Assembly (NCBI RefSeq): GCF_002945325.1 | Contig: NZ_CP026606.1 | Span: forward strand, 810,001 to 842,000 | DNA from: Methanococcus maripaludis | Lineage (GTDB): Archaea > AGJL01 > Methanococci > Methanococcales > Methanococcaceae | Length of the DNA stretch: 32,000 bases | Reading direction: 5' to 3' | Shown: positions 1 through 32,000 of the stretch, piece by piece | Layout of the letters: every line of letters begins with the position of its first letter | Position numbering within the stretch: position 1 is the stretch's first letter | Notes under the pieces: model-generated | What the model saw: only the letters and a program-made list of their open reading frames with translations | Told to the model about the DNA's origin: nothing | The model's database searches: none | Program-made: the position numbers and the translations under genes

Positions 1-1212
1 ATGTATTGTCTGAGACTCCATTGCTTCTAGAATATATGATAAAACACTTCTTTCAACGGTTAATTCATCAAGACATGCAGTACCGCCGTTTGCTTTTACT
101 AATACTCCTGGTTTTATGACCCAAGTACTGTCTCCAATTTCAGTTTTTTCCTGGACCACACCAGCTGTCAACCCAACTCCTGAAGCAGTTGAAATCGAGC
201 TGTAAACACAACCTGGAACTCCAGCAATGAATCTTAAAATATCACTTTTTCCAGTTCCAGGATCCGTTATTAATAAAATATGGCTGTCTGCTCGTTTTTT
301 TCCTTTTTTAACACCTCTGACCTGCTGTAAGAGAATAGATTGCTTTATTATCTCGTTTCCTTTGATTTGTGGTGCAATTCTTCCCGAAAGAATGTTTAAA
401 ACGTCTTTGTTTTTTGCGAGACTTTCAAACTGTTTAATTTCATTTTCAGTGAATGATACATCCAGTTTTTCGGTTACTGGTTCGCAATTGTATCCTCCGA
501 TTAAAATGTCATGAAGCGGGATTTTCTTATTTTTCTGGTTTTTTATTGGAATTCCCGTGACTTTGATCCGTCCGCAGTAGATTCCGGGCGTGTATTCGAG
601 TAATACACTTATGAATTTTGGAGGATCTTCGGGATCATCCATTAAATCCAACGGCTGCTGAATTTTTAGTTCCTGGTAATCTACATATTTTGATTCTTCA
701 TCCAGCAGCAACATATTTTGAGAACACTTTGGACACTGGGGCCCCATGTGCATTTCAAAAGGCCTTTCAATTGTCACTTTTTTCTTCTGGCCGCATGATG
801 CACAGACATAAACTGCTTCTTTTAGGGCCAACTTGATTTTAGTTGCCATTACAACTATTCCTTCAACTTCAACGAGTTTTCCATAATTTTCCCCCTTAAT
901 GTCCTCGATAGTCATTGGTTTTCCGTTAGAATTTCTATTCAATGATTCTGGAAGATTTTTTACAGTAACGGTGCAGTCTGCATCAGCCATTTTGTATGAA
1001 AAATAAGCATCCGCATAAGCTTCATTTAAGAGTTCCAGTGCTGAATAGGGGTTTTCTTCCAGATAATCTAAAAATTCAAAGAAACCATAATCATGAACGT
1101 TTTTTAAATCAACTACCACTCTTTTGGTTTCAGATATTATATCATCGAGGTGAACTTCCTTAAAATACGGAACTAACCTTGACATTAACTTTGATTTTAT
1201 TTTGTCATCCAA
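1..1212 (-). CDS. mcm: MCM replicative helicase, N-terminal about 404 codons (gene continues past the left window edge)
   Basis: Absent from the ORF track because it is truncated by the window. My own minus-strand translation from TTG at 1212 (G-run RBS at 1221-1228; alternative ATG at 1185) reads MDDKIKSKLMSRLVPYFKE... It contains a CxxC...CxxC zinc finger (CASCGQKK...CPKCS), Walker A ILLITDPGTGKSDILRF, Walker B-like ACLDEL, and the MCM-typical ILEAMESQTIH at the edge. The frame is open for all 1212 nt. Confidence 0.85.
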   Translation of the reverse strand, partial: MDDKIKSKLMSRLVPYFKEVHLDDIISETKRVVVDLKNVHDYGFFEFLDYLEENPYSALELLNEAYADAYFSYKMADADCTVTVKNLPESLNRNSNGKPMTIEDIKGENYGKLVEVEGIVVMATKIKLALKEAVYVCASCGQKKKVTIERPFEMHMGPQCPKCSQNMLLLDEESKYVDYQELKIQQPLDLMDDPEDPPKFISVLLEYTPGIYCGRIKVTGIPIKNQKNKKIPLHDILIGGYNCEPVTEKLDVSFTENEIKQFESLAKNKDVLNILSGRIAPQIKGNEIIKQSILLQQVRGVKKGKKRADSHILLITDPGTGKSDILRFIAGVPGCVYSSISTASGVGLTAGVVQEKTEIGDSTWVIKPGVLVKANGGTACLDELTVERSVLSYILEAMESQTIH

Positions 1213-1224
1213 ATTAAAACCCCC

Positions 1225-1449
1225 TCACTGTTTAACATCTTTTTGAGGTTCTGGACCTTCTGTTTCGACTTTTTTAATGATTCGATCCATCAGTGCTTTT
1301 ACATCGTCGCATGCACTGATAATTCCCGGTCTAAATGCATCTTTGAAATCATCCTGGCTAGTTTCCCATAAATCAGTGTCTACAAAAACGAGTAAAAGTT
1401 TAAAAGTATTTCTTATTTCTTCAGTTTCTAATTTTATCATATTATTCAA
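1225..1449 (-). CDS. hypothetical small acidic protein (74 aa), immediately upstream of mcm in the same operon
   Basis: ORF track. Its stop TGA (1225-1227) lies 12 nt upstream of the mcm start. It overlaps the upstream ORF by 8 nt (operon-like packing). No recognisable motif. Confidence 0.5.
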   Translation of the reverse strand: MNNMIKLETEEIRNTFKLLLVFVDTDLWETSQDDFKDAFRPGIISACDDVKALMDRIIKKVETEGPEPQKDVKQ

Positions 1450-1672
1450 CCTCTTTTAACAATTGTTTAGTTAATTCTTCGTCTTCTTCAATTATGGTTA
1501 TTAAAACGGTCTTGCCGATGTATTCTTTAGGTAGTTTTGGTTCAATATTTGCAGAATTGCCGTGTTCAGCTACTTTTGCAATAAATGTCGGAAGTGCTGA
1601 TCTCGGCTTCCTCCAGGTTTTCTTCTTGACTTCTATTCTGACCACCTTTTGGATTAATTTCTTCATTTTCAA
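1442..1672 (-). CDS. small protein, possibly AbrB/SpoVT-like fold (76 aa)
   Basis: ORF track. The segment AKVAEHGNSANIEPKLPKEYIGKTVLITII resembles the G-x-S...(I/L)PK...GK-V-hydrophobic pattern of archaeal AbrB/SpoVT-type swapped-hairpin proteins. The N-terminal 35 codons overlap the 198-aa ORF, so the true start is uncertain. Confidence 0.4.
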   Translation of the reverse strand: MKMKKLIQKVVRIEVKKKTWRKPRSALPTFIAKVAEHGNSANIEPKLPKEYIGKTVLITIIEEDEELTKQLLKEVE

Positions 1673-2162
1673 GCTTTTTTAAAGCCTTATTCAACAATTC
1701 AATAAGCTGGAAGATTTTTTCCGTGATTTTAGGTCTTAATGATATTTTAACACGTTCAGGAGTATTTTCCCAGTCATCTGTAAACAATAGTTCTAAAATC
1801 CGGTTAAAGTTCTTCAGGTGTCCTTTTCTGCAATTTTCCGAGCTTTCTGGAACGATCGTTCTTTCCAAAAGCCTCGTTTGAAGTTCTTCAATTATCCGGT
1901 CCTTTTCTTCGAGTTCGAGATTTTTGGTTTTAATTAAAGTTTCAATTTCTCGATCTTTTTGCTTTAATTGAAATTTTAGAAGTTCATTTTCTGCAAAAAG
2001 TGTTAAATTTTCGAATACTTTCCGAATCTGGCCCCGGAAGAAATCCGCGTAGTTTTTGTATTCTTCCGAGTGTTCTATGATTTTAAGTAGACATTTTTCG
2101 TCGGATTTTTCCATTTTCATGGTAAATACTTTATATGGCCCCAGTTCTCGATTTCTCGCCAT
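1566..2162 (-). CDS. hypothetical coiled-coil protein (198 aa)
   Basis: ORF track. The central region is heptad-rich (LKFQLKQKDREIETLIKTKNLELEEKDRIIEELQTRLLE). The last 107 nt overlap the next ORF in another frame. Confidence 0.55.
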   Translation of the reverse strand: MARNRELGPYKVFTMKMEKSDEKCLLKIIEHSEEYKNYADFFRGQIRKVFENLTLFAENELLKFQLKQKDREIETLIKTKNLELEEKDRIIEELQTRLLERTIVPESSENCRKGHLKNFNRILELLFTDDWENTPERVKISLRPKITEKIFQLIELLNKALKKLENEEINPKGGQNRSQEENLEEAEISTSDIYCKSS

Positions 2163-2180
2163 AATACCGCTCCATGCGTA

Positions 2181-2393
2181 TTACCCCTCTTTTTTAAATT
2201 TTAACTGATCTTTGAGTTGTAATGCTACTCTTGGAGGGTCTTCTTCAGTTTTTTCTTTTAAAATGTAAACAATGACCTTATGATCCACAAGATCTGAAAA
2301 CGGATTGGGGTGTATTCTTCCACCGCCACCTTGTTTCTTGACTACTGCTTCGTACTTGATCAGAACGTCTTCATCATTCGGATGTTGAATAAT
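2181..2393 (-). CDS. possible small ORF with no canonical start codon (about 70 aa; IIQHPNDEDVLIKYEAVVKKQGGGGRIHPNPFSDLVDHKVIVYILKEKTEEDPPRVALQLKDQLKFKKEG)
   Basis: My own translation. The frame is open from 2399 to the TAA at 2181-2183 and has no ATG/GTG/TTG. A strong GGTGAGGTGA Shine-Dalgarno-like run (2396-2405, minus strand) sits just before ATT ATT at 2393-2388. It is first in the mcm-direction operon. Confidence 0.25.
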   Translation of the reverse strand: MIQHPNDEDVLIKYEAVVKKQGGGGRIHPNPFSDLVDHKVIVYILKEKTEEDPPRVALQLKDQLKFKKEG

Positions 2394-2418
2394 TTCACCT
2401 CACCAGTTGTACACATAT

Positions 2419-2432
2419 CCACAATATTGTGG
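2419..2432. promoter_or_regulatory. perfect 14-bp palindrome CCACAATATTGTGG in the divergent control region
   Basis: Read directly. Lies between the minus-strand mcm operon and the plus-strand wHTH gene. Further palindromes follow: CGCAAATTTGCG (2470-2481) and TGACCAT-N12-ATGGTCA (2532-2557). Confidence 0.35.
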
Positions 2433-2566
2433 ACAATAATAACTTAACTTAATTATTATAAATAATTTACGCAAATTTGCGGATATAACTAAAATAGTTG
2501 TCATTACAAAATATAGTTAAATATACAAAATTGACCATATTAGCAAAATAATGGTCAGAGGATACT

Positions 2567-2869
2567 ATGTTATTAAAACTGATTGCAAAAACACACGCTT
2601 CTGAAATAATAAAATCTCTTGAAAAAAACGATGAATTACACTTTGGGGGCATTTGTAAATACGTTGAAGGCCATAAAAACAGCATTAACCGAATTTTGCA
2701 GGAACTCTACGATGAAGGAATAGTTGAAAAACGGGAAGAAAATTATTCTCCTAAAATATCAAAATCGTATTATAAACTAACAGATTTCGGAAAAGAAGTA
2801 TCGAAAATCATCGACCAGCTCGAAGTTTTGGAGCATAGATATTACGAAGCTAAAAATAAACCTCTTTAA
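2567..2869 (+). CDS. small winged-helix (wHTH) DNA-binding protein, paralogue 1 (100 aa)
   Basis: ORF track, with GAGG RBS before the ATG. The pattern ...ELHFGGICKYVEG.HKNSINRILQELYDEGIVEKREE...YYKLTDFGKEV fits helix-turn-helix + wing (ArsR/PadR/MarR-like). About 40% identical by hand alignment to the 3536-3838 product. Confidence 0.75.
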   Translation: MLLKLIAKTHASEIIKSLEKNDELHFGGICKYVEGHKNSINRILQELYDEGIVEKREENYSPKISKSYYKLTDFGKEVSKIIDQLEVLEHRYYEAKNKPL

Positions 2870-3178
2870 AAAAATATTATTAACATTTATTTTGTAAGTA
2901 CTTACGAAATCATTTTTAGTTTAAAAAAAGTTCAAGGTTTCTTTTTTCTTAACCTGTTTTCATTTATATATTAAACCTAAAATGTAATCAAAAGTCATTA
3001 TCAAAAACAGTCTTTTTTCTTTTTATTTATTTTATTTCGTATATACAGAATTATCTAATAATCTGATTTTGTATATACGAAATCGTTTAAGTAATTCTTG
3101 CAAAAATAGGATTTGGTATTATTTTTTAGCATGTTTTGTATGAATAATTTATTTTGTATATACAAAATAATTGAAAAA
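2852..3178. repeat. noncoding repeat block A (about 327 bp), near-identical to block B at a +996 bp offset
   Basis: Direct comparison: 2911-3178 versus 3907-4174 align without indels, with about 6 substitutions. Contains a TTTATATA box (2963-2970), T-runs, and palindromes of the TTTTGTATATACAAAA family at 2890-2909, 3035-3050, 3067-3082 and 3153-3168. Confidence 0.9.
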
Positions 3179-3228
3179 TTAATAAAAAAATAATCATTTG
3201 AATCAGAATGAGTTGTAATATTATTCTA

Positions 3229-3535
3229 AAAAATAAACTCTTTTAAAAAATAATACTCAATTTTATTTTAGGTAGGCACCTCAAATCCAAATAGATAAAA
3301 AATTATACTTAATCTTTTTTTCATGATTTAAAATTGAATATAAATAAAATCTATATTTGTAGATTAATGTAATGTTTTTAGATTGCCAAAACCAATAATT
3401 AATTGGGCCATTAAATAATTTGAGGTACCACTAATTCCAAGGATTTTAATTAAGGGTACCTTTTATTTATTTTTAAAAATCCAGTAAGTTATTAATCAGT
3501 ATGATTTCATAATTAATTTATATGAAAATGCTTAA
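3229..3535. repeat. noncoding module X1, homologous to X2 (6334-6593)
   Basis: Shared anchors: AAAAATAAAC(C)TCTTT(T)AAA...TTATTTTA, GGGCCAT..A(T/G)ATAATTT...GTACCA.CTAATT. Internal inverted repeat GGCACCTCAAAT (3275-3286) / ATTTGAGGTACC (3418-3429). A TTTCATA-N9-TATGAAA inverted repeat (3504-3526) overlaps the likely promoter of the next gene. Confidence 0.7.
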
Positions 3536-3838
3536 TTGGGCGATAATGTGATTTTAAAAATGATTAATAAAAAGCACGTTAAAGAAATATTATATCTATT
3601 AAATAGTGTTGAGGAACTTTATTTTGCGGAAATATGTAATAATATCCCTGAAGCACACAAAGGAAGTATTAATCGGACGTTGCAGGAATTATATGATTTT
3701 AAAATGGTTTCAAAAAGGGAAGAAGGAACTGCTAAACTTTCAAAAACATTTTATTCGATTACAGATCTTGGAAAGGAATCATTAAAGTTTTACGAACTTG
3801 AAAAAGAAGTGGAAACCAAGTACAATATAACAGAATAA
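3536..3838 (+). CDS. small winged-helix (wHTH) DNA-binding protein, paralogue 2 (100 aa, TTG start)
   Basis: ORF track. Same architecture as paralogue 1 (HKGSINRTLQELYD...SKREEG...FYSITDLGKE). Confidence 0.7.
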   Translation: MGDNVILKMINKKHVKEILYLLNSVEELYFAEICNNIPEAHKGSINRTLQELYDFKMVSKREEGTAKLSKTFYSITDLGKESLKFYELEKEVETKYNITE

Positions 3839-3847
3839 TACTTTATT

Positions 3848-4205
3848 AAAAATAAACCTCTTTAAAGAAATAATACTAATAACTATTTTGTAGAGCTATA
3901 CAAAATCATTTTTAGTTTAAAAAAAGTTCAAGGTTTCTTTTTTCTTAACCTGTTTTCATTTATATATTAAACTTAAAATGTAATCAAAAGTCATTATCAA
4001 AAACAGCCTTTTTTCTTTTTATTTATTTTATTTCGCATATACAGAATTATCTAATAATCTGATTTTGTATATACAAAATCGTTTAAGTAATTCTTGCAAA
4101 AATAGGATTTAGTATTATTTTTTAGCATGTTTTGTATGAATAATTTATTTTGTATATACAGAATAATTGAAAAAAGGATTTTGTATATACTGAATTTTAA
4201 AAAAG
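3848..4205. repeat. noncoding repeat block B (about 358 bp), copy of block A plus one extra palindrome
   Basis: See block A. Palindrome-family sites at 3886-3905, 4031-4046, 4063-4078 (perfect), 4148-4163 and 4179-4194. Confidence 0.9.
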
Positions 4206-4285
4206 TTTAGTTTATTCTGTGGAGTAATTCAAAACTGGATCTGTTGAAAAACGTATTTTTTGAATTGTTGTAGGGAAAAACGAGC

Positions 4286-5947
4286 TTATTTTAATAATTT
4301 ATTTTTTAAAATATCTCTTTTAAAAAACATTAAATTTCTAAAAAGGAGCTGTTTTGCATATGGATCTTTTTCATCACAATTAATATCTGCAGGGAAATAT
4401 AAATCTGATTTTAAAAGCAATGCGTTAATATACGCTTCCAAAATCAATGTTCGAGGATCTTTTAATTCCACTAAAGAATTTTTAGCATCCATTAAATATT
4501 TCAAACCCATATGTTCTAGTCCTAATTTGGAGTAACATTCATAAACATGGCGAAGGGTCTGAATATATGCGTATAACTCACCAGAATTTCGATAATAGGA
4601 TTCTAACTTAAAATTTATGGTCAAAGCATGGCAATAATAACCAATACGGAAAAAGTACTCTGAATAATTTGGTAAAATACAGTATTCTGAATTATTGTTC
4701 ATATTTTTTGCAACAACCAATGCTTTATCCAATATTGGTTTAGCTTCAATATATCTCTTAGTTTCCAAATAGGATGTTGAAATGGTAATGTAAAACGGCA
4801 GTTGAAATGCGTATATATGTTTTAAAACTTCTTTGTCAGTATTTTGACTTTTTAACTCATTGATTAGTAGTTTAATATGATCTAAGGCACCTAAGCAGAT
4901 TTTTTCTACTTGGGTATGCTTTCCAATTTTTAGATTTTTTTGTGCATAAAATTCCAAGGCACAAAGACGTTCTATAATATTTTCAGAAAAAAGTGCTTTT
5001 AAACTGTAATTCTCACTTAAATCCCATTCACCAACATTTCTCAAAAATTGAGAAATAACATAGTTTTTAAGCCTACTTTCAACATTTTTTGACCATATTT
5101 TTATTTTGATTTTCCACTCATTATTTTTGAAACTTAAATCGGTATATCCTCCGATATTCTCGGAATATAATTCCCAAATTGTTTTTACAAATTCATTGGT
5201 ATCCATAAAAACTTCATGAAAATCATAACTCTTTAAAAATTCTTTTTTAGAAACGTCTGATTTAGAATGGTTTACAACGGCTATTTTCTTTTCTAGATTA
5301 CTACATTTTTTAAAAATTGGGTTTATGTCATAAAAATCAGAAAAACTGTAACCCATAAAAATCAAACTATCATCATTGTATAACATGTCTTCCAAGACTT
5401 TTGCACGTATTTCTAAATTATTCTGGTTTGCAACGTTTTTTATCGTGTGTTTTAATGAATCTACGTTAGAAATGCAGCCGTGAATTTTGTAAATTTTCAA
5501 AATATTTTCGTCATTTAAAGAATTTTCCAGATCTTTTTCAGTTCTATATACTTTATAATCCCTATTTTCGACCATTCCTTCATCGATCATGGCTTTTTCT
5601 ATTAGTTCATCAAAATTTGTAGTATATATGGATCCTAGAAAACCCTGTTTTGCTAATTTTGCCATTAAAACATGATTTGAATTTGGAATTCCACAGTCAT
5701 AAACTTTCAAAAGCTCAGCCGATTCATTATTTAAAAATTCCATGTAAACTTCAAACGCTATGTCTTTTTTTAGTATTCTTTCAGCATCTTCTTGATTAAC
5801 CATTTTTAATAGTATCTCTTTGATAAACTCGTTAACTGAAGGAAGGCCTGAATCATAAGAGATGCCCGAACCTACGAAAAAAGAAAGTTGGCCTTTTGAC
5901 ATACTTCTAAAATCAAATTTTTCTAAAATTTCGTTTAAGTTTTCCAT
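4286..5947 (-). CDS. SIR2-family (SIR2_2 / defence-associated sirtuin-like) N-terminal domain fused to a TPR-like helical-repeat C-terminal domain (553 aa)
   Basis: ORF track. Motifs in the order seen in ThsA-type SIR2 domains: LSFFVGSGISYDSGLPS, IYTTNFDELIEKA, KIYKIHGCIS (candidate catalytic His), LIFMGYSFSDFYD. The C-terminal about 270 aa is helical and repeat-like (e.g. EFYAQKNLKIGKH..., YIEAKPILDKALVVAKN..., YECYSKLGLEHMGLKYLMDAKN). Confidence 0.75.
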   Translation of the reverse strand: MENLNEILEKFDFRSMSKGQLSFFVGSGISYDSGLPSVNEFIKEILLKMVNQEDAERILKKDIAFEVYMEFLNNESAELLKVYDCGIPNSNHVLMAKLAKQGFLGSIYTTNFDELIEKAMIDEGMVENRDYKVYRTEKDLENSLNDENILKIYKIHGCISNVDSLKHTIKNVANQNNLEIRAKVLEDMLYNDDSLIFMGYSFSDFYDINPIFKKCSNLEKKIAVVNHSKSDVSKKEFLKSYDFHEVFMDTNEFVKTIWELYSENIGGYTDLSFKNNEWKIKIKIWSKNVESRLKNYVISQFLRNVGEWDLSENYSLKALFSENIIERLCALEFYAQKNLKIGKHTQVEKICLGALDHIKLLINELKSQNTDKEVLKHIYAFQLPFYITISTSYLETKRYIEAKPILDKALVVAKNMNNNSEYCILPNYSEYFFRIGYYCHALTINFKLESYYRNSGELYAYIQTLRHVYECYSKLGLEHMGLKYLMDAKNSLVELKDPRTLILEAYINALLLKSDLYFPADINCDEKDPYAKQLLFRNLMFFKRDILKNKLLK

Positions 5948-5953
5948 AATATC

Positions 5954-6154
5954 TTACAAAATATCCAAAATACGATTTATTCCATTAAAAAGCATATCAA
6001 TTGCACCATCAGGATCATTCGATGCTACTTTTATAAATTTTAAGGTAAATAATGATAAAAAAATCAGAGCAAACCCCATTAATATTCCCAAAATCGGGTG
6101 TAATTCTCCTTTTTTAGACCTAATCAAATTTTTAACTAAATTTAAAAGAATCAA
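5954..6154 (-). CDS. small single-pass membrane protein (66 aa, TTG start), co-operonic with the SIR2-TPR gene
   Basis: ORF track. Hydrophobic segment HPILGILMGFALIFLSLFTL. Its stop lies 6 nt before the SIR2 start codon. Preceded by the GGGGGCGAA leader and an A/T box. The overlapping plus-strand ORF 5862-6170 looks like a low-complexity antisense shadow. Confidence 0.5.
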   Translation of the reverse strand: MILLNLVKNLIRSKKGELHPILGILMGFALIFLSLFTLKFIKVASNDPDGAIDMLFNGINRILDIL

Positions 6155-6225
6155 CCTATTCGCCCCCTAAATTTCGATATAATTATATGGTTGAATTTAA
6201 AATATATTAACTAATCGATTTTGAA
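6155..6225 (-). promoter_or_regulatory. diverged fourth copy of the shared promoter/leader cassette (drives small-TM + SIR2-TPR)
   Basis: On the minus strand it shares TTCAAAATC (distal), TAATTATAT (A/T box) and GGGGGCGAA (leader) with the cassette upstream of the OLD gene, in the same order and with similar spacing. Confidence 0.45.
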
Positions 6226-6246
6226 TTTGAAAAGAAAGGGCGATAA

Positions 6247-6324
6247 ACCTTTTATGAATTAGAATCAGCTTTTGAAGAGTTAAAAGCAGATCAGAAAATA
6301 GTATACCAAATCGTTAAAGAATAA
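6247..6324 (+). pseudogene. 3' remnant of a third wHTH paralogue (…TFYELESAFEELKADQKIVYQIVKE*)
   Basis: My own translation. The frame is open only from 6247 and has no start codon. FYELE...E matches the C-terminus of paralogue 2 (KFYELEKEVE). It is followed by the same AATAATACTTT..AAAAATAAACCTCTTTAAAGAA 3' flank as paralogue 2. Confidence 0.5.
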
Positions 6325-6333
6325 TACTTTTTT

Positions 6334-6593
6334 AAAAATAAACCTCTTTAAAGAATATTACTCAAGATTATTTTATGGACGGTACATGAAACTCCCATTA
6401 ATTAAAAAAATCCATTAAGTTTATTTTTTAATCATATTTTTATTTAAATACTAAACCAGCGGTTTTTTGAAAAAAGTAATCTTATCCACTTAACTATTTA
6501 GAATATTTGGGGCCATATTAGATAATTTCGTGTACCATCTAATTTTAAAAAATCTTATTTTATGTGCCATGAAATAATTTAAAGAAATGGGTA
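6334..6593. repeat. noncoding module X2, homologous to X1
   Basis: Inverted repeat GGTACATGAAAC (6381-6392) / ATTTCGTGTACC (6525-6536), spaced 132 nt versus 131 nt in X1. See findings. Confidence 0.7.
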
Positions 6594-6700
6594 AAAAATA
6601 GGACTTAGTATTATTTTTTAGTATGTTTTGTATGAATAATTTATTTTGTATATACAGAATAATTGAACTGGGGATTTTGTATATACAGAATTTTTGAAAT
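6594..6700. repeat. partial repeat block C (3' 107 bp of block B)
   Basis: AAAAATAGGA.TTAGTATTATTTTTTAG.ATGTTTTGTATGAATAATTTATTTTGTATATACAGAATAATTGAA...GGATTTTGTATATAC.GAATTTT matches 4100-4205. Palindrome sites at 6644-6659 and 6675-6690. Confidence 0.85.
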
Positions 6701-6705
6701 AGAAC

Positions 6706-8463
6706 TTATTTAAGTTGAAAAGAATACATTTGATCGGTTATGATAATAACATCTGGTTCATCTTCCTTTTTTTTGTTCACGCGCATCTCATAAGTCTTTT
6801 TTTGGAATTCATCATATAATTTTAAGAATTTATCGTATTGTTCTGAAGTTAATTGTGTTTTTTTATGGGTTCCTGCAATATTCAAAAATTTGTTTTTTCT
6901 GATTTGATCTAACTCAAAATTTACTCCGTTATGCGGATTTGTTACGTCATTATCCCCTAATTTGTATAATTCAAGCAAATAATTTAAATTCTCTGAAAAA
7001 TTGTCTTTTTCCGAAAATAAATACTCCATTAAGAAATAAATTACACTGTTTTCAACTACCAAATGATCATTAAAATCGAAACCATCACTACCATAGAGTT
7101 CTTTAATTTTTTTAAATAACAAATAAGACGAAAAATTAAAAAAATCGTCAGTGTCGTGTATTTTATTTATAAATAAATCGTAGTTGCATTGGCTAAGTAC
7201 AAACAATACGTTAAGAAAATAATCCTTTCCGAGATCTGAATCAATAATCCCCTTTAATATCTCCTCTATTTCAACAGATAATGCTGATCCAAAAGTTGTT
7301 TCTAAAAATTTTGGAGATTTTAATGCATTTACTGCAATTAATATCATTTCTCGGTAAATGAATAGTAACCTACGTCTTTGAAATTCCTCAAAAATTTGTT
7401 TTTTGGATAAATATACTATAGTCCTATACTTATCAAGAAATTGTCTAACATCGATTCCGTCATTGATACTCCAGTTTATATCTCTTTTTTTGACAATATC
7501 ACTAATTAAGTGCATATTTTTAATTATATCACGAGTATAGTCTTCATTATGGTTGATATTTGGATTTTTTAAAAGGCCATAATAAAAAGTAGCAAAATAA
7601 CAAGGTAACTTTACATAAGTTTGTAAATCATTTGTTTTTGAGTATTCAACATATAATTTACTTTCAAAATCTTCAAATTTTTTATGAGTTTCTTCAAGTA
7701 AATATTTAAAAACCTCCTTATCTCGACTATCTGCAGTTTTTCTGAATAAAAGATCTAAATATTGTAGGGGATATTTTGAAAAATGGTTTTCATTTTTTCC
7801 AAAAAATCCCAATTTAATCTTTGAAAGATATTCTTTGGTATCTTCAAATTTAATTTCATCCAATACATTTTTTACAGTATTTTCGGGTTTCATAAACTTT
7901 ATAATTTCATCGATATAAAAAAATAAAGCAATAAAGTTAGAAACGAGCACCATTAATCCAAAGAATACTATAAAAGAACTTAATAAATTAGTTGAAGGTA
8001 GAAATGCCCCGATAATTGAACTAAACCCTAAAGATAAAATTATTAAAAATAAATAAGCTTTAAAAAAACTTTTATTCATAAATAGGTCTAAAATACGGGT
8101 TGAATAATTATTCGAAGTTGAATTTATTGTTGCAACTGAAAACGCGACAATAAATGCACCCAATATTGATATTCCCGAACTTGCTGTTTTAAAAAGATTT
8201 TCAATATTATTGCTTGAAATATCTGCAGATACAGGCAGATAAAAATAAATTAAAAATGAAATTAAGGAAGATAAACCTAAAATTTTTTTCAGTTTTGGGC
8301 ATTGTTCTTTAATATATTTGATATATGGCTTTATTTTGGGATCAATATTCTCTTTATTGCGCCAATATTTAACAATAAGAAACATTGCGATTAAAAAGAG
8401 CGAATATACTTTAAACATATCCATATAATTCACGAAAGAATTTATCAAACTTAAAAACCCCAT
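6706..8463 (-). CDS. multi-pass membrane protein (about 5 TM in the first 190 aa) with a large helical cytoplasmic C-terminal domain (585 aa); N-terminus possibly DUF2254-like
   Basis: ORF track. Hydrophobic segments by eye. The stretch ATINSTSNNYSTRILDLFMNKSFFKAYLFLIILSLGF resembles the (Q)xxxxxS(P/T)R(I/L)L motif I associate with DUF2254 membrane proteins (unverified). Preceded by promoter cassette copy 1. Confidence 0.6.
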   Translation of the reverse strand: MGFLSLINSFVNYMDMFKVYSLFLIAMFLIVKYWRNKENIDPKIKPYIKYIKEQCPKLKKILGLSSLISFLIYFYLPVSADISSNNIENLFKTASSGISILGAFIVAFSVATINSTSNNYSTRILDLFMNKSFFKAYLFLIILSLGFSSIIGAFLPSTNLLSSFIVFFGLMVLVSNFIALFFYIDEIIKFMKPENTVKNVLDEIKFEDTKEYLSKIKLGFFGKNENHFSKYPLQYLDLLFRKTADSRDKEVFKYLLEETHKKFEDFESKLYVEYSKTNDLQTYVKLPCYFATFYYGLLKNPNINHNEDYTRDIIKNMHLISDIVKKRDINWSINDGIDVRQFLDKYRTIVYLSKKQIFEEFQRRRLLFIYREMILIAVNALKSPKFLETTFGSALSVEIEEILKGIIDSDLGKDYFLNVLFVLSQCNYDLFINKIHDTDDFFNFSSYLLFKKIKELYGSDGFDFNDHLVVENSVIYFLMEYLFSEKDNFSENLNYLLELYKLGDNDVTNPHNGVNFELDQIRKNKFLNIAGTHKKTQLTSEQYDKFLKLYDEFQKKTYEMRVNKKKEDEPDVIIITDQMYSFQLK

Positions 8464-8470
8464 TCACATT

Positions 8471-8530
8471 TAAAATATAATTACATTAAAATAGCCCCAA
8501 CTTAAATATTAAATTTATGATTTTGATTAA
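8471..8530 (-). promoter_or_regulatory. shared promoter/leader cassette, copy 1
   Basis: TAAAATATAATTACATTAAAATAGCCCCAACTTAAATATTAAATTTATGATTTTGATTAAAT. About 95% identical to copy 3. Contains two A/T boxes on the minus strand (TAATTATATTTTA and TTTAATATTTA). Confidence 0.6.
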
Positions 8531-8546
8531 ATAGTGGGGTGGGAAT

Positions 8547-9491
8547 TTGCCTAGCTTTTCACAACGAAACGGCTACAAAGAGCTGAATGAAGACTTATTT
8601 TATGAATGTATGCCTGAAAGTCTTAAAACCAGAATTTGGAATTTTATTCATGAAAATTTTTTAAAATACCAGACTTCGGATTTTTTAAAAGTAGTATGTG
8701 ATGAATTTCTAAAATACGATCTTACTGATGAATGGTATATGGATAATCCGATTACAAATGTCATTAAACCAAAATACCGAAGTTTAAAATGGTTTGAAGT
8801 TTATGACCTTGTTGAATTCTGTTTTGATAATATAAAATATCTCGAAAAAGATAAAAAATTAACATATCACATCCATGAATCCTCAATATGGACACAAAAT
8901 GAAAAATGGGCTTATTATCTAAATAAAGGATTTGTTCAAAAACAAGACTCCAGGGGACTTGCTTATTTAGAATATCCGTTTGAAAAATATCTCAAAGAAA
9001 GATTAAAACGATATTCAGTTCTTTTTAATACATTAATGGAAAAAGAAAGAGCTTCCTATCGACTTATCGAAAATAACATAGTTCCGATAACAAATACGGA
9101 AGAAATAAACGAAATTAAAACTGCTTTAAACCCTCCTGAAAAATATAAATTTGTCGGAGACCACCTAAAAAAGGCTTTAGAACTTTATTCGAACAAAGAA
9201 AAGCCAGATTATGAAAATTCAATAAAAGAATCCATTAGTGCTCTTGAATCCCTAGCTAAAATTAGATTAAATAATGAAAAAGGAACTTTGGGTAGGTTAC
9301 TTCCACAATTGGGATTGCATGAAGACTTCGAACTTGGAATTAAAAAACTTTACAGCTGGACTTCTGATGATAAAGGTGGAATTAGACATGGTAAAAAAGG
9401 AGATACTGGAAGTTATGAAGCTGAAGCCCGATATATGCTTGTTACGTGTTCAACACTGTCAAATTATTTAATTTCGAAGCTTGAAAAATAA
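8547..9491 (+). CDS. AbiJ-like abortive-infection protein (AbiJ N-terminal-domain-4-like + C-terminal HEPN-like domain), 314 aa, TTG start
   Basis: ORF track. N-terminus MPSFSQRNGY...MPESLKTRIWNFIHE matches the FSxRxGY...LRNxLWN signature. The middle and C-terminus (YRLIENNIVPITNTEEINEIKTAL, HLKKALELYSNKEKPDYENSIKESISALESLAKI, LYSWTSDDKGGIRHG, ARYMLVTCSTLSNYL) match the conserved blocks I recall for this family. Confidence 0.6.
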   Translation: MPSFSQRNGYKELNEDLFYECMPESLKTRIWNFIHENFLKYQTSDFLKVVCDEFLKYDLTDEWYMDNPITNVIKPKYRSLKWFEVYDLVEFCFDNIKYLEKDKKLTYHIHESSIWTQNEKWAYYLNKGFVQKQDSRGLAYLEYPFEKYLKERLKRYSVLFNTLMEKERASYRLIENNIVPITNTEEINEIKTALNPPEKYKFVGDHLKKALELYSNKEKPDYENSIKESISALESLAKIRLNNEKGTLGRLLPQLGLHEDFELGIKKLYSWTSDDKGGIRHGKKGDTGSYEAEARYMLVTCSTLSNYLISKLEK

Positions 9492-9494
9492 ATT

Positions 9495-10175
9495 TTAAAC
9501 TATTATTTCTTTTTTATAATAATTATGATAACAAAAAAATGCAGAAACCGCAATTCCGGAAAAGTGAACCATTCCTCCTCCACAATTTGATACTGAAAAA
9601 TCGATCAGAAAAGTTAGAACTGAAAAAAACAATGCAAACATAAAGCTTGACCAAAATCCATTACTTTTTGAAAACTTAGTCTTATTAAATACAAAATTAC
9701 CCATAAAATAATAAGAAATATACATAAATCCATAAACAACTCCTGAAATACCTATTCCGGAATAATTTATCGGTTTTTCATTAATAATCCAGTATGCAGT
9801 GAATGAGATTAATGGAATCAGCCATATGGACATTAATAAAAATAAATATGTTTTAAGATTTAGTTTATATTCTACAATATATCCAAAAATAATCAAATAC
9901 AGCATGTTATATTTTAAATGATCCATATCACGGTGTAAAAAGATTGATGTTATGATTTGCCAGGGTTTTTGAAATAATTCTGAAGGAAAAAAGGCATAAT
10001 TTCTGTAAAACTCGGAATTTTTAATCCACAGGTCTGCACTGTTGTAGTACTGAAGTTCGGGATTTATTTTGATAAAAAATACTGCCATGCAAATAAAAAA
10101 TAATAACATGGTAAAATAAGGGATTTTTAAAAAAAATTTATATTTTTCAAATATGTGCATGGAAAGAACCCCCAT
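9495..10175 (-). CDS. rhomboid-family intramembrane serine protease (226 aa)
   Basis: ORF track. WQIITSIFLHRDMDHLKYNMLYLIIFGYIVE (WxxxT..F.H....H...NM), GISGVVYGF (GxSG catalytic Ser) and VHFSGIAVSAF (catalytic His helix). About 6 hydrophobic helices. Its ATG overlaps the stop of the upstream gene (TAATG at 10173-10177). Confidence 0.85.
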   Translation of the reverse strand: MGVLSMHIFEKYKFFLKIPYFTMLLFFICMAVFFIKINPELQYYNSADLWIKNSEFYRNYAFFPSELFQKPWQIITSIFLHRDMDHLKYNMLYLIIFGYIVEYKLNLKTYLFLLMSIWLIPLISFTAYWIINEKPINYSGIGISGVVYGFMYISYYFMGNFVFNKTKFSKSNGFWSSFMFALFFSVLTFLIDFSVSNCGGGMVHFSGIAVSAFFCYHNYYKKEIIV

Positions 10176-11320
10176 TAAATAAATTGAAGATCTTCAAATT
10201 CTTCTTTTATTTTTTCAGCATATTGCTCTATTTCAGTAAATTCCAATGATAAACTTCCCAATATTGCTTTTTCTTCGTCATAATACCTACCTGCATGTAT
10301 AATTGTCATAAAATATTCTTCAGAATAATCTTCTCCATTAATGTCTTCGTATTTTATGGTTAATTTATACCACGGGTCATTTATTGGATAACTTATGGCC
10401 GATTCTGTGATAATTACTCCCTCATATATCCTTAAAATTTCGTCAGGTAGTGGAATTATTAGATATTTTTTATCATAGGGTGGCAAAACCTCATAATTAC
10501 GCCTAATTTTGGTTTGAACTGATGAACTACTTAAATATCCATTAATATCCGATTCTACCCGTAAATAACCAGAATTATTATCTCCTGGGGTATATTCTAC
10601 GTTTAAATCATTTTTAACTTTAATGCGGTCTGTAGCAGTGTTATAATTTACATCAAATATTAATTTAATATTTTTTGAAAATCCCGTCCCCAGATTATAA
10701 ATTTCGAAATAAGGAATCCGTATATTTCCGCAGATTAAATTATCAGAACTCAGACTAAGTTTATTTTCTCGTTTTTTCCACGTTAACTCATATTTCTTAT
10801 CAGTATTGCCCGGCACACACCTTATTTCAAAATAATTATTTAATGGGGCTAATTTTGGGCGTTGTTGTAATTTTCTCTGTCGTTCCATTTCTTTTCTCTG
10901 ATTAATTGTTTCATAAACCAGATACGCAGTTAGTGTAACCACCCCAATTCCAGAAAACCAGTCAGCAATACTCCCCCAGTACCCCAAATTTAAAAATTGA
11001 GATCCGAAAACGGCCCAAATGAACAATAATGCTCCGGAAGACATTATTAATTGTCCAGCTTCCTTTTGGAAATTTTTTAAGTATTCATTTTGAAACATAA
11101 AATAAATAACAATCCCAAGCATTAACCAAAGTAAATAAAATACCTTTGTGAAGCCATCCAATCCATTCATCCAGGGCATTGATTCAAAGTATGCAAACAA
11201 TACACATATAATAAAAATTAAGAAAAATACGATTAAAACGTAAATTCCGAAAATATCTATTTTTTTGAGTTTTTCGTATAATGACTTAAGTTTAAATTTT
11301 AAATTAGATTTTTTGTCCAA
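10175..11320 (-). CDS. membrane protein: 4 N-terminal TM helices + about 240-aa beta-rich soluble C-terminal domain of unknown family (381 aa, TTG start)
   Basis: ORF track. Hydrophobic segments at about aa 22-45, 57-76, 91-109 and 121-137. Then a basic linker (QRKEMERQRKLQQRPK) and a domain rich in short alternating strands. Preceded by promoter cassette copy 2. Confidence 0.65.
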   Translation of the reverse strand: MDKKSNLKFKLKSLYEKLKKIDIFGIYVLIVFFLIFIICVLFAYFESMPWMNGLDGFTKVFYLLWLMLGIVIYFMFQNEYLKNFQKEAGQLIMSSGALLFIWAVFGSQFLNLGYWGSIADWFSGIGVVTLTAYLVYETINQRKEMERQRKLQQRPKLAPLNNYFEIRCVPGNTDKKYELTWKKRENKLSLSSDNLICGNIRIPYFEIYNLGTGFSKNIKLIFDVNYNTATDRIKVKNDLNVEYTPGDNNSGYLRVESDINGYLSSSSVQTKIRRNYEVLPPYDKKYLIIPLPDEILRIYEGVIITESAISYPINDPWYKLTIKYEDINGEDYSEEYFMTIIHAGRYYDEEKAILGSLSLEFTEIEQYAEKIKEEFEDLQFI

Positions 11321-11337
11321 TAATATCCCGTCCCCTT

Positions 11338-11390
11338 TAAAATATAATTACATTAAAATAGACTCAACATAAATATTAAAGTTATTATTC
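11338..11390 (-). promoter_or_regulatory. shared promoter/leader cassette, copy 2
   Basis: TAAAATATAATTACATTAAAATAGACTCAACATAAATATTAAAGTTATTATTC. About 4 mismatches in 53 bp versus copy 3. Confidence 0.6.
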
Positions 11391-11437
11391 AAAAAATTTA
11401 AAAAAGATAGTAAATACTGATAAATTAAAAATTAACT

Positions 11438-13261
11438 TTATATGTCTAATTTATTGTGTAATTCCTGAATAAAGTTATTATAAACTTCGTATTTTTCCAA
11501 TATTTTCTTTTTGTCATTAATTTCTTTTAGATCTTCAATAACTAGTTCATTTATTTTTTTCTTGTATTCATTAAAATCGTCTGTTGAACCGGATTTCTTC
11601 TCTGTTTTAAACCGTTTTGCATATTCTAAAACTGGCATATCTACAGGTGTTTTAAACCCATCACCCCATATCTCGGATCCGGCATTATCTAAAATATCGG
11701 TTGGAAATAAATCTTCAGTAGTTGCAACATTCTTTTTTAATTTAACTAAATCCAAAATTTCAAAAATATTGTCCATAAATTCGGGATTTTGTTCCTTAAC
11801 ATCTTCAATAACCCGTCTTCCGGCAGTATCTGAATCTAACACTACAAAACCTGGAACTATATCTGTATTAAAAAATTTAACCCATTTTAATACTTCAGGA
11901 GTCCCTCCTGCATCAGTACATCTAACCTCGTTAATAATTTTTTGGTCAAATACCTGTTTTACAAAGGTTTCATAGAGTTTTCTGTCATTGGGGCCCTCAA
12001 ATACAAGGATATTATTGCCCAATATATTTTTTAAAGAAGTTCCTAAGGCTCGGTATATTACTTCTTCTTTTATTGGGAAATTCACGTCGATTTCTTCAAT
12101 AATTGTATTTCCATTTTTTTTAGATACAATAAGGTGATTTTTTAAATCTTTTTTAACCATAAATATGGAATGGGTTGATAAAAATACCACGTTATTTTTG
12201 GAAATATTCAAAAGTTCGTCTCTTAAGTATTCGACGCCACTAGGGTGCAAATGTACTTCCGGTTCATCAATTATTATTACGTTATTTTTCAATGATTCAA
12301 TTTTATTTTGTACTGAAAGATTCAGTAAAATCGACATAAACTGCTTAAAACCATCACTTCTTTCAGTCATTTCCATTTTTCTATATGGTGTGTCTTCATC
12401 ATATGTCAAAACAGTACAGGTCGTACTTTCCAATCTAACTTTTATTTTGATTTTATGTTCAGGCCATAATTGTTGTATGTGTGCCGTAGCTACATCTGAT
12501 AATTTGGATTCATAATTATCCCGAGCACTTTCCTTATTCATTATTTGATCCAATATGGAATTCATATTTTTTTCGTAGCCTGCTAAATAAAAGATATTTT
12601 TCAAAGGTACAGATATATTCGGGTTTTGTTTAAAATTAACCAAATTTATTGGTTGGCCTATCAAATATTTTTCAGAAGATTCCCAAAATATAAATTTAGG
12701 TATTGCTTTTTTTAAATCTTCTAAAACGGCATTTTGAACCAGTTGACTTATTTTTTCTTTTGATATGGATATATAATTTGGAGAATTTTCTGCGGGAACA
12801 TCATTTTTGTTTATTATGTGATTATTACTAGTTGGATTAATCCTATAATCCGATAAATCAGGATACGTAGTCAATAAATTATATGTTACAGCCGTTTCAG
12901 AATTATCCGGCTTTTTTACCAATATTACATTTACCCCAGATATTGAAATAGCACTTGCTAAATTTTTTGGAATAATAGAACTAATTTTAGTTAAAATATT
13001 GATACGATCATCGGAATTAAGCCAAAACTTATAGGTAAACATTATATTTTCATTGTTTTCCTGTGCTTCCATGTTACAATCTTTTACATAATTCAAAGTC
13101 TTTGGTTTATCAAAAACTGAAATCGATTTAAGAATATTACTTTTTCCTGAACCATTTACTCCAAAAAACATTGTATATTTATTATCCGATGTAGGAATTC
13201 TAATTATTTGATCTTTTATGCTTCTAAAATTCTTAATATGTATTTCTTTCAATTCTAACAA
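11438..13261 (-). CDS. OLD-family nuclease (ABC-type ATPase + C-terminal TOPRIM), 607 aa, TTG start
   Basis: ORF track. IKNFRSIK...FFGVNGSGKSNILKSI (Walker A), SDGFKQ (signature-like), VIIIDEPEVHLHPSG (Walker B/D-loop), FLSTHS (H-loop). TOPRIM: NILVFEGPNDRKLYE (Glu) and FVVLDSDTAGRR (DxD). Confidence 0.85.
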   Translation of the reverse strand: MLELKEIHIKNFRSIKDQIIRIPTSDNKYTMFFGVNGSGKSNILKSISVFDKPKTLNYVKDCNMEAQENNENIMFTYKFWLNSDDRINILTKISSIIPKNLASAISISGVNVILVKKPDNSETAVTYNLLTTYPDLSDYRINPTSNNHIINKNDVPAENSPNYISISKEKISQLVQNAVLEDLKKAIPKFIFWESSEKYLIGQPINLVNFKQNPNISVPLKNIFYLAGYEKNMNSILDQIMNKESARDNYESKLSDVATAHIQQLWPEHKIKIKVRLESTTCTVLTYDEDTPYRKMEMTERSDGFKQFMSILLNLSVQNKIESLKNNVIIIDEPEVHLHPSGVEYLRDELLNISKNNVVFLSTHSIFMVKKDLKNHLIVSKKNGNTIIEEIDVNFPIKEEVIYRALGTSLKNILGNNILVFEGPNDRKLYETFVKQVFDQKIINEVRCTDAGGTPEVLKWVKFFNTDIVPGFVVLDSDTAGRRVIEDVKEQNPEFMDNIFEILDLVKLKKNVATTEDLFPTDILDNAGSEIWGDGFKTPVDMPVLEYAKRFKTEKKSGSTDDFNEYKKKINELVIEDLKEINDKKKILEKYEVYNNFIQELHNKLDI

Positions 13262-13284
13262 TGTTTCGCCCCCAATTAAAATCT

Positions 13285-13345
13285 TAAAATATAATTACAT
13301 TAAAATAGACCCAACATAAATATTAAATTTATGATTTTGAATTAA
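13285..13345 (-). promoter_or_regulatory. shared promoter/leader cassette, copy 3
   Basis: TAAAATATAATTACATTAAAATAGACCCAACATAAATATTAAATTTATGATTTTGAATTAAAC, followed on the minus strand by the GGGGGCGAA leader and TTG at 13261. Confidence 0.6.
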
Positions 13346-13366
13346 ACCAAATTAAAAAAAGAATAG

Positions 13367-13744
13367 TTAAAACATTTTATTTTTAATAACATAGTAAAAA
13401 TCAAGCTCATTTACATAATAAACATGATTTCCTCTTTTAATTTCAAATAAAACTAAACTTTCAGGAATTTTACGAGCTTCTAAAATCTGAAGAATTTTAT
13501 AACTATCATCAGCTAAATCAAAACTTCCAGGAACTATTTCCTGAGCTGATACTTTCAAACACTTTTTAATTAAAATCCCGTCAAAACCGGATGATACGTC
13601 AAAGCTTAAATTGGAGTGAATTTTTCCAGATTCAAAAACCCCTAAATCTTCAAAATGTGAAACCGAGTCTATCGCAGAAATTAACTGACTTCTCAAAATA
13701 TCGTTTAAACTTATGTGTCTCTCTTGATCCAACATGAACCTCAC
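13367..13744 (-). CDS. hypothetical protein (125 aa)
   Basis: ORF track only. No motif recognised. Confidence 0.45.
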   Translation of the reverse strand: MRFMLDQERHISLNDILRSQLISAIDSVSHFEDLGVFESGKIHSNLSFDVSSGFDGILIKKCLKVSAQEIVPGSFDLADDSYKILQILEARKIPESLVLFEIKRGNHVYYVNELDFYYVIKNKMF

Positions 13745-13818
13745 CAGATAAATATTTTATACGATAAGTATCTGGTAAAATAATATATAAAAATTGCGGA
13801 TAAATGGAAAAAAAGAAT

Positions 13819-14232
13819 TTATTGGTCTTTTGGAAAGAGCTTGACTGTTACATATTGGACCGTTTTTTCTTCATCTGGAATTTCAAACTCGCTTATCGAA
13901 AATATTGCTGGAACCCCTGAAGCGACCCGAAAGTCTTCGTGCAGTCCCCCTTCGTCAAATAATCCTAATTTATCAACGACTGCTTTTCCTGCGTGAAAGT
14001 ATTTTCCAGGAGCTTCTTTTAATGTTAAAACCGCGTAGTAGTTTGGTTTTCCGTGCTTGTCTTTATAATATCTCGATTCAAGGATTTCATAATCAATAAT
14101 ATGAACCTTTTTTTCAATATATTCTCCCCATTCTGACTTTTCCCTATCAATCATGATTTCAGGAATCCCTAATGCTGTGTAGTAGAATTTTTCAAGGTTT
14201 TCTTTGGCTTTTGACTCGCGTTCATTCATCAT
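13819..14232 (-). CDS. hypothetical protein (137 aa)
   Basis: ORF track only. No motif recognised. The antisense ORF 13905-14099 is judged spurious. Confidence 0.5.
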   Translation of the reverse strand: MMNERESKAKENLEKFYYTALGIPEIMIDREKSEWGEYIEKKVHIIDYEILESRYYKDKHGKPNYYAVLTLKEAPGKYFHAGKAVVDKLGLFDEGGLHEDFRVASGVPAIFSISEFEIPDEEKTVQYVTVKLFPKDQ

Positions 14233-14355
14233 CTCACAAATAAATTAAGTTGTTTATTTTAGTCTTTAAGTATTTAGTACATACTAAGATATTTATAGCA
14301 TACGGTAACAAATAAATTAATAGTACGACAAATAACATTAACGGGCGATCAAAAC

Positions 14356-14550
14356 ATGGTTAAAAAAAATCTTCAAAATTACGGTAAATCAAAATCCGTT
14401 GTATTTGGAATCTCTGAAAGAGATCATCTCGAATTAATTGGAAATAATCCTGAAGAAATCGAGTTAAAATATGATAAAATTGACGGTGTTCCATGTATTG
14501 TGATTTATAACGCTGAAACTTACAGAAAAATGATTGAAAATAAGAAATAA
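14356..14550 (+). CDS. hypothetical small protein (64 aa)
   Basis: ORF track. Divergent from the 137-aa gene. Weak YGKSKSVVFGIS pattern, reminiscent of AbrB-type proteins but not convincing. Confidence 0.35.
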   Translation: MVKKNLQNYGKSKSVVFGISERDHLELIGNNPEEIELKYDKIDGVPCIVIYNAETYRKMIENKK

Positions 14551-14585
14551 TTCTTTTTTAAACTGTTTGATTTAATTTACACTTT

Positions 14586-14720
14586 TTATCTAAACTGTCT
14601 TTTAGAATTTCTTTCGTGTTCTAAATTGATTAATTTTGATTTATCTACGTTTTTAGAATCTGATCTAACGTTAAAAAACCATTTAAACCATTTTAGTATA
14701 AAATTATCTTTTAAATCCAA
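14586..14720 (-). CDS. possible 44-aa ORF (MDLKDNFILKWFKWFFNVRSDSKNVDKSKLINLEHERNSKRQFR)
   Basis: My own translation. TTG start at 14720, preceded by a GAGGGGGA RBS-like run (14726-14733). Below the ORF-track size cut-off. Confidence 0.2.
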   Translation of the reverse strand: MDLKDNFILKWFKWFFNVRSDSKNVDKSKLINLEHERNSKRQFR

Positions 14721-15119
14721 GAAAATCCCCCTCGAAATTATTGAAAATTATGATATTACGTTGTAATTCATGATTTAAAAACCATAGTAAGTTGTTTAAA
14801 AAACACCTATTTTTTGGACTTTATTATGGACCATAAAAAAATTATATTTTTAAGCATATATTGGGACAAAAACTCAGTTTAAAAATCAAAGTACAATTAT
14901 GATTATTTTTTGGTTTTTTGGACTGATTTTTAAAGGGTTTTTTATGAAACACACCTGTTTTTCTAACTTTTTTAAAATCTTGAAAAAATTGTAATTTTAA
15001 TAGAATTTTCGGTTATAAAACCCGTTATAAAATCAAAGTAAGAATATTTTTAAATTTTATGGTTTTTCTAACTTCAAAAGGGACCTATTTTTTCAGGATC
15101 TTAAACCAGGAAATTAAAC

Positions 15120-15407
15120 TTATTCAAAACTTTCCAAAATCAAATTTATTAGATATATCTTGTCATGATGATCGAAATCAATAATTATTATAGTATTTCC
15201 GTCTATTTTATAAGTTAAAACAAATGATTTATCGATATGGACTCTTCGAATTCCTTTCATATCGTTTCTAAGTGGTTTATAATGGTTAGGGTTTTCCATT
15301 ATTTCTTTAATCTTTTTATTTATGATTTCAAGCTGTTTTTTATTTTTCTTCTGAAGTTTTTTAAATGCCTTATAAGCGTCTTCTGAAATCTCAATATTAT
15401 AAGTCAT
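15120..15407 (-). CDS. relE: RelE/ParE-superfamily type II toxin (95 aa)
   Basis: ORF track. Size and the pattern ...KQLEIINKKIKEIMENPNHYKPLRNDMKGIRRVHIDKSFVLTYKIDGNTIIIIDFDHHDKIY are typical of RelE-like toxins. 11-nt overlap with the upstream antitoxin gene. Confidence 0.75.
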   Translation of the reverse strand: MTYNIEISEDAYKAFKKLQKKNKKQLEIINKKIKEIMENPNHYKPLRNDMKGIRRVHIDKSFVLTYKIDGNTIIIIDFDHHDKIYLINLILESFE

Positions 15408-15627
15408 TTAATCCAAACTCCTCTGAAAAGTTGTTTACTTTTATAAATTTACCTTTGCAGATTCTTTCAATCTTTTCGATATATTCCTGCCTTAGTTCGG
15501 GCTCTTCTTCAACTATTGAACGCATGAAAAACTCAACCTGTTTACTCATGCTCATTCCACGATCTTTACAGTGTTTTGAAAATTTTGAATATACTTCTTC
15601 ATCAACATTGAATGATTTTACAGCCAT
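15397..15627 (-). CDS. ribbon-helix-helix (CopG/RelB-like) antitoxin (76 aa)
   Basis: ORF track. The N-terminal KSFNVDEEVYSKFSKHCKDRGMSMSKQVEFFMRSIV fits beta-strand + two helices. Overlaps the toxin gene. Confidence 0.65.
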   Translation of the reverse strand: MAVKSFNVDEEVYSKFSKHCKDRGMSMSKQVEFFMRSIVEEEPELRQEYIEKIERICKGKFIKVNNFSEEFGLNDL

Positions 15628-15738
15628 GTTTTCACCTTATTTAATATTATATAATGTTAAATAAGATTATATAATTTTCCGCTAGTTGAGCGAAAAGGGC
15701 CTGATTAAAAAATATGCTACTCCCTGAAACAAATTTAG

Positions 15739-16455
15739 TTATTTCTCTTTTAATTCATAAAATACCTGTTTTCCATCCTTTTTCCTAATGATTGCACTAC
15801 TTTTTTCCAGGCGTTTTAATGTATCATATAATGCTTTTGTACCGCCTTTAAAATTCTTTACAAGGTCTTTTGGTTGTGATCGGCCATTCTTTAAGATAGA
15901 TAATACTTGTTCATTATCTGTTTCTCGTTTAATTGTTTTTTTATACCGTTCTGTATTAATATACTTTTCAATTCCGTTAAATTTACTTTCCATTAATTTA
16001 ATTTTTTCAGAACTCTTTTTATCGTTTTCATTTATTTTGGCATTTATTTTTTCGGTCCAAGTTTTCATAACGTTCCAGTTATTATTTATTTTTTCTAAAT
16101 CATTAATTCTGTTTTCTAATTCCTTAATTTTCAATTCCCTTTCTTCTTTGGTTTTATTTTCCTGTTCGATATATTTCAATATCTTTTCTAATGTTGCATC
16201 ATGTTCCAGGATTTTTTCTGTATTGTTATTTGTATTTTCCAAGTATTCTGGGAGCCCTTCTTCTAGTTCTTTAAAGGTTTTAGAATGCCCTTTTACTTCT
16301 TTACTAATTCCATCAACTTTATTATTAAGTTTGCCTAACTCTAACGTTATTTTATCATTATCTAGTGTATTTTTCCCACTTTCATTATTATTTTCAATTG
16401 TTTTACGTATTTTATCTAAAATAATCCTCACCCTTAAATTAAATTTATTATTCAC
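15739..16455 (-). CDS. coiled-coil protein with C-terminal wHTH-like domain (238 aa)
   Basis: ORF track. Long Asn/Lys/Glu-rich heptad region. C-terminus LSILKNGRSQPKDLVKNFKGGTKALYDTLKRLEKSSAIIRKKDGKQVFYELKEK looks like a MarR/ArsR-type winged helix. The antisense ORF 15788-16462 is low complexity and judged spurious. Confidence 0.55.
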   Translation of the reverse strand: MNNKFNLRVRIILDKIRKTIENNNESGKNTLDNDKITLELGKLNNKVDGISKEVKGHSKTFKELEEGLPEYLENTNNNTEKILEHDATLEKILKYIEQENKTKEERELKIKELENRINDLEKINNNWNVMKTWTEKINAKINENDKKSSEKIKLMESKFNGIEKYINTERYKKTIKRETDNEQVLSILKNGRSQPKDLVKNFKGGTKALYDTLKRLEKSSAIIRKKDGKQVFYELKEK

Positions 16456-17050
16456 TATGTAAAAATAGTTATAATATAATTTTATCTTTAATTACATGGT
16501 ATATTATCTATTAAACCAGATATAAAAGATTAATTTGAATTATAATGTAATTATTAAGAAAATAAGGGATATTGTTGACATTTGGTTAAATTCTCTGTTA
16601 GTTATCCATAATCAAATATGGCCTTGGACCCATATTGCCAAAAACCTAGGGTTTTGATACTGGTTAACAAATAAAATTGAAAAATGAAAATAATTTAAAA
16701 AAGATATATTTTGGTATAATCAATTAATAATTATTTTTTATACCGATAAATTCTTTTTTACTAAGAAAATGGAAAAATAAAAACATATACAAATTATTGC
16801 TCTTTTAAGGCTTTCAATGACAAATCTATAATATAATTGTAAAATAGTGAATTTAGGGTAAAAAAAATAGATTAAAAAACGGGTACCAGTCATAAATTAA
16901 ATTGAAAAATTTTTCAAATTTTTTTGAAAGATCTTCTGGAATCAAGCCATAATTCAGGGATACATTTCTTAAATTTTTTATCCAATAGCCAACAATACTA
17001 TCTTAATTTTAAATGTGATTTAATCGTCTAGCTTAAAATGGGGTTAATAT

Positions 17051-17977
17051 ATGTTTAAAGGGATTAATGGAAACGAATCATGGGATATCATTGAAGAAGT
17101 GAATAAGGGGTGGTCGGAAGATAAAAAATACCATATTATCACGAAGAATAAAGAAAATCTCCTGCTTAGAATATCAGATATTAAATTCTACGAAAGAAAA
17201 CAGAAAGAATACGATATACTACTTGAACTTAGCAAATTAGACTTTGAAATGTCAAAACCAGTTGATTTTGGAATTTGTGAATCTGGGGTATACATGCTGC
17301 TTACTTGGGTTGAAGGCGAAGACTTAGAAACAGCCATTCTAAAAAAGAATACAATGGAACAGTACAACCTTGGAATAAAATCTGGAAAAATACTTAAAAA
17401 AATCCATTCGTTAAATATCTCTTCAAACCTGGATTCATGGGAAAAAAGATTTAATAAAAAGATAGGCATGAAAATTAAAGCATATTTAGAATGCCCATTA
17501 AAATATGAAAATGGGGAGGTATTTATTGAATATATAAATCGCAATAGGCATTTATTAAAGGATATTAGATCAACACTGCAACATGGAGATTACCATGTTG
17601 GAAATATGATTTTGACAAATAACGACGATATTGCAATTATTGACTTCAATCGTTATGATTTTGGAGATCCATATGAAGAATTTAACCGAATTATATGGGA
17701 TGTAGAAGTAAGTAAGCCATTTGCAGTGGGTAAACTAGATGGTTACTTTAATGGAAATATTCCCGAAAAGTTTTTCCAGTTACTTGCCCTCTACATATCC
17801 GTCAATACAATCTCTTCACTGCCTTGGGCAATTCCATTTGGCGAAGAACAGATTAACATCATGACAGAACAGGCTGCAAAAGCGCTTATTGATTATGATT
17901 ATTTCAATACTGCAATTCCAAAATGGTATACTGATTCAAAATGCATGATTATCAAAGAATTCCAGGATAAAAAGTAA
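17051..17977 (+). CDS. APH/choline-kinase-fold phosphotransferase (aminoglycoside/macrolide-phosphotransferase-like), 308 aa
   Basis: ORF track. Brenner motif LQHGDYHVGNMIL (HxDxxxxN) followed by IAIIDFNRYDFGDPYEEF (metal-binding D). Confidence 0.75.
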   Translation: MFKGINGNESWDIIEEVNKGWSEDKKYHIITKNKENLLLRISDIKFYERKQKEYDILLELSKLDFEMSKPVDFGICESGVYMLLTWVEGEDLETAILKKNTMEQYNLGIKSGKILKKIHSLNISSNLDSWEKRFNKKIGMKIKAYLECPLKYENGEVFIEYINRNRHLLKDIRSTLQHGDYHVGNMILTNNDDIAIIDFNRYDFGDPYEEFNRIIWDVEVSKPFAVGKLDGYFNGNIPEKFFQLLALYISVNTISSLPWAIPFGEEQINIMTEQAAKALIDYDYFNTAIPKWYTDSKCMIIKEFQDKK

Positions 17978-17982
17978 TATAA

Positions 17983-18360
17983 TTATATTTTAACTTTCTT
18001 TTTAAGAATAGCTTGTTCGTTCTGAAGCGTTATGTTTAATGTCGATAGCCCACTGTTTAATGCCTCTTCAAGTACTCGATAATCTTTCCACTCATTATGA
18101 GTTCTTTTAAAGCGTTTCAGGTTTTCAAAGAATTCATATTTCAACTCTTCAGATAAGTTTAGCTGTTTTGATATTTTTCCAGCTTGAGTTTTCAAGATCT
18201 GCAACTTCGAACATTTTGCATTATTAAATACTGACTCAGTCTGCAGATATCCACAGCATTTGTTTTCAGTATCAACAAAAACTGGCCTTACCTTTCCAGT
18301 CAAATATTCTTTTTCATAATGGACCACAGCCTTCAAACACTTTGGACATATTCTAATCAT
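17983..18360 (-). CDS. hypothetical protein with N-terminal Cys pairs (possible Zn ribbon), 125 aa
   Basis: ORF track. CPKC...(26 aa)...CC then KC. No family recognised. Confidence 0.45.
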   Translation of the reverse strand: MIRICPKCLKAVVHYEKEYLTGKVRPVFVDTENKCCGYLQTESVFNNAKCSKLQILKTQAGKISKQLNLSEELKYEFFENLKRFKRTHNEWKDYRVLEEALNSGLSTLNITLQNEQAILKKKVKI

Positions 18361-18694
18361 TTAAAACCCCTCACGTAGTTATTGATAGTAATATACTACA
18401 TGAAAGGTTTTTTATTTGAAATATAAATAATTTGTCGGTTAAATCGTGTATAAGTCTGTAAAAACCGTTTTTAAATTCTTAAAAATAGACTTGATATATC
18501 GGACTCAGGATTTTTGAAAATCGATATATCGGACTAGTGAAAAACCATCAAAATCGGTGCCATTGGTAAAAATCCGATATAGTTTGAGGAACTTTTTCGG
18601 GTCCTTTAGATGTAAAATACTGCAAAAAAGCTAAATCTTGTTAAAAACCCACGGTCTTGAAAGAAACCAAAAAAGAGTGCGTTATTTCAAAAAG

Positions 18695-18779
18695 TGGAGG
18701 GAAAGGGATTTGAACCCTCGAACCGCTACCGGATCGGATCTTAAGTCCGACGCCTTTGACCAGGCTTGGCAATCCCTCC
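18695..18779 (-). tRNA. tRNA-Leu (anticodon UAA), 85 nt, long variable arm, no encoded CCA
   Basis: Folded by hand from the reverse complement: GGAGGGA-TT-GCCA AGCCTGGTCAA AGGC-G-TCGGA CT TAA GA TCCGA-TCCGGTAGCGGTTC-GAGGG TTCAAAT CCCTT-TCCCTCC-A. 7-bp acceptor stem, 5-bp anticodon and T stems, TTCAAAT T-loop. Confidence 0.9.
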
Positions 18780-18863
18780 AATGAAGCACATTACTTCGCA
18801 TCTATACCTATACTGATCTAATATATATATTTTTCCTTTTTGAAAAATTTAAAATTAAAAAAT

Positions 18864-19793
18864 TTAGTAGAAATTATTCTCTAAAATTTCGTCGAATTTG
18901 TACTCAAAATCGTTTGAAAGGTACATTCTGAGCTCTTCTGGAGTTATTAACGTGCTTTCGTAATTTTGGTAGTCGTCCATTACAATTCTCGGACATGCGC
19001 AGATAACGTATGCATCGACTTTGTAAAATAAATAGCTTTGAGATACGTTGTTTAAAATTATTGGAATATATTCAATGTTATTCTTCTTTAAAAGTTCAAT
19101 TACGTTTTCAAACGACTTTAATCTGCACTGTCCTTTTTTAGTTGATAAAACCACACCAATTTTTTTAGGAGGATTTAATAATAACTTTGAAACTCGCCCG
19201 ATTCTCAATTTTATCAGTTTTTTTATCTCTTGGTCACTTATTTCAGAAATTTCTCTAGTAATTGGGTTATAAATTCTAACAGTTTTTTTTAGTTTATAAG
19301 CCATCATAAGTGGGTGAAACCTTCCAGTTCCAACAAAAAGGACGTTTTCTGCATTTTCGACCGGAGCCCGGCATCCCAAAATTACGACAGGATTAAACTT
19401 TGAAAGTGCTTTTTTAAACTGAATTGTTGTCGTAACGGTTGAATTTTCCATTTTTTCAAGGATATTTTCAACGTCTTTCAAAAAATACTCGTTTTCTTTA
19501 AAATAAGCGTGAACGAATACCACAGGAATTTCTGAATGAACGTAAGAAAGTTCTTCGTGCCCGTAATGAATAATTAAATCTATTCCTAAAATTTTAACTT
19601 CTTCATCGCACAGATCACACGCTCCAAAACATGTTTCGCCCCATATCATGAGTTCTGAATCTATTTTGGTTTTTAAAAATTCTATTTCCTTTTCAACTGC
19701 CCTTTTAAGTCCTTCTGGTGCTTGGAATAATACTTTTCTCGCATTTTTTGTTTTTATCTCGTTTAAGACTTTATCTGTCTCTAAATCCCACAT
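18864..19793 (-). CDS. dph2: diphthamide biosynthesis protein Dph2 (2-(3-amino-3-carboxypropyl)histidine synthase)
   Basis: ORF track. 309 aa. The N-terminus (...KVLFQAPEGLK...) and overall pattern match archaeal Dph2 as I recall it. Confidence 0.75.
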   Translation of the reverse strand: MWDLETDKVLNEIKTKNARKVLFQAPEGLKRAVEKEIEFLKTKIDSELMIWGETCFGACDLCDEEVKILGIDLIIHYGHEELSYVHSEIPVVFVHAYFKENEYFLKDVENILEKMENSTVTTTIQFKKALSKFNPVVILGCRAPVENAENVLFVGTGRFHPLMMAYKLKKTVRIYNPITREISEISDQEIKKLIKLRIGRVSKLLLNPPKKIGVVLSTKKGQCRLKSFENVIELLKKNNIEYIPIILNNVSQSYLFYKVDAYVICACPRIVMDDYQNYESTLITPEELRMYLSNDFEYKFDEILENNFY

Positions 19794-19882
19794 AATACCA
19801 CTTCGAATATTTATTTAAATAATCACTACATACTAATACAGATGCTTGTATACTATTTAATTAAAGTTATAAAAGTGATATT

Positions 19883-21163
19883 ATGACCCAGATGACTGAC
19901 GCAAAATCCGGAATTACTACCGAAGAGATGAAATTCGTAGCAAAAGAAGAAGGAATGGATGTTGAAACACTCAAAAACCTGATTGCGAAAGGATACGTCG
20001 TAATTCCAAAAAACGTAAACAGAACCACAAAACCAGTTGGAATTGGCGATAATTTAAGAACTAAAGTTAATGTAAATCTTGGAACTTCTCCAGATTTTAT
20101 TGATATCGCTTGCGAACTTAAAAAAGTTGAAATTTCAAATAAATACGGTGCTGATGCGATTATGGATCTAAGTACCGGCGGAAATCTTCCAGAAATTAGA
20201 AAAGAGATTATTAAAAACACGAATCTTCCAATCGGAACCGTTCCAATCTATGAAGTTGGTGTCGATGCAAAAGAAAAGTATGGAAGAGTCATCGATATGG
20301 ACGAGGATTTGATATTTAACGTAATTGAAAGGCAGGCAAAAGAAGGCGTTGACTTCATGACCCTTCACTGCGGAATTACAAAACAAACTGTCAGCGCTTT
20401 AAATAACGATCCAAGGAAAATGGGCGTTGTAAGCAGAGGCGGTGCATTTTTAACCGCGTACATCATGTACCACGATAAGGAAAACCCACTTTACAAAGAA
20501 TTCGATTACTTGCTTGAACTTTTAAAAGAGCATGACGTAACTTTAAGCCTTGGAGATGGAATGAGACCGGGATGCTTACAGGACAATACAGACAGGGCCC
20601 AGATTCAAGAATTAATTACATTGGGAGAATTGGTTGACAAATGCAGAGAAAAAGGAGTTCAGGTAATGGTTGAAGGACCTGGACACGTTCCGTACAACAA
20701 CATTGAAGCAAACATGAAAATTCAAAAAACACTCTGTAAAAATGCGCCATTCTATGTTTTAGGCCCAATCGTAACCGATTTAGCACCAGGATATGACCAC
20801 ATCACAGCAGCAATTGGAGGAACCCTTGCAGCAATAAGTGGGGCAAATTTCTTGTGTTATGTGACTCCCGCTGAACACGTAAGGCTCATGAAAGAAGAAG
20901 ATGTAAAAGAAGGATTAATTGCATCAAAAATTGCCGCACAAGCAGCAGATGTTGCAAAAGGGCATTCAATCGCATGGAAACTTGAAAAAGAAATGGCTGA
21001 TGCAAGAATAAAGCACGACTGGGAAAGGCAGTTTGAAATTGCGCTTGACAGCGATAAACCAAGAAAAATGAGAGAAGAAATTCCTTCAAAAGATGAAAAA
21101 GCTTGCAGTGTCTGTGGAGACTACTGCGCCCTTTTAATGGTCGAAGAACTTGGAAAAAGATAA
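19883..21163 (+). CDS. thiC: phosphomethylpyrimidine synthase ThiC
   Basis: ORF track. 426 aa. IMDLSTGG, TLHCGIT, GDGMRPG, VEGPGHVP and the C-terminal CSVCGDYC cluster motif. Confidence 0.95.
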   Translation: MTQMTDAKSGITTEEMKFVAKEEGMDVETLKNLIAKGYVVIPKNVNRTTKPVGIGDNLRTKVNVNLGTSPDFIDIACELKKVEISNKYGADAIMDLSTGGNLPEIRKEIIKNTNLPIGTVPIYEVGVDAKEKYGRVIDMDEDLIFNVIERQAKEGVDFMTLHCGITKQTVSALNNDPRKMGVVSRGGAFLTAYIMYHDKENPLYKEFDYLLELLKEHDVTLSLGDGMRPGCLQDNTDRAQIQELITLGELVDKCREKGVQVMVEGPGHVPYNNIEANMKIQKTLCKNAPFYVLGPIVTDLAPGYDHITAAIGGTLAAISGANFLCYVTPAEHVRLMKEEDVKEGLIASKIAAQAADVAKGHSIAWKLEKEMADARIKHDWERQFEIALDSDKPRKMREEIPSKDEKACSVCGDYCALLMVEELGKR

Positions 21164-21235
21164 TATAACTGATTTTTTAATTTTTTTATTATATTTTAAC
21201 TTGAAATTTTAAAATTAAAAAAAAAGATGAAAAAA

Positions 21236-21856
21236 TTATTCTTTTACTGCTTTTAAAATCTCTTCAAAGGGGATTTTGCCTTCCCTTATTAATTCTATTT
21301 TTCCATCGATTACTTTTACAATCGTAGACTGCACTTTGTATTTACATGGGCCTGTATCGATTATTAAATCTACTTTTTCTTTTATTATGGAATCAACTTC
21401 CTCAAGCGATGATGGAGCAGTTTTTCCGCTGATATTTGCACTTGTTGTTGTTAATGGAACGACTGCAATCTTTCTTATAACGTCGTTATCAGGAATTCTA
21501 ACTCCTACATCATCTTTTCCTAAAATATCAGGAATAATATCTTTTTTCTTTAAAATAACTGTAATTGGGCCAGGCATGAACTTTTCAATTATTTTTTTTG
21601 CCATTTTGTCAACGTAAACGTAATTTTCGATTTGCTCTTTTTCACCGAGACTTATCGAAATTGGCTTATTTGGATCCCTTTCTTTTATTGAATAGATTTT
21701 TTCAATTGCCTTATTATCTAATGCATTTGTAGAAAGGCCGTAAAGGGTATCAGTCCCGCAAAGAATAATTTTTCCGCCCAATAACATTTTTTTTGCAGTT
21801 TCTATCTCTTTTTCATAATTTTTGAGATTACTTTCTGAAATCTCGAAAGTTTTCAT
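21236..21856 (-). CDS. tsaC: L-threonylcarbamoyladenylate synthase, YrdC/TsaC-type (Sua5 family, YrdC domain only)
   Basis: ORF track. 206 aa. GGKIILCGTDTLYGLSTNALD, ISISL, PGPITVIL, VRIP, TSANISG. Confidence 0.85.
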   Translation of the reverse strand: MKTFEISESNLKNYEKEIETAKKMLLGGKIILCGTDTLYGLSTNALDNKAIEKIYSIKERDPNKPISISLGEKEQIENYVYVDKMAKKIIEKFMPGPITVILKKKDIIPDILGKDDVGVRIPDNDVIRKIAVVPLTTTSANISGKTAPSSLEEVDSIIKEKVDLIIDTGPCKYKVQSTIVKVIDGKIELIREGKIPFEEILKAVKE

Positions 21857-21867
21857 AAATATCCCTT

Positions 21868-22650
21868 TTACATTACCGCGTTTTCGAGTGCAGATTTACA
21901 AAAACACGTTCTTTCCTTAAATTCATAATTAATAAAGTCGTCAACAACGTTTAAAATTTTGTCTTCCATTTCTTTCAGGGTTTCCAAAACTTCATCAACT
22001 GTTAAAACGTTTTTAGAAATACCTGCGGCATAATTTGAAACATTACAGATTGAAGTGTAGCACATTTCCATTTCTCTTGCTAAAACTACTTCTGGATATG
22101 CCGTCATTCCAACAACGTGCCCCCAATTTTTATAAATTTGAATTTCTGTTTTTGTTTCAAATCTAGGACCTTCTGTGCAGACGTAAACTCCTTCTTTGAA
22201 ATTGTAGTTTCTTTTTTTAAGAATTTCTTTTGTAACTTCTTTTAATTCTGGGCAGTAAGGTTCAGTTACATCAACGTGAACAACTTTTCCATCGTCACCA
22301 TCATAAAATGTGCTTTTTCTTGCTTTTGTAAATTCTAAAAAGTCGTTTGGAATTAAAAAGTCTCCAGGAACTACATCTTCACGTAAGGACCCAACCGAAC
22401 TTAATGCCATTATTCTTTCAACGCCAAGCGTCTTTAAAGCGCAAATGTTTGCACGGTAATTTATTTTATGAGGAGGCGTATTGTGTTCAGCCCCGTGTCT
22501 AAATAATAAAACTACATCGCTTTCTTTGTCAATTAAAACTTTAGATTTTCCATATTTTGTATCGATTATTCTTTCTTCGCCCTTGTTTAATATTGAAGAA
22601 ATTCCTGTTCCGCCGATAATTCCAATCAAATAATCACCCGAATGTGCCAA
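21868..22650 (-). CDS. mtnP: S-methyl-5'-thioadenosine phosphorylase (PNP/MTAP family)
   Basis: ORF track. 260 aa. GIIGGTG, FRHG..H..PPHKINYRANI.ALK.LGV, CTEGPRFET, VGMT..PE..LARE. Confidence 0.85.
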   Translation of the reverse strand: MAHSGDYLIGIIGGTGISSILNKGEERIIDTKYGKSKVLIDKESDVVLLFRHGAEHNTPPHKINYRANICALKTLGVERIMALSSVGSLREDVVPGDFLIPNDFLEFTKARKSTFYDGDDGKVVHVDVTEPYCPELKEVTKEILKKRNYNFKEGVYVCTEGPRFETKTEIQIYKNWGHVVGMTAYPEVVLAREMEMCYTSICNVSNYAAGISKNVLTVDEVLETLKEMEDKILNVVDDFINYEFKERTCFCKSALENAVM

Positions 22651-22722
22651 ATATTTATGCGATAAAATAAAATTGTTAGATAATATTTTTGAATAAATAC
22701 TAACGGTTTCAAATTATATATA

Positions 22723-23121
22723 GTGACGGTGACACTCTTGGAAATTTTTGGACAGGTTGTAAGCGGACTTGGAGAAGGTAGGTTTTTTGTTGGATTAACG
22801 CCTTACAAAAATAAATTTAAAGAATTAACTGGATTTACGCCATATGAAGGAACATTGAACGTAAAATTAAAGCATAATTTCAATTTAGATGAATTTAATC
22901 TTATAGAATTCGACGGATTTGAAATTGATGGGAAAAAATACTTTGGAGGAAAGGTAATTTTAATAAAACTATTCAATAAACACGAAAATTTTGTAAATTG
23001 CGCGATTGTTGCTCCAAAAAAGACCGATCATTCTAAAAAAACTTTAGAAATTATTGCACCCATTCAACTTCGAAAATTTTTATTATTGAAAAATTCAGAT
23101 GTTGTAAAAATCGTAATTTAA
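22723..23121 (+). CDS. ribK: archaeal CTP-dependent riboflavin kinase (MJ0056 family)
   Basis: ORF track. [14 protein letters not shown]...[10 protein letters not shown]...[19 protein letters not shown] closely parallels M. jannaschii RibK as I recall it. Start is ambiguous (GTG 22723 or TTG 22738). Confidence 0.85.
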
Positions 23122-23241
23122 AATAATTAAGTTAATTTTGCTCTTTTTTTATTTTTATTTTTAAATCCTAAATCCGTATCCTAACAGATATATAGTCTTA
23201 AAAACAGACTGGTAAAAACTTAAAAATAATAGAGTGATAAT

Positions 23242-23985
23242 GTGACTACAGATTCAAAAAATGCGAGAAACTCAGAAGTAAAAATACAGGGAGATGAAAA
23301 AATCAGCAACGTTGAAAAAGCAATTGATGCTCTAAAAAGCGGAAAAATGGTATTACTTTACGATAGCGACGATAGAGAAGGAGAAACAGACATGGTCGTT
23401 GCATCTGAATTCATTACTCCAGAATACATCAGAGAAATGAGGAAAAATGCAGGAGGATTAATCTGCACTTGCCTTCACCCTGATTTCTGTGATAAATTGG
23501 GTATTCCATTTATGGTTGACATTTTAGATGTTGCAGCTGAAAAATACCCTGTTTTAAAAGAATTATATCCAAACGATATTCCCTACGACGAAAAATCAAC
23601 ATTTGCACTTTATGCAAACCACAGAACAACATTTACAGGAATTACAGATAACGATAGGGCATTAACTGTTAAAAAAATAACAGAACTCTGCAGCGAAGAA
23701 AGATTTAAAGACTTTGGAAAAGAATTCAGATGCCCTGGACACGTTGCATTTTTAAGGGCTACAAAAGGACTCGTTAAAAATAGACAAGGCCACACCGAAA
23801 TGACCGTTGCACTTGCAGAAATGGCTGGACTCACCCCTATTACGACCATTTGTGAAATGATGGGCGATAATGGAAAAGCAATGTCAAAAGACCTTGTTAA
23901 AAAGTACGCTGAAGAAAACGACCTTGTTAGAATCAATGGCCAAGAATTAATCGAATACTATCTCAATAAATCCTCAAAAGAATAA
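23242..23985 (+). CDS. ribB: 3,4-dihydroxy-2-butanone 4-phosphate synthase
   Basis: ORF track. 247 aa, GTG start. [32 protein letters not shown]. Confidence 0.9.
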
Positions 23986-24155
23986 TTTATTTTTTGAATT
24001 CACTCGAATTTATCTTCTTTTTTAAAAATTTATCCATTAATTGCTTTTTTTCGCCGATTTTCTTTAATATACTTAGCGTATTTATTAATTCAAGGATATA
24101 GATAAATACCCCTAAAAATAAATTTAATACTGTTAACTAAAACCAGAGGGGGAAT

Positions 24156-24368
24156 ATGGAATTTATTTTACCATCAAATATAAGATCTGGAGCCATGCAT
24201 TTTAAAATGAAGCATACTGTGCAGGCTAAAAAGAATAAAACTAAAATTAGAGAACTTTTTAGTAAAGCCGACGTTTATAAAGAATTTTACCACGATGCAA
24301 TTTCAAAAATTGAGGAAAGGGAAAATAAAGCTAAAAAAGGTAGAAGAACTAAAAAGGCTAAAAAATAA
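24156..24368 (+). CDS. hypothetical Lys-rich small protein (70 aa)
   Basis: ORF track, with GAGGGGGA RBS before the ATG. Basic C-terminal tail KAKKGRRTKKAKK. Confidence 0.4.
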   Translation: MEFILPSNIRSGAMHFKMKHTVQAKKNKTKIRELFSKADVYKEFYHDAISKIEERENKAKKGRRTKKAKK

Positions 24369-24487
24369 GCCTTTTTATTTTTAATTTTTAAACTATTAAT
24401 TCTTTTTTAAGTTTACTTTTTTAAAATTGATTTTAATTTGGGTTTGTGACATGTTTTTTATAGTTTAAATAAGCTATAACTTTGTAG

Positions 24488-24982
<495 letters not shown>

Positions 24983-25154
24983 ATTACTTTTTTCCTAATT
25001 CTTAAGTTTAAAAGATTTTAAAAATTCAGGATTTATGTTATTTATTTAAACCTTGAATTCATCTAGTTTTATTATATTCTATTCTTGTTATCGACAGAAA
25101 ATTTATAAATTAGATTATTGTTATTATCCTTAATTTACTACGAGGGACGTATTC

Positions 25155-28124
25155 ATGCAAACGATTAATGCTGAAAACAACGAAAAAATATACAGAATTG
25201 AGATAGATACGAAAGAAAAAAGTTCTGAAGCAAAAGTAATCGAAAAAAAGCTATCTGAACTTGGATACAGTGTATCAGCAGATGTAAGTAAGGTCTACAC
25301 GATAAATTACGATTTTTCAATTGCGGATGTTGAAAAAATTGCAGATTCACTCCACAATCCAGTAACTGAAACACCAAGGATAAATGTTCCGTCAAATAAT
25401 AAATTCGACTGGGCACTTGAACTTGGATTTTTACCCGGGGTTACGGATAACGTTGCAAACACGACCACTGAAATCATTAACGATCTTTTAAAAATCGATA
25501 TTGGACTCAGCAAGGTATTTTCATCAAAAGTAGTATATTTAAGCGGAAATTTAGCGAAACACGACGTTGAAAAAATTGCAGAAGAACTTATCAACATTTT
25601 AATCGAGAGATACCACATAAAAACCTATGATAATTACGTTAAAGACTGCGGAATGGACTACATTATCCCAAAAGTAAATTTAACGTCTGAACCAAAAGTT
25701 ATTGAAATCAGTCTAAATGTCAGCGACGATGAATTAATCGAAATCGGTAAAAAGGGAATATTGGATCCAGAAACTGGCGAAAGAAGAGGCCCTCTTGCAC
25801 TCGATCTTGATTACATTACCGCAATAAAAGAATACTACCAAAAAGAAGGTAGAAATCCAACAGATATCGAATTAGAAGCACTTGCTCAGACATGGTCTGA
25901 ACACTGTAAACACACTATTTTCGCTTCCCAAATCGATGATATCGAAGAAGGAATCTTTAAAAAGTACATAAGAAATGCTACAAATGAAATAAGGGAAGAA
26001 CTCGGTGAAAAAGACTTCTGTATTTCAGTATTTTCTGATAACTCCGGTGGAATCATCTTTGACGATGAATGGATGGTAACTGACAAAGCAGAAACCCACA
26101 ACAGCCCTTCAGCACTTGACCCATTTGGTGGTGCAATTACAGGAATCGTTGGAGTTAACAGGGATACAGTAGGATTTGGTCTTGGAGCACTTCCTGTTGC
26201 AAACAAATACGGATTCTGCGTTGGAAGGCCAGAAGATACGGAAATAATTTACAGGGGTCAGAATAAATCAAACCCATCACTTCTTCCAAGAAGAATACTC
26301 GATGGAATCGTTCATGGCGTAAATGTTGGTGGAAACCAGTCCGGAATCCCTACACCTAACGGATTTGTCTACTTTGATGATACTTACAAAGGAAAACCTC
26401 TCGTATTCGTTGGAACTATCGGTTTAATTCCAAGAAAACTTCCAGACGGAAGATTAAGCCATGAAAAATCGGCTGAAAATGGAGATAACATTGTAATTAT
26501 CGGTGGAAGAGTTGGAAAAGATGGAATTCACGGTGCAACTTTCTCCTCAGAAGCAATGGACGAAGGAAGCCCTGCAACAGCAGTTCAGATTGGAGACCCA
26601 ATTACTCAGAAAAAACTCTCTGATGCAGTGATCAAGGAAGCAAGAGATAAAGGAATCTACAACAGTATTACCGACAACGGTGCAGGAGGAATTTCCTGTT
26701 CAGTTGCAGAAATGGCTGAAGAATGCGGCGGTTTCGTTGTAGAACTTGAAGAAGTTCCTTTAAAATACCCTGGACTTGAACCTTGGGAAATCTGGATAAG
26801 TGAATCACAAGAAAGAGTTACACTATCCGTTCCAGACGATAAATTAGAAGAATTCATGGATTTAATGAAAATAAGAGGCGTTGAAGCTGTTGTGATTGGT
26901 AAATTTAACAATACCGATAGAGCAGTTGTAAACTACAACGGAAAGACCATAATGGATTTAGAAATGGACTTTTTGCACAATGGACTTCCAAAAAGAAAAT
27001 TAATAACAAAACCATATTCCTACAGGACTGAAGAACCAGAAATTACTGTTGAAAACCAGTTGGAAACTTTTGAAAAAATACTTGGAAACCATAACAACTG
27101 TAGCTTTGAGTACATTTCAAAACAGTACGACCACGAAGTACAGAATAATTCAGTAATAAAACCACTTCAAGGAAAAGGAAGAGTAAATGGAACTGCTTCA
27201 GTTATAAGGCCTCTTTTGAGTAGCCATAAAGGGCTTGTAATGAGCCAATCGCTTCTCCCAAGATTAAGCGAAATCAGCTGCTATGATATGGCAGCATGTG
27301 CCATGGATACTGCAATTAGAAATTGTGTTGCAGTTGGCGGAAATATAAACCATATCGCGATAATGGACAATTTCTGCTGGTGCAGCTCAGATGAGCCTGA
27401 AAGACTATACCAGTTAAAAGATGCTGCAAAATCATGCTACGATTATGCGAAAATCTATCTTACCCCATTGATTTCAGGAAAAGACAGTATGTTTAACGAT
27501 TTCAAAGGATTTGATGAAAATAACAACCCGATTAAAATTTCAGTGCACCCCACATTGATGATGTCGGCTCTTGGTGTAATCGATAACGTGGATAACACAA
27601 ATTCAATGGATTTAAAATTGAAAGACGATTTAATTTACGTTATTGGGGAAACTAAAGACGAATGCGGTGGAAGTGAATTCTACCATGCATTTGGCGAAGT
27701 TGGTGGAAAATCTCCAAAAGTCGATGCAAAATCAGCTAGAAGATTGTACGAAAAAATGTACGAATTAAGCCAAAATGGAATATTTAGCTCATGTGCATCA
27801 GTTGCTGCTGGAGGACTTGTAATTACACTTGCAAAAATGGCAATTTCAGGTTGCCTCGGATTAGAAGCTGATTTATCAAAAGCTCCAAATGAAAATCTTG
27901 AATTTGAAAAAATCATGTATTCTGAAACACAATCAAGATTTATAGTTACTATTGCTCCTGAAAATGAAAAAGAATTTGAAAATTTAATGAAAGAATTCAA
28001 AGTCGGAAAAATCGGAAAAGTTACCGAAAAAGAATTCGTAATTAAGAATAATGAAAATATTGTGATAACTTCAAGCCTTGAAAACATGGACGAAGTGTAC
28101 AGAAGTAGATTTGAGGATTTCTAG
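25155..28124 (+). CDS. purL: FGAM synthase subunit PurL with two fused PurS-like repeats at the N-terminus (989 aa)
   Basis: ORF track. PurL core from about aa 200 (WSEHCKHTIF, DNSGG, ETHNSPSALDPFGGA, GGRVGKDGIHGATFSS, DNGAGG). The N-terminal about 170 aa contain two about 75-aa segments with the PurS pattern (...NPVTE...; ...GVTDN...INILIERYHI). Confidence 0.9.
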   Translation: MQTINAENNEKIYRIEIDTKEKSSEAKVIEKKLSELGYSVSADVSKVYTINYDFSIADVEKIADSLHNPVTETPRINVPSNNKFDWALELGFLPGVTDNVANTTTEIINDLLKIDIGLSKVFSSKVVYLSGNLAKHDVEKIAEELINILIERYHIKTYDNYVKDCGMDYIIPKVNLTSEPKVIEISLNVSDDELIEIGKKGILDPETGERRGPLALDLDYITAIKEYYQKEGRNPTDIELEALAQTWSEHCKHTIFASQIDDIEEGIFKKYIRNATNEIREELGEKDFCISVFSDNSGGIIFDDEWMVTDKAETHNSPSALDPFGGAITGIVGVNRDTVGFGLGALPVANKYGFCVGRPEDTEIIYRGQNKSNPSLLPRRILDGIVHGVNVGGNQSGIPTPNGFVYFDDTYKGKPLVFVGTIGLIPRKLPDGRLSHEKSAENGDNIVIIGGRVGKDGIHGATFSSEAMDEGSPATAVQIGDPITQKKLSDAVIKEARDKGIYNSITDNGAGGISCSVAEMAEECGGFVVELEEVPLKYPGLEPWEIWISESQERVTLSVPDDKLEEFMDLMKIRGVEAVVIGKFNNTDRAVVNYNGKTIMDLEMDFLHNGLPKRKLITKPYSYRTEEPEITVENQLETFEKILGNHNNCSFEYISKQYDHEVQNNSVIKPLQGKGRVNGTASVIRPLLSSHKGLVMSQSLLPRLSEISCYDMAACAMDTAIRNCVAVGGNINHIAIMDNFCWCSSDEPERLYQLKDAAKSCYDYAKIYLTPLISGKDSMFNDFKGFDENNNPIKISVHPTLMMSALGVIDNVDNTNSMDLKLKDDLIYVIGETKDECGGSEFYHAFGEVGGKSPKVDAKSARRLYEKMYELSQNGIFSSCASVAAGGLVITLAKMAISGCLGLEADLSKAPNENLEFEKIMYSETQSRFIVTIAPENEKEFENLMKEFKVGKIGKVTEKEFVIKNNENIVITSSLENMDEVYRSRFEDF

Positions 28125-28943
28125 GTGATAAAAGTGGTTCCAAAAGTACTTGTAATGTCTGGATACGGCATAAATTGTGAAACAGAAACCGCCCACGCAT
28201 TCCAAAAAGCTGGTGCAGAAACGGACATTGTCCACATCAACGATTTAATCGCCGGAAAAAAGAAAATGGCAGATTATGAAATAATCATGTTTCCAGGAGG
28301 GTTCTCATATGGGGACGATACAGGATCGGGTAACGCATTTGCAAACAAAATTAAAAATAACCTATTTGACGATTTAAAAGAATTTATTAATTCTGGAAAA
28401 TTGATTTTAGGAATATGTAACGGATTTCAGGTAATGACCAATTTAGGACTATTTGCACTTCCTTCCACAGATTACGGGGAAAGAATTAGCGCACTTGAAG
28501 CTAATACTAATAATAGATATGAATGCAGATGGGTGCACATTAAAGAAAACGAATCAATTTGCGTGTTTACAAAAGGAATAGACATAACACACGTTCCGAT
28601 TGCCCATGGTGAAGGTAGATTCTACTGCGATGAAAAAACTTACCTTGAATTAAAAGAAAATAAGCAGATTGTATTTAGCTACTGTGATTCTGAAGGAAAT
28701 CCTGCTAATGGGGAGTACCCGTTAAATCCAAACGGAGCTTACTATGATATCGCAGGAATATGTGATAAAACCGGTAGAATATTTGGTTTAATGCCTCACC
28801 CTGAAAGGTCACTTTATTCAATAAGTGAACCAGAATATCAACTTAAAAAAGAAATTGCTAAACGAAATGGAGATACAGTTTCAGAATTTATCGAAAGTAA
28901 CCTCCAAATATTTAAAAACGCGGTTGAATACTTCAATAAATAA
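28125..28943 (+). CDS. purQ: FGAM synthase glutaminase subunit PurQ
   Basis: ORF track. GTG immediately after the purL stop. FPGGFSYGD, LGICNGFQ (catalytic Cys), HGEGRF, MPHPER. Confidence 0.9.
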   Translation: MIKVVPKVLVMSGYGINCETETAHAFQKAGAETDIVHINDLIAGKKKMADYEIIMFPGGFSYGDDTGSGNAFANKIKNNLFDDLKEFINSGKLILGICNGFQVMTNLGLFALPSTDYGERISALEANTNNRYECRWVHIKENESICVFTKGIDITHVPIAHGEGRFYCDEKTYLELKENKQIVFSYCDSEGNPANGEYPLNPNGAYYDIAGICDKTGRIFGLMPHPERSLYSISEPEYQLKKEIAKRNGDTVSEFIESNLQIFKNAVEYFNK

Positions 28944-29075
28944 TTAAAACCCCATTTAATATTCCAATACTCTTTTTAATGATTTTTCGATACATTAATT
29001 TGAAATTTTAACTTTTTTCAGAAATTTATAAATAATTCCGCCCACATATTTTAAATTTATAACTAAAAGGGGGAT

Positions 29076-29438
29076 TTGATGGAAAACTGGAAATTAAGCC
29101 ACACTACAAAATGCTACAGTTGCGGAAAAATTGCAGATCAAATTATTGAAATTTATCCAAATCAAGCGTTAGTCAAATGCAGTAATTGCAATGCTACAAG
29201 ATACTACGTTATTAAAAAAGCCGATATTGAAGATGAAAACAGTTTAAAAGAAGAAGTAGGCGTTAAAAGAAAATACGATAACTGGGTACTTCAAAAAGAC
29301 ATTGACTGTGCCAGATGTGGCCATTTTGGTCCGCAAGACATACTAATCACCGAAAATGGGATATATGTTCGGTGCAGACACTGTGGATTTACACGATACT
29401 ACCGATACCACATTCACGACCCTGTCGGAGGGAAATAA
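29076..29438 (+). CDS. hypothetical protein with two tandem CxxC...CxxC zinc-ribbon modules (about 119 aa)
   Basis: ORF track. CYSCGK...CSNCNATRYYV and CARCGH...CRHCGFTRYYR form an internal duplication. The likely true start is ATG at 29079, after an AAGGGGGA RBS. Confidence 0.55.
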   Translation: MMENWKLSHTTKCYSCGKIADQIIEIYPNQALVKCSNCNATRYYVIKKADIEDENSLKEEVGVKRKYDNWVLQKDIDCARCGHFGPQDILITENGIYVRCRHCGFTRYYRYHIHDPVGGK

Positions 29439-29550
29439 ATATAGTTAAATGATACCTGATAACCAAAAGATATATATAGAACTTCAAATGAATACTAAGT
29501 CAAATATTAAATTTAAATGTTTATTGAATTATACTTTGTGAGGTGGATTT

Positions 29551-31917
29551 ATGGTAGATTTAATGGTCGCAGAAGCCTACCAGGGAGATGTAGGCAAGGG
29601 AATTGTAAGAATTGATCCGCTAACGATGGAAAAACTCTCTTTAAAAGCAGGGGATGCCATAGAAATTGCAGGAAAAGAAAAAACTTACGCAACCGTTTGG
29701 AGAGGATACCTCGAAGATCAGGGAAAAGGCATCATAAGAATGGACGGTATTTTAAGACAAAATACTAAAGCCGGTATTGGGGATAAAGTAAAAATTACCG
29801 TCGTTGAAGTAAAAGAAGCTAAAAAAATAACACTCGCACCTATGCAAGCTGTAAGATTCAGTACAGGGTTTGAAAGCTATGTTGGAAGCAGACTTGTAGA
29901 ACAGGTCGTAGATAAAGGTTCCAAAGTTGTAATTGGAGTTTTGGGAACCGCATTTCCATTCATTGTAACTGGAACTACTCCAAAAGGACCAGTAAAAATT
30001 AATGAATATACCCAAATTGAATTAAAAACCGAACCAGTTACAGAATTAAAGGAAACCAAAGTTCCAAACGTAACTTACGAAGATATCGGTGGTTTAAAAG
30101 AAGAAGTCAAAAAAATCAGGGAAATGGTAGAACTTCCAATGAGATACCCTGAATTATTTGATAAACTTGGTATTGAACCGCCAAAAGGAGTATTACTTGC
30201 AGGACCTCCAGGAACTGGAAAAACTCTGCTTGCAAAAGCTGTTGCAAATGAAGCCGGAGCTAACTTCTACACGATAAACGGCCCCGAAATAATGAGTAAA
30301 TACGTCGGTGAAACCGAAGAAAATTTAAGGAAAATATTTGAAGAAGCTGAAGAAAATTCGCCTTCAATTATATTTATCGATGAAATCGATGCAGTTGCTC
30401 CAAAAAGGGACGAAGCAAGCGGTGAAGTTGAAAGAAGAATGGTTGCCCAGCTTTTAACACTGATGGACGGCCTTGAAAGTAGAGGTCAGCTCGTAATTCT
30501 CGCAGCTACAAACAGACCTGATTCAATCGATATGGCTTTGAGAAGACCTGGAAGACTTGACAGGGAAATTACGATTGGAATTCCCGATAGACACGGTAGA
30601 AACGAGATTTTGCAGATACATACAAGAAATATGCCACTTCAACCAGATTATGAAAAATCTGATGTAATTTCAATATTAAATGAACTTGTTGGAGAATATG
30701 ATAGGAGCAAAATCGAAAGCCTTGTCAAATTAGTCGAAAAAGCGTCATCAGAAGAAGAAATCGAAAAAATATTAAAAGATGGCGAAGTAGAGGACAAAGT
30801 AAAAGTAAAATTAAATCAATTAATGGTAAAAGAACTTGCAGACAAAACCCACGGTTTTGCTGGTGCTGATTTGGCCGCCCTTTCAAAAGAAGCTGCAATG
30901 AAAACTTTAAGAAGATTCCTGCCTGACATCGACCTTGAAAAAGAAGAAATTCCTCGAGAAGTACTTGATAAAATTAAAGTAACTAAAGAAGACTTTGTGG
31001 GCGGTTTGAAAGAAGTAGAACCTTCTGCATTGAGAGAAGTATTGGTAGAAGTTCCAAATATCAAGTGGAGTGATGTTGGAGGTCTTGAAGATATTAAACA
31101 GGATTTAAAAGAAGCTGTTGAATGGCCAATTAAAAATAAAGAAATGTTTGAAAGAATGGGAATAAGGCCCCCAAAGGGAGTTTTACTCTTTGGTCCACCT
31201 GGAACTGGAAAAACATTGCTTGCAAAAGCTGTTGCAAATGAAAGTGAAGCAAATTTCATCAGCGTCAAAGGCCCAGAAATATTCAGCAAATGGGTAGGAG
31301 AAAGCGAAAAAGCAATCCGTGAAATATTTAGAAAAGCAAGACAAGCTGCTCCAACAGTTATATTCTTTGATGAAATCGATTCAGTCGCTCCAAAAAGAGG
31401 AATGGACTTTGGAAGTAGCGGTGTTACTGAAAAAGTTGTAAATCAGCTTTTAACAGAACTTGATGGTCTTGAAGAACCTAAAGATGTAGTGATAATTGCT
31501 GCAACAAACAGGCCCGACATATTAGATCAGGCACTTTTAAGGCCTGGAAGACTCGATAGAATTGTATTAGTTCCTATTCCTAATGAAACAGCAAGACTTG
31601 AGATATTTAAAGTTCACACTAAAGGAATGCCTATTGGAAAAGACGTGAACCTTGAAAAACTTGCAAAAGAAACTAAAGGATATACTGGTGCAGATATAGA
31701 AGCAGTTTGTAGAGAAGCTGCAATGATTGCATTAAGGGAAAATATAAATTCAGAACATGTCGAATCTAGACACTTTGACGGTGCTTTTAAAAGAATTGCA
31801 CCTTCTGTAAAAGATGAAGATATGGATGAATACAAAGACCTCGCAAAAGAATACGGTCAAAACGCAGGCGTATCCGAGATTGAAAAAGGCCCTGAAAATA
31901 CCGGATACCACAGATAA
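29551..31917 (+). CDS. cdc48: CDC48/VCP-type AAA+ ATPase (two AAA domains)
   Basis: ORF track. 788 aa. N-domain GIVRIDP...; two Walker [18 protein letters not shown]; two Walker B ([18 protein letters not shown]); second-region-of-homology motifs. Confidence 0.95.
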
Positions 31918-32000
31918 ATAAAAAAATGATTTAATATCATTTTAATTTTCATTTATTAGTTTTAAAACAATTTTTTTAATGTGTTTAAAGTATTTTGGGT

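Follow-up and report, generated by a model that had tools for sequence, protein, structure and literature searches.

The window (the whole stretch of DNA analyzed, 32,000 nucleotides) represents an integrated mobile element of Methanococcus maripaludis. We refer to this element as JJ, to the second copy of its main noncoding block as JJ_B, and to related loci by L and a number, with L001, L002, L004, and L006 to L010 being the C5-like loci. Synteny with the related loci gives a backbone in the order integrase, DUF2540, MCM, DUF2080, and a 198-aa gene, followed by one to four tandem small winged helix-turn-helix (wHTH) genes transcribed divergently from the backbone, an ~354-bp noncoding block (block I), highly variable anti-phage cargo, and conserved flank genes. 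The features recognized in the window are as follows.

1..1224, minus strand: MCM helicase gene of the replication backbone, N-terminal part only, as the window ends within it (Pfam MCM_OB and MCM P-loop)
1442-1672, minus strand: DUF2080 gene, backbone (Pfam DUF2080, 6.9e-23)
1566-2162, minus strand: gene for a 198-aa protein, backbone, divergent from the wHTH genes
2163..2566, no strand: divergent promoter region (sequence; half-site search of upstream regions)
2567..2869, plus strand: wHTH1, "100-type" HxlR/PadR-like winged-helix regulator, 100 aa (Pfam)
2851..3178, plus strand: block I copy A, block positions 1-328, shortened at 3178 (BLAST, ungapped comparison)
3164..3193, plus strand: recombination junction, ATTGAAAAA microhomology and then a "93-type" wHTH remnant consisting of the final codons with the stop (BLAST overlap on L012)
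3194..3507, plus strand: block III, a paralogous intergenic block (95.9% identical to L012 9260-9573)
3548..3838, plus strand: wHTH2, "99-type" winged-helix regulator, 96 aa from GTG 3548 (mechanical ORF start, TTG 3536)
3847..4200, plus strand: block I copy B, full length, ~354 bp (BLAST, sequence)
4286-5947, minus strand: SIR2-domain protein, cargo cassette 1 (Pfam SIR2_2, 4.5e-15; PADLOC ThsA and SIR2 models)
5954-6154, minus strand: 66-aa ORF, cargo cassette 1 (4286..6154)
6243..6322, plus strand: "105-type" wHTH gene, 3' remnant ending in FYELESAFEELKADQKIVYQIVKE and a stop (translation; compare P0007 and P0008)
6321..6700, plus strand: block C, a hybrid third block (BLAST, alignment)
6706-8463, minus strand: DUF2254, cargo cassette 2, 6706..13261 (Pfam)
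8547-9491, plus strand: AbiJ/PDC-S32, cargo cassette 2 (PADLOC PDC-S32, 2.3e-76)
9495-10175, minus strand: rhomboid, cargo cassette 2 (Pfam)
10175-11320, minus strand: 381-aa ORF, cargo cassette 2
11438-13261, minus strand: OLD-family ATPase-TOPRIM nuclease, cargo cassette 2 (PADLOC Old, 1e-30)
13367..14232, minus strand: 125-aa and 137-aa genes that flank the variable region on the right, shared by all related elements

The MCM gene is syntenic with the 674-aa MCM of L001 and L012, and the 198-aa gene adjoins wHTH genes in L012-L014, L112, and L114 too. Backbone DNA is 82-99% identical between related elements, and the right-hand flank genes show 97-98% DNA identity and synteny to L001, L011, L012, and L014. 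Between these conserved parts lies cargo that, across related elements, includes SIR2, PDC-S32/AbiJ, Old, type I RM, Mrr, DUF6414, and FRG; the SIR2 domain of JJ resembles those of ThsA and of pAgo-associated SIR2 proteins. Rousset et al. reportedly described P2/P4 defence hotspots in 2022, and the layout of JJ is like such phage and satellite hotspots in having conserved flanks around a slot of swapped, unrelated anti-phage genes. It is unlike the phage hotspots in its archaeal host, its MCM-plasmid backbone, and a left flank formed by an operator-like noncoding block in place of a core gene.

Krupovic et al. are said to have described integrated MCM-encoding plasmids of Methanococcales in 2010. 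JJ is like those of the pT26-2 family (PMC6972569) in combining a tyrosine integrase with an MCM, in its integration in M. maripaludis, and in its variable non-core region; repeat-rich intergenic regions have been proposed as origins in that family. The pT26-2 elements of KA1 and OS7 (L119 and L120) are without block I, and that of C5 has been described as a relic whose limits are not detectable (Badel et al. 2019, PMC6972569). We found no description of the family defined by DUF2540, DUF2080, the 198-aa protein, the wHTH array, and block I in the literature searched.

The two wHTH proteins are predicted to adopt the winged helix-turn-helix fold of HxlR/PadR/MarR-type repressors. In Pfam searches, wHTH1 scores 26.5 bits with HxlR (cut-off, 20.8) and 26.8 bits with PadR, just below the cut-off for that family, and wHTH2 scores under the cut-offs. 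Profile searches of the PDB recover HxlR, MarR, ArsR, and PadR proteins, and the AlphaFold model of wHTH1 (pLDDT 91), which has a long C-terminal helix, is closest among solved structures to YodB, QsrR (including its DNA complex), HxlR, PadR, and LmrR, all dimeric palindrome-binding repressors (TM 0.74-0.80 to YodB, QsrR, and HxlR). Like the HxlR/DUF24 and PadR/MarR repressors, these are ~100-aa wHTH proteins with a C-terminal helix. Unlike the known HxlR/PadR repressors, they belong to arrays on a mobile element in which as many as four paralogs stand in tandem, neither wHTH1 nor wHTH2 shows evident signs of sensing a ligand or redox state, and sequence identity to the top structural matches (YodB, QsrR, HxlR, PadR, and LmrR) is 17-29%.

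Orthologs of each protein in other strains show 88-100% aa identity: wHTH1 is 97% identical to the "transcriptional regulator" P0001 of M. maripaludis C5, and wHTH2 is 100% identical to MMJJ_08800 (P0002) and 88.5% (global alignment) or 89% (BLASTP) identical to its orthologs in L014 and L112. Between themselves, the two are 46% identical over 93 aa (BLASTP), or 43.6% at the aa and 61.6% at the DNA level in global alignment, so that an earlier hand estimate of ~40% was right. Genes of the 99 type and 100 type stand side by side in tandem in L012 and L112. As judged from these comparisons, wHTH1 and wHTH2 are old paralogs.

Block I and the mosaic around it

Copy A of block I comprises a 5' box (2852-2870), a P0 palindrome (2890-2909), TATA1 (2963-2970), a T-tract (3013-3037), the sites P1 (3035-3051) and P2 (3067-3083), a half-site (3134-3147), and P3 (3152-3168), and it is without P4. 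In the full-length copy B, the corresponding parts are the box at 3848-3867, P0 at 3886-3905, TATA1 at 3959-3966, P1 at 4031-4047, P2 at 4063-4079, the half-site at 4130-4143, and P3 at 4148-4164, followed by P4 at 4179-4195. The block is ~80% A+T, with the 25-nt T-tract beside P1, and the TATA box TTTATATA noted earlier is confirmed at 2963-2970 and 3959-3966.

With its start at 2851, the repeat takes in the final codons of wHTH1, and its two copies (2851-3178 and 3847-4174) are 94.8% identical over 328-329 nt (BLAST E = 1.6e-146). In an ungapped comparison at an offset of +996, identity stays at background (3-9 of 20 positions) to 2839, then rises, and is near-perfect over 2907-3178. The preliminary description had counted about 6 substitutions and no indels in 268 bp at this constant offset, and the exact count for 2911-3178 versus 3907-4174 is indeed 6 (positions 2977, 3011, 3040, 3079, 3115, and 3165). 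It had taken this as the noncoding part of a 996-bp tandem unit, conserved far better than the gene, in a reversal of the usual order of coding and noncoding conservation. That reading did not hold. When orthologs are compared, genes (90-99% DNA identity) and blocks (90-97% between strains, a range that includes the A-B identity) are equally conserved; when paralogous wHTH genes are compared, the genes drop to 59-62% DNA and 44-51% aa identity, and the blocks following them still show 90-97%. The contrast of 98% with 46% is therefore not one of coding versus noncoding constraint; it arises because recently copied DNA is being compared with anciently diverged paralogs.

Block I is one orthologous family in sequence, whichever wHTH paralog precedes it. 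It is found in one or two copies, always directly after a wHTH gene, wherever the contig continues past the last wHTH gene (the C5-like loci, L011-L014, and L112), and a 74%-identical variant occupies the same position in L114 and L115. None was seen outside the wHTH/MCM element family in the sequences examined; the block is specific to this element and travels with wHTH genes and the MCM backbone in all loci examined. Its haplotypes are reshuffled among strains. Copies A and B share 10 of 10 haplotype variants in 2912-2955 as well as one private variant, and differ at six singletons (6 differences in 272 nt, against 10-14 between strains), and yet their first 56 nt are different interstrain haplotypes, that of A being the one in L011 and that of B being close to L012 and L014. 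Hildenbrand et al. reportedly found M. maripaludis to be polyploid in 2011, and gene conversion is said to be documented in methanogens. A recent conversion limited to the block, as suggested earlier, is consistent with the shared variants, but the data argue weakly for such conversion of A and B within the genome, because the two copies are only modestly closer to each other than blocks of different strains are.

The DNA between and beyond the copies points to a mosaic. Window segments 2574-3175, 3164-3507, 3525-3814, 3847-4190, and 6250-6324 map by BLAST to non-colinear segments of L012. The first two overlap in their matches to L012, and this overlap, together with the L012 sequence 9230-9259, locates the microhomology junction; the interval 3179-3547 is not an anonymous spacer but the remnant of a third wHTH gene plus block III. 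The latter lies between 93-type and 105-type wHTH genes in L012 and L112 and precedes the 105-99-100 operon. It has a 5' box of its own at 3229-3247, a palindrome resembling P0 at 3275-3295, and, at 3424 and 3455, two sites with a GGTACC core that are spaced 31 bp. Farther downstream, the 105-type remnant is 83% identical to L012 9898-9975 and adjoins block C, whose 5' two-thirds (6333-6590) is of a diverged type II with palindromes of the TTTTATG..CATGAAA type and whose 3' third (6594-6694) is of type I (P3', 6644-6660; P4', 6675-6691), the latter being 93-97% identical to block I of JJ_B and L012. In L112 (7263-7590), the first block is shortened at a point identical to that of copy A. The arrangement of these segments indicates that the modules of JJ, and likewise those of L112, were stacked by recombination between related elements. 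The order in JJ is wHTH1, block I ending after P3, the microhomology junction with the 93-type remnant, and block III, and then wHTH2, a full block I, the SIR2 cassette, the 105-type remnant, block C, and the DUF2254 cassette.

This order largely refutes, at the level of sequence, a tandem duplication of wHTH gene plus block after which the genes diverged fast to ~45% and the block was held by constraint or repeated conversion, a history to which we now give hardly any credence. The constant 996-bp offset without indels across the block and the slightly greater closeness of A and B to each other than to the blocks of other strains would fit it. Both wHTH types, however, have close orthologs elsewhere and co-occur there in other orders, and neither the genes nor the first 56 nt of the blocks, which are two haplotypes shared with other strains, descend in common from one duplication. 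Nor are the units clean head-to-tail copies: 3164-3507, the 93-type remnant with a foreign block III, is 96% identical to L012 9230-9573, and the same junction is also present in L112. An integron-like cassette array was likewise rejected, the boundaries being ~100-350 bp of homology or microhomology rather than short attC cores, and the sole integrase, which lies at the element's far end, being a tyrosine recombinase of a generic kind.

Palindromic sites and their candidate partners

Block I holds four to five dyad-symmetric sites of the form ATTTTGTATATACAAAAT, paired at 31-32 bp (about three helical turns). The window has 9 such sites, all inside the three blocks (18 strand-matches against 1.25 expected by chance), and the core GTATATAC occurs eight times in the 32 kb, again confined to blocks. 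These sites change less than the DNA around them. Between L114 and JJ_B, 10 of 82 site positions differ, against 85 of 267 others (Fisher p = 3.5e-4), and within type I blocks, variable columns make up 4 of 65 in sites versus 47 of 263 elsewhere (p = 0.02); in the L114 block, P2 is conserved at 17 of 17 positions and the GTATATAC cores are conserved at 31 of 32. The half-site plus P3, far from TATA1, is the best-conserved stretch of the block. The center of P0 differs in sequence between the alpha, beta, and L114 variants, but its dyad symmetry is kept. A constraint on the block as a protein-binding array, which the preliminary description had offered as one explanation, fits this pattern.

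The candidate operators P1 to P4 are each 17-18 bp long, the size class expected of HxlR/PadR/MarR-like dimers, MarR-type wHTH proteins being known to bind 16-20-bp pseudopalindromes (PMC6798810). Unlike the known single operators that overlap a promoter, the full candidate operators here lie downstream of the gene in a four- to five-site array; full palindromes are limited to the block, and the wHTH promoters have half-sites only. The TATACAAAAT half-sites are located at -43 to -50 of the head 99/100-type genes, overlapping their putative promoters, in two non-homologous upstream regions. In the divergent promoter region of JJ, two TACAAAA(T) half-sites (2505-2511 and 2524-2530) lie over the putative wHTH1 TATA region, along with further palindromes (CCACAATATTGTGG at 2420, CGCAAATTTGCG at 2471, and TGACCAT..ATGGTCA at 2534-2559). 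For comparison, pURB500/pMMC501 of M. maripaludis C5, which has the DUF2540-plus-integrase module in common with JJ, carries noncoding arrays of perfect palindromes (TACACGATATCGTGTA, three copies) flanking a wHTH gene; unlike the block I element, it has neither an MCM nor GTATATAC sites, and no part of it resembles block I in sequence.

Other wHTH types are accompanied by other sites: GTACCAC sites lie upstream of head 93-type genes, the two GGTACC sites of block III follow 93-type genes, and block II-type palindromes follow the 105-type remnant. The three paralogous block types have a common architecture, including pairs spaced at 31-32 bp, and differ in the sequence of their sites. One element carries several site types and several wHTH recognition helices, but backbone proteins in single copy only. 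Across loci, this is suggestive of a pairing of site type with wHTH type. The one exception is L114 (with L115), where only a 93-type wHTH is present and yet the GTATATAC sites are intact in the 74%-identical block; there, the sites may be bound by another protein, the partner gene may have been lost recently, or the partner may act in trans.

The surroundings of the block differ between loci. In L012/L013 and L114/L115, a TATA2 box, a Shine-Dalgarno sequence, and a plus-strand cargo gene follow directly after P4, the cargo genes being different; no TATA2-like promoter follows the JJ copies. In most strains, including JJ, the adjacent cargo gene converges on the block, so that no promoter stands out as a target. 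In beta-type blocks, P0, TATA1, and P2 are flanked by a 15-nt inverted repeat (3865-3879 and 4110-4124; 14 of 15 matching), of which alpha-type blocks have a weak form and L114 has none. The aligned block copies all lie in one orientation, which argues against an invertible promoter switch.

Control region, replication origin, and other readings

On balance, we consider it probable, if by a modest measure, that block I is an intergenic control region with wHTH operators that also serves as a homology patch, in an element built of old paralogs and recombination mosaics. P0 and the T-run following it would end the wHTH transcript. P1 to P4 would be operators bound by dimers of the HxlR/PadR-like 99/100-type proteins, gating TATA boxes at the boundary between regulator and cargo: TATA1 inside the block and, in the long form (L012 and L114), the outward TATA2 directly after P4, which would drive the first cargo gene. 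Autoregulation of the 99/100-type proteins is suggested, since the same half-site overlaps the promoter region of their genes. As block I is conserved between otherwise different elements, it may also act as a patch of homology at which regulators and defence cargo are exchanged. Lambdoid phages have "linker" homology at the boundaries between modules, and JJ is like these linkers in having recombination junctions in a conserved flank.

Could the block instead be a passively conserved linker, spread very recently by homologous exchange, with no sequence-specific function and with palindromes that are relics? The backbone identity of 82-99% between the same elements would then make the 90-97% of the block unremarkable, and the reshuffled haplotypes and the location of every mosaic junction in or at blocks agree with this. 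We nevertheless find it improbable: DNA between the sites is significantly less conserved than the sites themselves, a difference that is clearest in the 74%-identical block of L114, and the three block types keep their architecture and pair spacing despite different site sequences. Just as improbable in our estimate is a small noncoding RNA, or a very short transcript from TATA1, conserved in sequence and structure. TATA1 and ~20 nt downstream (CTAAAATGTAAT.AAAA) are conserved even in L114 (79%), RNA folding z-scores are -2.9 and -2.05, and the P0 dyad with its varying center would also fit an RNA hairpin. However, the block gives no Rfam match even at E <= 1, and the RNAalifold covariation term is +0.65, with double changes at three pairs and nearly all pairs invariant, and so we rejected a structured-RNA class for it. 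The folding signal is explained by the DNA palindromes, the best-conserved stretch is distant from TATA1, and the strong T-runs of type I, which begin ~20 nt after the expected start and had earlier been read as permitting a short transcript, are unconserved in L114.

That block I is a partition site, akin to a centromere and bound by the small wHTH protein encoded next to it on the model of pNOB8 AspA or TubR/tubC, seems more doubtful still. The sites do lie immediately downstream of an ~100-aa wHTH gene, and AspA, a plasmid-encoded archaeal wHTH protein that is likewise small, PadR-like in fold, and accompanied by a palindromic site, is among the sequence and structure matches, though weakly (E = 0.003; rank 33, TM 0.67-0.79). 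Ordinary repressors are closer structural matches, however, and the sites of AspA are upstream rather than downstream of its gene. Moreover, Pfam searches of the window, L001-L014, L112, and L114 recovered no ParA, ParB, TubZ, or ParM-like NTPase, and the element is found integrated.

The main rival to the control-region reading is that block I is the replication origin of the MCM element. In that case, P0 to P4 would be iterons recognized by an initiator or origin-binding protein that the element itself encodes (one from the backbone, or the wHTH proteins), the T-rich tract by P1 would serve as the unwinding element, and MCM would be loaded there. We regard this as unlikely on present evidence, though far more deserving of attention than the readings just discussed. 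The element has no large cluster of repeated sites besides the block; the sites are confined to the block or blocks in loci of up to 20 kb, and they are kept in every element with the MCM/DUF2080/198-aa backbone, including L114, which is without a 99/100-type wHTH. The high A+T content with the T-tract beside P1 and a position independent of the orientation of the downstream gene also fit, and the more distant L121 has the same layout, with an origin-like (AT)n core and flanking inverted repeats after a wHTH gene. Repeat-rich intergenic regions, usually near a Rep gene, are the putative origins reported for integrated plasmids of Methanococcales (PMC6972569). Like iteron origins, block I has four to five repeated sites in helical phase (31-32 bp) beside an A+T-rich tract, unique in the replicon; unlike iterons, which are directly oriented, its sites are palindromic, as expected for dimeric HTH regulators, and its T-tract is not conserved in L114 (38% identity). 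Also against an origin are blocks II and III of the same element, which have a like architecture with other site sequences and resemble ordinary intergene promoter regions, and the outward TATA2 promoter after P4 in the long form. A distance of 2.4 kb separates the block from the MCM gene, and in L012, where GC skew tracks gene orientation, the skew minimum falls at the divergent promoter and not at the block. JJ and L112 would, furthermore, have two origins each.

A bolder version, to which we assign a slightly lower likelihood than to the origin itself, is that block I is both the origin and the incompatibility determinant of MCM integrative plasmids, with the wHTH paralogs as origin-recognition factors. 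Site types I (GTATATAC), II (ATG..CAT), and III (GGTACC) with their matching wHTH proteins would then be modules of alternative specificity, and former co-integrates would have left the stacked modules of JJ and L112 as relics. Such a system would amount to Orc1/Cdc6-independent loading of an archaeal MCM, in an order, Methanococcales, where the origin-recognition proteins of the hosts are notoriously difficult to identify.

Paralogous wHTH genes and an orthologous noncoding block

Comparison of the window with itself at an offset of +996 confirmed the constant spacing without indels that a preliminary description had reported: identity stays at background to ~2840, climbs from 2851, and is near-perfect over 2907-3178, with exactly 6 substitutions (about 6 had been claimed) in the 268 nt of 2911-3178. 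Copy A (2851-3178) and the corresponding part of copy B (3847-4174) are 94.8% identical (E = 1.6e-146 in BLAST); copy A ends at 3178, the full block spans ~354 bp (3847-4200), and a third, partial copy (block C) lies at 6321-6700. The upstream open reading frames encode winged-helix (wHTH) proteins of 100 aa (wHTH1, 2567-2869; 97% identical to a C5 "transcriptional regulator") and 96 aa (wHTH2, 3548-3838, with a mechanical ORF start at TTG 3536; 100% identical to MMJJ_08800 of Methanococcus maripaludis), and the 5' edge of the repeat falls within the last codons of wHTH1. The pair is indeed diverged, at 46% amino acid identity rather than the about 40% first estimated. On the strength of the 100% match of wHTH2, the window most likely comes from strain JJ or a very close relative.

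Alignment of the wHTH proteins distinguished four paralog types, 93, 105, 99, and 100 (named for protein length), which occur in L012 and L112, related elements of other strains, in the tandem order 93/block III/105/99/100/block I. wHTH1 is of the 100-type and wHTH2 of the 99-type; types I, II, and III are paralogous noncoding blocks with different site sequences.

Identities of wHTH genes, their proteins, and the associated blocks
Orthologous pairs: gene DNA 90-99%; protein 88-100%; block 90-97%
Paralogous pairs (99-type versus 100-type): gene DNA 59-62%; protein 44-51%; block 90-97%

These identities indicate that the block is one orthologous family situated behind different paralogs, and the 94.5% between copies A and B over the comparable 309 nt lies within the between-strain range. 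When like is compared with like, coding and noncoding DNA are equally conserved (90-99% for orthologous genes, 90-97% for blocks). The "reverse conservation" originally proposed, in which the noncoding part would surpass the gene, arises as an artefact from paralogy combined with modular recombination. This removes a false lead: paralogs compared beside recently copied DNA are a trap in scans of mobile elements.

Block I directly follows the last wHTH gene in C5 (locus L001, 10286-10637), L011, L012/L013, L014, and L112, accompanying the element and no single wHTH gene, and these copies are 90-95% identical to copy B. The preceding gene is of the 100-type in C5, L011, and L012 and of the 99-type in L014. 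In L114/L115 the block shares just 74% identity with type I. The palindromes are confined to the block within loci of up to 20 kb. Two metagenome/isolate contigs with a C5-type wHTH gene (L003 and L005) have unreadable blocks because they end 5-13 bp past its stop codon, at the block start; these may be assembly breaks from multiple copies or strain heterogeneity.

The block family is narrow. Window 2400-4300 has no match in PLSDB or INPHARED (blastn, distant mode), an invariant 29-mer of the block is absent from IMG/VR and the JGI metagenome collection, and a search of metagenome and viral contigs with the wHTH profile yielded no relatives. A scan with the 20-mer of the 5' box gave one match, in contig L111, due to chance. 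A genome-wide or other-taxon repeat found no support in GTDB species representatives, where the 96 loci matching the palindrome-pair pattern include 0 from Methanococcus and are all chance matches in unrelated bacteria.

Element layout, cargo slot, and mosaic structure

Pfam and PADLOC annotation and the contexts of homologs revealed an integrated mobile element. Its backbone, all on one strand, comprises a tyrosine integrase, DUF2540, a 674-aa MCM helicase, small genes including DUF2080, and a 198-aa gene; 1-4 tandem wHTH genes run divergently from it, followed by the noncoding block and then a cargo slot whose content differs in nearly every strain.

Contents of the cargo slot and right arm
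Window 4286-13261: SIR2-domain protein (ThsA-like SIR2 domain), DUF2254, PDC-S32/AbiJ (2.3e-76), rhomboid, 381-aa unknown, Old-family ATPase-TOPRIM nuclease
C5: DUF2254, Mrr
L014 and L112: type I RM system
L012: DUF6414, SEC-C
L011 and L114: FRG-domain genes
Window 13367-14232: conserved 122-137-aa genes, right of the cargo slot
Window 15120-15407, minus strand: ParE/YafQ/YoeB-type toxin gene (ParE_toxin, 3.6e-10), conserved right arm

To the right of the block lies an archaeal defence hotspot, the variable slot, in which related strains carry their different genes between the same flanks. The elements form a family of MCM integrative plasmids, previously undescribed and of narrow distribution, in the genetic model M. 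maripaludis and are laid out in three parts: a replication/integration backbone, a wHTH array with its palindrome block, and a swap-slot for anti-phage genes. Core genes (ThiC, Dph2, Sua5, PurL, and Cdc48) follow from ~17 kb of the window, past the right end of the element.

Several further features accompany this layout. A 76-aa gene, presumably the antitoxin, adjoins the ParE-type toxin homologue in L012-L014, L114, and L115. About 400 bp at 16523-16945 match both ends of the L012 element (355-771 and near 19340-19733) and are probably an att-flanking duplication at the right end; a tRNA-Leu(TAA) gene (18694-18779, minus strand) lies 1.7 kb to the right. A 91-aa TTG-initiated ORF (4260-4535, plus strand) overlaps the SIR2 gene's 3' end wholly in antisense and is most likely spurious. 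The divergent promoter region between backbone and wHTH1 (2420-2559) holds three further unrelated palindromes (CCACAATATTGTGG, CGCAAATTTGCG, and TGACCAT-N12-ATGGTCA), replaced in L012 and L114 by GATACCAGTATC-type palindromes; other element proteins probably use these as operators.

The proposed 996-bp tandem unit gave way to a mosaic of segments that are non-colinear with L012 and include the 3' end of a 93-type gene and block III.

BLAST matches of window segments to L012
2574-3175: 100-type gene and block I
3164-3507: 3' end of the 93-type gene and block III (96%)
3525-3814: 99-type gene
3847-4190: block I again
6250-6324: 3' end of the 105-type gene

The A/III junction lies inside a microhomology, ATTGAAAAA, common to block I just past palindromic site P3 and to the last codons of the 93-type gene. 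The two-block layout recurs in L112, with the first block cut at the identical position, 328, so the junction was inherited and is no accident of strain JJ. At the third copy, the 105-type remnant (frame 6243-6322) still reads …FYELESAFEELKADQKIVYQIVKE-stop, and the first two-thirds of block C are of the diverged type II, with palindromes of the TTTTATG…CATGAAA type. Since block C turns type I (93-97%) at 6594, the SIR2 cassette has ~100 bp of block 3' end on either side (4098-4198 and 6594-6694).

In its first 56 nt, copy A equals L011 exactly and copy B is near L012/L014 (4 differences), the two copies differing from each other at 13/56 positions. The remaining 272 nt differ between A and B at 6 sites, versus 10-11 differences between A and its nearest other strains and 11-14 for B; all 10 haplotype variants in 2912-2955, plus one private variant (3112), are common to both. 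This is modest evidence for copying or conversion between A and B within the JJ lineage, as the preliminary description had envisaged for the block. M. maripaludis is polyploid, and polyploidy together with transformability makes such exchanges easy. Natural transformability of the species has been described (PMC10133366). The locus documents turnover of an archaeal defence island by recombination at a conserved noncoding flank.

Sites within the block and candidate binding proteins

At the heart of block I stands a perfect 18-bp palindrome, ATTTTGTATATACAAAAT. With <=3 mismatches allowed, the 32-kb window contains 9 such sites, none of them outside the three blocks (18 strand matches against 1.25 expected; 0/100 shuffles reach 18), and the core GTATATAC occurs 8 times, in blocks only.

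Features of the full block (copy B)
3848-3867: 5' box, AAAAATAAACCTCTTTAAAG; also at 2852-2870, 6334-6353, and 3229-3247
3886-3905: P0, a 20-bp palindrome with outer half-sites TTTTGTA/TACAAAA as in the other sites and a 6-bp centre; T5 next
3959-3966: TATA1, TTTATATA plus a conserved 20 nt
4009-4033: T-tract, T-rich
4031-4047: P1, with P2 32 bp further on
4063-4079: P2
4130-4143: half-site
4148-4164: P3, with P4 31 bp further on
4179-4195: P4

The TATA-like octamers lie where they had first been placed. The 5' box begins ~10 nt past each wHTH stop codon (in wHTH1 it is translated as the C-terminus) and is common to block types I and II and, with 2 changes, to III, though their other sites differ; it is a candidate 3'-end signal or site of another protein, and contains the palindrome CTTTAAAG. 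The centre of P0 varies while staying nearly symmetric throughout (AGTACT, GAGCTA, and CGTACG). A "long form" of the block (L012/L013 and L114/L115) has TTTTTATATT (TATA2) immediately 3' of P4, followed by a Shine-Dalgarno sequence and a plus-strand cargo gene that differs between L012/L013 and L114/L115. Block III, upstream of the 105-99-100 operon in L012, is organised like block I, and its two GGTACC-core sites, at 3424 and 3455, are spaced by 31 bp. A 25-codon minus-strand ORF from ATG 4128 through P2 was judged noncoding because it is truncated to 13 codons in L114 (by eye). A promoter/terminator scan with bacterial models, which do not apply to an archaeon, gave fewer matches than shuffled controls.

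Conservation of sites and of the rest of the block
L114 versus copy B (JJ_B), differing positions: P1-P4 plus half-site 10/82; rest 85/267; Fisher p 3.5e-4
Eight type I copies, variable columns: P1-P4 plus half-site 4/65; rest 47/263; Fisher p 0.02

Between L114 and copy B, P2 is conserved at 17/17 positions and the four GTATATAC cores at 31/32, the T-tract at only 38%. This footprint places the sites, and not the T-tract sequence, under selection, fitting the protein-binding array earlier suggested for the block and contradicting a passive linker. The block itself is a real functional noncoding module.

The confident AlphaFold model of wHTH1 (pLDDT 91, pTM 0.80) shows a winged helix whose C-terminal helix has 24 residues. 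The nearest solved structures to the wHTH are YodB, QsrR (including a DNA complex), HxlR, PadR, and LmrR, which are dimeric palindrome-binding repressors; the pNOB8 centromere protein AspA ranks lower. The QsrR operator, GTATA-N5-TATAC, was not used as evidence. MarR-type wHTH dimers bind 16-20-bp pseudo-palindromes (PMC6798810).

Several observations on sites and on half-sites in promoters hint at a loose pairing of site types with wHTH types. In two upstream regions that are not homologous, those of JJ/C5 and of L014/L112, head 99/100-type genes carry the half-site TATACAAAAT at -43 to -50 relative to the start codon (~0.008 expected per region by chance, estimated from base composition). 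A GTACCAC site precedes head 93-type genes (L012 8830 and L114 7853), block III behind 93-type genes has a GGTACC pair, and the type II palindromes come after the 105-type remnant. The recognition-helix motif SINR(I/T)LQELYD is common to 99-type and 100-type proteins, and the 93-type and 105-type differ there. One element holds several site types and several wHTH types, but its backbone proteins are single-copy only. A strictly cognate relation, with the sites of a block serving the wHTH gene directly upstream, is rejected: genes of the 99-type and of the 100-type alike precede block I, and I-like sites are kept behind a 93-type gene in L114. That gene is the only wHTH gene of L114, and the fusion of its 3' end to a 99-type-like gene tail suggests a deletion. 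The block supplies concrete DNA sites, 17-bp palindromes that come in three specificity types and have candidate cognate regulators; for Methanococcus genetics, these could be developed into orthogonal repressor/operator pairs or parts of replicons.

Possible functions of the block

Block I is most probably an operator/terminator/promoter region at the boundary between the wHTH regulators and the cargo, and would double as a homology patch where regulators and defence cargo get shuffled. A replication origin of the MCM element is a live, though less probable, alternative. In its favor, the block is the sole iteron-like cluster there and its sites persist alongside the MCM backbone, even in L114; against it stand the dyad symmetry of the sites, the unconserved T-tract, the resemblance of blocks II and III to ordinary inter-gene promoter regions, and TATA2 directly 3' of P4. 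GC skew is uninformative. Also in favor of an origin are L121, a distant element of the same layout with an origin-like (AT)n core and flanking inverted repeats behind its wHTH gene, and the putative origins of Methanococcales integrated plasmids, which are repeat-rich intergenic regions close to the Rep gene (PMC6972569). Were the block an origin, it would open a way into MCM loading for an archaeal order whose origin recognition is obscure.

Two rivals to an operator region fare less well against the data. As to an ncRNA, the folding z-scores of -2 to -3 are explained by the palindromes; there is no covariation, and scanning the entire window against Rfam at E <= 1 matched only the tRNA-Leu and one chance hit, with none in the block. 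A partition site is opposed by the finding of no NTPase partner gene in any locus.

An inverted repeat, AAGAAATAATACTAA/TTAGTATTATTTTTT (14/15; 3865-3879 versus 4110-4124), brackets P0, TATA1, P1, and P2 in beta-type blocks, with related positions at 3244-3269 versus 4099-4124 and at 6592-6619. The arrangement has invertible-promoter geometry; L114 lacks it, and in alpha-type blocks it is weak. An inverton was rejected, as the 15-nt repeat is not conserved and all block copies share one orientation, with no inverted copy of the segment seen among them.

L121 (GCA_054035155.1) encodes an integrase, DUF2540, a 397-aa HTH_24 protein replacing MCM, DUF2080, a divergent wHTH, and Mrr/SNase/AAA-S8 cargo. 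The region behind its wHTH gene (7325-7860) has a core of ~80 bp of pure (AT)n, with inverted as well as direct repeats on its flanks (AAATTTGCCGA(G/A)ATTT and CCTACCA/TGGTAGG), and makes a textbook-looking origin candidate.

The small C5 plasmid pMMC501/pURB500 (L123) has a DUF2540 and integrase module in common with the integrated element, and was rejected as the source of the block sites, of which it carries none. Its noncoding DNA (6792-6865, 8224-8262; 63-400) has the perfect palindrome TACACGATATCGTGTA in three copies on both sides of a wHTH gene, as well as AAAAATCGAACATTTT repeats, arrays that are like block I in style but unlike it in sequence.

Follow-up and report, generated by a model that had tools for sequence, protein, structure and literature searches.

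The palindromic sites in this stretch of Methanococcus maripaludis DNA belong to a conserved, probably cis-acting, non-coding module of about 330 bp, hereafter modA, carried by an MCM element integrated in tRNA-Leu. The sites, their phasing, their conservation, the fixed place of the module after the last winged helix-turn-helix (wHTH) gene, and the synteny were observed directly. From these features we infer that the wHTH proteins bind the sites and that the resulting complex acts in replication. Tentatively, modA is best read as a cluster of sites for dimers of the adjacent wHTH proteins, serving as the origin or origin-control region of the element.

Palindromic sites and architecture of modA

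Strict matches to TTTYGYATATACDRAA were found at nine sites of the window, i.e. the whole stretch of 32,000 nucleotides analysed (Table 1). They correspond to 12 strand matches, against a chance expectation of 0.01 in dinucleotide-preserving shuffles, none of which reached 12. Two further sites are 20-bp variants, in which the half-sites TTTTGTA/TACRAAA are retained around a centre of 6 bp, versus 2 bp in the 16-mers. All eleven sites listed in the initial annotation were located in this way, the two variants exactly as written and one perfect palindrome displaced by 1 bp (3152-3167, not 3153-3168). No convincing further site was detected elsewhere in the 32 kb by a search tolerating up to three mismatches. 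The two perfect palindromes, P3 of copy 1 and P2 of copy 2, extend to 22 bp and 20 bp, respectively, and are the longest in the window. The core GTATATAC is unchanged in all strict sites but one.

The modA unit comprises the 20-bp variant P0 and four 16-mers, P1 to P4. The centres of P1-P4 are spaced by 32, 85 and 31 bp, about 3, 8 and 3 helical turns, so that all four face the same side of the helix. P0-P2 are enclosed by a 25-bp inverted repeat. modA contains no ORF of more than 36 codons, and an Rfam search gave no match. Its nearest-neighbour duplex stability is ordinary compared with intergenic DNA of this genome, with no distinct DNA-unwinding element; the 40-mers of lowest stability in the window fall outside it.

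The window contains 2.4 copies of modA because of rearrangements in a tandem array of wHTH genes. Copies 1 and 2 are 94% identical, and the partial third copy adjoins the 3' end of a DUF2254 gene, as in minimal elements. Copy 1 lacks P4 because of its junction with the remnant of an a-type wHTH gene at ATTGAAAAA. The sites first described as an array of at least eleven are real but not independent: they are this numerous because the wHTH-modA unit was duplicated, not because function requires a long array.

Table 1. Position of the features discussed, in window coordinates.
Feature	Position	Strand	Description
mcm operon	1-2162	-	198-aa coiled-coil protein, 76-aa ORF, 74-aa ORF, MCM N-terminal part
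MCM N-terminal part	1-1185	-	runs off the left end of the window
74-aa ORF	1225-1449	-	
76-aa ORF	1442-1672	-	tentatively DUF2080-like; matched in no family search
198-aa coiled-coil protein gene	1566-2162	-	models as coiled coil, low confidence
Divergent promoter region, mcm operon/wHTH1	2163-2566		own, different perfect palindromes TCCACAATATTGTGGA (2418-2433) and CGCAAATTTGCG (2470-2481)
wHTH1, d-type, 100 aa	2567-2869	+	HxlR/PadR-like winged helix (Pfam, AF2 model, PDB fold matches); candidate P1-P4 binder
modA copy 1	2851-3170	+	D3 box, P0, TATA, T-rich tract, P1, P2, half-site, P3; P4 absent (direct-repeat family D1/D2, alignment with five other variants)
P0, copy 1	2890-2909		20-bp variant TTTTGTAAGTACTTACGAAA; 7-bp arms, 6-bp centre; 21 bp past wHTH1 stop codon
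Consensus TATA, copy 1	2960-2967		TTTATATA
T-rich tract, copy 1	3010-3034		
P1, copy 1	3035-3050		TTTCGTATATACAGAA; imperfect outer site
P2, copy 1	3067-3082		TTTTGTATATACGAAA
Extra conserved half-site, copy 1	3134-3141		TTTTGTAT
P3, copy 1	3152-3167		TTTTGTATATACAAAA; perfect, palindrome spans 3149-3170
Last codons of a-type wHTH gene	3172-3192	+	EKLIKK-stop; fused to copy 1 right after P3 at common sequence ATTGAAAAA
wHTH2, c-type, 92 aa	3560-3838	+	from ATG at 3560; alternative TTG start at 3536
modA copy 2	3847-4194	+	complete: P0, TATA (3956-3963), T-tract, P1-P4 (direct-repeat family, strain alignment)
P0, copy 2	3886-3905		variant TTTTGTAGAGCTATACAAAA
P1, copy 2	4031-4046		TTTCGCATATACAGAA
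P2, copy 2	4063-4078		TTTTGTATATACAAAA; perfect
P3, copy 2	4148-4163		TTTTGTATATACAGAA
P4, copy 2	4179-4194		TTTTGTATATACTGAA; between-strain similarity stops a few bases beyond
Third wHTH (b-type), 3' remnant	6246-6323	+	FYELESAFEELKADQKIVYQIVKE-stop, then D3 box; matches C-terminus of L085 105-aa protein
modA copy 3, partial	6572-6699	+	P2-P3 spacer, half-site, P3, P4
P3, copy 3	6644-6659		
P4, copy 3	6675-6690		
tRNA-Leu(UAA)	18694-18779	-	integration target

The host element

The element is ordered as integrase, DUF2540, MCM, divergent wHTH, modA and variable defence cargo. Its size was estimated at about 21 kb because a copy of the tRNA-Leu 3' half sits beside the integrase, beyond the left edge of the window. 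DUF2540 and the tyrosine integrase are also located there, past MCM; L074 carries MCM, DUF2540, the integrase and the 3'-half copy, which matches window positions 18721-18750. The GC content of the island is below that of its flanks. The element has a tyrosine integrase, a duplicated tRNA attachment site and its own MCM, as do integrated MCM elements of Methanococcales, and the first two bear out the initial description of it as plasmid-like. The mcm operon previously placed next to the sites is indeed there, on the minus strand; it starts about 0.7 kb from modA copy 1 and this linkage is kept in all variants.

The small wHTH proteins

Two wHTH genes of about 100 codons had also been reported beside the sites, and wHTH1 and wHTH2 do adjoin the modA copies. 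wHTH1 is 97% identical to a protein of M. maripaludis C5. Its AF2 model (pLDDT 92) matched dimeric HxlR, YodB, QsrR, PadR and MarR regulators in the PDB; wHTH repressors of the HxlR/DUF24, PadR and MarR types (for example YodB, QsrR and PadR), the best fold matches, are dimers with a C-terminal helix. wHTH2 is 46% identical to wHTH1, but the putative recognition helix, HK(N/G)SINR(I/T)LQELYD, is almost the same in both. Regulators of the HxlR/PadR/MarR type bind palindromes of 16-20 bp (PMC6798810), the same size as P1-P4, and the 16-bp sites are thus of a size suited to the predicted wHTH dimer. However, operators of these regulators overlap the regulated promoter or their own and usually number one or two, whereas the four to five sites of modA follow the gene and in most cases are flanked by convergent genes.

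Conservation of modA and comparison with distant elements

In every fetched related element that covers the region past the last wHTH gene, modA is present once, directly after that gene. The variant set comprised six distinct sequences, four from other strains and the two window copies. These are about 95% identical, while the upstream wHTH alternates between paralogs of 46% identity and the downstream cargo is entirely different. Five of the six arrangements have modA between convergent 3' gene ends, which is no promoter position; in L085/L086 a 175-aa gene in the same orientation follows about 95 bp after it. All matches with two mismatches or fewer in 339 kb of (redundant) M. maripaludis-related DNA fell within copies of modA.

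The modA family is confined to M. maripaludis. Three further elements of M. maripaludis have related wHTH genes but no downstream array; one of them carries palindromes in the divergent promoter instead. In the variant alignment, conservation is uniform over the whole module and not concentrated in the sites, which could result from recent spread or gene conversion rather than from selection on binding.

The backbone (integrase, DUF2540, MCM or Rep, DUF2080, divergent wHTH) recurs in three distant elements, which carry different dense repeat arrays at the position of modA. In those of Methanocaldococcus FS406-22 and sp. 28A (L091, L092), opposed sets of TTGCAAC repeats flank about 90-100 bp of almost pure A/T, which looks like an origin. 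These repeats could be bound by the wHTH domain of the Rep protein itself rather than by a small wHTH. An MCM element from IMG/VR has 64-nt inverted arms and three 19-nt repeats at this position.

modA as a possible origin or origin-control region

The origin reading is supported because the motif exceeds chance expectation by a wide margin and occurs only in modA in the DNA searched, because the c- and d-type paralogs have nearly the same putative recognition helix, and because the distant elements place other repeat arrays at the same spot. In the proposed mechanism, P1-P4 would be occupied by dimers of the HxlR/PadR-like wHTH proteins (types c and d) whose genes directly precede modA. Binding would start at the inner pair of perfect sites and extend cooperatively to the imperfect outer pair, giving a nucleoprotein complex of four dimers. 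Once the element is excised, such a complex may mark its origin or origin-control region, and may recruit the element's own MCM or regulate its loading, by analogy with a dimeric site-specific protein that recruits a hexameric helicase. At the papillomavirus E2/E1 origin and at Sulfolobus WhiP-oriC3, a site-specific protein other than Orc marks the origin and helps load such a helicase; the likeness to wHTH-modA is one of mechanism only. WhiP is an archaeal precedent for a winged-helix initiator outside the Orc1/Cdc6 family (PMC5333045).

In archaeal integrative plasmids, putative repeat-rich origins usually adjoin a Rep or MCM gene (PMC6972569). The pT26-2 family and other MCM elements of Thermococcales and Methanococcales resemble the present element in having a non-coding repeat-rich region near a replication gene within a tRNA-integrating element; as with modA, the sequence of these origins is not conserved between lineages and they are predicted in silico only (PMC6972569). 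Nevertheless, none of the pT26-2 core genes is seen in the window, the target is tRNA-Leu, no AT-rich unwinding element stands out in modA, and the region is a set of four phased palindromes that immediately follow a wHTH gene, instead of being defined by GC skew or dot plot.

Linkage to replication genes is as expected of an iteron origin. However, modA has four palindromes per module at 32/85/31-bp spacing, not tandem direct repeats, and no unwinding element, unlike L091/L092 with their A/T stretch. No initiator, including of the Rep type, was identified in the element, where the 198-aa operon protein gave only a low-confidence coiled-coil model. The initial proposal of a plasmid-like origin survives as the best single guess, but only because the other readings are weaker and because related elements have origin-like arrays in the syntenic place; its iterons do not, the sites being palindromes rather than direct repeats. 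An archaeal Orc1/Cdc6-ORB origin is not supported, as no Orc1/Cdc6 domain was found among the scanned ORFs and modA has no unwinding element.

Alternative readings

An operator array, also proposed initially, or TATA-occlusion array is the main competitor, although a less likely one. Here wHTH dimers would compete with TBP and switch cryptic bidirectional promoters on or off. Each palindrome carries TGTATATA on both strands, which differs at a single position from the methanococcal TATA consensus TWTATATA; the centre of that element is placed 26/27 bp before the start site (PMC5512572). These TATA-like cores make cryptic promoters possible. Transcription from P3/P4 would run rightwards into the convergent cargo gene, producing RNA antisense to DUF2254 or SIR2, and that from P1 would run leftwards into the wHTH gene. 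The wHTH would then govern how potentially toxic defence cargo is expressed, or shield the backbone from that cargo. The documented TATA consensus and position, the near-invariant core of the sites, and the co-directional gene in L085/L086 favor this scheme. Moreover, HxlR, PadR and MarR relatives, which the fold matches point to, are typically repressors acting on palindromes (PMC6798810), and other wHTH paralogs of the array adjoin their own different palindromes (GGTACC boxes, B segment), fitting a regulatory circuit. On the other hand, the TATA-like cores are not preceded by a purine-rich BRE, the flank being TTT on both strands, and in five of six arrangements the sites have no gene to drive. 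No P-site is present in the divergent promoter region (2163-2566), which includes the wHTH1 promoter, and this argues against simple autoregulation. Finally, four phased sites across 160 bp exceed the needs of a simple operator.

That modA has no dedicated function, being recently spread or gene-converted 3' flanking DNA, possibly a MITE-like remnant with incidental palindromes, appears improbable. Its uniform conservation without focus on the palindromes, its confinement to M. maripaludis and the inverted repeat around P0-P2 would fit. However, the module has four members of a single 16-mer family in helical phase, the perfect ones being the inner two, modA is kept in every variant while genes on both sides swap, and distant elements have analogous repeat arrays at the corresponding place.

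Somewhat less probable still is a recombination site or hotspot marking the junction of cargo cassette exchange, with P0 as a tyrosine-recombinase core (7-bp arms, variable 6-bp centre) and P1-P4 as accessory sites, as in plasmid multimer-resolution sites. Between-strain similarity does stop within a few bases of P4, with different cargo in every strain; the wHTH-modA unit was duplicated and shuffled in the window, and the P0 geometry is recombinase-like, with a centre that varies (AGTACT vs GAGCTA). But the sole resolvable junction (3170-3192) was joined through microhomology at ATTGAAAAA, which lies in none of the palindromes, a DUF2254 3'-end remnant in L001 points to ordinary deletions, the integrase att site in tRNA-Leu is unrelated to the P-sites, and the 2-bp centre of P1-P4 is unfit for strand exchange.

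Phased repeat clusters are a typical feature of centromeres. The initial suggestion of a centromere-like site, at which a small wHTH protein would segregate the excised plasmid form as in the AspA-ParB-ParA system of Sulfolobus plasmid pNOB8, is nonetheless the weakest: AspA, too, is a small wHTH dimer from an archaeal plasmid, has a palindromic site and shows a similar fold (4rs8, TM 0.70/0.82, 24% identity, E 3.5e-4), but it ranks only 29th, HxlR/PadR/MarR regulators matching equally well, no ParA- or ParB-like gene was found among the large ORFs of the element, the sites follow the wHTH genes instead of preceding a par operon, and an integrated element needs no partition.

Palindromic sites belong to copies of one non-coding module

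The initial annotation described an array of at least 11 copies of a 16-bp palindrome in this region. Every site that it listed was found in the sequence, with one start corrected from 3153 to 3152. The degenerate pattern TTTYGYATATACDRAA matches nine window positions, compared to a chance expectation of 0.01 matches in dinucleotide-preserving shuffles. Two 20-bp variants keep the arms TTTTGTA/TACRAAA around a centre of 6 bp instead of 2 bp. However, the sites are not independent, because all of them sit in copies of a single segment of about 330 bp, here called modA. Thus the array exists, but its multiplicity is inflated by duplication of the module. Two copies of modA are 94% identical and a third is partial. 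The longest perfect palindromes of the window are the extended sites at 3152 (22 bp) and 4063 (20 bp). Perfect palindromes of at least 12 bp showed no general enrichment in the window (24 versus about 18 in shuffles). Allowing up to 3 mismatches, no credible further site was detected in the 32 kb and, in 339 kb of (redundant) related DNA, all matches with at most 2 mismatches fall inside modA.

A complete modA begins at the stop codon of a winged-helix (wHTH) gene, followed by a conserved D3 box (AAAAATAAACCTCTTTAAA), the 20-bp variant palindrome P0, an exact methanococcal TATA consensus (TTTATATA) and a 25-nt T-rich tract. Then come the 16-bp palindromes P1 and P2, separated by a 16-nt gap, a 69-nt spacer with one additional half-site, and P3 and P4, separated by a 15-nt gap. 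The symmetry of P2 and P3 is perfect or close to it; P1 and P4 are imperfect in every case, ending in ...ATAC(A/G/T)GAA. The centre-to-centre distances from P1 to P4 are 32, 85 (84 in some strains) and 31 bp, or approximately 3, 8 and 3 helical turns, and P1-P4 are therefore expected on one face of the helix. A selected hairpin or cruciform at P1/P2 was considered and rejected, C:G complementarity being present in two variants only.

No ORF longer than 36 codons was found in modA, and Rfam returned no match to it, either at gathering thresholds or up to E = 1. When modA was searched for an unwinding element, its predicted duplex stability was unremarkable, and no stretch of notably low stability stood out. 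The module lies between convergent 3' gene ends in five of six arrangements, and is therefore not an ordinary promoter region.

Two further repeats were observed in and around modA. A 25-bp inverted repeat, 84% complementary, brackets P0-P2; this could be chance in AT-rich DNA or the relic of a small inverted-repeat element. The D3 box (about 21 bp, AAAAATAAACCTCTTTAAAGA) sits 3' of the stop codon of every wHTH paralog, regardless of type, and may act as a common 3' signal or mark a recombination joint.

Coordinates of the features discussed, in window numbering.
Feature	Position	Strand or remark
Operon with the MCM gene	1-2162	-
Small ORF	1442-1672	-
198-aa protein gene	1566-2162	-
wHTH1 promoter region	2163-2566	
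Perfect palindromes outside the P family	2418-2433; 2470-2481	TCCACAATATTGTGGA; CGCAAATTTGCG
wHTH1 (d-type)	2567-2869	+
modA, first copy	2851-3170	lacks P4
modA, second copy	3847-4194	complete
modA, third copy	6572-6699	partial
P0 variants (start)	2890; 3886	20 bp
P-sites, first copy (start)	3035; 3067; 3152	
P-sites, second copy (start)	4031; 4063; 4148; 4179	
P-sites, third copy (start)	6644; 6675	
D3 boxes	2852-2872; 3229-3249; 3848-3868; 6334-6354	
Inverted repeat arms	3865-3889; 4099-4123	25 bp
Last codons of a-type gene	3172-3192	microhomology junction
B segments	3205-3500; 6321-6590	
wHTH2 (c-type)	3560-3838	+
Window cargo	4286-13261	
66-aa membrane-protein gene	5954-6154	-
66-aa gene with upstream region	5950-6225	
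b-type gene remnant	6246-6323	3' end
Toxin-antitoxin pair	15120-15627	
tRNA-Leu(UAA), intact	18694-18779	

The module in an integrated element with exchangeable cargo

The operon at the left edge consists of the gene for a 198-aa coiled-coil protein, two small ORFs and an MCM gene that continues beyond the window. A contig with an identical 198-aa protein extends into the MCM (665 aa), DUF2540 and a tyrosine integrase, and its end is a copy of the tRNA-Leu 3' half. The integrase and the tRNA-Leu duplication therefore indicate that the window spans most of an integrated element of about 21 kb. The GC content of the element is 22-31%, versus 32-40% outside. An identical flanking Dph2 gene and named homologs indicate Methanococcus maripaludis.

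Defence cargo fills the interval from modA to a conserved gene pair (125 and 137 aa). Here it comprises a SIR2-TPR protein with a small membrane protein, a DUF2254 membrane protein and an AbiJ-like protein matching PDC-S32 (E 2e-76), with a rhomboid, a 381-aa protein and an OLD-family nuclease as further cargo. Other strains and read sets (L001, L064, L066, L070, L075 and L085 were compared) share the backbone, but their cargo is wholly different: FRG-domain genes, a type I/IIG restriction system, DUF6414/SEC-C genes or, in strain C5, only DUF2254 and Mrr. The interval from modA to the 125/137-aa genes is a hypervariable cargo hotspot.

A single modA directly follows the last wHTH gene in each relative that extends past that gene. 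Six distinct modA sequences, four from other strains plus the two window copies, are about 95% identical from D3 through P4, and similarity is lost a few bases beyond P4. The gene 5' of modA is either d-type (wHTH1) or c-type (wHTH2); the two types are only 46% identical but share a putative recognition helix of nearly the same sequence, HK(N/G)SINR(I/T)LQELYD. A correspondence between P0 type and wHTH type was rejected, the d-type gene of L085 having a GAGCTA-form P0 behind it.

Some strains carry four tandem paralogs in the order a-b-c-d, then modA. The window is a rearranged form of this array. The d-type gene is followed by modA without P4, and a microhomology junction (ATTGAAAAA) connects it to the final codons of an a-type gene. 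After the B segment that follows a-type genes come the c-type gene, a complete modA and the SIR2 cassette, then the 3' remnant of a b-type gene and, finally, a diverged B segment with P3 and P4 facing the 3' end of the DUF2254 gene. P4 also faces the DUF2254 3' end in the minimal form of C5.

The B segments (also at 7270-7570 in L085) were observed as a second conserved non-coding stretch, 3' of a/b-type wHTH genes and 5' of wHTH2. They contain GGTACC, GGCACC and GGNCCA boxes, for instance AGGTACCACTAATT-N11-AATTAAGGGTACCT, and may be a separate set of binding sites for other wHTH paralogs.

Candidate binding protein

The wHTH1 structure was modelled with confidence (pLDDT 92) and resembles dimeric regulators of the HxlR/DUF24, YodB, QsrR, PadR and MarR types. 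AspA of pNOB8 is also among the fold matches, at rank 29 with a similar score. HxlR/PadR/MarR-class proteins bind 16-20-bp palindromes (PMC6798810). We infer that the c/d-type wHTH proteins are the best candidate binders of the P-sites, because they are encoded next to modA, which always follows the last c/d gene, and have the recognition helix in common. PHROGs returned generic regulator families only, and a scan for sigma-70 promoters and terminators was uninformative, the host being an archaeon. The 198-aa operon protein was considered as an RHH-type binder and rejected, since it was modelled as a low-confidence coiled coil.

No P-site was found in the promoter region of wHTH1. TACAAAA half-sites in this promoter were considered as autoregulatory and rejected, as there are none upstream of the c-type gene of L064. 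Between the divergently transcribed mcm operon and wHTH1, the promoter region holds two perfect palindromes unrelated to the P family; both are also conserved in strain C5, and they are candidate operators of some other protein.

Repeat arrays in distant relatives

Homologs of the wHTH proteins are restricted to Methanococcales and are, without exception, divergent from an operon encoding DUF2080, then MCM or another Rep, DUF2540 and integrase. In three distant elements with this backbone, a dense repeat array of another kind follows the wHTH gene(s), at the position equivalent to modA (L091 8330-8771; L092 6703-7430; L096 4190-4750). In Methanocaldococcus FS406-22, about 90 bp of almost pure A/T separates four TTTGCAAC boxes from seven GTTGCA boxes at 10-bp phase. 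In Methanocaldococcus sp. 28A, about 100 bp of A/T lies between five GTTGCA boxes and five TGCAAC boxes. An MCM element from IMG/VR carries 64-nt inverted arms 254 bp apart, plus three 19-nt repeats. The FS406-22 and 28A arrays have the classic appearance of replication origins and are strong origin candidates, because opposed TTGCAAC sets flank about 90-100 bp of nearly pure A/T.

In species-representative genomes and viral contigs, the pair pattern TTTTGTATATAC-N10-40-TTTTGTATATAC gave scattered single matches in unrelated bacteria and none in Methanococcus. A 23-mer modA probe had one chance match in metagenomes and viral contigs, and neither blastn with modA nor tblastn with wHTH1 detected relatives among plasmids and phages. 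ModA has no sequence relative in the plasmid, phage, viral-contig and metagenome collections searched, or in the species-representative genomes covered by the pair pattern. Clusters of repeats bound by proteins beside replication genes of mobile elements are well known in kind; modA is a new, narrowly distributed case, unusual in having four phased palindromes 3' of a wHTH gene and no unwinding element.

Possible functions of modA

The function of modA is deduced entirely indirectly, and the interpretation in the initial annotation (origin, centromere or operator array) is partly supported. The reading preferred here, tentatively, is that modA may serve as the origin of the excised element or control that origin, with wHTH dimers marking it for the element's MCM; this reading follows from synteny with the distant arrays and from elimination. 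A further-reaching reading, which is rather unlikely, is an Orc-independent origin at which small wHTH dimers, bound to the four phased palindromes, would themselves load this MCM, forming a minimal set of initiator, helicase and origin. To our knowledge, chromosomal origin recognition in Methanococcales is still obscure. The orc genes of this order are very divergent, and several of its mcm copies derive from elements (PMC5333045). A precedent for non-Orc origin recognition is WhiP, a winged-helix initiator at Sulfolobus oriC3 (PMC5333045). Repeat-rich origins predicted in archaeal integrative plasmids are usually found next to the replication gene, and their sequence is not conserved (PMC6972569). 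Although the origin proposal is plausible by synteny and elimination, modA has no unwinding element and its sites are palindromes rather than direct iterons. The uniform conservation of modA, which may simply stem from recent spread, also argues against an origin, as does the lack of a downstream array in three further M. maripaludis elements.

The strongest rival, possible but on the unlikely side, is an operator or TATA-occlusion array, where wHTH binding could gate cryptic promoters, including antisense transcription into the convergent cargo gene. Every palindrome holds TGTATATA on both strands, one mismatch off the methanococcal TATA consensus TWTATATA (PMC5512572), but a purine-rich BRE is absent. 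An incidental or selfish repeat is improbable, fitting poorly with the phasing and constant position of the sites. A recombination hotspot, to which the cargo boundary at P4 and the geometry of P0 might point, is still less probable, as the sole resolvable junction is a microhomology join outside any palindrome. The centromere also proposed is the least likely, its partner genes being absent: neither ParA nor ParB was found among the large ORFs of the element.

M. maripaludis is a genetically tractable methanogen. If modA is an origin, the wHTH protein, four palindromes and element MCM would constitute a compact, testable replication system in this species, showing recruitment of an MCM helicase without canonical Orc1/Cdc6. 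The M. maripaludis shuttle vector derives from pURB500 (PMC3462420). If modA is an operator array, it would exemplify a mobile-element regulator at the edge of a hypervariable defence-gene hotspot. Either reading defines the backbone of an element family: integrase, DUF2540, MCM/Rep, DUF2080, divergent wHTH array, repeat module and cargo.

Additional features of the element

The 198-aa protein gene overlaps the next small ORF by about 107 nt. Its C5 homolog has 174 aa and is 97% identical; the C-terminal extension may have arisen by recent frameshift or readthrough. Past the defence cargo, but still inside the element, lie genes for a ParE/RelE-type toxin (95 aa) and an overlapping RHH-like antitoxin (76 aa), and the pair is also present in the related islands L064 and L085. 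Finally, the 66-aa membrane-protein gene and its upstream region are about 90% identical to L001 2590-2865. In L001 they precede a 190-aa gene, in place of the SIR2-TPR gene of the window; the small gene and its promoter region together resemble a portable leader that is combined with interchangeable effectors.

Follow-up and report, generated by a model that had tools for sequence, protein, structure and literature searches.

The locus described here raises the question of whether a predicted NAD+-depleting enzyme and the small membrane-protein gene directly in front of it form a two-gene defence module, as a first-pass annotation had proposed, or whether the two merely happen to be neighbours. 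Both genes lie on the minus strand of a 32,000-nucleotide stretch of Methanococcus maripaludis DNA (the window). To our minds the best explanation overall, to which we give a probability of about 0.68, is that the larger gene encodes a stand-alone SIR2_2-TPR sensor-effector that is carried as cargo behind an independent leader gene.

The candidate sensor-effector is an ATG-started ORF of 553 codons (4286-5947, minus strand), whose catalytic domain (residues ~1-265; 5153-5947, minus) matches Pfam SIR2_2 (PF13289) at 56.4 bits (cut-off 24.5; E 4.5e-15). In a genome-wide scan the same match scores 59.5 bits and the gene is single-copy. All four motifs that the first-pass annotation took as marks of a defence sirtuin are present, namely GSGIS (residues 26-30, the NAD loop), TTNFD (109-113), HG (156-157) and GYSFSD (199-204), and they fall on invariant columns of both a 69- and an 80-sequence family alignment (G26, G28, T109, T110, N111, D113, H156 and G157, followed by G199, Y200, S201, S203 and D204). 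Judged from these alignments, the catalytic Asn and His (N111, H156), a loss of which had been named as fatal to the proposal, and the GxG NAD-binding loop are intact.

C-terminal to this domain lies the presumed sensor, a diverged TPR-like helical solenoid (residues ~277-546; 4310-5119, minus) with conserved tryptophans (W278, W285) at its N-terminal edge, the linker tryptophans kept across the SIR2_2-TPR family. By itself the protein gives only a marginal Pfam match to TPR_8 (E 0.057, below cut-off), but in phmmer the solenoid region aligns, up to residue ~500, with relatives that bear significant TPR_12/TPR_1 matches (E 1e-15 to 1e-75). Our AlphaFold2 model, built on the 69-sequence alignment (a single-sequence run gave pLDDT 37.7 and was discarded), reached pLDDT 88.6 and pTM 0.87, and shows ~14 consecutive helices C-terminal to SIR2 that pack into a helical-hairpin solenoid with pLDDT >90. 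The repeat fusion claimed from the raw sequence is supported by TPR-bearing homologues and by an all-helical model, which together favour the view of the 553-aa protein as a defence-type (SIR2_2) sirtuin fused to a TPR-like repeat domain. With only 25% identity to the closest homologue in the solenoid half vs 52% in the SIR2 half, the C-terminal part appears to be a fast-evolving, strongly degenerate TPR region, and the protein and one close relative, in which this region stays below every Pfam TPR cut-off, look like diverged members of their family.

That family is large. A phmmer search returned 1692 cluster representatives at E<=1e-3, at least 150 of them at E<=1e-30, with E down to 1e-43 against members from outside Methanococcus; they are spread over many bacterial and archaeal phyla, and clear TPR repeats (TPR_12) occur in 76 of the 80 best relatives among the 1692. 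Going by these homologies, the fusion of SIR2 to TPR without an NTPase makes up a large family of its own and is nothing unusual. TPR-fused SIR2_2 proteins are labelled in a published sirtuin tree (PMC12700824), and our literature search found no experimental study, biochemical or phenotypic, of any SIR2-TPR protein. The order of the two domains and the invariant residues, linker tryptophans among them, are common to the window protein and its family; what sets the protein apart is its strongly degenerate TPR and the position of its gene behind a small leader gene. That the first-pass annotation did not recognise small membrane protein plus SIR2-TPR as a named system is borne out in so far as no PADLOC v2 or NCBIfam model covers the 553-aa protein full-length (PADLOC hits are partial, confined to the SIR2 domain, and no system is called; NCBIfam has none above cut-offs; PHROGs match neither the 553-aa nor the 66-aa protein); SIR2-TPR is itself a large, uncharacterised family.

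Which known system does the protein resemble most? Foldseek ranks DSR2, KomC, ThsA, the SIR2 protein of SPARSA and Avs5 at the top, all of them antiviral NADases, with Bacillus subtilis DSR2 (PDB 8wya, 8wy8) as the best match (E 3e-7). DSR2 resembles the window protein in uniting, on one chain, a SIR2 NADase domain at the N-terminus and, behind it, a sensor region of all-helical repeats, and PMC11850899 describes it as acting alone and as being activated by direct binding of a phage protein. The two differ in that DSR2 measures ~1000 aa, with MID and a HEAT-like CTD, whereas the archaeal window protein has ~seven TPR-like hairpins; the superposition is poor (TM ~0.36 by query, 0.22 by target, rmsd ~30 A), and no sequence relation is detectable beyond the SIR2 domain. 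With 16.2 bits against a cut-off of 1400 for the NCBIfam Dsr1 model, the protein falls outside DSR1/DSR2 (~1000-1260 aa). Because the SIR2 domain and generic helices account for the Foldseek match, we propose a DSR2-like mechanism by analogy only. In sequence the closest solved relative is KomC of Kongming (PDB 8zsf, 9v0g; E 4.8e-8 over residues 16-221), which shares GxG, TTN(F/Y)D, HG and GYS.SD and whose H146, mutated in the deposited H146N, aligns with H156. KomC, however, is a bare SIR2 domain of 264 aa that works with KomA, KomB and a nucleotide signal (dITP in the deposited complexes), while the window protein carries a TPR domain of its own, and the scanned island ORFs (those of at least 90 aa plus the 66-aa ORF) include neither a Ham1-like nor a deaminase partner. 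Thoeris ThsA, likewise a SIR2_2-type NADase, gives the best hit in the PADLOC defence library (E 2.6e-14, residues 6-204), and its SIR2-SLOG structures are matched by Foldseek; in the window protein, though, Pfam detects no SLOG domain, and no ThsB_TIR gene occurs anywhere in the genome. Avs5 (AVAST type 5, SIR2-STAND-TPR; PDB 9nc9) also begins with a SIR2 effector and ends in a repeat sensor, but the window protein lacks a STAND/NACHT ATPase, with no P-loop family in Pfam and helical repeats starting from residue 277. PADLOC matches to pAgo/Aga are confined to the SIR2 segment (residues 88-220), and neither HerA nor pAgo genes nor an internal STAND ATPase were found in the protein and its neighbours, which sets it apart from SIR2-HerA, SPARSA and Avs5. 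On this point the initial description, which had excluded SLOG, HerA, pAgo and a very large DSR-type C-terminus, agrees with our Pfam and PADLOC scans.

The gene in front (5954-6154, minus) encodes a 66-aa single-pass membrane protein with one strongly hydrophobic 19-mer (Kyte-Doolittle maximum 2.34); it starts with TTG, and its TAA stop (5954-5956) lies 6 nt before the SIR2-TPR ATG at 5947, so that ORF, spacing and hydrophobic stretch are all as first described. Homologues surfaced only through an index of 5.8 billion proteins and number three (P0158 from strain C6, 86% identity; P0159, 77%; P0160, 68%; 66-67 aa), the only organism named for them being M. maripaludis. Forty genomes of related species yielded nothing above noise, and JGI metagenomes and IMG/VR did not contain the gene. 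Substitutions among the homologues fall chiefly on third codon positions and least often on second ones, and the TTG start is kept in three loci. By this pattern the ORF is a real gene under purifying selection rather than a chance ORF. A plus-strand ORF in the same region (5862-6170, 102 aa) was rejected as a gene and read as an antisense shadow of the small gene, the third codon positions of the two coinciding; it also runs over the first codons of the SIR2 gene.

Upstream of the small gene we predict the promoter and leader of a two-gene transcript (6155-6230, minus). Its TATA-like box, rich in A and T, falls at ~6196-6210, and GGGGG at 6163-6167, 8 nt ahead of the TTG, would be the ribosome-binding site. 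Because the SIR2-TPR gene is placed directly behind this promoter and small-gene module, it would be co-transcribed with the 66-aa gene, and because it sits 6 nt away and shows, on inspection, no ribosome-binding site of its own, it is probably also translationally coupled to it. The earlier suggestion that this promoter is related to a cassette repeated across the island stands only in part. Against three canonical cassette copies the leader shows 44-56% identity over 82 nt, shuffled sequence reaching a mean of 42% and a maximum of 56%, so that its overall likeness is marginal and no better than that of shuffled sequence. Two blocks, AATTCAAAATC and GGGGGCGAA plus the TTG start, do recur letter for letter in the leader of the OLD-family (AAA_15 + TOPRIM) ATPase gene.

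Do the two genes then belong together? In a true two-gene system the 66-aa protein would anchor, gate or inhibit the NADase, or would itself be a second, membrane-disrupting effector. A genuine small gene kept by purifying selection, a distance of 6 nt, a single upstream promoter and the missing ribosome-binding site of the SIR2 gene are what such a system would predict; spacing and common promoter do leave room for a functional link in the source strain. Other strains, however, tell against a conserved pair. At locus L091 (also at L095), from another M. maripaludis strain with the same integrated element, the small gene is followed by an unrelated gene for a 193-aa membrane protein, on a third contig (L092) by nothing, and none of these loci contains a SIR2 gene. 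What is shared with L091 is a block of promoter, small gene and stop codon (5945-6230, minus; 82% DNA identity) in which the leader is nearly identical; in blastn, L091 7928-8215 aligns with window positions 6230-5945, and homology ends just past the small-gene stop, where the cargo begins. Conversely, no related small membrane ORF precedes SIR2-TPR in any of the 73 family loci with enough upstream sequence, and the closest homologue has a CARF-wHTH gene there instead. Neighbours clustered by BLAST across 76 loci from other genomes form no family present in more than nine of them; the commonest Pfam families among the 148 nearest neighbours are C-5 DNA methylase (6), phage integrase (4) and transposase (3), and many members sit among ordinary or metabolic genes rather than obvious defence genes. 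As the downstream gene changes and SIR2-TPR has no fixed neighbour, we see the pairing as a local juxtaposition in a cargo hotspot rather than a conserved system. The small gene belongs to a mobile element and precedes a different gene in another strain; on these comparisons its product is an element-specific protein of unassigned role and no dedicated partner of the SIR2 protein. The first-pass idea of the small protein as a conserved sensor or partner, which was to show in homologues keeping the small gene, has thus largely been refuted, and a true two-gene system seems to us improbable.

The mobile element in question encodes an MCM and is integrated at tRNA-Leu, and the SIR2-TPR gene is one cargo in its hypervariable hotspot. 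Across four assemblies, one and the same backbone is loaded with three different sets of cargo. In the window, the gene's accessory-island surroundings include AbiJ and OLD-family genes, and Pfam assigns the neighbouring ORFs (at least 90 aa, plus the 66-aa ORF) to PadR-like wHTH, DUF2254, AbiJ, rhomboid and OLD. Two copies of a palindrome-rich, non-coding repeat of family D2 bracket the small gene and SIR2-TPR module, the downstream one at 4076-4203 being 85% identical to the upstream one at 6572-6699. A further scenario may be envisaged from this arrangement, in which promoter and 66-aa gene form an expression slot conserved within a family of integrated MCM elements in M. maripaludis, with the small gene as its constant leader and coupled cargo swapped behind it. 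Unrelated cargo may here be switched just past the leader stop (SIR2-TPR in the window, the 193-aa membrane protein elsewhere), probably by recombination between the bracketing repeats, and the leader peptide might set the dose of a toxic cargo such as an NADase. We consider a slot of this kind unlikely, albeit less so than the two-gene system.

As for function, the ligand of the TPR domain might be not a viral protein but a small nucleotide, synthesised as a signal by a TIR or some other enzyme, which would make the protein an effector of Thoeris-kind signalling. In support of this, ThsB-type TIR and CARF-wHTH genes directly adjoin SIR2-TPR in the locus of its closest homologue (G001, L001), the latter gene upstream, the type VII/VIII Thoeris effector ThsI has been suggested to sense cADPR through a TPR domain (bioRxiv 10.64898/2025.12.03.692087), and one family member has a weak Pfam TPR-S match. 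The genome of the window, in contrast, has no ThsB_TIR match; tblastn detected no CARF-wHTH, TIR or membrane-gene remnants in the 550-nt gap that precedes the small gene or in the whole window, phmmer no TIR or CARF homologues in 80 family loci, and no TIR or cyclase family recurs among the 148 nearest neighbours. A fast-evolving sensor half also fits recognition of a protein better than it fits a conserved small-molecule pocket, and we rate nucleotide signalling as improbable as the two-gene system. Even less probable is a regulatory or housekeeping sirtuin, that is, a protein deacylase or ADP-ribosyltransferase whose TPR recruits a cellular substrate. Weak likeness to canonical sirtuin models (Pfam SIR2, 19.2 bits vs a cut-off of 24, E 0.0013; NCBIfam deacylase CobB, 28.7 bits) and the ordinary metabolic surroundings of many family members would agree with it, yet the deacylase score is far under its cut-off of 221, the zinc-binding Cys4 module is absent (residues 1-270 hold only C85, C158 and C215, with no CxxC pairs) and the gene occurs in only 2 of 61 related genomes. 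It also occupies a swappable cargo region beside AbiJ and OLD-family genes, and its nearest structural relatives are the antiviral NADases named above.

We therefore return to the stand-alone sensor-effector. With no conserved neighbour and no related small membrane gene across loci, the protein appears to combine sensor and effector in a single gene, much as DSR2 does. The activity, trigger and defence phenotype that we infer for it would be as follows: the immune-type sirtuin domain at the N-terminus may hydrolyse NAD+ and would be held inactive until the C-terminal solenoid recognises a ligand specific to infection, for which a viral protein is the likeliest candidate; binding would activate the enzyme, probably via oligomerisation, and the ensuing NAD+ depletion would lead to abortive infection, as with DSR2.

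What does this mean more widely? A new two-gene system of small membrane protein and SIR2-TPR is unsupported, a correction that keeps a false system from catalogues. SIR2-TPR without an NTPase emerges instead as a very large family for which none of the libraries we searched has a full-length model, and which is probably a minimal one-protein sensor plus NADase. The strain comparison shows an archaeal integrated element exchanging its defence cargo while the promoter and the leader gene ahead of it stay the same, and the expression slot, if true, would be an integron-like device for cargo swapping and expression in an archaeal mobile element. To our knowledge, work on antiviral NAD+ depletion has dealt almost exclusively with bacteria; with an archaeal family member in M. 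maripaludis, a methanogen amenable to genetics, NAD+ depletion can be put to the test in archaea.

The SIR2-TPR gene (553 aa, minus strand, 4286-5947, ATG start) and the small gene ahead of it (66 aa, minus strand, 5954-6154, TTG start) are both in our ORF listing, and inspection of the sequence puts 6 nt between the TAA stop of the small ORF and the ATG of the SIR2-TPR ORF, with a GGGGG run 8 nt before the TTG of the former and no Shine-Dalgarno-like sequence seen ahead of the latter. They sit in a low-GC accessory island (window 1 to ~18690, ending at a tRNA-Leu) that also holds AbiJ, an OLD-family ATPase-TOPRIM, rhomboid, a DUF2254 membrane protein and winged-helix regulators. Genes of the window are archaeal (MCM, diphthamide synthase, CDC48) and the database names of the small-gene homologues lead to Methanococcus maripaludis.

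The 553-aa protein matches Pfam SIR2_2 above cut-off (E 4.5e-15), and the four SIR2 motifs read from it in the first-pass annotation all occupy positions that do not vary in either of two independent family alignments (G26, G28, T109-N111, D113, H156-G157, G199-D204). Among solved proteins the nearest in sequence is KomC, the SIR2-type NADase of the Kongming system; KomC H146, the residue altered in a deposited H146N mutant, aligns with H156 of the window protein. We reject a canonical deacylase identity: CobB-type NCBIfam models reach 28.7 bits, far below their cut-off of 221, and the protein also lacks a zinc-binding Cys cluster. In keeping with the defence sirtuin proposed earlier, AlphaFold2 on a 69-sequence alignment gave a confident model (pLDDT 88.6, pTM 0.87) with a Rossmann-type SIR2 domain (residues 1 to ~265) followed by ~14 hairpin-packed helices (residues 277-546). 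The top Foldseek matches of this model against the PDB are all antiviral sirtuins: DSR2, KomC, ThsA, SPARSA SIR2 and Avs5. The likeness to DSR2 is confined to the SIR2 domain and generic helical repeats (TM ~0.36).

An exhaustive phmmer search with this protein against 1.84 billion cluster representatives returned 1692 family members at E<=1e-3, of which at least 150 reach E<=1e-30, and lengths are mostly 500-750 aa; among the 80 best matches, SIR2_2 was present in 80 and TPR_12 in 76. Although the window protein on its own reaches only E 0.057 with TPR_8, its C-terminal half reads as a degenerate TPR array, because several of these 80 relatives align to query residue ~500 and carry significant TPR matches within the aligned region; the TPR-like repeat domain suggested before is supported in this way. 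No PADLOC v2 model covers the family over its whole length: the ThsA, Aga/pAgo, PDC-S25/S65 and Dsr1 models each match it only with a SIR2 fragment. The one mention of SIR2 plus TPR that we met in the literature labels a branch of a sirtuin tree (PMC12700824), and our search found no experimental paper on SIR2-TPR proteins.

As for the small gene, a protein index search recovered three homologues of 66-67 aa, from M. maripaludis C6 (86% identity), M. maripaludis GCA_014207325.1 (77%) and a Logan contig (68%). Pairwise codon alignments gave first/second/third-position differences of 11/5/26, 14/10/25 and 17/9/34, with third positions in excess as in a coding frame on the minus strand. The 66-aa gene is real; its TTG start and G-rich ribosome-binding site are conserved among the compared loci. 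A plus-strand ORF of 102 aa (5862-6170) was rejected as a gene: it shares third positions with the small gene, as an antisense shadow would, and also shadows the start of the SIR2 gene, and an equivalent 60-aa ORF is open in L091, a GCA_014207325.1 locus.

Whether the two genes together form a system, as the first-pass annotation had proposed, is a different matter. GCA_014207325.1 (L091 and L095) carries the same integrated element with ends 96-99% identical to the window and the centre replaced, and in L091 an unrelated 193-aa two-pass membrane protein, both of its membrane helices N-terminal (8213-8794; phrog_26238, function unassigned, E 7e-10) follows the small gene after 8 nt in place of SIR2-TPR. 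Homology between window and L091 DNA (5945-6230, 82%) ends just past the small-gene stop codon. The Logan contig breaks off 112 nt past the small gene, all of it non-coding, and neither L091/L095 nor the Logan small-gene locus has a SIR2 gene. Looking from the other partner, we scanned one genome per GTDB species and retained 80 of the 115 SIR2-TPR loci so recovered, which belong to Bacteroidota, Chloroflexota, Acidobacteriota, Nitrospirota, Planctomycetota and a number of archaeal lineages. Clustering three genes either side at 76 loci gave GHKL ATPase and C-5 DNA methylase as the commonest neighbour families, at only 9 and 8 loci, with integrases next; a Pfam tally of 148 nearest neighbours was headed by DNA_methylase (6), Phage_integrase (4) and rve (3). 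A small hydrophobic ORF ends near the SIR2 start at only 5/73 loci, and these five are unlike one another and unlike the peptide of the window, so that the small membrane gene is not a partner the family keeps. From these surveys we conclude that the SIR2-TPR family behaves as a one-gene module. The observation behind the two-gene proposal is confirmed, and its interpretation holds in part. As a conserved pair the two genes are largely refuted; a strain-specific functional link between the two proteins is possible.

At about 9 of the 76 loci, in Bacteroidota (L014, L019, L020, L026, L030, L034, L036, L054, L089), SIR2-TPR lies at most three genes from both a C-5 cytosine methylase and a 700-860-aa GHKL (HATPase_c_3) protein, a restriction-like neighbour set that recurs in Flavobacteriia and Sphingobacteriia.

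At least four M. maripaludis assemblies share this tRNA-Leu-integrated MCM element; its ends are nearly identical among them, and its centre holds one of three wholly different cargo sets (compared over 2172-13362 in the window, 5818-10816 in L091, and 10370-16000 and 4585-10200 in the further loci L094 and L096). Two of these assemblies, besides those of the window and L091, have this backbone around the third of the sets (DUF6414, a SEC-C-like protein and others) and lack the small gene. The element, integrated in an archaeal genome, is a hotspot for defence genes or cargo. A palindrome-rich non-coding block with TTTTGTATATACAAAA-type sites occurs in three copies (2851-3207, 3847-4203, 6319-6699), each beside either the gene of a small winged-helix regulator or a cargo module. 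The small-gene/SIR2 module lies between two of them; the direct copies there, at 4076-4203 and 6572-6699, are 85% identical and are plausible recombination substrates. A 57-nt exact repeat of the tRNA-Leu 3' part (window 18689-18745, L091 15198-15254) lies beyond the integrase in L091's strain and is likely the att site bounding the element. Adjoining the small-gene slot, L091 carries divergent genes for a 419-aa FRG-domain protein and a 252/259-aa multi-pass membrane protein (5891-7937), possibly an uncharacterised cargo pair.

Only 2/61 related genomes carry a SIR2-TPR gene. The other copy, which is the closest homologue, in the same-genus genome G001 (C1 ~1106000-1113100, locus L004 6095-13107) and an identical metagenome contig (L001), is 52% identical to the window protein over the SIR2 half and 25% over the repeat half, and by blastn and tblastn this gene alone is common to both loci. 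Upstream by 60 nt lies a gene for a 265-aa CARF (HFX_2341_N)-winged-helix protein, adjoined on the opposite strand by a ThsB-type TIR gene and two membrane-protein genes; downstream is a type I restriction-modification system. There, a Thoeris-like, signal-regulated arrangement may exist in which a TIR product controls SIR2-TPR transcription. A nucleotide-receptor role for the TPR domain of SIR2-TPR is suggested only by this neighbour set and by the published proposal of such a role for the TPR domain of ThsI (bioRxiv 10.64898/2025.12.03.692087). Neither this genome nor the family at large supports it: none of these neighbours was found in the window (blastn/tblastn), the window's genome has no ThsB_TIR, and no TIR, cyclase or other signalling enzyme recurs among the 148 nearest neighbours across the family.

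The evidence best supports a stand-alone SIR2-TPR sensor-effector, one cargo gene in the hypervariable hotspot of the integrated MCM element. It would be expressed from the promoter of the conserved small leader gene and, by analogy with DSR2 and other SIR2_2 defences and given the fast-evolving repeat half, would deplete NAD+ upon sensing a viral protein. Like DSR2 it would be a single-protein SIR2 NADase defence, albeit with a TPR sensor in place of DSR-type domains. As to the promoter, a well-conserved leader cassette (82 nt, ~70% pairwise identity) is common to three genes of the island. The small-gene leader, almost identical in L091, had been thought related to this cassette; its identity to the three copies (44-56%) is in the range of shuffled controls (mean 42%, maximum 56%), yet it has exact AATTCAAAATC and GGGGGCGAA-plus-TTG blocks in common with the OLD gene leader. 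We take kinship to be possible though unproven. To our minds, what is most interesting about the locus is the swap of cargo behind a leader gene in an archaeal element.

What the first reader, a model, noticed from the sequence alone, without database searches (positions are those of the whole stretch)
6155..13345. One about 55-60 bp promoter/leader cassette reused in front of three (four with a diverged copy) unrelated defence-type transcription units
THE COPIES
- Near-identical copies lie at 8471-8530 (585-aa membrane protein), 11338-11390 (4-TM protein + rhomboid) and 13285-13345 (OLD nuclease).
- The core is TAAAATATAATTACATTAAAATAG(A/C)C(C/T)CAAC(A/T)TAAATATTAAA(T/G)TTAT(G/T)ATT, with about 92-95% pairwise identity by eye.
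- A diverged copy lies at 6155-6225 (small TM + SIR2-TPR). It keeps TTCAAAATC, TAATTATAT and the GGGGGCGAA leader.

CONTEXT
- The downstream genes share no similarity with one another.
- The distance from cassette to start codon varies (8, 18 and 24 nt).
- Three of the four units start with TTG.
- Conservation extends about 35 bp beyond the A/T boxes, more than basal promoter function needs.

POSSIBLE MEANINGS
- (a) A common regulator co-induces all the units as one regulon.
- (b) The cassette is a homology handle for recombinational shuffling of defence genes.
Basis: seen in the sequence. Interest (0 to 1): 0.75.

Follow-up and report, generated by a model that had tools for sequence, protein, structure and literature searches.

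The report
Reused promoter module in archaeal defence island
A roughly 60-bp promoter and leader module sits in front of several different defence-type gene units in a variable island of Methanococcus maripaludis JJ, and across strains it is almost the only sequence kept while the genes behind it are swapped, so it probably acts as both a standard expression plug and a recombination junction.

Summary
Three copies (8470-8531, 11337-11393, 13284-13345, minus strand) are 92-96% identical. They head DUF2254, 4TM+rhomboid and OLD. A fourth, diverged copy (6149-6242) heads small-TM+SIR2.

The window is M. maripaludis JJ. The island is the cargo region of an integrated element carrying MCM, with a tyrosine integrase seen beside it in other strains. 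Eight cargo configurations were found in other strains and metagenome contigs. The backbone stays 94-99% identical and the cargo is unalignable. The only homology inside the cargo is three short regulatory modules:
- type B, the "diverged copy", itself conserved before other genes;
- type C, a 128-nt palindrome module beside wHTH genes.

The cassette is 96% identical between JJ and C5, while the DUF2254 proteins behind it are 51% identical. JJ copy c3 looks chimeric.

Geometry fits an ordinary archaeal BRE/TATA promoter with a roughly 30-40-nt leader, probably bidirectional. No RNA structure, Rfam match or transposon features were found.

Best reading: a standard promoter/leader of the cargo slots that also serves as a short homology patch for gene swapping. 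The nearest analogue is the PeSL cassettes of T4-type phages. Promoter activity, any common regulator and recombination are inferred, not shown.

The parts
13284..13345 (-). Cassette copy c3 (type A). Its 5' part matches the 'after-122-aa-gene' variant and its middle and 3' part match the 'DUF2254' variant. It is followed by leader 13262-13283 (GATTTTAATTGGGGGCGAAACA) and the TTG start of OLD.
11438..13261 (-). OLD-family ATPase/TOPRIM nuclease gene (607 aa). It has no homologue above 40% identity in the protein collection.
11337..11393 (-). Cassette copy c2 (type A; 5' end degenerate). Leader 11321-11336 (AGGGGACGGGATATTA) runs to the TTG start. Oligo-T runs lie upstream at 11391-11396, 11400-11405 and 11427-11431 (read on the minus strand).
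9495..11320 (-). Operon of a 4-TM protein (10175-11320, 381 aa) and a rhomboid protease (9495-10175). The 4-TM protein is a 29-40% identical allele of the gene that follows the cassette in L031, L032 and L053.
8547..9491 (+). AbiJ / PDC-S32 gene, transcribed divergently from cassette c1.
8470..8531 (-). Cassette copy c1 (type A). It fills most of the 83-bp divergent intergenic region between AbiJ (+) and DUF2254 (-).
6706..8463 (-). DUF2254 membrane protein gene. It is 51-58% identical to the alleles behind the same cassette in C5, L053 and L054, and is mosaic, with a 90-96% DNA segment at about 8020-8200.
6149..6242 (-). Cassette c0 (type B: same skeleton, different filler). It runs into the TTG start of the small-TM gene.
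4286..6154 (-). Only the SIR2 domain was confirmed here.
6573..6699 (+). Type C module (two TTTTGTATATAC palindromes). It marks the distal boundary of cargo slot 1. Further copies lie at 4076-4201 and 3080-3202.
13367..13735 (-). Backbone 122-aa gene (AVB76298.1), the proximal boundary of the variable cargo. A T7 run at 13354-13360 lies between its stop codon and c3.
1..1224 (-). N-terminal part of the element's MCM helicase gene (runs off the window). In other strains DUF2540 and a tyrosine integrase follow it.

Best explanation
WHAT IT IS
The cassette is the standard promoter and 5'-leader module of the cargo slots of an integrated M. maripaludis element. In other strains that element carries MCM, DUF2540 and a tyrosine integrase.

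INFERRED ANATOMY
- Box A (AAATTTAATATTT) is a BRE/TATA about 60 nt before the start codon.
- Transcription towards the cargo would start near the ATGT at the edge of Box B (about 8481-8484, 11348-11351 and 13295-13298).
- That gives a 20-40-nt leader ending in a G-run Shine-Dalgarno and, usually, a TTG start.
- Box B (TGTAATTATAT), about 30 bp away, probably serves as the TATA for the opposite direction, as needed at c1 (AbiJ) and at type B sites.

WHY IT IS REPEATED
The module belongs to the conserved backbone, and cargo is exchanged between strains. The 60-80-bp modules act as the short homology patches where crossovers join new genes to the slot. JJ gained the OLD unit by such an event, which duplicated the module (c3/c2). 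A side effect is that all units start from near-identical promoters and are likely co-expressed.

SHOWN: the repeat, its positions, its restriction to the cargo region in the sequence examined, the identity cliffs and the mixed variants.
INFERRED: promoter activity, TSS positions, bidirectionality and recombination at the module.
For: CONTEXT
- The window is M. maripaludis JJ.
- Eight cargo configurations lie between the same 122-aa gene and the same wHTH/MCM side.
- The backbone is 94-98% identical.
- Inside the cargo, JJ matches other strains mainly at type A (62-81 bp), type B (67 bp) and type C/wHTH-flank patches; the other matches are divergent alleles of the same genes (DUF2254 at 75-85% to L021 and L053, small-TM at 82% to L033).

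DISTRIBUTION
- nhmmer finds type A only before cargo genes.
- Type A heads OLD, four alleles of the 4TM family and four alleles of DUF2254. Its divergent partners are AbiJ, a 220-aa gene and a 112-aa gene.
- Type B heads small-TM+SIR2, small-TM+193 aa and DUF2971. Its divergent partners are a U49 peptidase and 252-aa+FRG.

IDENTITY CLIFFS
- JJ versus C5: the cassette is 96-100% identical, the DUF2254 N-terminal DNA 43-65%, and the proteins 51%.

VARIANT PATTERN
- c2 and c3 share derived substitutions.
- c3 has the after-122-type 5' end, the DUF2254-type middle, and a type-B-like GGGGGCGAA leader.

PROMOTER GEOMETRY
- It matches housekeeping promoters in the window, which have AAATTTATAAAT-type boxes 50-60 nt before the start and G-rich SD.
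- In strain S2, 54% of operons have 20-60-nt 5'UTRs (PMC6705878).

OTHER
- The blocks TTCAAAATC, TTAATAT and TAATTATAT are kept across A, A' and B.
- JJ is naturally competent (PMC10133366), which gives a route for exchange.
Against: - There are no TSS or expression data for these genes (searches found none).
- Only three or four informative sites support the chimera reading.
- The upstream extension of c2/c3 homology is borderline (p about 0.05).
- No donor carrying cassette plus OLD was found. The only other M. maripaludis OLD lies elsewhere without the cassette.
- Recombination on about 60 bp has not been shown in Methanococcus.
- The JJ genome outside the window could not be scanned.
- The public scans used an exact core that known variants (L031, L032) already fail to match.
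Confidence: 0.65

Rival explanations
1. Regulon operator. The module is kept because an element-encoded regulator, such as one of the PadR/HxlR-like wHTH proteins, binds it and switches all cargo units together. This would resemble the consensus early-gene regulatory sequence of SIRV2 bound by Aca8. It can coexist with the best explanation.
For: - Blocks are invariant across otherwise diverged subtypes, especially T(G/A)TAATTATAT in all 11 variants.
- Box B with its flanks is an imperfect palindrome (16 of 22 positions, read from the sequence).
- wHTH genes border every cargo region.
- There is a precedent in archaeal viruses (PMC11065993).
Against: - The clear palindromic operators (TTTTGTATATACAAAA) belong to a different module, type C, which lies beside the wHTH genes, not in the cassette.
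- The invariant blocks are also what two TATA boxes would require.
- Full-length identity is explained by backbone-level divergence.
- No binding or expression data exist.
Confidence: 0.3
2. Ordinary promoters with no special role. The copies are recent local duplicates or backbone remnants. Cargo turnover happens by illegitimate recombination or other means, and junctions near the modules are coincidental.
For: - Cassette divergence is about the same as backbone divergence.
- TTTAATATTT-type TATA boxes, G-run SDs and TTG starts are generic in this organism.
- Two of the three JJ copies are at ancestral positions.
Against: - Identity boundaries fall repeatedly at the same module edges in independent strain pairs and on both sides.
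- Mixed variants occur within a copy.
- Alleles only 29-58% identical sit behind a module that is more than 90% identical in strains with a 94-98% identical backbone. This requires replacement with a breakpoint at or in the module.
Confidence: 0.2
3. Site-specific recombination site. The modules would be integron-attC-like targets of the element's tyrosine recombinase, which captures gene cassettes.
For: - The element encodes one or two tyrosine recombinases.
- Direct repeats bracket single cargo units, c3/c2 around OLD.
Against: - There is no hairpin or inverted-repeat structure (z-scores -1.2 to +1).
- The modules sit at the 5' ends and look like promoters.
- Boundaries are ragged (the c2 5' end is degenerate).
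- The integrase lies beyond MCM, not next to the array.
- Mosaic identity inside DUF2254 points to homologous exchange.
Confidence: 0.05
4. A small mobile repeat (MITE-like) or a structured cis-regulatory RNA.
For: The copies are short, repeated and intergenic.
Against: - No terminal inverted repeats or target duplications are visible in the alignment.
- There is no Rfam match.
- Folding is no better than shuffles.
- Orientation is always towards a start codon, with 6-22 nt between module and start.
- It is absent outside the cargo region in the loci examined.
Confidence: 0.02

Closest known systems
PeSL (promoter-early stem-loop) regulatory cassettes of T4-type phages (Arbiol et al. 2010, PMC2839356; Comeau et al. 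2014, PMC4122927)
   Same: Both are short conserved promoter-containing motifs repeated in the hyperplastic part of a mobile genome. They flank non-essential, variable genes. Insertions, deletions and replacements between close relatives are bounded by the motifs, and recombination between motifs is the proposed shuffling mechanism.
   Different: This case has an archaeal BRE/TATA rather than a sigma-70 promoter. No stem-loop terminator is present; there are only oligo-T runs upstream of c2 and c3. The host is an integrated archaeal element, not a lytic phage. Mini-circles have not been looked for. The cargo is defence-type genes.
Consensus early-gene regulatory sequences of archaeal viruses (SIRV2 and relatives; PMC11065993)
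   Same: Both involve a long conserved sequence around a near-identical BRE/TATA in front of many unrelated small-family genes within one archaeal mobile genome, with a wHTH protein encoded nearby.
   Different: There the genes are anti-defence genes and the motif is tied to an Aca8 repressor and to early timing. Here the genes are defence-type, no regulator link is shown, and the nearby wHTH genes carry a different palindromic module.
[quoted passage not shown]
   Same: Elements with near-identical core genes carry completely different defence cargo at a fixed position. Turnover is rapid and chimeras form.
   Different: Those hotspots are bounded by conserved core genes, and the exchange mechanism is left open. 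Here short intergenic promoter modules inside the hotspot are the shared sequence, and the host is an archaeon.
Integron gene-cassette arrays
   Same: Both are tandem units each bracketed by a repeated short site, within an element that encodes a tyrosine recombinase.
   Different: Integron cassettes are promoterless, with a structured attC at the 3' end and a single Pc promoter. Here each unit has its own promoter-like 5' module without secondary structure.

Membership tests
Archaeal BRE/TATA promoter with SD-led 5'UTR | An A/T-rich TATA box with an A-rich BRE on its upstream side, placed so that the TSS falls about 24-27 bp downstream | tested here: met
   Box A, AAATTTAATATTT, lies about 60 nt before the starts. 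The same geometry and box type occur before PurL and the 120-aa, 122-aa and 125-aa genes in the window. This is a sequence-level test only.
Archaeal BRE/TATA promoter with SD-led 5'UTR | Experimentally mapped transcription start within or next to the element | not testable with these tools
   No TSS data exist for JJ. The published dRNA-seq is for an S2 derivative (PMC6705878). The JJ transcriptome paper does not mention these genes.
PeSL-type mobile regulatory cassette | A short conserved promoter motif repeated within the variable region of closely related mobile genomes | tested here: met
PeSL-type mobile regulatory cassette | Indels and replacements between close relatives are bounded by the motif | tested here: met
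   The modules are the main shared patches in otherwise largely unalignable cargo. Cliffs are seen at the module edges.
PeSL-type mobile regulatory cassette | Stem-loop terminator as part of the cassette | tested here: not met
   No stable hairpin was found. The terminator scan finds nothing at the cassettes. Only oligo-T runs lie upstream of c2 and c3.
PeSL-type mobile regulatory cassette | Circular excision products from recombination between neighbouring cassettes | not testable with these tools
   This needs outward-facing PCR or long reads on JJ DNA.
Integron attC-type recombination site | Imperfect inverted repeats folding into a bulged hairpin at the 3' end of promoterless cassettes | tested here: not met
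   Fold z-scores run from -1.2 to +1. The position is 5' of the genes and the sequence is promoter-like.
MITE or other transposable repeat | Terminal inverted repeats and target-site duplications, with scattered insertion sites | tested here: not met
   The alignment shows no TIR or TSD. All copies lie before start codons in the cargo region.
Structured cis-regulatory RNA | An Rfam match or a significantly stable or covarying structure | tested here: not met
   The Rfam gathering scan finds only a tRNA in the window. Folding is no better than shuffles.
Virus-type early regulon (Aca-controlled consensus regulatory sequence) | The same long motif before several unrelated genes of one mobile genome | tested here: met
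Virus-type early regulon (Aca-controlled consensus regulatory sequence) | A regulator gene that itself carries the motif and binds it | tested here: inconclusive
   The wHTH genes (2567-2869, 3536-3838) are associated with the type C palindrome module, not with the cassette. Binding cannot be tested here.
MGE defence hotspot | Different cargo at a fixed site between conserved core genes of closely related elements, enriched in defence genes | tested here: met
   Eight configurations were found. The cargo includes OLD, SIR2, AbiJ/PDC-S32, a helicase-type restriction subunit (HSDR_N/ResIII) with an adjacent N6-methyltransferase carrying a specificity domain, and a U49 peptidase. Antiviral activity was not tested.

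The most novel reading that the evidence does not exclude
M. maripaludis MCM-type integrated elements may carry a plug-and-play cargo platform. Any gene joined at a 60-bp bidirectional promoter/leader module (types A and B at the proximal side, type C at the distal side) is both expressed and made exchangeable. Units would move between strains by natural transformation and short-patch homologous recombination, possibly through excised circles. This would be an archaeal counterpart of PeSL shuffling that assembles defence repertoires.
Probability: 0.35. Interest if true: 0.7.

Novelty: new variant of a known kind. Interest (0 to 1): 0.55.

Why it matters
How defence hotspots in mobile elements swap their contents so quickly is an open question. 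The 2026 study of P2/P4 hotspots leaves the mechanism unresolved (PMC13586616).

This case offers a concrete answer that can be tested. Short conserved promoter modules inside the hotspot are the only shared sequence, and they show signs of crossovers.

The host strain, M. maripaludis JJ, is genetically tractable and naturally competent. Promoter activity, co-regulation, excision and 60-bp-guided cargo capture can therefore all be tested directly.

The result would also give a rule for finding new archaeal defence genes, namely genes that sit behind these modules. It would also supply a compact native expression cassette for methanogen engineering.

Tried and rejected
PUBLIC SCANS FOR THE TYPE A CORE
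- The exact pattern TTACATTAAAATAGNCNCAAC was scanned in species-representative genomes, IMG/VR and JGI metagenomes. All hits were chance matches with unrelated flanks.
- The pattern later proved too strict. The L031 and L032 variants differ at two specified positions. Absence of the exact core is therefore solid, but absence of variants is not.

LOOSER SCANS OF IMG/VR
- Skeleton scans gave only chance hits in AT-rich viral contigs.

OTHER SEARCHES THAT FOUND NOTHING
- blastn of 6000-13600 against PLSDB plasmids gave no match.
- A search for relatives of the element's 198-aa protein in IMG/VR found none.

LEADS THAT DID NOT HELP
- OLD homologues: the nearest is 40% identical. The other M. maripaludis OLD lies at a different locus behind an unrelated generic promoter, so no donor was identified.
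- The sigma-70 promoter scan is irrelevant for an archaeon and was at background level.
- RNA-structure and Rfam readings were rejected.
- The supplement of the JJ transcriptome paper does not list these locus tags, and its text mentions neither TSSs nor defence.
- Extension of c2/c3 homology into the terminator-like tail is only borderline (p about 0.05) and is not relied on.

Full report

Yes. The repeat finder reports one family of three direct copies at 8470-8531, 11337-11398 and 13284-13345 (D8). Pairwise identities by blastn-short are:
- c1/c3: 96.5% over 57 nt
- c2/c3: 95.9% over 49 nt
- c1/c2: 92% over 50 nt

The invariant 24-mer occurs three times even with three mismatches allowed, against zero in 100 shuffles.

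All copies lie on the minus strand immediately upstream of ORFs. Pfam and PADLOC identify these as:
- DUF2254 membrane protein (6706-8463)
- an unannotated 4-TM protein plus Rhomboid (9495-11320)
- an OLD-type ATPase/TOPRIM protein (11438-13261)
- for the diverged copy, a 66-aa TM protein plus SIR2 (4286-6154)

AbiJ/PDC-S32 (8547-9491, plus strand) is transcribed divergently from c1. The JJ downstream proteins share no detectable similarity.

**2. Where the window comes from, and the context**

The 122-aa protein next to c3 is AVB76298.1 of Methanococcus maripaludis JJ. The left end of the window encodes an MCM helicase. A tRNA-Leu lies at 18694-18779.

Loci were fetched around variants of the 122-aa protein and around DUF2254 homologues. 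They show one element architecture in many strains, in this order:
- a 64-aa gene (minus strand), a 136-aa gene and the 122-aa gene
- the variable cargo
- a 128-nt palindrome module with wHTH genes
- DUF2080, a 198-aa gene, MCM, DUF2540 and a tyrosine integrase

MCM-carrying integrated elements of M. maripaludis are known in general (PMC6972569). I did not establish that this one belongs to the pT26-2 family.

Eight cargo configurations were seen:

| Source | Cargo, from the 122-aa gene towards the wHTH side |
|---|---|
| JJ | [A] OLD, [A] 4TM+rhomboid, AbiJ (reverse), [A] DUF2254, [C], truncated 105-aa gene, [B] small-TM+SIR2, [C], wHTH, [C], wHTH |
| C5 type | 220-aa gene (reverse), [A] DUF2254, [C] |
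| L053/L054 | [A] 416-aa 4TM-family gene, 112-aa gene (reverse), [A] DUF2254, [C] |
| L031 | [A] 466-aa 4TM-family gene, [B] DUF2971, [C] |
| L032/L034 | [A] 421-aa 4TM-family gene + DUF6414, then a reverse operon driven from [C] |
| L033/L061 | FRG and 252-aa genes (reverse), [B] small-TM + 193-aa gene, 287-aa gene (reverse), [C] |
| L039/L040 | U49 peptidase (reverse), [B] DUF2971, [C] |
| L015, L035-L038 | [A'] restriction helicase (HSDR_N/ResIII) + N6-methyltransferase, [C] |

**3. Three module types**

An nhmmer profile finds it only before cargo genes.
It is a family of its own, about 90% conserved between strains. It stands before different genes and has start codons on both sides.
- **A'** is a third variant, found before the restriction-modification genes.
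- **Type C** is a 128-nt palindrome module next to the wHTH genes (section 9).

All eleven A, A' and B variants share Box B, T(G/A)TAATTATAT. Types A and B also share TTCAAAATC, six bases, then (T/G)TTAATAT (Box A); both blocks are absent from A', whose Box A region reads ATTTAAAATTTAATTCG. Box A and Box B are separated by 18-22 bases (alignment A2; pattern test).

**4. The cliff**

The backbone next to c3 is 94-98% identical between JJ and the other strains. Across the cargo, JJ matches the others mainly at:
- type A patches of 62-81 bp
- type B patches of 67 bp
- type C and wHTH-flank patches

The remaining matches are divergent alleles of the same genes: DUF2254 at 75-85% DNA identity to L021 and L053, and the small-TM gene at 82% to L033.

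Between JJ and C5 the cassette is 96-100% identical. Identity then falls to 43-65% in the first 250 nt of DUF2254. The proteins are 51% identical overall. On the other side the divergent partner genes are unrelated (AbiJ versus a 220-aa protein).

The 4TM-family proteins behind type A are 29-59% identical between strains, while the cassette stays at or above 77% over the 57-nt core and at or above 90% from Box A to Box B. With a backbone this similar, such alleles must have been replaced rather than diverged in place. The retained module marks where the replaced segment begins.

**5. Signs of exchange within the module**

At the few variable sites, copies at the DUF2254 position (JJ c1, C5, L053b) carry C-TATTTTAATG and TATATTTTAA. 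Copies at the after-122-aa position (L031, L032, L053a) carry T-TAATTTAATG.

- JJ c3 sits at the after-122-aa position and has that type's 5' end (TAATTCAAAATCATAAA). Its middle is the DUF2254 type. Its leader (AATTGGGGGCGAAAC) resembles the type B leader.
- c2 and c3 flank OLD. They share two derived substitutions and differ by one base in the 40 bp from Box A to Box B.

This is what a crossover inside the module would leave if it inserted the OLD unit and duplicated the module. The number of informative sites is small, so this is supportive and not conclusive. A possible further extension of c2/c3 homology into the T-rich tail after the preceding stop codon is borderline (p about 0.05).

**6. 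What the module does (inferred)**

- Box A with its A-rich upstream side resembles the BRE/TATA boxes of housekeeping genes in the same window. It lies at the same distance, 50-60 nt before the start.
- The standard archaeal TATA-to-TSS distance is established knowledge. It places the start at the ATGT bordering Box B and gives 20-40-nt leaders with a G-run SD 6-10 nt before a TTG start.
- This fits the 20-60-nt 5'UTR class reported for 54% of operons in an S2 derivative (PMC6705878).
- Genes start on both sides of c1 and of type B, and the two boxes are one TATA-to-TSS distance apart. I therefore read the module as two crossed divergent promoters, with moderate confidence.
- The alternative is that Box B drives the cargo as near-leaderless mRNA. 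That fits poorly with TTG starts and conserved SD-like G-runs.
- Oligo-T runs precede c2 and c3. These are typical archaeal termination signals, so the unit resembles terminator plus promoter.

**7. What it is not**

- There is no Rfam family.
- Folding is no better than shuffles.
- No terminal inverted repeats or target duplications are present.
- No copy lies outside the cargo in roughly 330 kb of partly redundant M. maripaludis loci.
- The exact type A core is absent from 185,579 species-representative genomes, IMG/VR and JGI metagenomes. The caveat is that the pattern misses known variants.

The refutation condition "generic promoter of housekeeping genes" is therefore not met as far as could be tested.

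**8. Comparison with what is known**

- **PeSL cassettes of T4-type phages** are the closest analogue. They are small promoter-containing motifs in hyperplastic regions that mediate modular shuffling (PMC2839356; PMC4122927). The stem-loop and sigma-70 features are not met here, so this works like a PeSL but is not one.
- **Consensus regulatory sequences before early anti-defence genes of archaeal viruses**, controlled by a wHTH protein (PMC11065993), are the model for the regulon reading. That reading remains untested here.
- **P2/P4 defence hotspots** (PMC9122126; PMC13586616) share the rapid swapping but leave the exchange mechanism open.
- JJ is naturally competent (PMC10133366), which offers a route for exchange.

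**9. Other structure in the island**

Type C modules stand at the distal end of the cargo in every strain, next to wHTH genes. Each carries two TTTTGTATATAC palindromes.

JJ has three of them, a roughly 996-bp duplication containing wHTH genes (D1), and a truncated 105-aa gene at 6250-6324 abutting the type B module. The JJ island therefore looks like three cargo slots joined end to end. This again points to recombination at regulatory modules.

**10. Verdict**

- The handle interpretation is supported by comparative evidence.
- The regulon interpretation is open.
- Promoter activity and recombination are inferred.

I rate it a new variant of a known kind (regulatory cassettes as shuffling points in mobile-element hotspots), first seen here in an archaeal integrated element. 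Interest is moderate.

Noticed in passing
3080-3202, 4076-4201, 6573-6699 (palindrome cores GTATATAC at 3039, 3071, 3156, 4067, 4152, 4183, 6648, 6679): A 128-nt 'type C' module carries two TTTTGTATATAC(A/G)AAA palindromes. It is present in every strain at the distal end of the cargo, next to wHTH genes. In L032 and L033 it directly precedes cargo genes read in the opposite direction. It is probably an operator/promoter for the element's wHTH regulators. All three JJ copies face the 3' end of a gene or an empty slot.
   Followed up: partly
2851-3150 versus 3847-4146 (94% identical); wHTH genes 2567-2869 and 3536-3838: A unit of about 996 bp holding a PadR/HxlR-like wHTH gene and its downstream flank is tandemly duplicated. 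The flanks are far more alike than the two wHTH proteins.
   Followed up: partly
6706-8463, especially about 8020-8200: The DUF2254 gene is mosaic relative to the C5 allele. A 90-96% identical DNA segment covering the membrane region lies inside a gene that is otherwise 40-65% identical. This suggests recombination breakpoints within the gene as well.
   Followed up: partly
6225-6324: The 3' remnant of a 105-aa TFIIE-alpha-like/wHTH gene (6250-6324) lies here. It matches L039 13433-13851 at 92% together with its flank. It abuts the type B module. An orphan leader, AAAGGGCGATAA, is followed by ATG AAT TAG on the plus strand, which is the trace of a lost divergent gene.
   Followed up: partly
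16417-16454: The promoter region of the backbone 238-aa gene (15739-16455) shares TGAATAATAAATTTAAT with the degenerate 5' end of c2 (71% over 38 nt). Weak nhmmer hits occur at the same gene in other strains. Several element promoters may belong to one loose family.
   Followed up: no
8424-8463: The start codon of DUF2254 is ambiguous. The longest ORF starts at ATG 8463 with no SD. An in-frame TTG at 8448 follows a GGGG run. The 572-aa NCBI protein implies a start at ATG 8424. In C5 a TTG start lies one codon upstream of the conserved Ser-Leu.
   Followed up: partly
18694-18779; 1-1224: A tRNA-Leu (anticodon TAA) and the MCM gene bracket most of the variable region. The tRNA may be the attachment site of the integrated element, whose integrase end lies beyond the left edge of the window.
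   Followed up: no
15120-15407 (with the upstream 76-aa ORF 15397-15627): The 95-aa ORF at 15120-15407 and the overlapping upstream 76-aa ORF match, by size and order, a 76-aa/95-aa pair in related loci whose 95-aa member hits ParE_toxin. This suggests a toxin-antitoxin pair; the window ORFs themselves were not scanned. The stretch between the tRNA and the 64-aa gene also varies between strains (Asp/Glu racemase, flavodoxin, APH, Na/Ca exchanger, SecB-like) but carries no type A or B module.
   Followed up: no
L020 (DRR680972 contig, ends inside c3); L005 (ends just past c2): Short-read assemblies that carry JJ-identical proteins at this locus break at or next to the cassette copies. This is expected for a 60-bp repeat longer than the assembly k-mer. 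It is not evidence of rearrangement, but it means draft genomes may under-report these modules.
   Followed up: no

What the first reader, a model, noticed from the sequence alone, without database searches (positions are those of the whole stretch)
9495..11320. Translationally coupled 4-TM/beta-domain protein + rhomboid protease next to an OLD nuclease: candidate undescribed membrane-proteolysis defence module
WHAT THE SEQUENCE SHOWS
- The 381-aa gene and the rhomboid gene overlap as TAATG (10173-10177), which implies co-translation and fixed stoichiometry.
- The rhomboid has an intact catalytic set: GISG Ser, TM6 His, and the HxxxxHxxxN region.
- The upstream protein has four TM helices followed by a basic juxtamembrane linker and a beta-rich domain of about 240 aa from no family I recognise. 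That makes it a plausible rhomboid substrate or regulator.
- The pair has its own copy of the island promoter cassette. It lies directly downstream of the OLD nuclease on the same strand, inside a cluster of SIR2, AbiJ and TA genes.

INTERPRETATION
- I know of no named antiviral system built on a rhomboid protease.
- Hypothesis: infection-triggered intramembrane cleavage releases or activates the beta-domain effector. Alternatively, OLD + TM protein + rhomboid form one three-gene system.
- This is the best candidate in the window for a genuinely new system, but the argument is guilt by association only.
Basis: inference. Interest (0 to 1): 0.8.

Follow-up and report, generated by a model that had tools for sequence, protein, structure and literature searches.

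The report
Orphan rhomboid behind a phage-family membrane protein
In a defence-gene island of Methanococcus maripaludis, an uncharacterised membrane-anchored protein from a rare phage-associated family is co-transcribed with an intact rhomboid protease found in no other genome, so the pair is real and curious, but a conserved "rhomboid defence system" is not supported.

Summary
The sequence observations hold. Two tightly linked minus-strand genes sit behind their own copy of a 62-nt repeated promoter-like cassette. The first is a 381-aa protein with four TM helices and a beta-rich domain. The second is a rhomboid with all catalytic residues intact. Around them lie OLD, AbiJ, SIR2, DUF2254 and ParE genes in a low-GC island.

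- The rhomboid is not a housekeeping gene. It has no detectable relative in 5.8 billion proteins.
- For the same reason, the pairing is a singleton.
- The 381-aa protein is not family-less. It is an archaeal 4-TM version of a rare family (phrog_7259, function unknown).
- Other members of that family mostly stand alone: between integrase and attP of coliphage LLS, next to an integrase in Bordetella, and beside TIR, Mrr, UvrD and Lamassu genes.
- None of 11 distinct family contexts has a rhomboid or an OLD gene.
- In the syntenic island of another M. maripaludis strain, the same slot and cassette carry a diverged copy followed by a DUF6414 (Dodola DolA-like) gene. There is no OLD.
- OLD therefore looks like a separate single-gene unit.

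Best reading: a self-sufficient membrane-anchored accessory (probably anti-MGE) protein with a strain-specific rhomboid add-on, which may process its membrane anchor. That last step is inference.

The parts
10175..11320 (-). 381-aa membrane protein ('TM-beta'). It has four TM helices in N-in/C-in topology, the conserved juxtamembrane motif E-x3-QRK...P-x-L, a cytoplasmic beta-rich domain, and a C-terminal helix. It is a divergent archaeal member of the phrog_7259 family.
   Evidence: ORF. The identical NCBI protein is P0001. Topology. AlphaFold pLDDT 82. Family evidence.
10856..10990 (-). Outer loop, TM4 and basic juxtamembrane segment (aa 111-155: NLGYWGSIADWFSGIGVVTLTAYLVYETINQRK...P). This is the most conserved part among the Methanococcales paralogues, and the TM helix whose out-to-in orientation would suit a rhomboid substrate.
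   Evidence: It is the only stretch still alignable at the DNA level with paralogues in L001, L010 and L011 (71-75% identity). Invariant columns in A4. Q148, R149 and P155 are nearly invariant across 54 sequences.
10232..10852 (-). Beta-rich domain (aa 157-363) with the motifs IYNxGxGxAKN and YxDIxGxxY. Predicted to be cytoplasmic.
   Evidence: No solved structure resembles it by Foldseek. The two best viral models are uncharacterised ~250-aa proteins.
9495..10175 (-). Rhomboid intramembrane serine protease. The ORF is 226 aa. The more likely start is the ATG at 10160 (221 aa), which has a GGGGG Shine-Dalgarno sequence.
   Evidence: PF01694 5.2e-12. Alignment to GlpG. Gene call of 221 aa. No relatives found.
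9906..9935 (-). TM2 motif H81-x4-H86-x3-N90 of the rhomboid (oxyanion-hole region).
   Evidence: Aligned to GlpG H145/H150/N154.
9744..9746 (-). Codon of the catalytic Ser144, in the GISG motif.
   Evidence: Aligned to GlpG S201. Codon TCA read.
9564..9566 (-). Codon of the catalytic His204 (TM6).
   Evidence: Aligned to GlpG H254. Codon CAC read.
11337..11398 (-). Copy B of the 62-nt repeated promoter-like cassette, 16 nt upstream of the TTG start of the 381-aa gene. The AGGGGA Shine-Dalgarno sequence follows it.
   Evidence: Family D7. Sense-strand comparison. No RNA structure signal and no Rfam family.
11438..13261 (-). OLD-family ATPase/TOPRIM nuclease (607 aa). It is a neighbouring gene that most likely forms a separate single-gene unit.
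   Evidence: PADLOC Old 1e-30, AAA_15 1.2e-18, OLD-like TOPRIM 0.0075. It has its own cassette copy at 13284-13345. It is absent from the syntenic L011 island.
13284..13345 (-). Copy C of the cassette, upstream of OLD. It is also the exact boundary between the conserved flank and the strain-variable cargo.
8470..8531 (-). Copy A of the cassette, upstream of the DUF2254 membrane protein gene (6706-8463). It lies in the divergent intergenic region shared with AbiJ.
8547..9491 (+). AbiJ-like gene (PDC-S32). It is convergent with the rhomboid gene, with stop codons 3 nt apart, and so forms the downstream border of the module.
   Evidence: AbiJ_NTD4 1.7e-23 and PDC-S32 2.3e-76.

Best explanation
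The 381-aa gene and the rhomboid gene form one two-gene transcription unit in a strain-variable slot of a M. maripaludis defence island.

The first gene is the core of the unit. It is an archaeal 4-TM version of a rare, sporadically distributed family (phrog_7259, function unknown). In that family a roughly 210-aa cytoplasmic beta-rich domain is tethered to the membrane by an out-to-in helix and a conserved basic E-x3-QRK...P-x-L linker. Elsewhere the family occurs mostly as a self-sufficient single accessory gene of prophages, integrative elements and defence islands. I therefore infer a membrane-anchored anti-MGE role, such as exclusion or abortive infection.

The rhomboid is a catalytically intact, minimal 6-TM protease that is unique to this strain. 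I read it as an optional add-on, in the same way that a DUF6414 (DolA-like) gene occupies the second position in another strain. Its most likely job is to act on its co-translated partner in the membrane. TM2 and TM4 of that partner run out-to-in, as in classical rhomboid substrates, so the rhomboid could either release/activate the tethered domain or limit its level.

OLD is an independent, P2-Old-like single-gene system next door.

Shown here: gene structure, catalytic residues, family membership, island modularity, non-conservation of the pairing.
Inferred: the defence function, and any cleavage of the partner.
For: Operon structure
- One cassette copy lies upstream of the 381-aa gene only, and the junction is a 1-nt overlap or a 14-nt gap.

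Rhomboid integrity
- Pfam match and alignment to GlpG.

Family of the 381-aa protein
- phmmer over 1.8 billion representatives finds 14 relatives.
- The profile search finds 47 relatives, mostly ~245-aa single-TM bacterial proteins.
- 50 of 54 relatives match phrog_7259, best E-value 3.9e-24.
- The best structural matches are two uncharacterised ~250-aa viral proteins.

Stand-alone, MGE or defence contexts of other family members
- Between integrase and attP in Escherichia phage LLS.
- Directly after an integrase in Bordetella trematum.
- After an Mrr-like nuclease and near DUF4238 and TIR genes.
- After a TIR-CHAT protein.
- In Methanococcales: next to NERD-UvrD, Lamassu and an integrase, or between a TIR-like gene and a PDC-S54-like gene.

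Syntenic strain
- L011 has the same flanks and the same cassette, then a 427-aa homologue followed after 1-13 nt by a DUF6414 gene.
- DUF6414 is the DolA domain of Dodola.

Topology
- It places the beta-domain in the cytoplasm and makes TM2 and TM4 out-to-in.
Against: - No function is known for any member of phrog_7259.
- Some bacterial members sit among housekeeping genes with no defence neighbour (L010).
- The rhomboid pairing exists in one strain only, so no co-occurrence or co-variation can support an interaction.
- The family clearly works without a rhomboid elsewhere.
- Rhomboids cut near the outer leaflet. Cleavage in TM4 would leave a hydrophobic stub on the beta-domain rather than cleanly releasing it.
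- The window protein on its own matches phrog_7259 only at E = 0.021. Its membership rests on transitive profile evidence.
Confidence: 0.45

Rival explanations
1. One reading: an obligate two-component 'membrane-proteolysis' defence system. Infection triggers the rhomboid to cleave the 4-TM protein and so release or activate its beta-domain effector.
For: - Tight linkage and a shared promoter.
- An intact active site.
- A partner TM helix of the right orientation, with small residues (SGIG) near the outer end.
- Location in a defence island.
- Neither gene matches a known system.
Against: - The pairing is a singleton. The rhomboid has no relatives.
- 0 of 11 homologue contexts has a rhomboid.
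- The same slot in another strain pairs the homologue with DUF6414 instead.
- Three Methanococcales paralogues have no co-directional downstream partner.
Confidence: 0.12
2. The two genes share a transcript but are functionally independent cargo. The rhomboid acts on other substrates, for example membrane proteins of an invading virus or host proteins, or it is a hitch-hiking gene from a mobile element.
For: - Phage-borne minimal rhomboids exist: phrog_16931 matches at 7.7e-12 and is of similar length.
- The island is a patchwork of unrelated modules joined by repeated flanks.
- The TM-beta family does not need a rhomboid elsewhere.
Against: - The very tight junction, with the Shine-Dalgarno sequence abutting the upstream stop codon, is typical of functionally linked pairs.
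- The second position is also filled in L011, which suggests a partner slot.
Confidence: 0.25
3. OLD, the 4-TM protein and the rhomboid form one three-gene system.
For: The three genes are on the same strand, adjacent, and carry the same promoter cassette, so they may be co-regulated.
Against: - Each unit has its own cassette copy.
- Oligo-T runs, which are archaeal terminator-like, follow the OLD stop codon.
- OLD is missing from the syntenic island, which keeps the TM-beta gene directly behind the cassette.
- No OLD gene lies near any other family member.
- OLD matches the stand-alone P2 Old model best.
Confidence: 0.04
4. The module is not defence at all. The genes are remnants or cargo of an integrated element or provirus with another membrane function, such as entry, egress or lysogenic conversion of the envelope.
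For: - The family is catalogued in PHROGs.
- It is found in a temperate phage and next to integrases.
- In L001 virus-like small genes follow it.
- Some members have no defence neighbours.
Against: - The window's cargo region consists of recognisable defence genes only: SIR2, AbiJ, OLD and a TA pair.
- The position between integrase and attP in phage LLS is the classic moron/exclusion locus rather than a structural-gene position.
Confidence: 0.12
5. The rhomboid is the conserved housekeeping rhomboid of Methanococcus.
For: None found.
Against: - The only hit in 5.8 billion proteins is the gene itself, on one genome.
- It lies in low-GC, strain-variable cargo that is absent from another M. maripaludis strain.
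Confidence: 0.02

Closest known systems
Prokaryotic rhomboid proteases with a dedicated membrane-protein substrate: Providencia AarA-TatA, Bacillus subtilis YqgP/GluP-MgtE, Shigella GlpG/Rhom7 acting on orphan complex subunits (from my own knowledge of the literature)
   Same: A 6-TM rhomboid core with a Ser-His dyad and the HxxxxHxxxN motif. A possible substrate that is a membrane protein with out-to-in helices. YqgP shows that a multi-pass protein can be a substrate.
   Different: - There is no detectable sequence relative and it is below every NCBIfam equivalog cut-off.
- It is encoded in a defence island as the second gene of an accessory operon.
- No substrate has been shown.
phrog_7259 (PHROGs family of unknown function), e.g. 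Escherichia phage LLS gp31
   Same: A conserved membrane anchor, the QRK...P linker, and a beta-rich domain with the IYNxGxGxAKN and YxDIxG motifs. Carried on mobile elements.
   Different: - The window protein has four TM helices instead of one.
- It is very divergent (E = 0.021 alone).
- It is followed by a rhomboid. Typical members are ~245-aa stand-alone genes.
Class 1 (stand-alone) OLD nucleases / P2 Old
   Same: The neighbouring 607-aa gene has the ABC-ATPase plus TOPRIM architecture. Its best PADLOC model is Old (1e-30). No UvrD-type helicase gene is adjacent.
   Different: This applies only to the neighbour, not to the pair. The TOPRIM Pfam match is below its cut-off.
Dodola (DolA DUF6414 + DolB ClpB-like)
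   Same: In the syntenic strain the gene after the TM-beta homologue carries DUF6414, the DolA domain.
   Different: - No DolB is present.
- PADLOC models do not recognise that protein at E <= 0.001.
- The window itself has a rhomboid in this position instead.
Protease-activated or membrane-anchored abortive-infection effectors (bacterial gasdermin + protease; CBASS Cap15 with TM + beta-barrel) and CPBP/'Abi' intramembrane proteases of bacteriocin immunity (from my own knowledge)
   Same: The concept only: a beta-rich effector next to a protease gene, a TM-tethered beta domain, or an intramembrane protease linked to immunity.
   Different: - Foldseek against the PDB gave no match at E <= 0.001, and no gasdermin or Cap15 among the top 50.
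- There is no CD-NTase nearby.
- A rhomboid is a serine protease, not a CPBP glutamic or metallo-protease.
- A rhomboid active site lies in the outer leaflet and cannot reach a cytoplasmic C-terminal peptide.

Membership tests
Rhomboid protease (Pfam PF01694 / MEROPS S54) | Domain match above Pfam's gathering score | tested here: met
   46.6 bits against a cut-off of 22.6, E = 5.2e-12, residues 70-213.
Rhomboid protease (Pfam PF01694 / MEROPS S54) | Catalytic Ser in a GxSG motif (TM4) and catalytic His (TM6) | tested here: met
   G142-I-S144-G145 aligns with GlpG G199-L-S201-G202. H204 aligns with H254 and G207 with G257.
Rhomboid protease (Pfam PF01694 / MEROPS S54) | TM2 HxxxxHxxxN (oxyanion-hole His/Asn) | tested here: met
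   H81, H86 and N90 align with GlpG H145, H150 and N154. NCBI's 143-aa gene model cuts this motif off.
Rhomboid protease (Pfam PF01694 / MEROPS S54) | Six-TM core fold | tested here: inconclusive
   The single-sequence AlphaFold model has pLDDT 47, too low to trust. It predicts helices at 18-42, 72-102, 107-132, 140-165, 170-196 and 204-220. The crude hydropathy scan finds only three of them.
Rhomboid protease (Pfam PF01694 / MEROPS S54) | Intramembrane proteolytic activity | not testable with these tools
   Needs a cleavage assay.
Rhombosortase (TIGR03902) with a GlyGly-CTERM substrate | Score above the equivalog cut-off, and a partner with a C-terminal GlyGly-CTERM TM signal | tested here: not met
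   38.8 bits against a cut-off of 84. The 381-aa protein ends in a soluble acidic helix, not a TM helix.
GlpG (TIGR04239) | Score above the equivalog cut-off | tested here: not met
   14.5 bits against a cut-off of 250. phmmer finds no PDB sequence at E <= 1.
phrog_7259 (unknown function) | Profile match of the protein and of its relatives | tested here: met
   50 of 54 aligned relatives match, best E = 3.9e-24. The window protein alone matches at E = 0.021 over residues 205-366. It is linked to the relatives by phmmer/profile E-values from 1e-31 down to 1e-4.
Any known or candidate defence system in PADLOC-DB v2 | HMM match of the 381-aa protein or of the rhomboid | tested here: not met
   No families for either protein at E <= 0.01.
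OLD nuclease, class 1 (the neighbouring gene) | N-terminal ABC-type ATPase, C-terminal TOPRIM, and no partner helicase | tested here: met
   AAA_15 1.2e-18 and PADLOC Old 1e-30. The TOPRIM Pfam match is only 17.2 bits against a cut-off of 23.2. No UvrD-like ORF is adjacent.
A conserved two-gene system (TM-beta + rhomboid) | The pairing recurs in other genomes | tested here: not met
   No rhomboid by precomputed Pfam or by tblastn in 11 distinct contexts of homologues. The rhomboid has no relatives.
Bacterial gasdermin / Cap15-type beta effectors | Structural similarity of the beta-domain | tested here: not met

The most novel reading that the evidence does not exclude
The pair is a working rhomboid-gated membrane effector. 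Infection or envelope perturbation lets the orphan rhomboid cut the conserved TM4/outer-loop segment of the 4-TM protein, which switches on, or frees, its cytoplasmic beta-domain. This would be the first antiviral module built on an intramembrane serine protease. More broadly, phrog_7259 would be a new family of membrane-tethered anti-MGE proteins that accept interchangeable second genes (rhomboid, DolA-like).
Probability: 0.1. Interest if true: 0.8.

Novelty: new variant of a known kind. Interest (0 to 1): 0.4.

Why it matters
Three things would follow if the reading holds.

- A rhomboid-dependent step would add intramembrane serine proteolysis to the repertoire of prokaryotic immune mechanisms. 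It would also give a rare case of a rhomboid with an obvious genetically linked candidate substrate.
- Independently of the rhomboid, the analysis defines a small, cross-domain family: phrog_7259 plus archaeal multi-TM versions. These are membrane-tethered proteins with a confidently predicted fold that matches no solved structure. They sit at prophage integrase/attP moron sites and in defence islands, which makes the family a reasonable candidate for a new single-gene exclusion or abortive-infection family.
- The island's repeated 5' cassette and 3' elements suggest how Methanococcus shuffles defence modules.

Against this, the rhomboid pairing is a one-strain singleton, so comparative genomics cannot support any claim about it. 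Only experiments in this strain can.

Tried and rejected
Searches that led nowhere
- Sequence search of the rhomboid against 5.8 billion proteins returned only itself.
- tblastn of the rhomboid against phage records found nothing. Pattern scans of viral and metagenome contigs also found nothing.
- Scans for more archaeal TM-beta loci in genome, viral and metagenome contigs with alignment A4 found nothing. Alignments A2 and A3 were too diverse to be used for such a scan.
- A search of species-representative genomes for the 62-nt cassette gave 0 matches.
- PDB sequence searches gave no hits for the rhomboid or for the family profile.
- The single-sequence AlphaFold model of the rhomboid was too poor (pLDDT 47) to use for a fold search. 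I aligned it to GlpG instead.
- The family is nearly absent from isolated phage and plasmid records: 1 phage and 0 plasmids.
- Rfam and RNA folding of the cassette and intergenic region showed nothing.
- Literature searches for rhomboids in antiviral defence returned only irrelevant mentions.

Interpretations considered and rejected
- Housekeeping rhomboid.
- Rhombosortase with a GlyGly-CTERM substrate.
- A three-gene OLD system.
- Gasdermin-like or Cap15-like effector.
Full report
**What is there**

The window comes from Methanococcus maripaludis; the 381-aa product is identical to an NCBI hypothetical protein of that species.

On the minus strand lie three genes in a row:
- a 607-aa gene at 11438-13261;
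- a 381-aa gene at 10175-11320, with a TTG start;
- a 226-aa ORF at 9495-10175.

The sequence TAATG at 10177-10173 joins the last two.

The rhomboid start is ambiguous.
- The ATG inside TAATG has no Shine-Dalgarno sequence.
- The ATG 15 nt downstream (221 aa) has GGGGG 8 nt upstream. The 381-aa gene (AGGGGA) and OLD (GGGGG) carry the same kind of signal, and an independent gene caller chooses this start.
- NCBI's 143-aa model deletes TM1, TM2 and the HxxxxHxxxN motif and is too short.
- With either plausible start the two genes are 1 nt overlapping or 14 nt apart, so they are co-transcribed.

**The rhomboid**

It matches Pfam PF01694 well above threshold, at 46.6 bits against a cut-off of 22.6. 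I fetched E. coli GlpG and aligned it. Every catalytic element is in register:

| This protein | E. coli GlpG |
|---|---|
| H81 / H86 / N90 | H145 / H150 / N154 |
| G142-I-S144-G145 | G199-L-S201-G202 |
| H204 | H254 |
| G207 | G257 |

It is far from any named subfamily. Rhombosortase scores 38.8 bits against a cut-off of 84, and GlpG scores 14.5 against 250. No PDB sequence is found at E <= 1.

In 5.8 billion proteins the only hit is the gene itself, on one genome. Phage records and viral and metagenome contigs add nothing. A phage rhomboid family of similar size exists: phrog_16931 matches at 7.7e-12.

So this is an intact-looking but orphan rhomboid. It is not the genus's housekeeping enzyme.

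**The 381-aa protein**

Hydropathy and charge distribution give four TM helices. The N-tail is K-rich, the 42-53 loop carries no basic residues, and a strongly basic segment (ETINQRKEMERQRKLQQRPK) follows TM4. This implies N-in/C-in topology with a cytoplasmic C-terminal domain.

An AlphaFold model built on 54 relatives has pLDDT 82. It shows helices up to residue 152, a beta-rich domain at 157-363 with two embedded helices, and a C-terminal helix.

There is no Pfam or PADLOC hit. The protein is nonetheless not family-less.
- phmmer over 1.8 billion cluster representatives finds 14 relatives.
- A profile of these finds 47 relatives, mostly ~245-aa proteins with a single N-terminal TM helix, from bacteria such as Nitrosomonas and Bordetella trematum and from metagenomes.
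- Shared motifs are E-x3-QRK...P-x-L just after the anchor helix, IYNxGxGxAKN, and YxDIxGxxY.
- 50 of 54 aligned members match phrog_7259, of unknown function, with best E = 3.9e-24. The window protein alone reaches only E = 0.021.

On structure:
- Foldseek finds no solved structure at E <= 0.001.
- The two best matches among predicted viral structures are uncharacterised ~250-aa proteins, at E = 2.5e-7 and 1e-4.
- The nearly invariant residues (Q148, R149, P155, W181, N209, G211, G213, A215, P292, P316, D326) do not look like a catalytic set. I take the domain to be a binding or structural module (inference).

**Is the pairing conserved? No**

I read the neighbourhoods of homologues.

Methanococcales members:

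| Locus | What surrounds the homologue |
|---|---|
| L001 | An integrase island with Lamassu-like genes and a NERD-UvrD helicase, plus a second, convergent paralogue |
| L008 | A TIR-like gene on one side and a PDC-S54-like gene on the other |
| L010 | Housekeeping genes |
| L011 | Syntenic island in another strain (see below) |

Bacterial and phage members:

| Locus | What surrounds the homologue |
|---|---|
| L003 | Follows an Mrr-like nuclease, near DUF4238 and TIR genes |
| L005 | Follows an integrase directly |
| L014 | Follows a TIR-CHAT protein |
| L007, L015 | Housekeeping genes |
| Escherichia phage LLS | Member gp31 sits between the integrase and attP, a classic moron position |

None of these loci has a PF01694 gene in the precomputed annotation. 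tblastn with the window's rhomboid and OLD finds nothing in them.

**The syntenic strain is the most informative comparison**

blastn shows that L011 is the same island in another M. maripaludis strain.
- Window 13288-16670 and 1077-4190 align at 92-99% to the L011 flanks.
- The cargo between them differs completely.
  - Window cargo: SIR2, DUF2254, AbiJ, rhomboid, TM-beta, OLD.
  - L011 cargo: TM-beta, DUF6414, and two other genes.

In L011 the conserved 125-aa gene and a cassette copy are followed directly by a 427-aa TM-beta ORF. The database protein P0008 is an N-terminally truncated call of it. A DUF6414 gene follows 1-13 nt later. DUF6414 is the DolA domain of the Dodola system, although PADLOC models do not recognise this copy.

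Three conclusions follow.
- The TM-beta gene is the constant first gene of the slot.
- The second gene is interchangeable: a rhomboid here, a DolA-like gene there, and none in three other paralogues.
- OLD is not part of the unit.

Only the outer-loop/TM4/juxtamembrane segment of the TM-beta genes is still alignable at the DNA level between paralogues, at 71-75% identity. This marks it as the most constrained part.

**The cassette and OLD**

Three 62-nt copies, 81-94% identical, lie at 8470-8531, 11337-11398 and 13284-13345. Each sits 6-27 nt before the start codon of a minus-strand unit: DUF2254, TM-beta and OLD respectively.

The stretch contains a TATA-like TTTAATAT(T)TA. I read it as an archaeal promoter plus leader (inference). 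It shows no RNA structure signal and matches no Rfam family. It is absent from the species-representative genomes.

Oligo-T runs, which are archaeal terminator-like, follow the OLD stop codon.

OLD itself scores best against the P2-type Old model, at 1e-30. It has AAA_15 at 1e-18 and a weak OLD-TOPRIM match, and no helicase neighbour. That is the stand-alone, class-1-like arrangement.

**How it most likely works**

The 381-aa protein is the core. It is a membrane-tethered cytoplasmic beta-domain protein from a family that is carried by prophages, integrative elements and defence islands and is usually sufficient on its own. I therefore infer an anti-MGE role, such as exclusion or abortive infection. 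This rests on guilt by association and is not shown.

The rhomboid is a strain-specific add-on. Three facts make the partner the most economical candidate substrate or client:
- the rhomboid is translated from the same message immediately after its partner;
- rhomboids cut out-to-in helices near the outer leaflet;
- TM2 and especially the conserved TM4 of the partner have that orientation and carry small residues (SGIG).

Cleavage could activate the partner or limit it. I put about 0.25-0.3 on any such cleavage, and 0.45 on the overall 'core + optional add-on, OLD separate' picture.

The rivals, in order of weight:
- independent cargo genes that merely share a transcript (0.25);
- a non-defence MGE membrane function (0.12);
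- a three-gene OLD system (0.04);
- a housekeeping rhomboid (0.02).

**Novelty and verdict**

No rhomboid-based antiviral system appears in PADLOC or in the paper library.

What stands is the following:
- a divergent new rhomboid;
- a newly delineated cross-domain family equal to phrog_7259, with no structural match in the PDB by Foldseek;
- an interchangeable second-gene slot;
- a modular island architecture.

Interest is moderate, at 0.4. The most novel reading has a probability of about 0.1.

Noticed in passing
window 4190-13288 versus L011 4664-8531: The island has conserved flanks (92-99% identical between two M. maripaludis strains) around completely different cargo. The window carries SIR2, DUF2254, AbiJ, rhomboid, TM-beta and OLD. 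L011 carries TM-beta, DUF6414, a SEC-C-motif 311-aa gene and a 167-aa gene. One boundary is exactly cassette copy C (13284-13345). This looks like a recombination hot spot for defence modules.
   Followed up: partly
window 8470-8531, 11337-11398, 13284-13345 (weaker copy at 16417-16452): A 62-nt cassette lies immediately upstream of three unrelated minus-strand units, and a fourth copy is in L011 (4615-4650). It is probably a shared promoter and leader, and possibly the homology used to shuffle modules. It is absent from the species-representative genomes.
   Followed up: partly
window 3080-3207, 4076-4203, 6572-6699: A second repeat family of 128 nt contains one or two copies of the palindrome TTTTGTATATACA(A/G)AA, seven copies in all. 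It lies at the 3' ends of the SIR2 and DUF2254 genes and near the wHTH genes. It could be a shared terminator or an operator for the PadR-like regulators (families D3-D6).
   Followed up: no
window 2567-2869 and 3536-3838 (+): Two 100-aa PadR/HxlR-like winged-helix genes lie in a ~1-kb tandem duplication (D1: 300 nt, 94% identical). They are candidate regulators of the island.
   Followed up: no
window 9495-10175: The public NCBI annotation of the rhomboid is only 143 aa and starts at M84. It removes TM1, the L1 loop and half of the HxxxxHxxxN motif, so it is probably a mis-called start.
   Followed up: yes
L011 4666-5949: The database protein P0008 (291 aa) is a truncated call. The ORF behind the cassette is 427 aa with additional N-terminal TM helices, and a 95-aa gene called on the opposite strand is probably spurious.
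   Followed up: yes
L001 10001-12179: Another M. maripaludis strain carries two diverged paralogues of the TM-beta family tail-to-tail (387 aa on the + strand, 311 aa on the - strand). They lie next to a NERD-UvrD helicase and a Lamassu-like cluster behind an integrase, and are followed by many small virus-like ORFs.
   Followed up: partly
window 6706-8463 (-): A 585-aa DUF2254 membrane protein has its own cassette copy and no PADLOC match. It is another unassigned membrane protein in the cargo region.
   Followed up: no
window 18694-18779 (-): tRNA-Leu (UAA) lies about 2 kb beyond the low-GC region (GC 0.22-0.29 from about 3000 to 17000, against 0.31-0.40 outside). It is a possible integration target of the island.
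   Followed up: no
window 13367-13744 and 13819-14232 (-): Two conserved island genes (125 aa and 137 aa) with no Pfam or PADLOC match are shared at 97% identity with the other strain.
   Followed up: no
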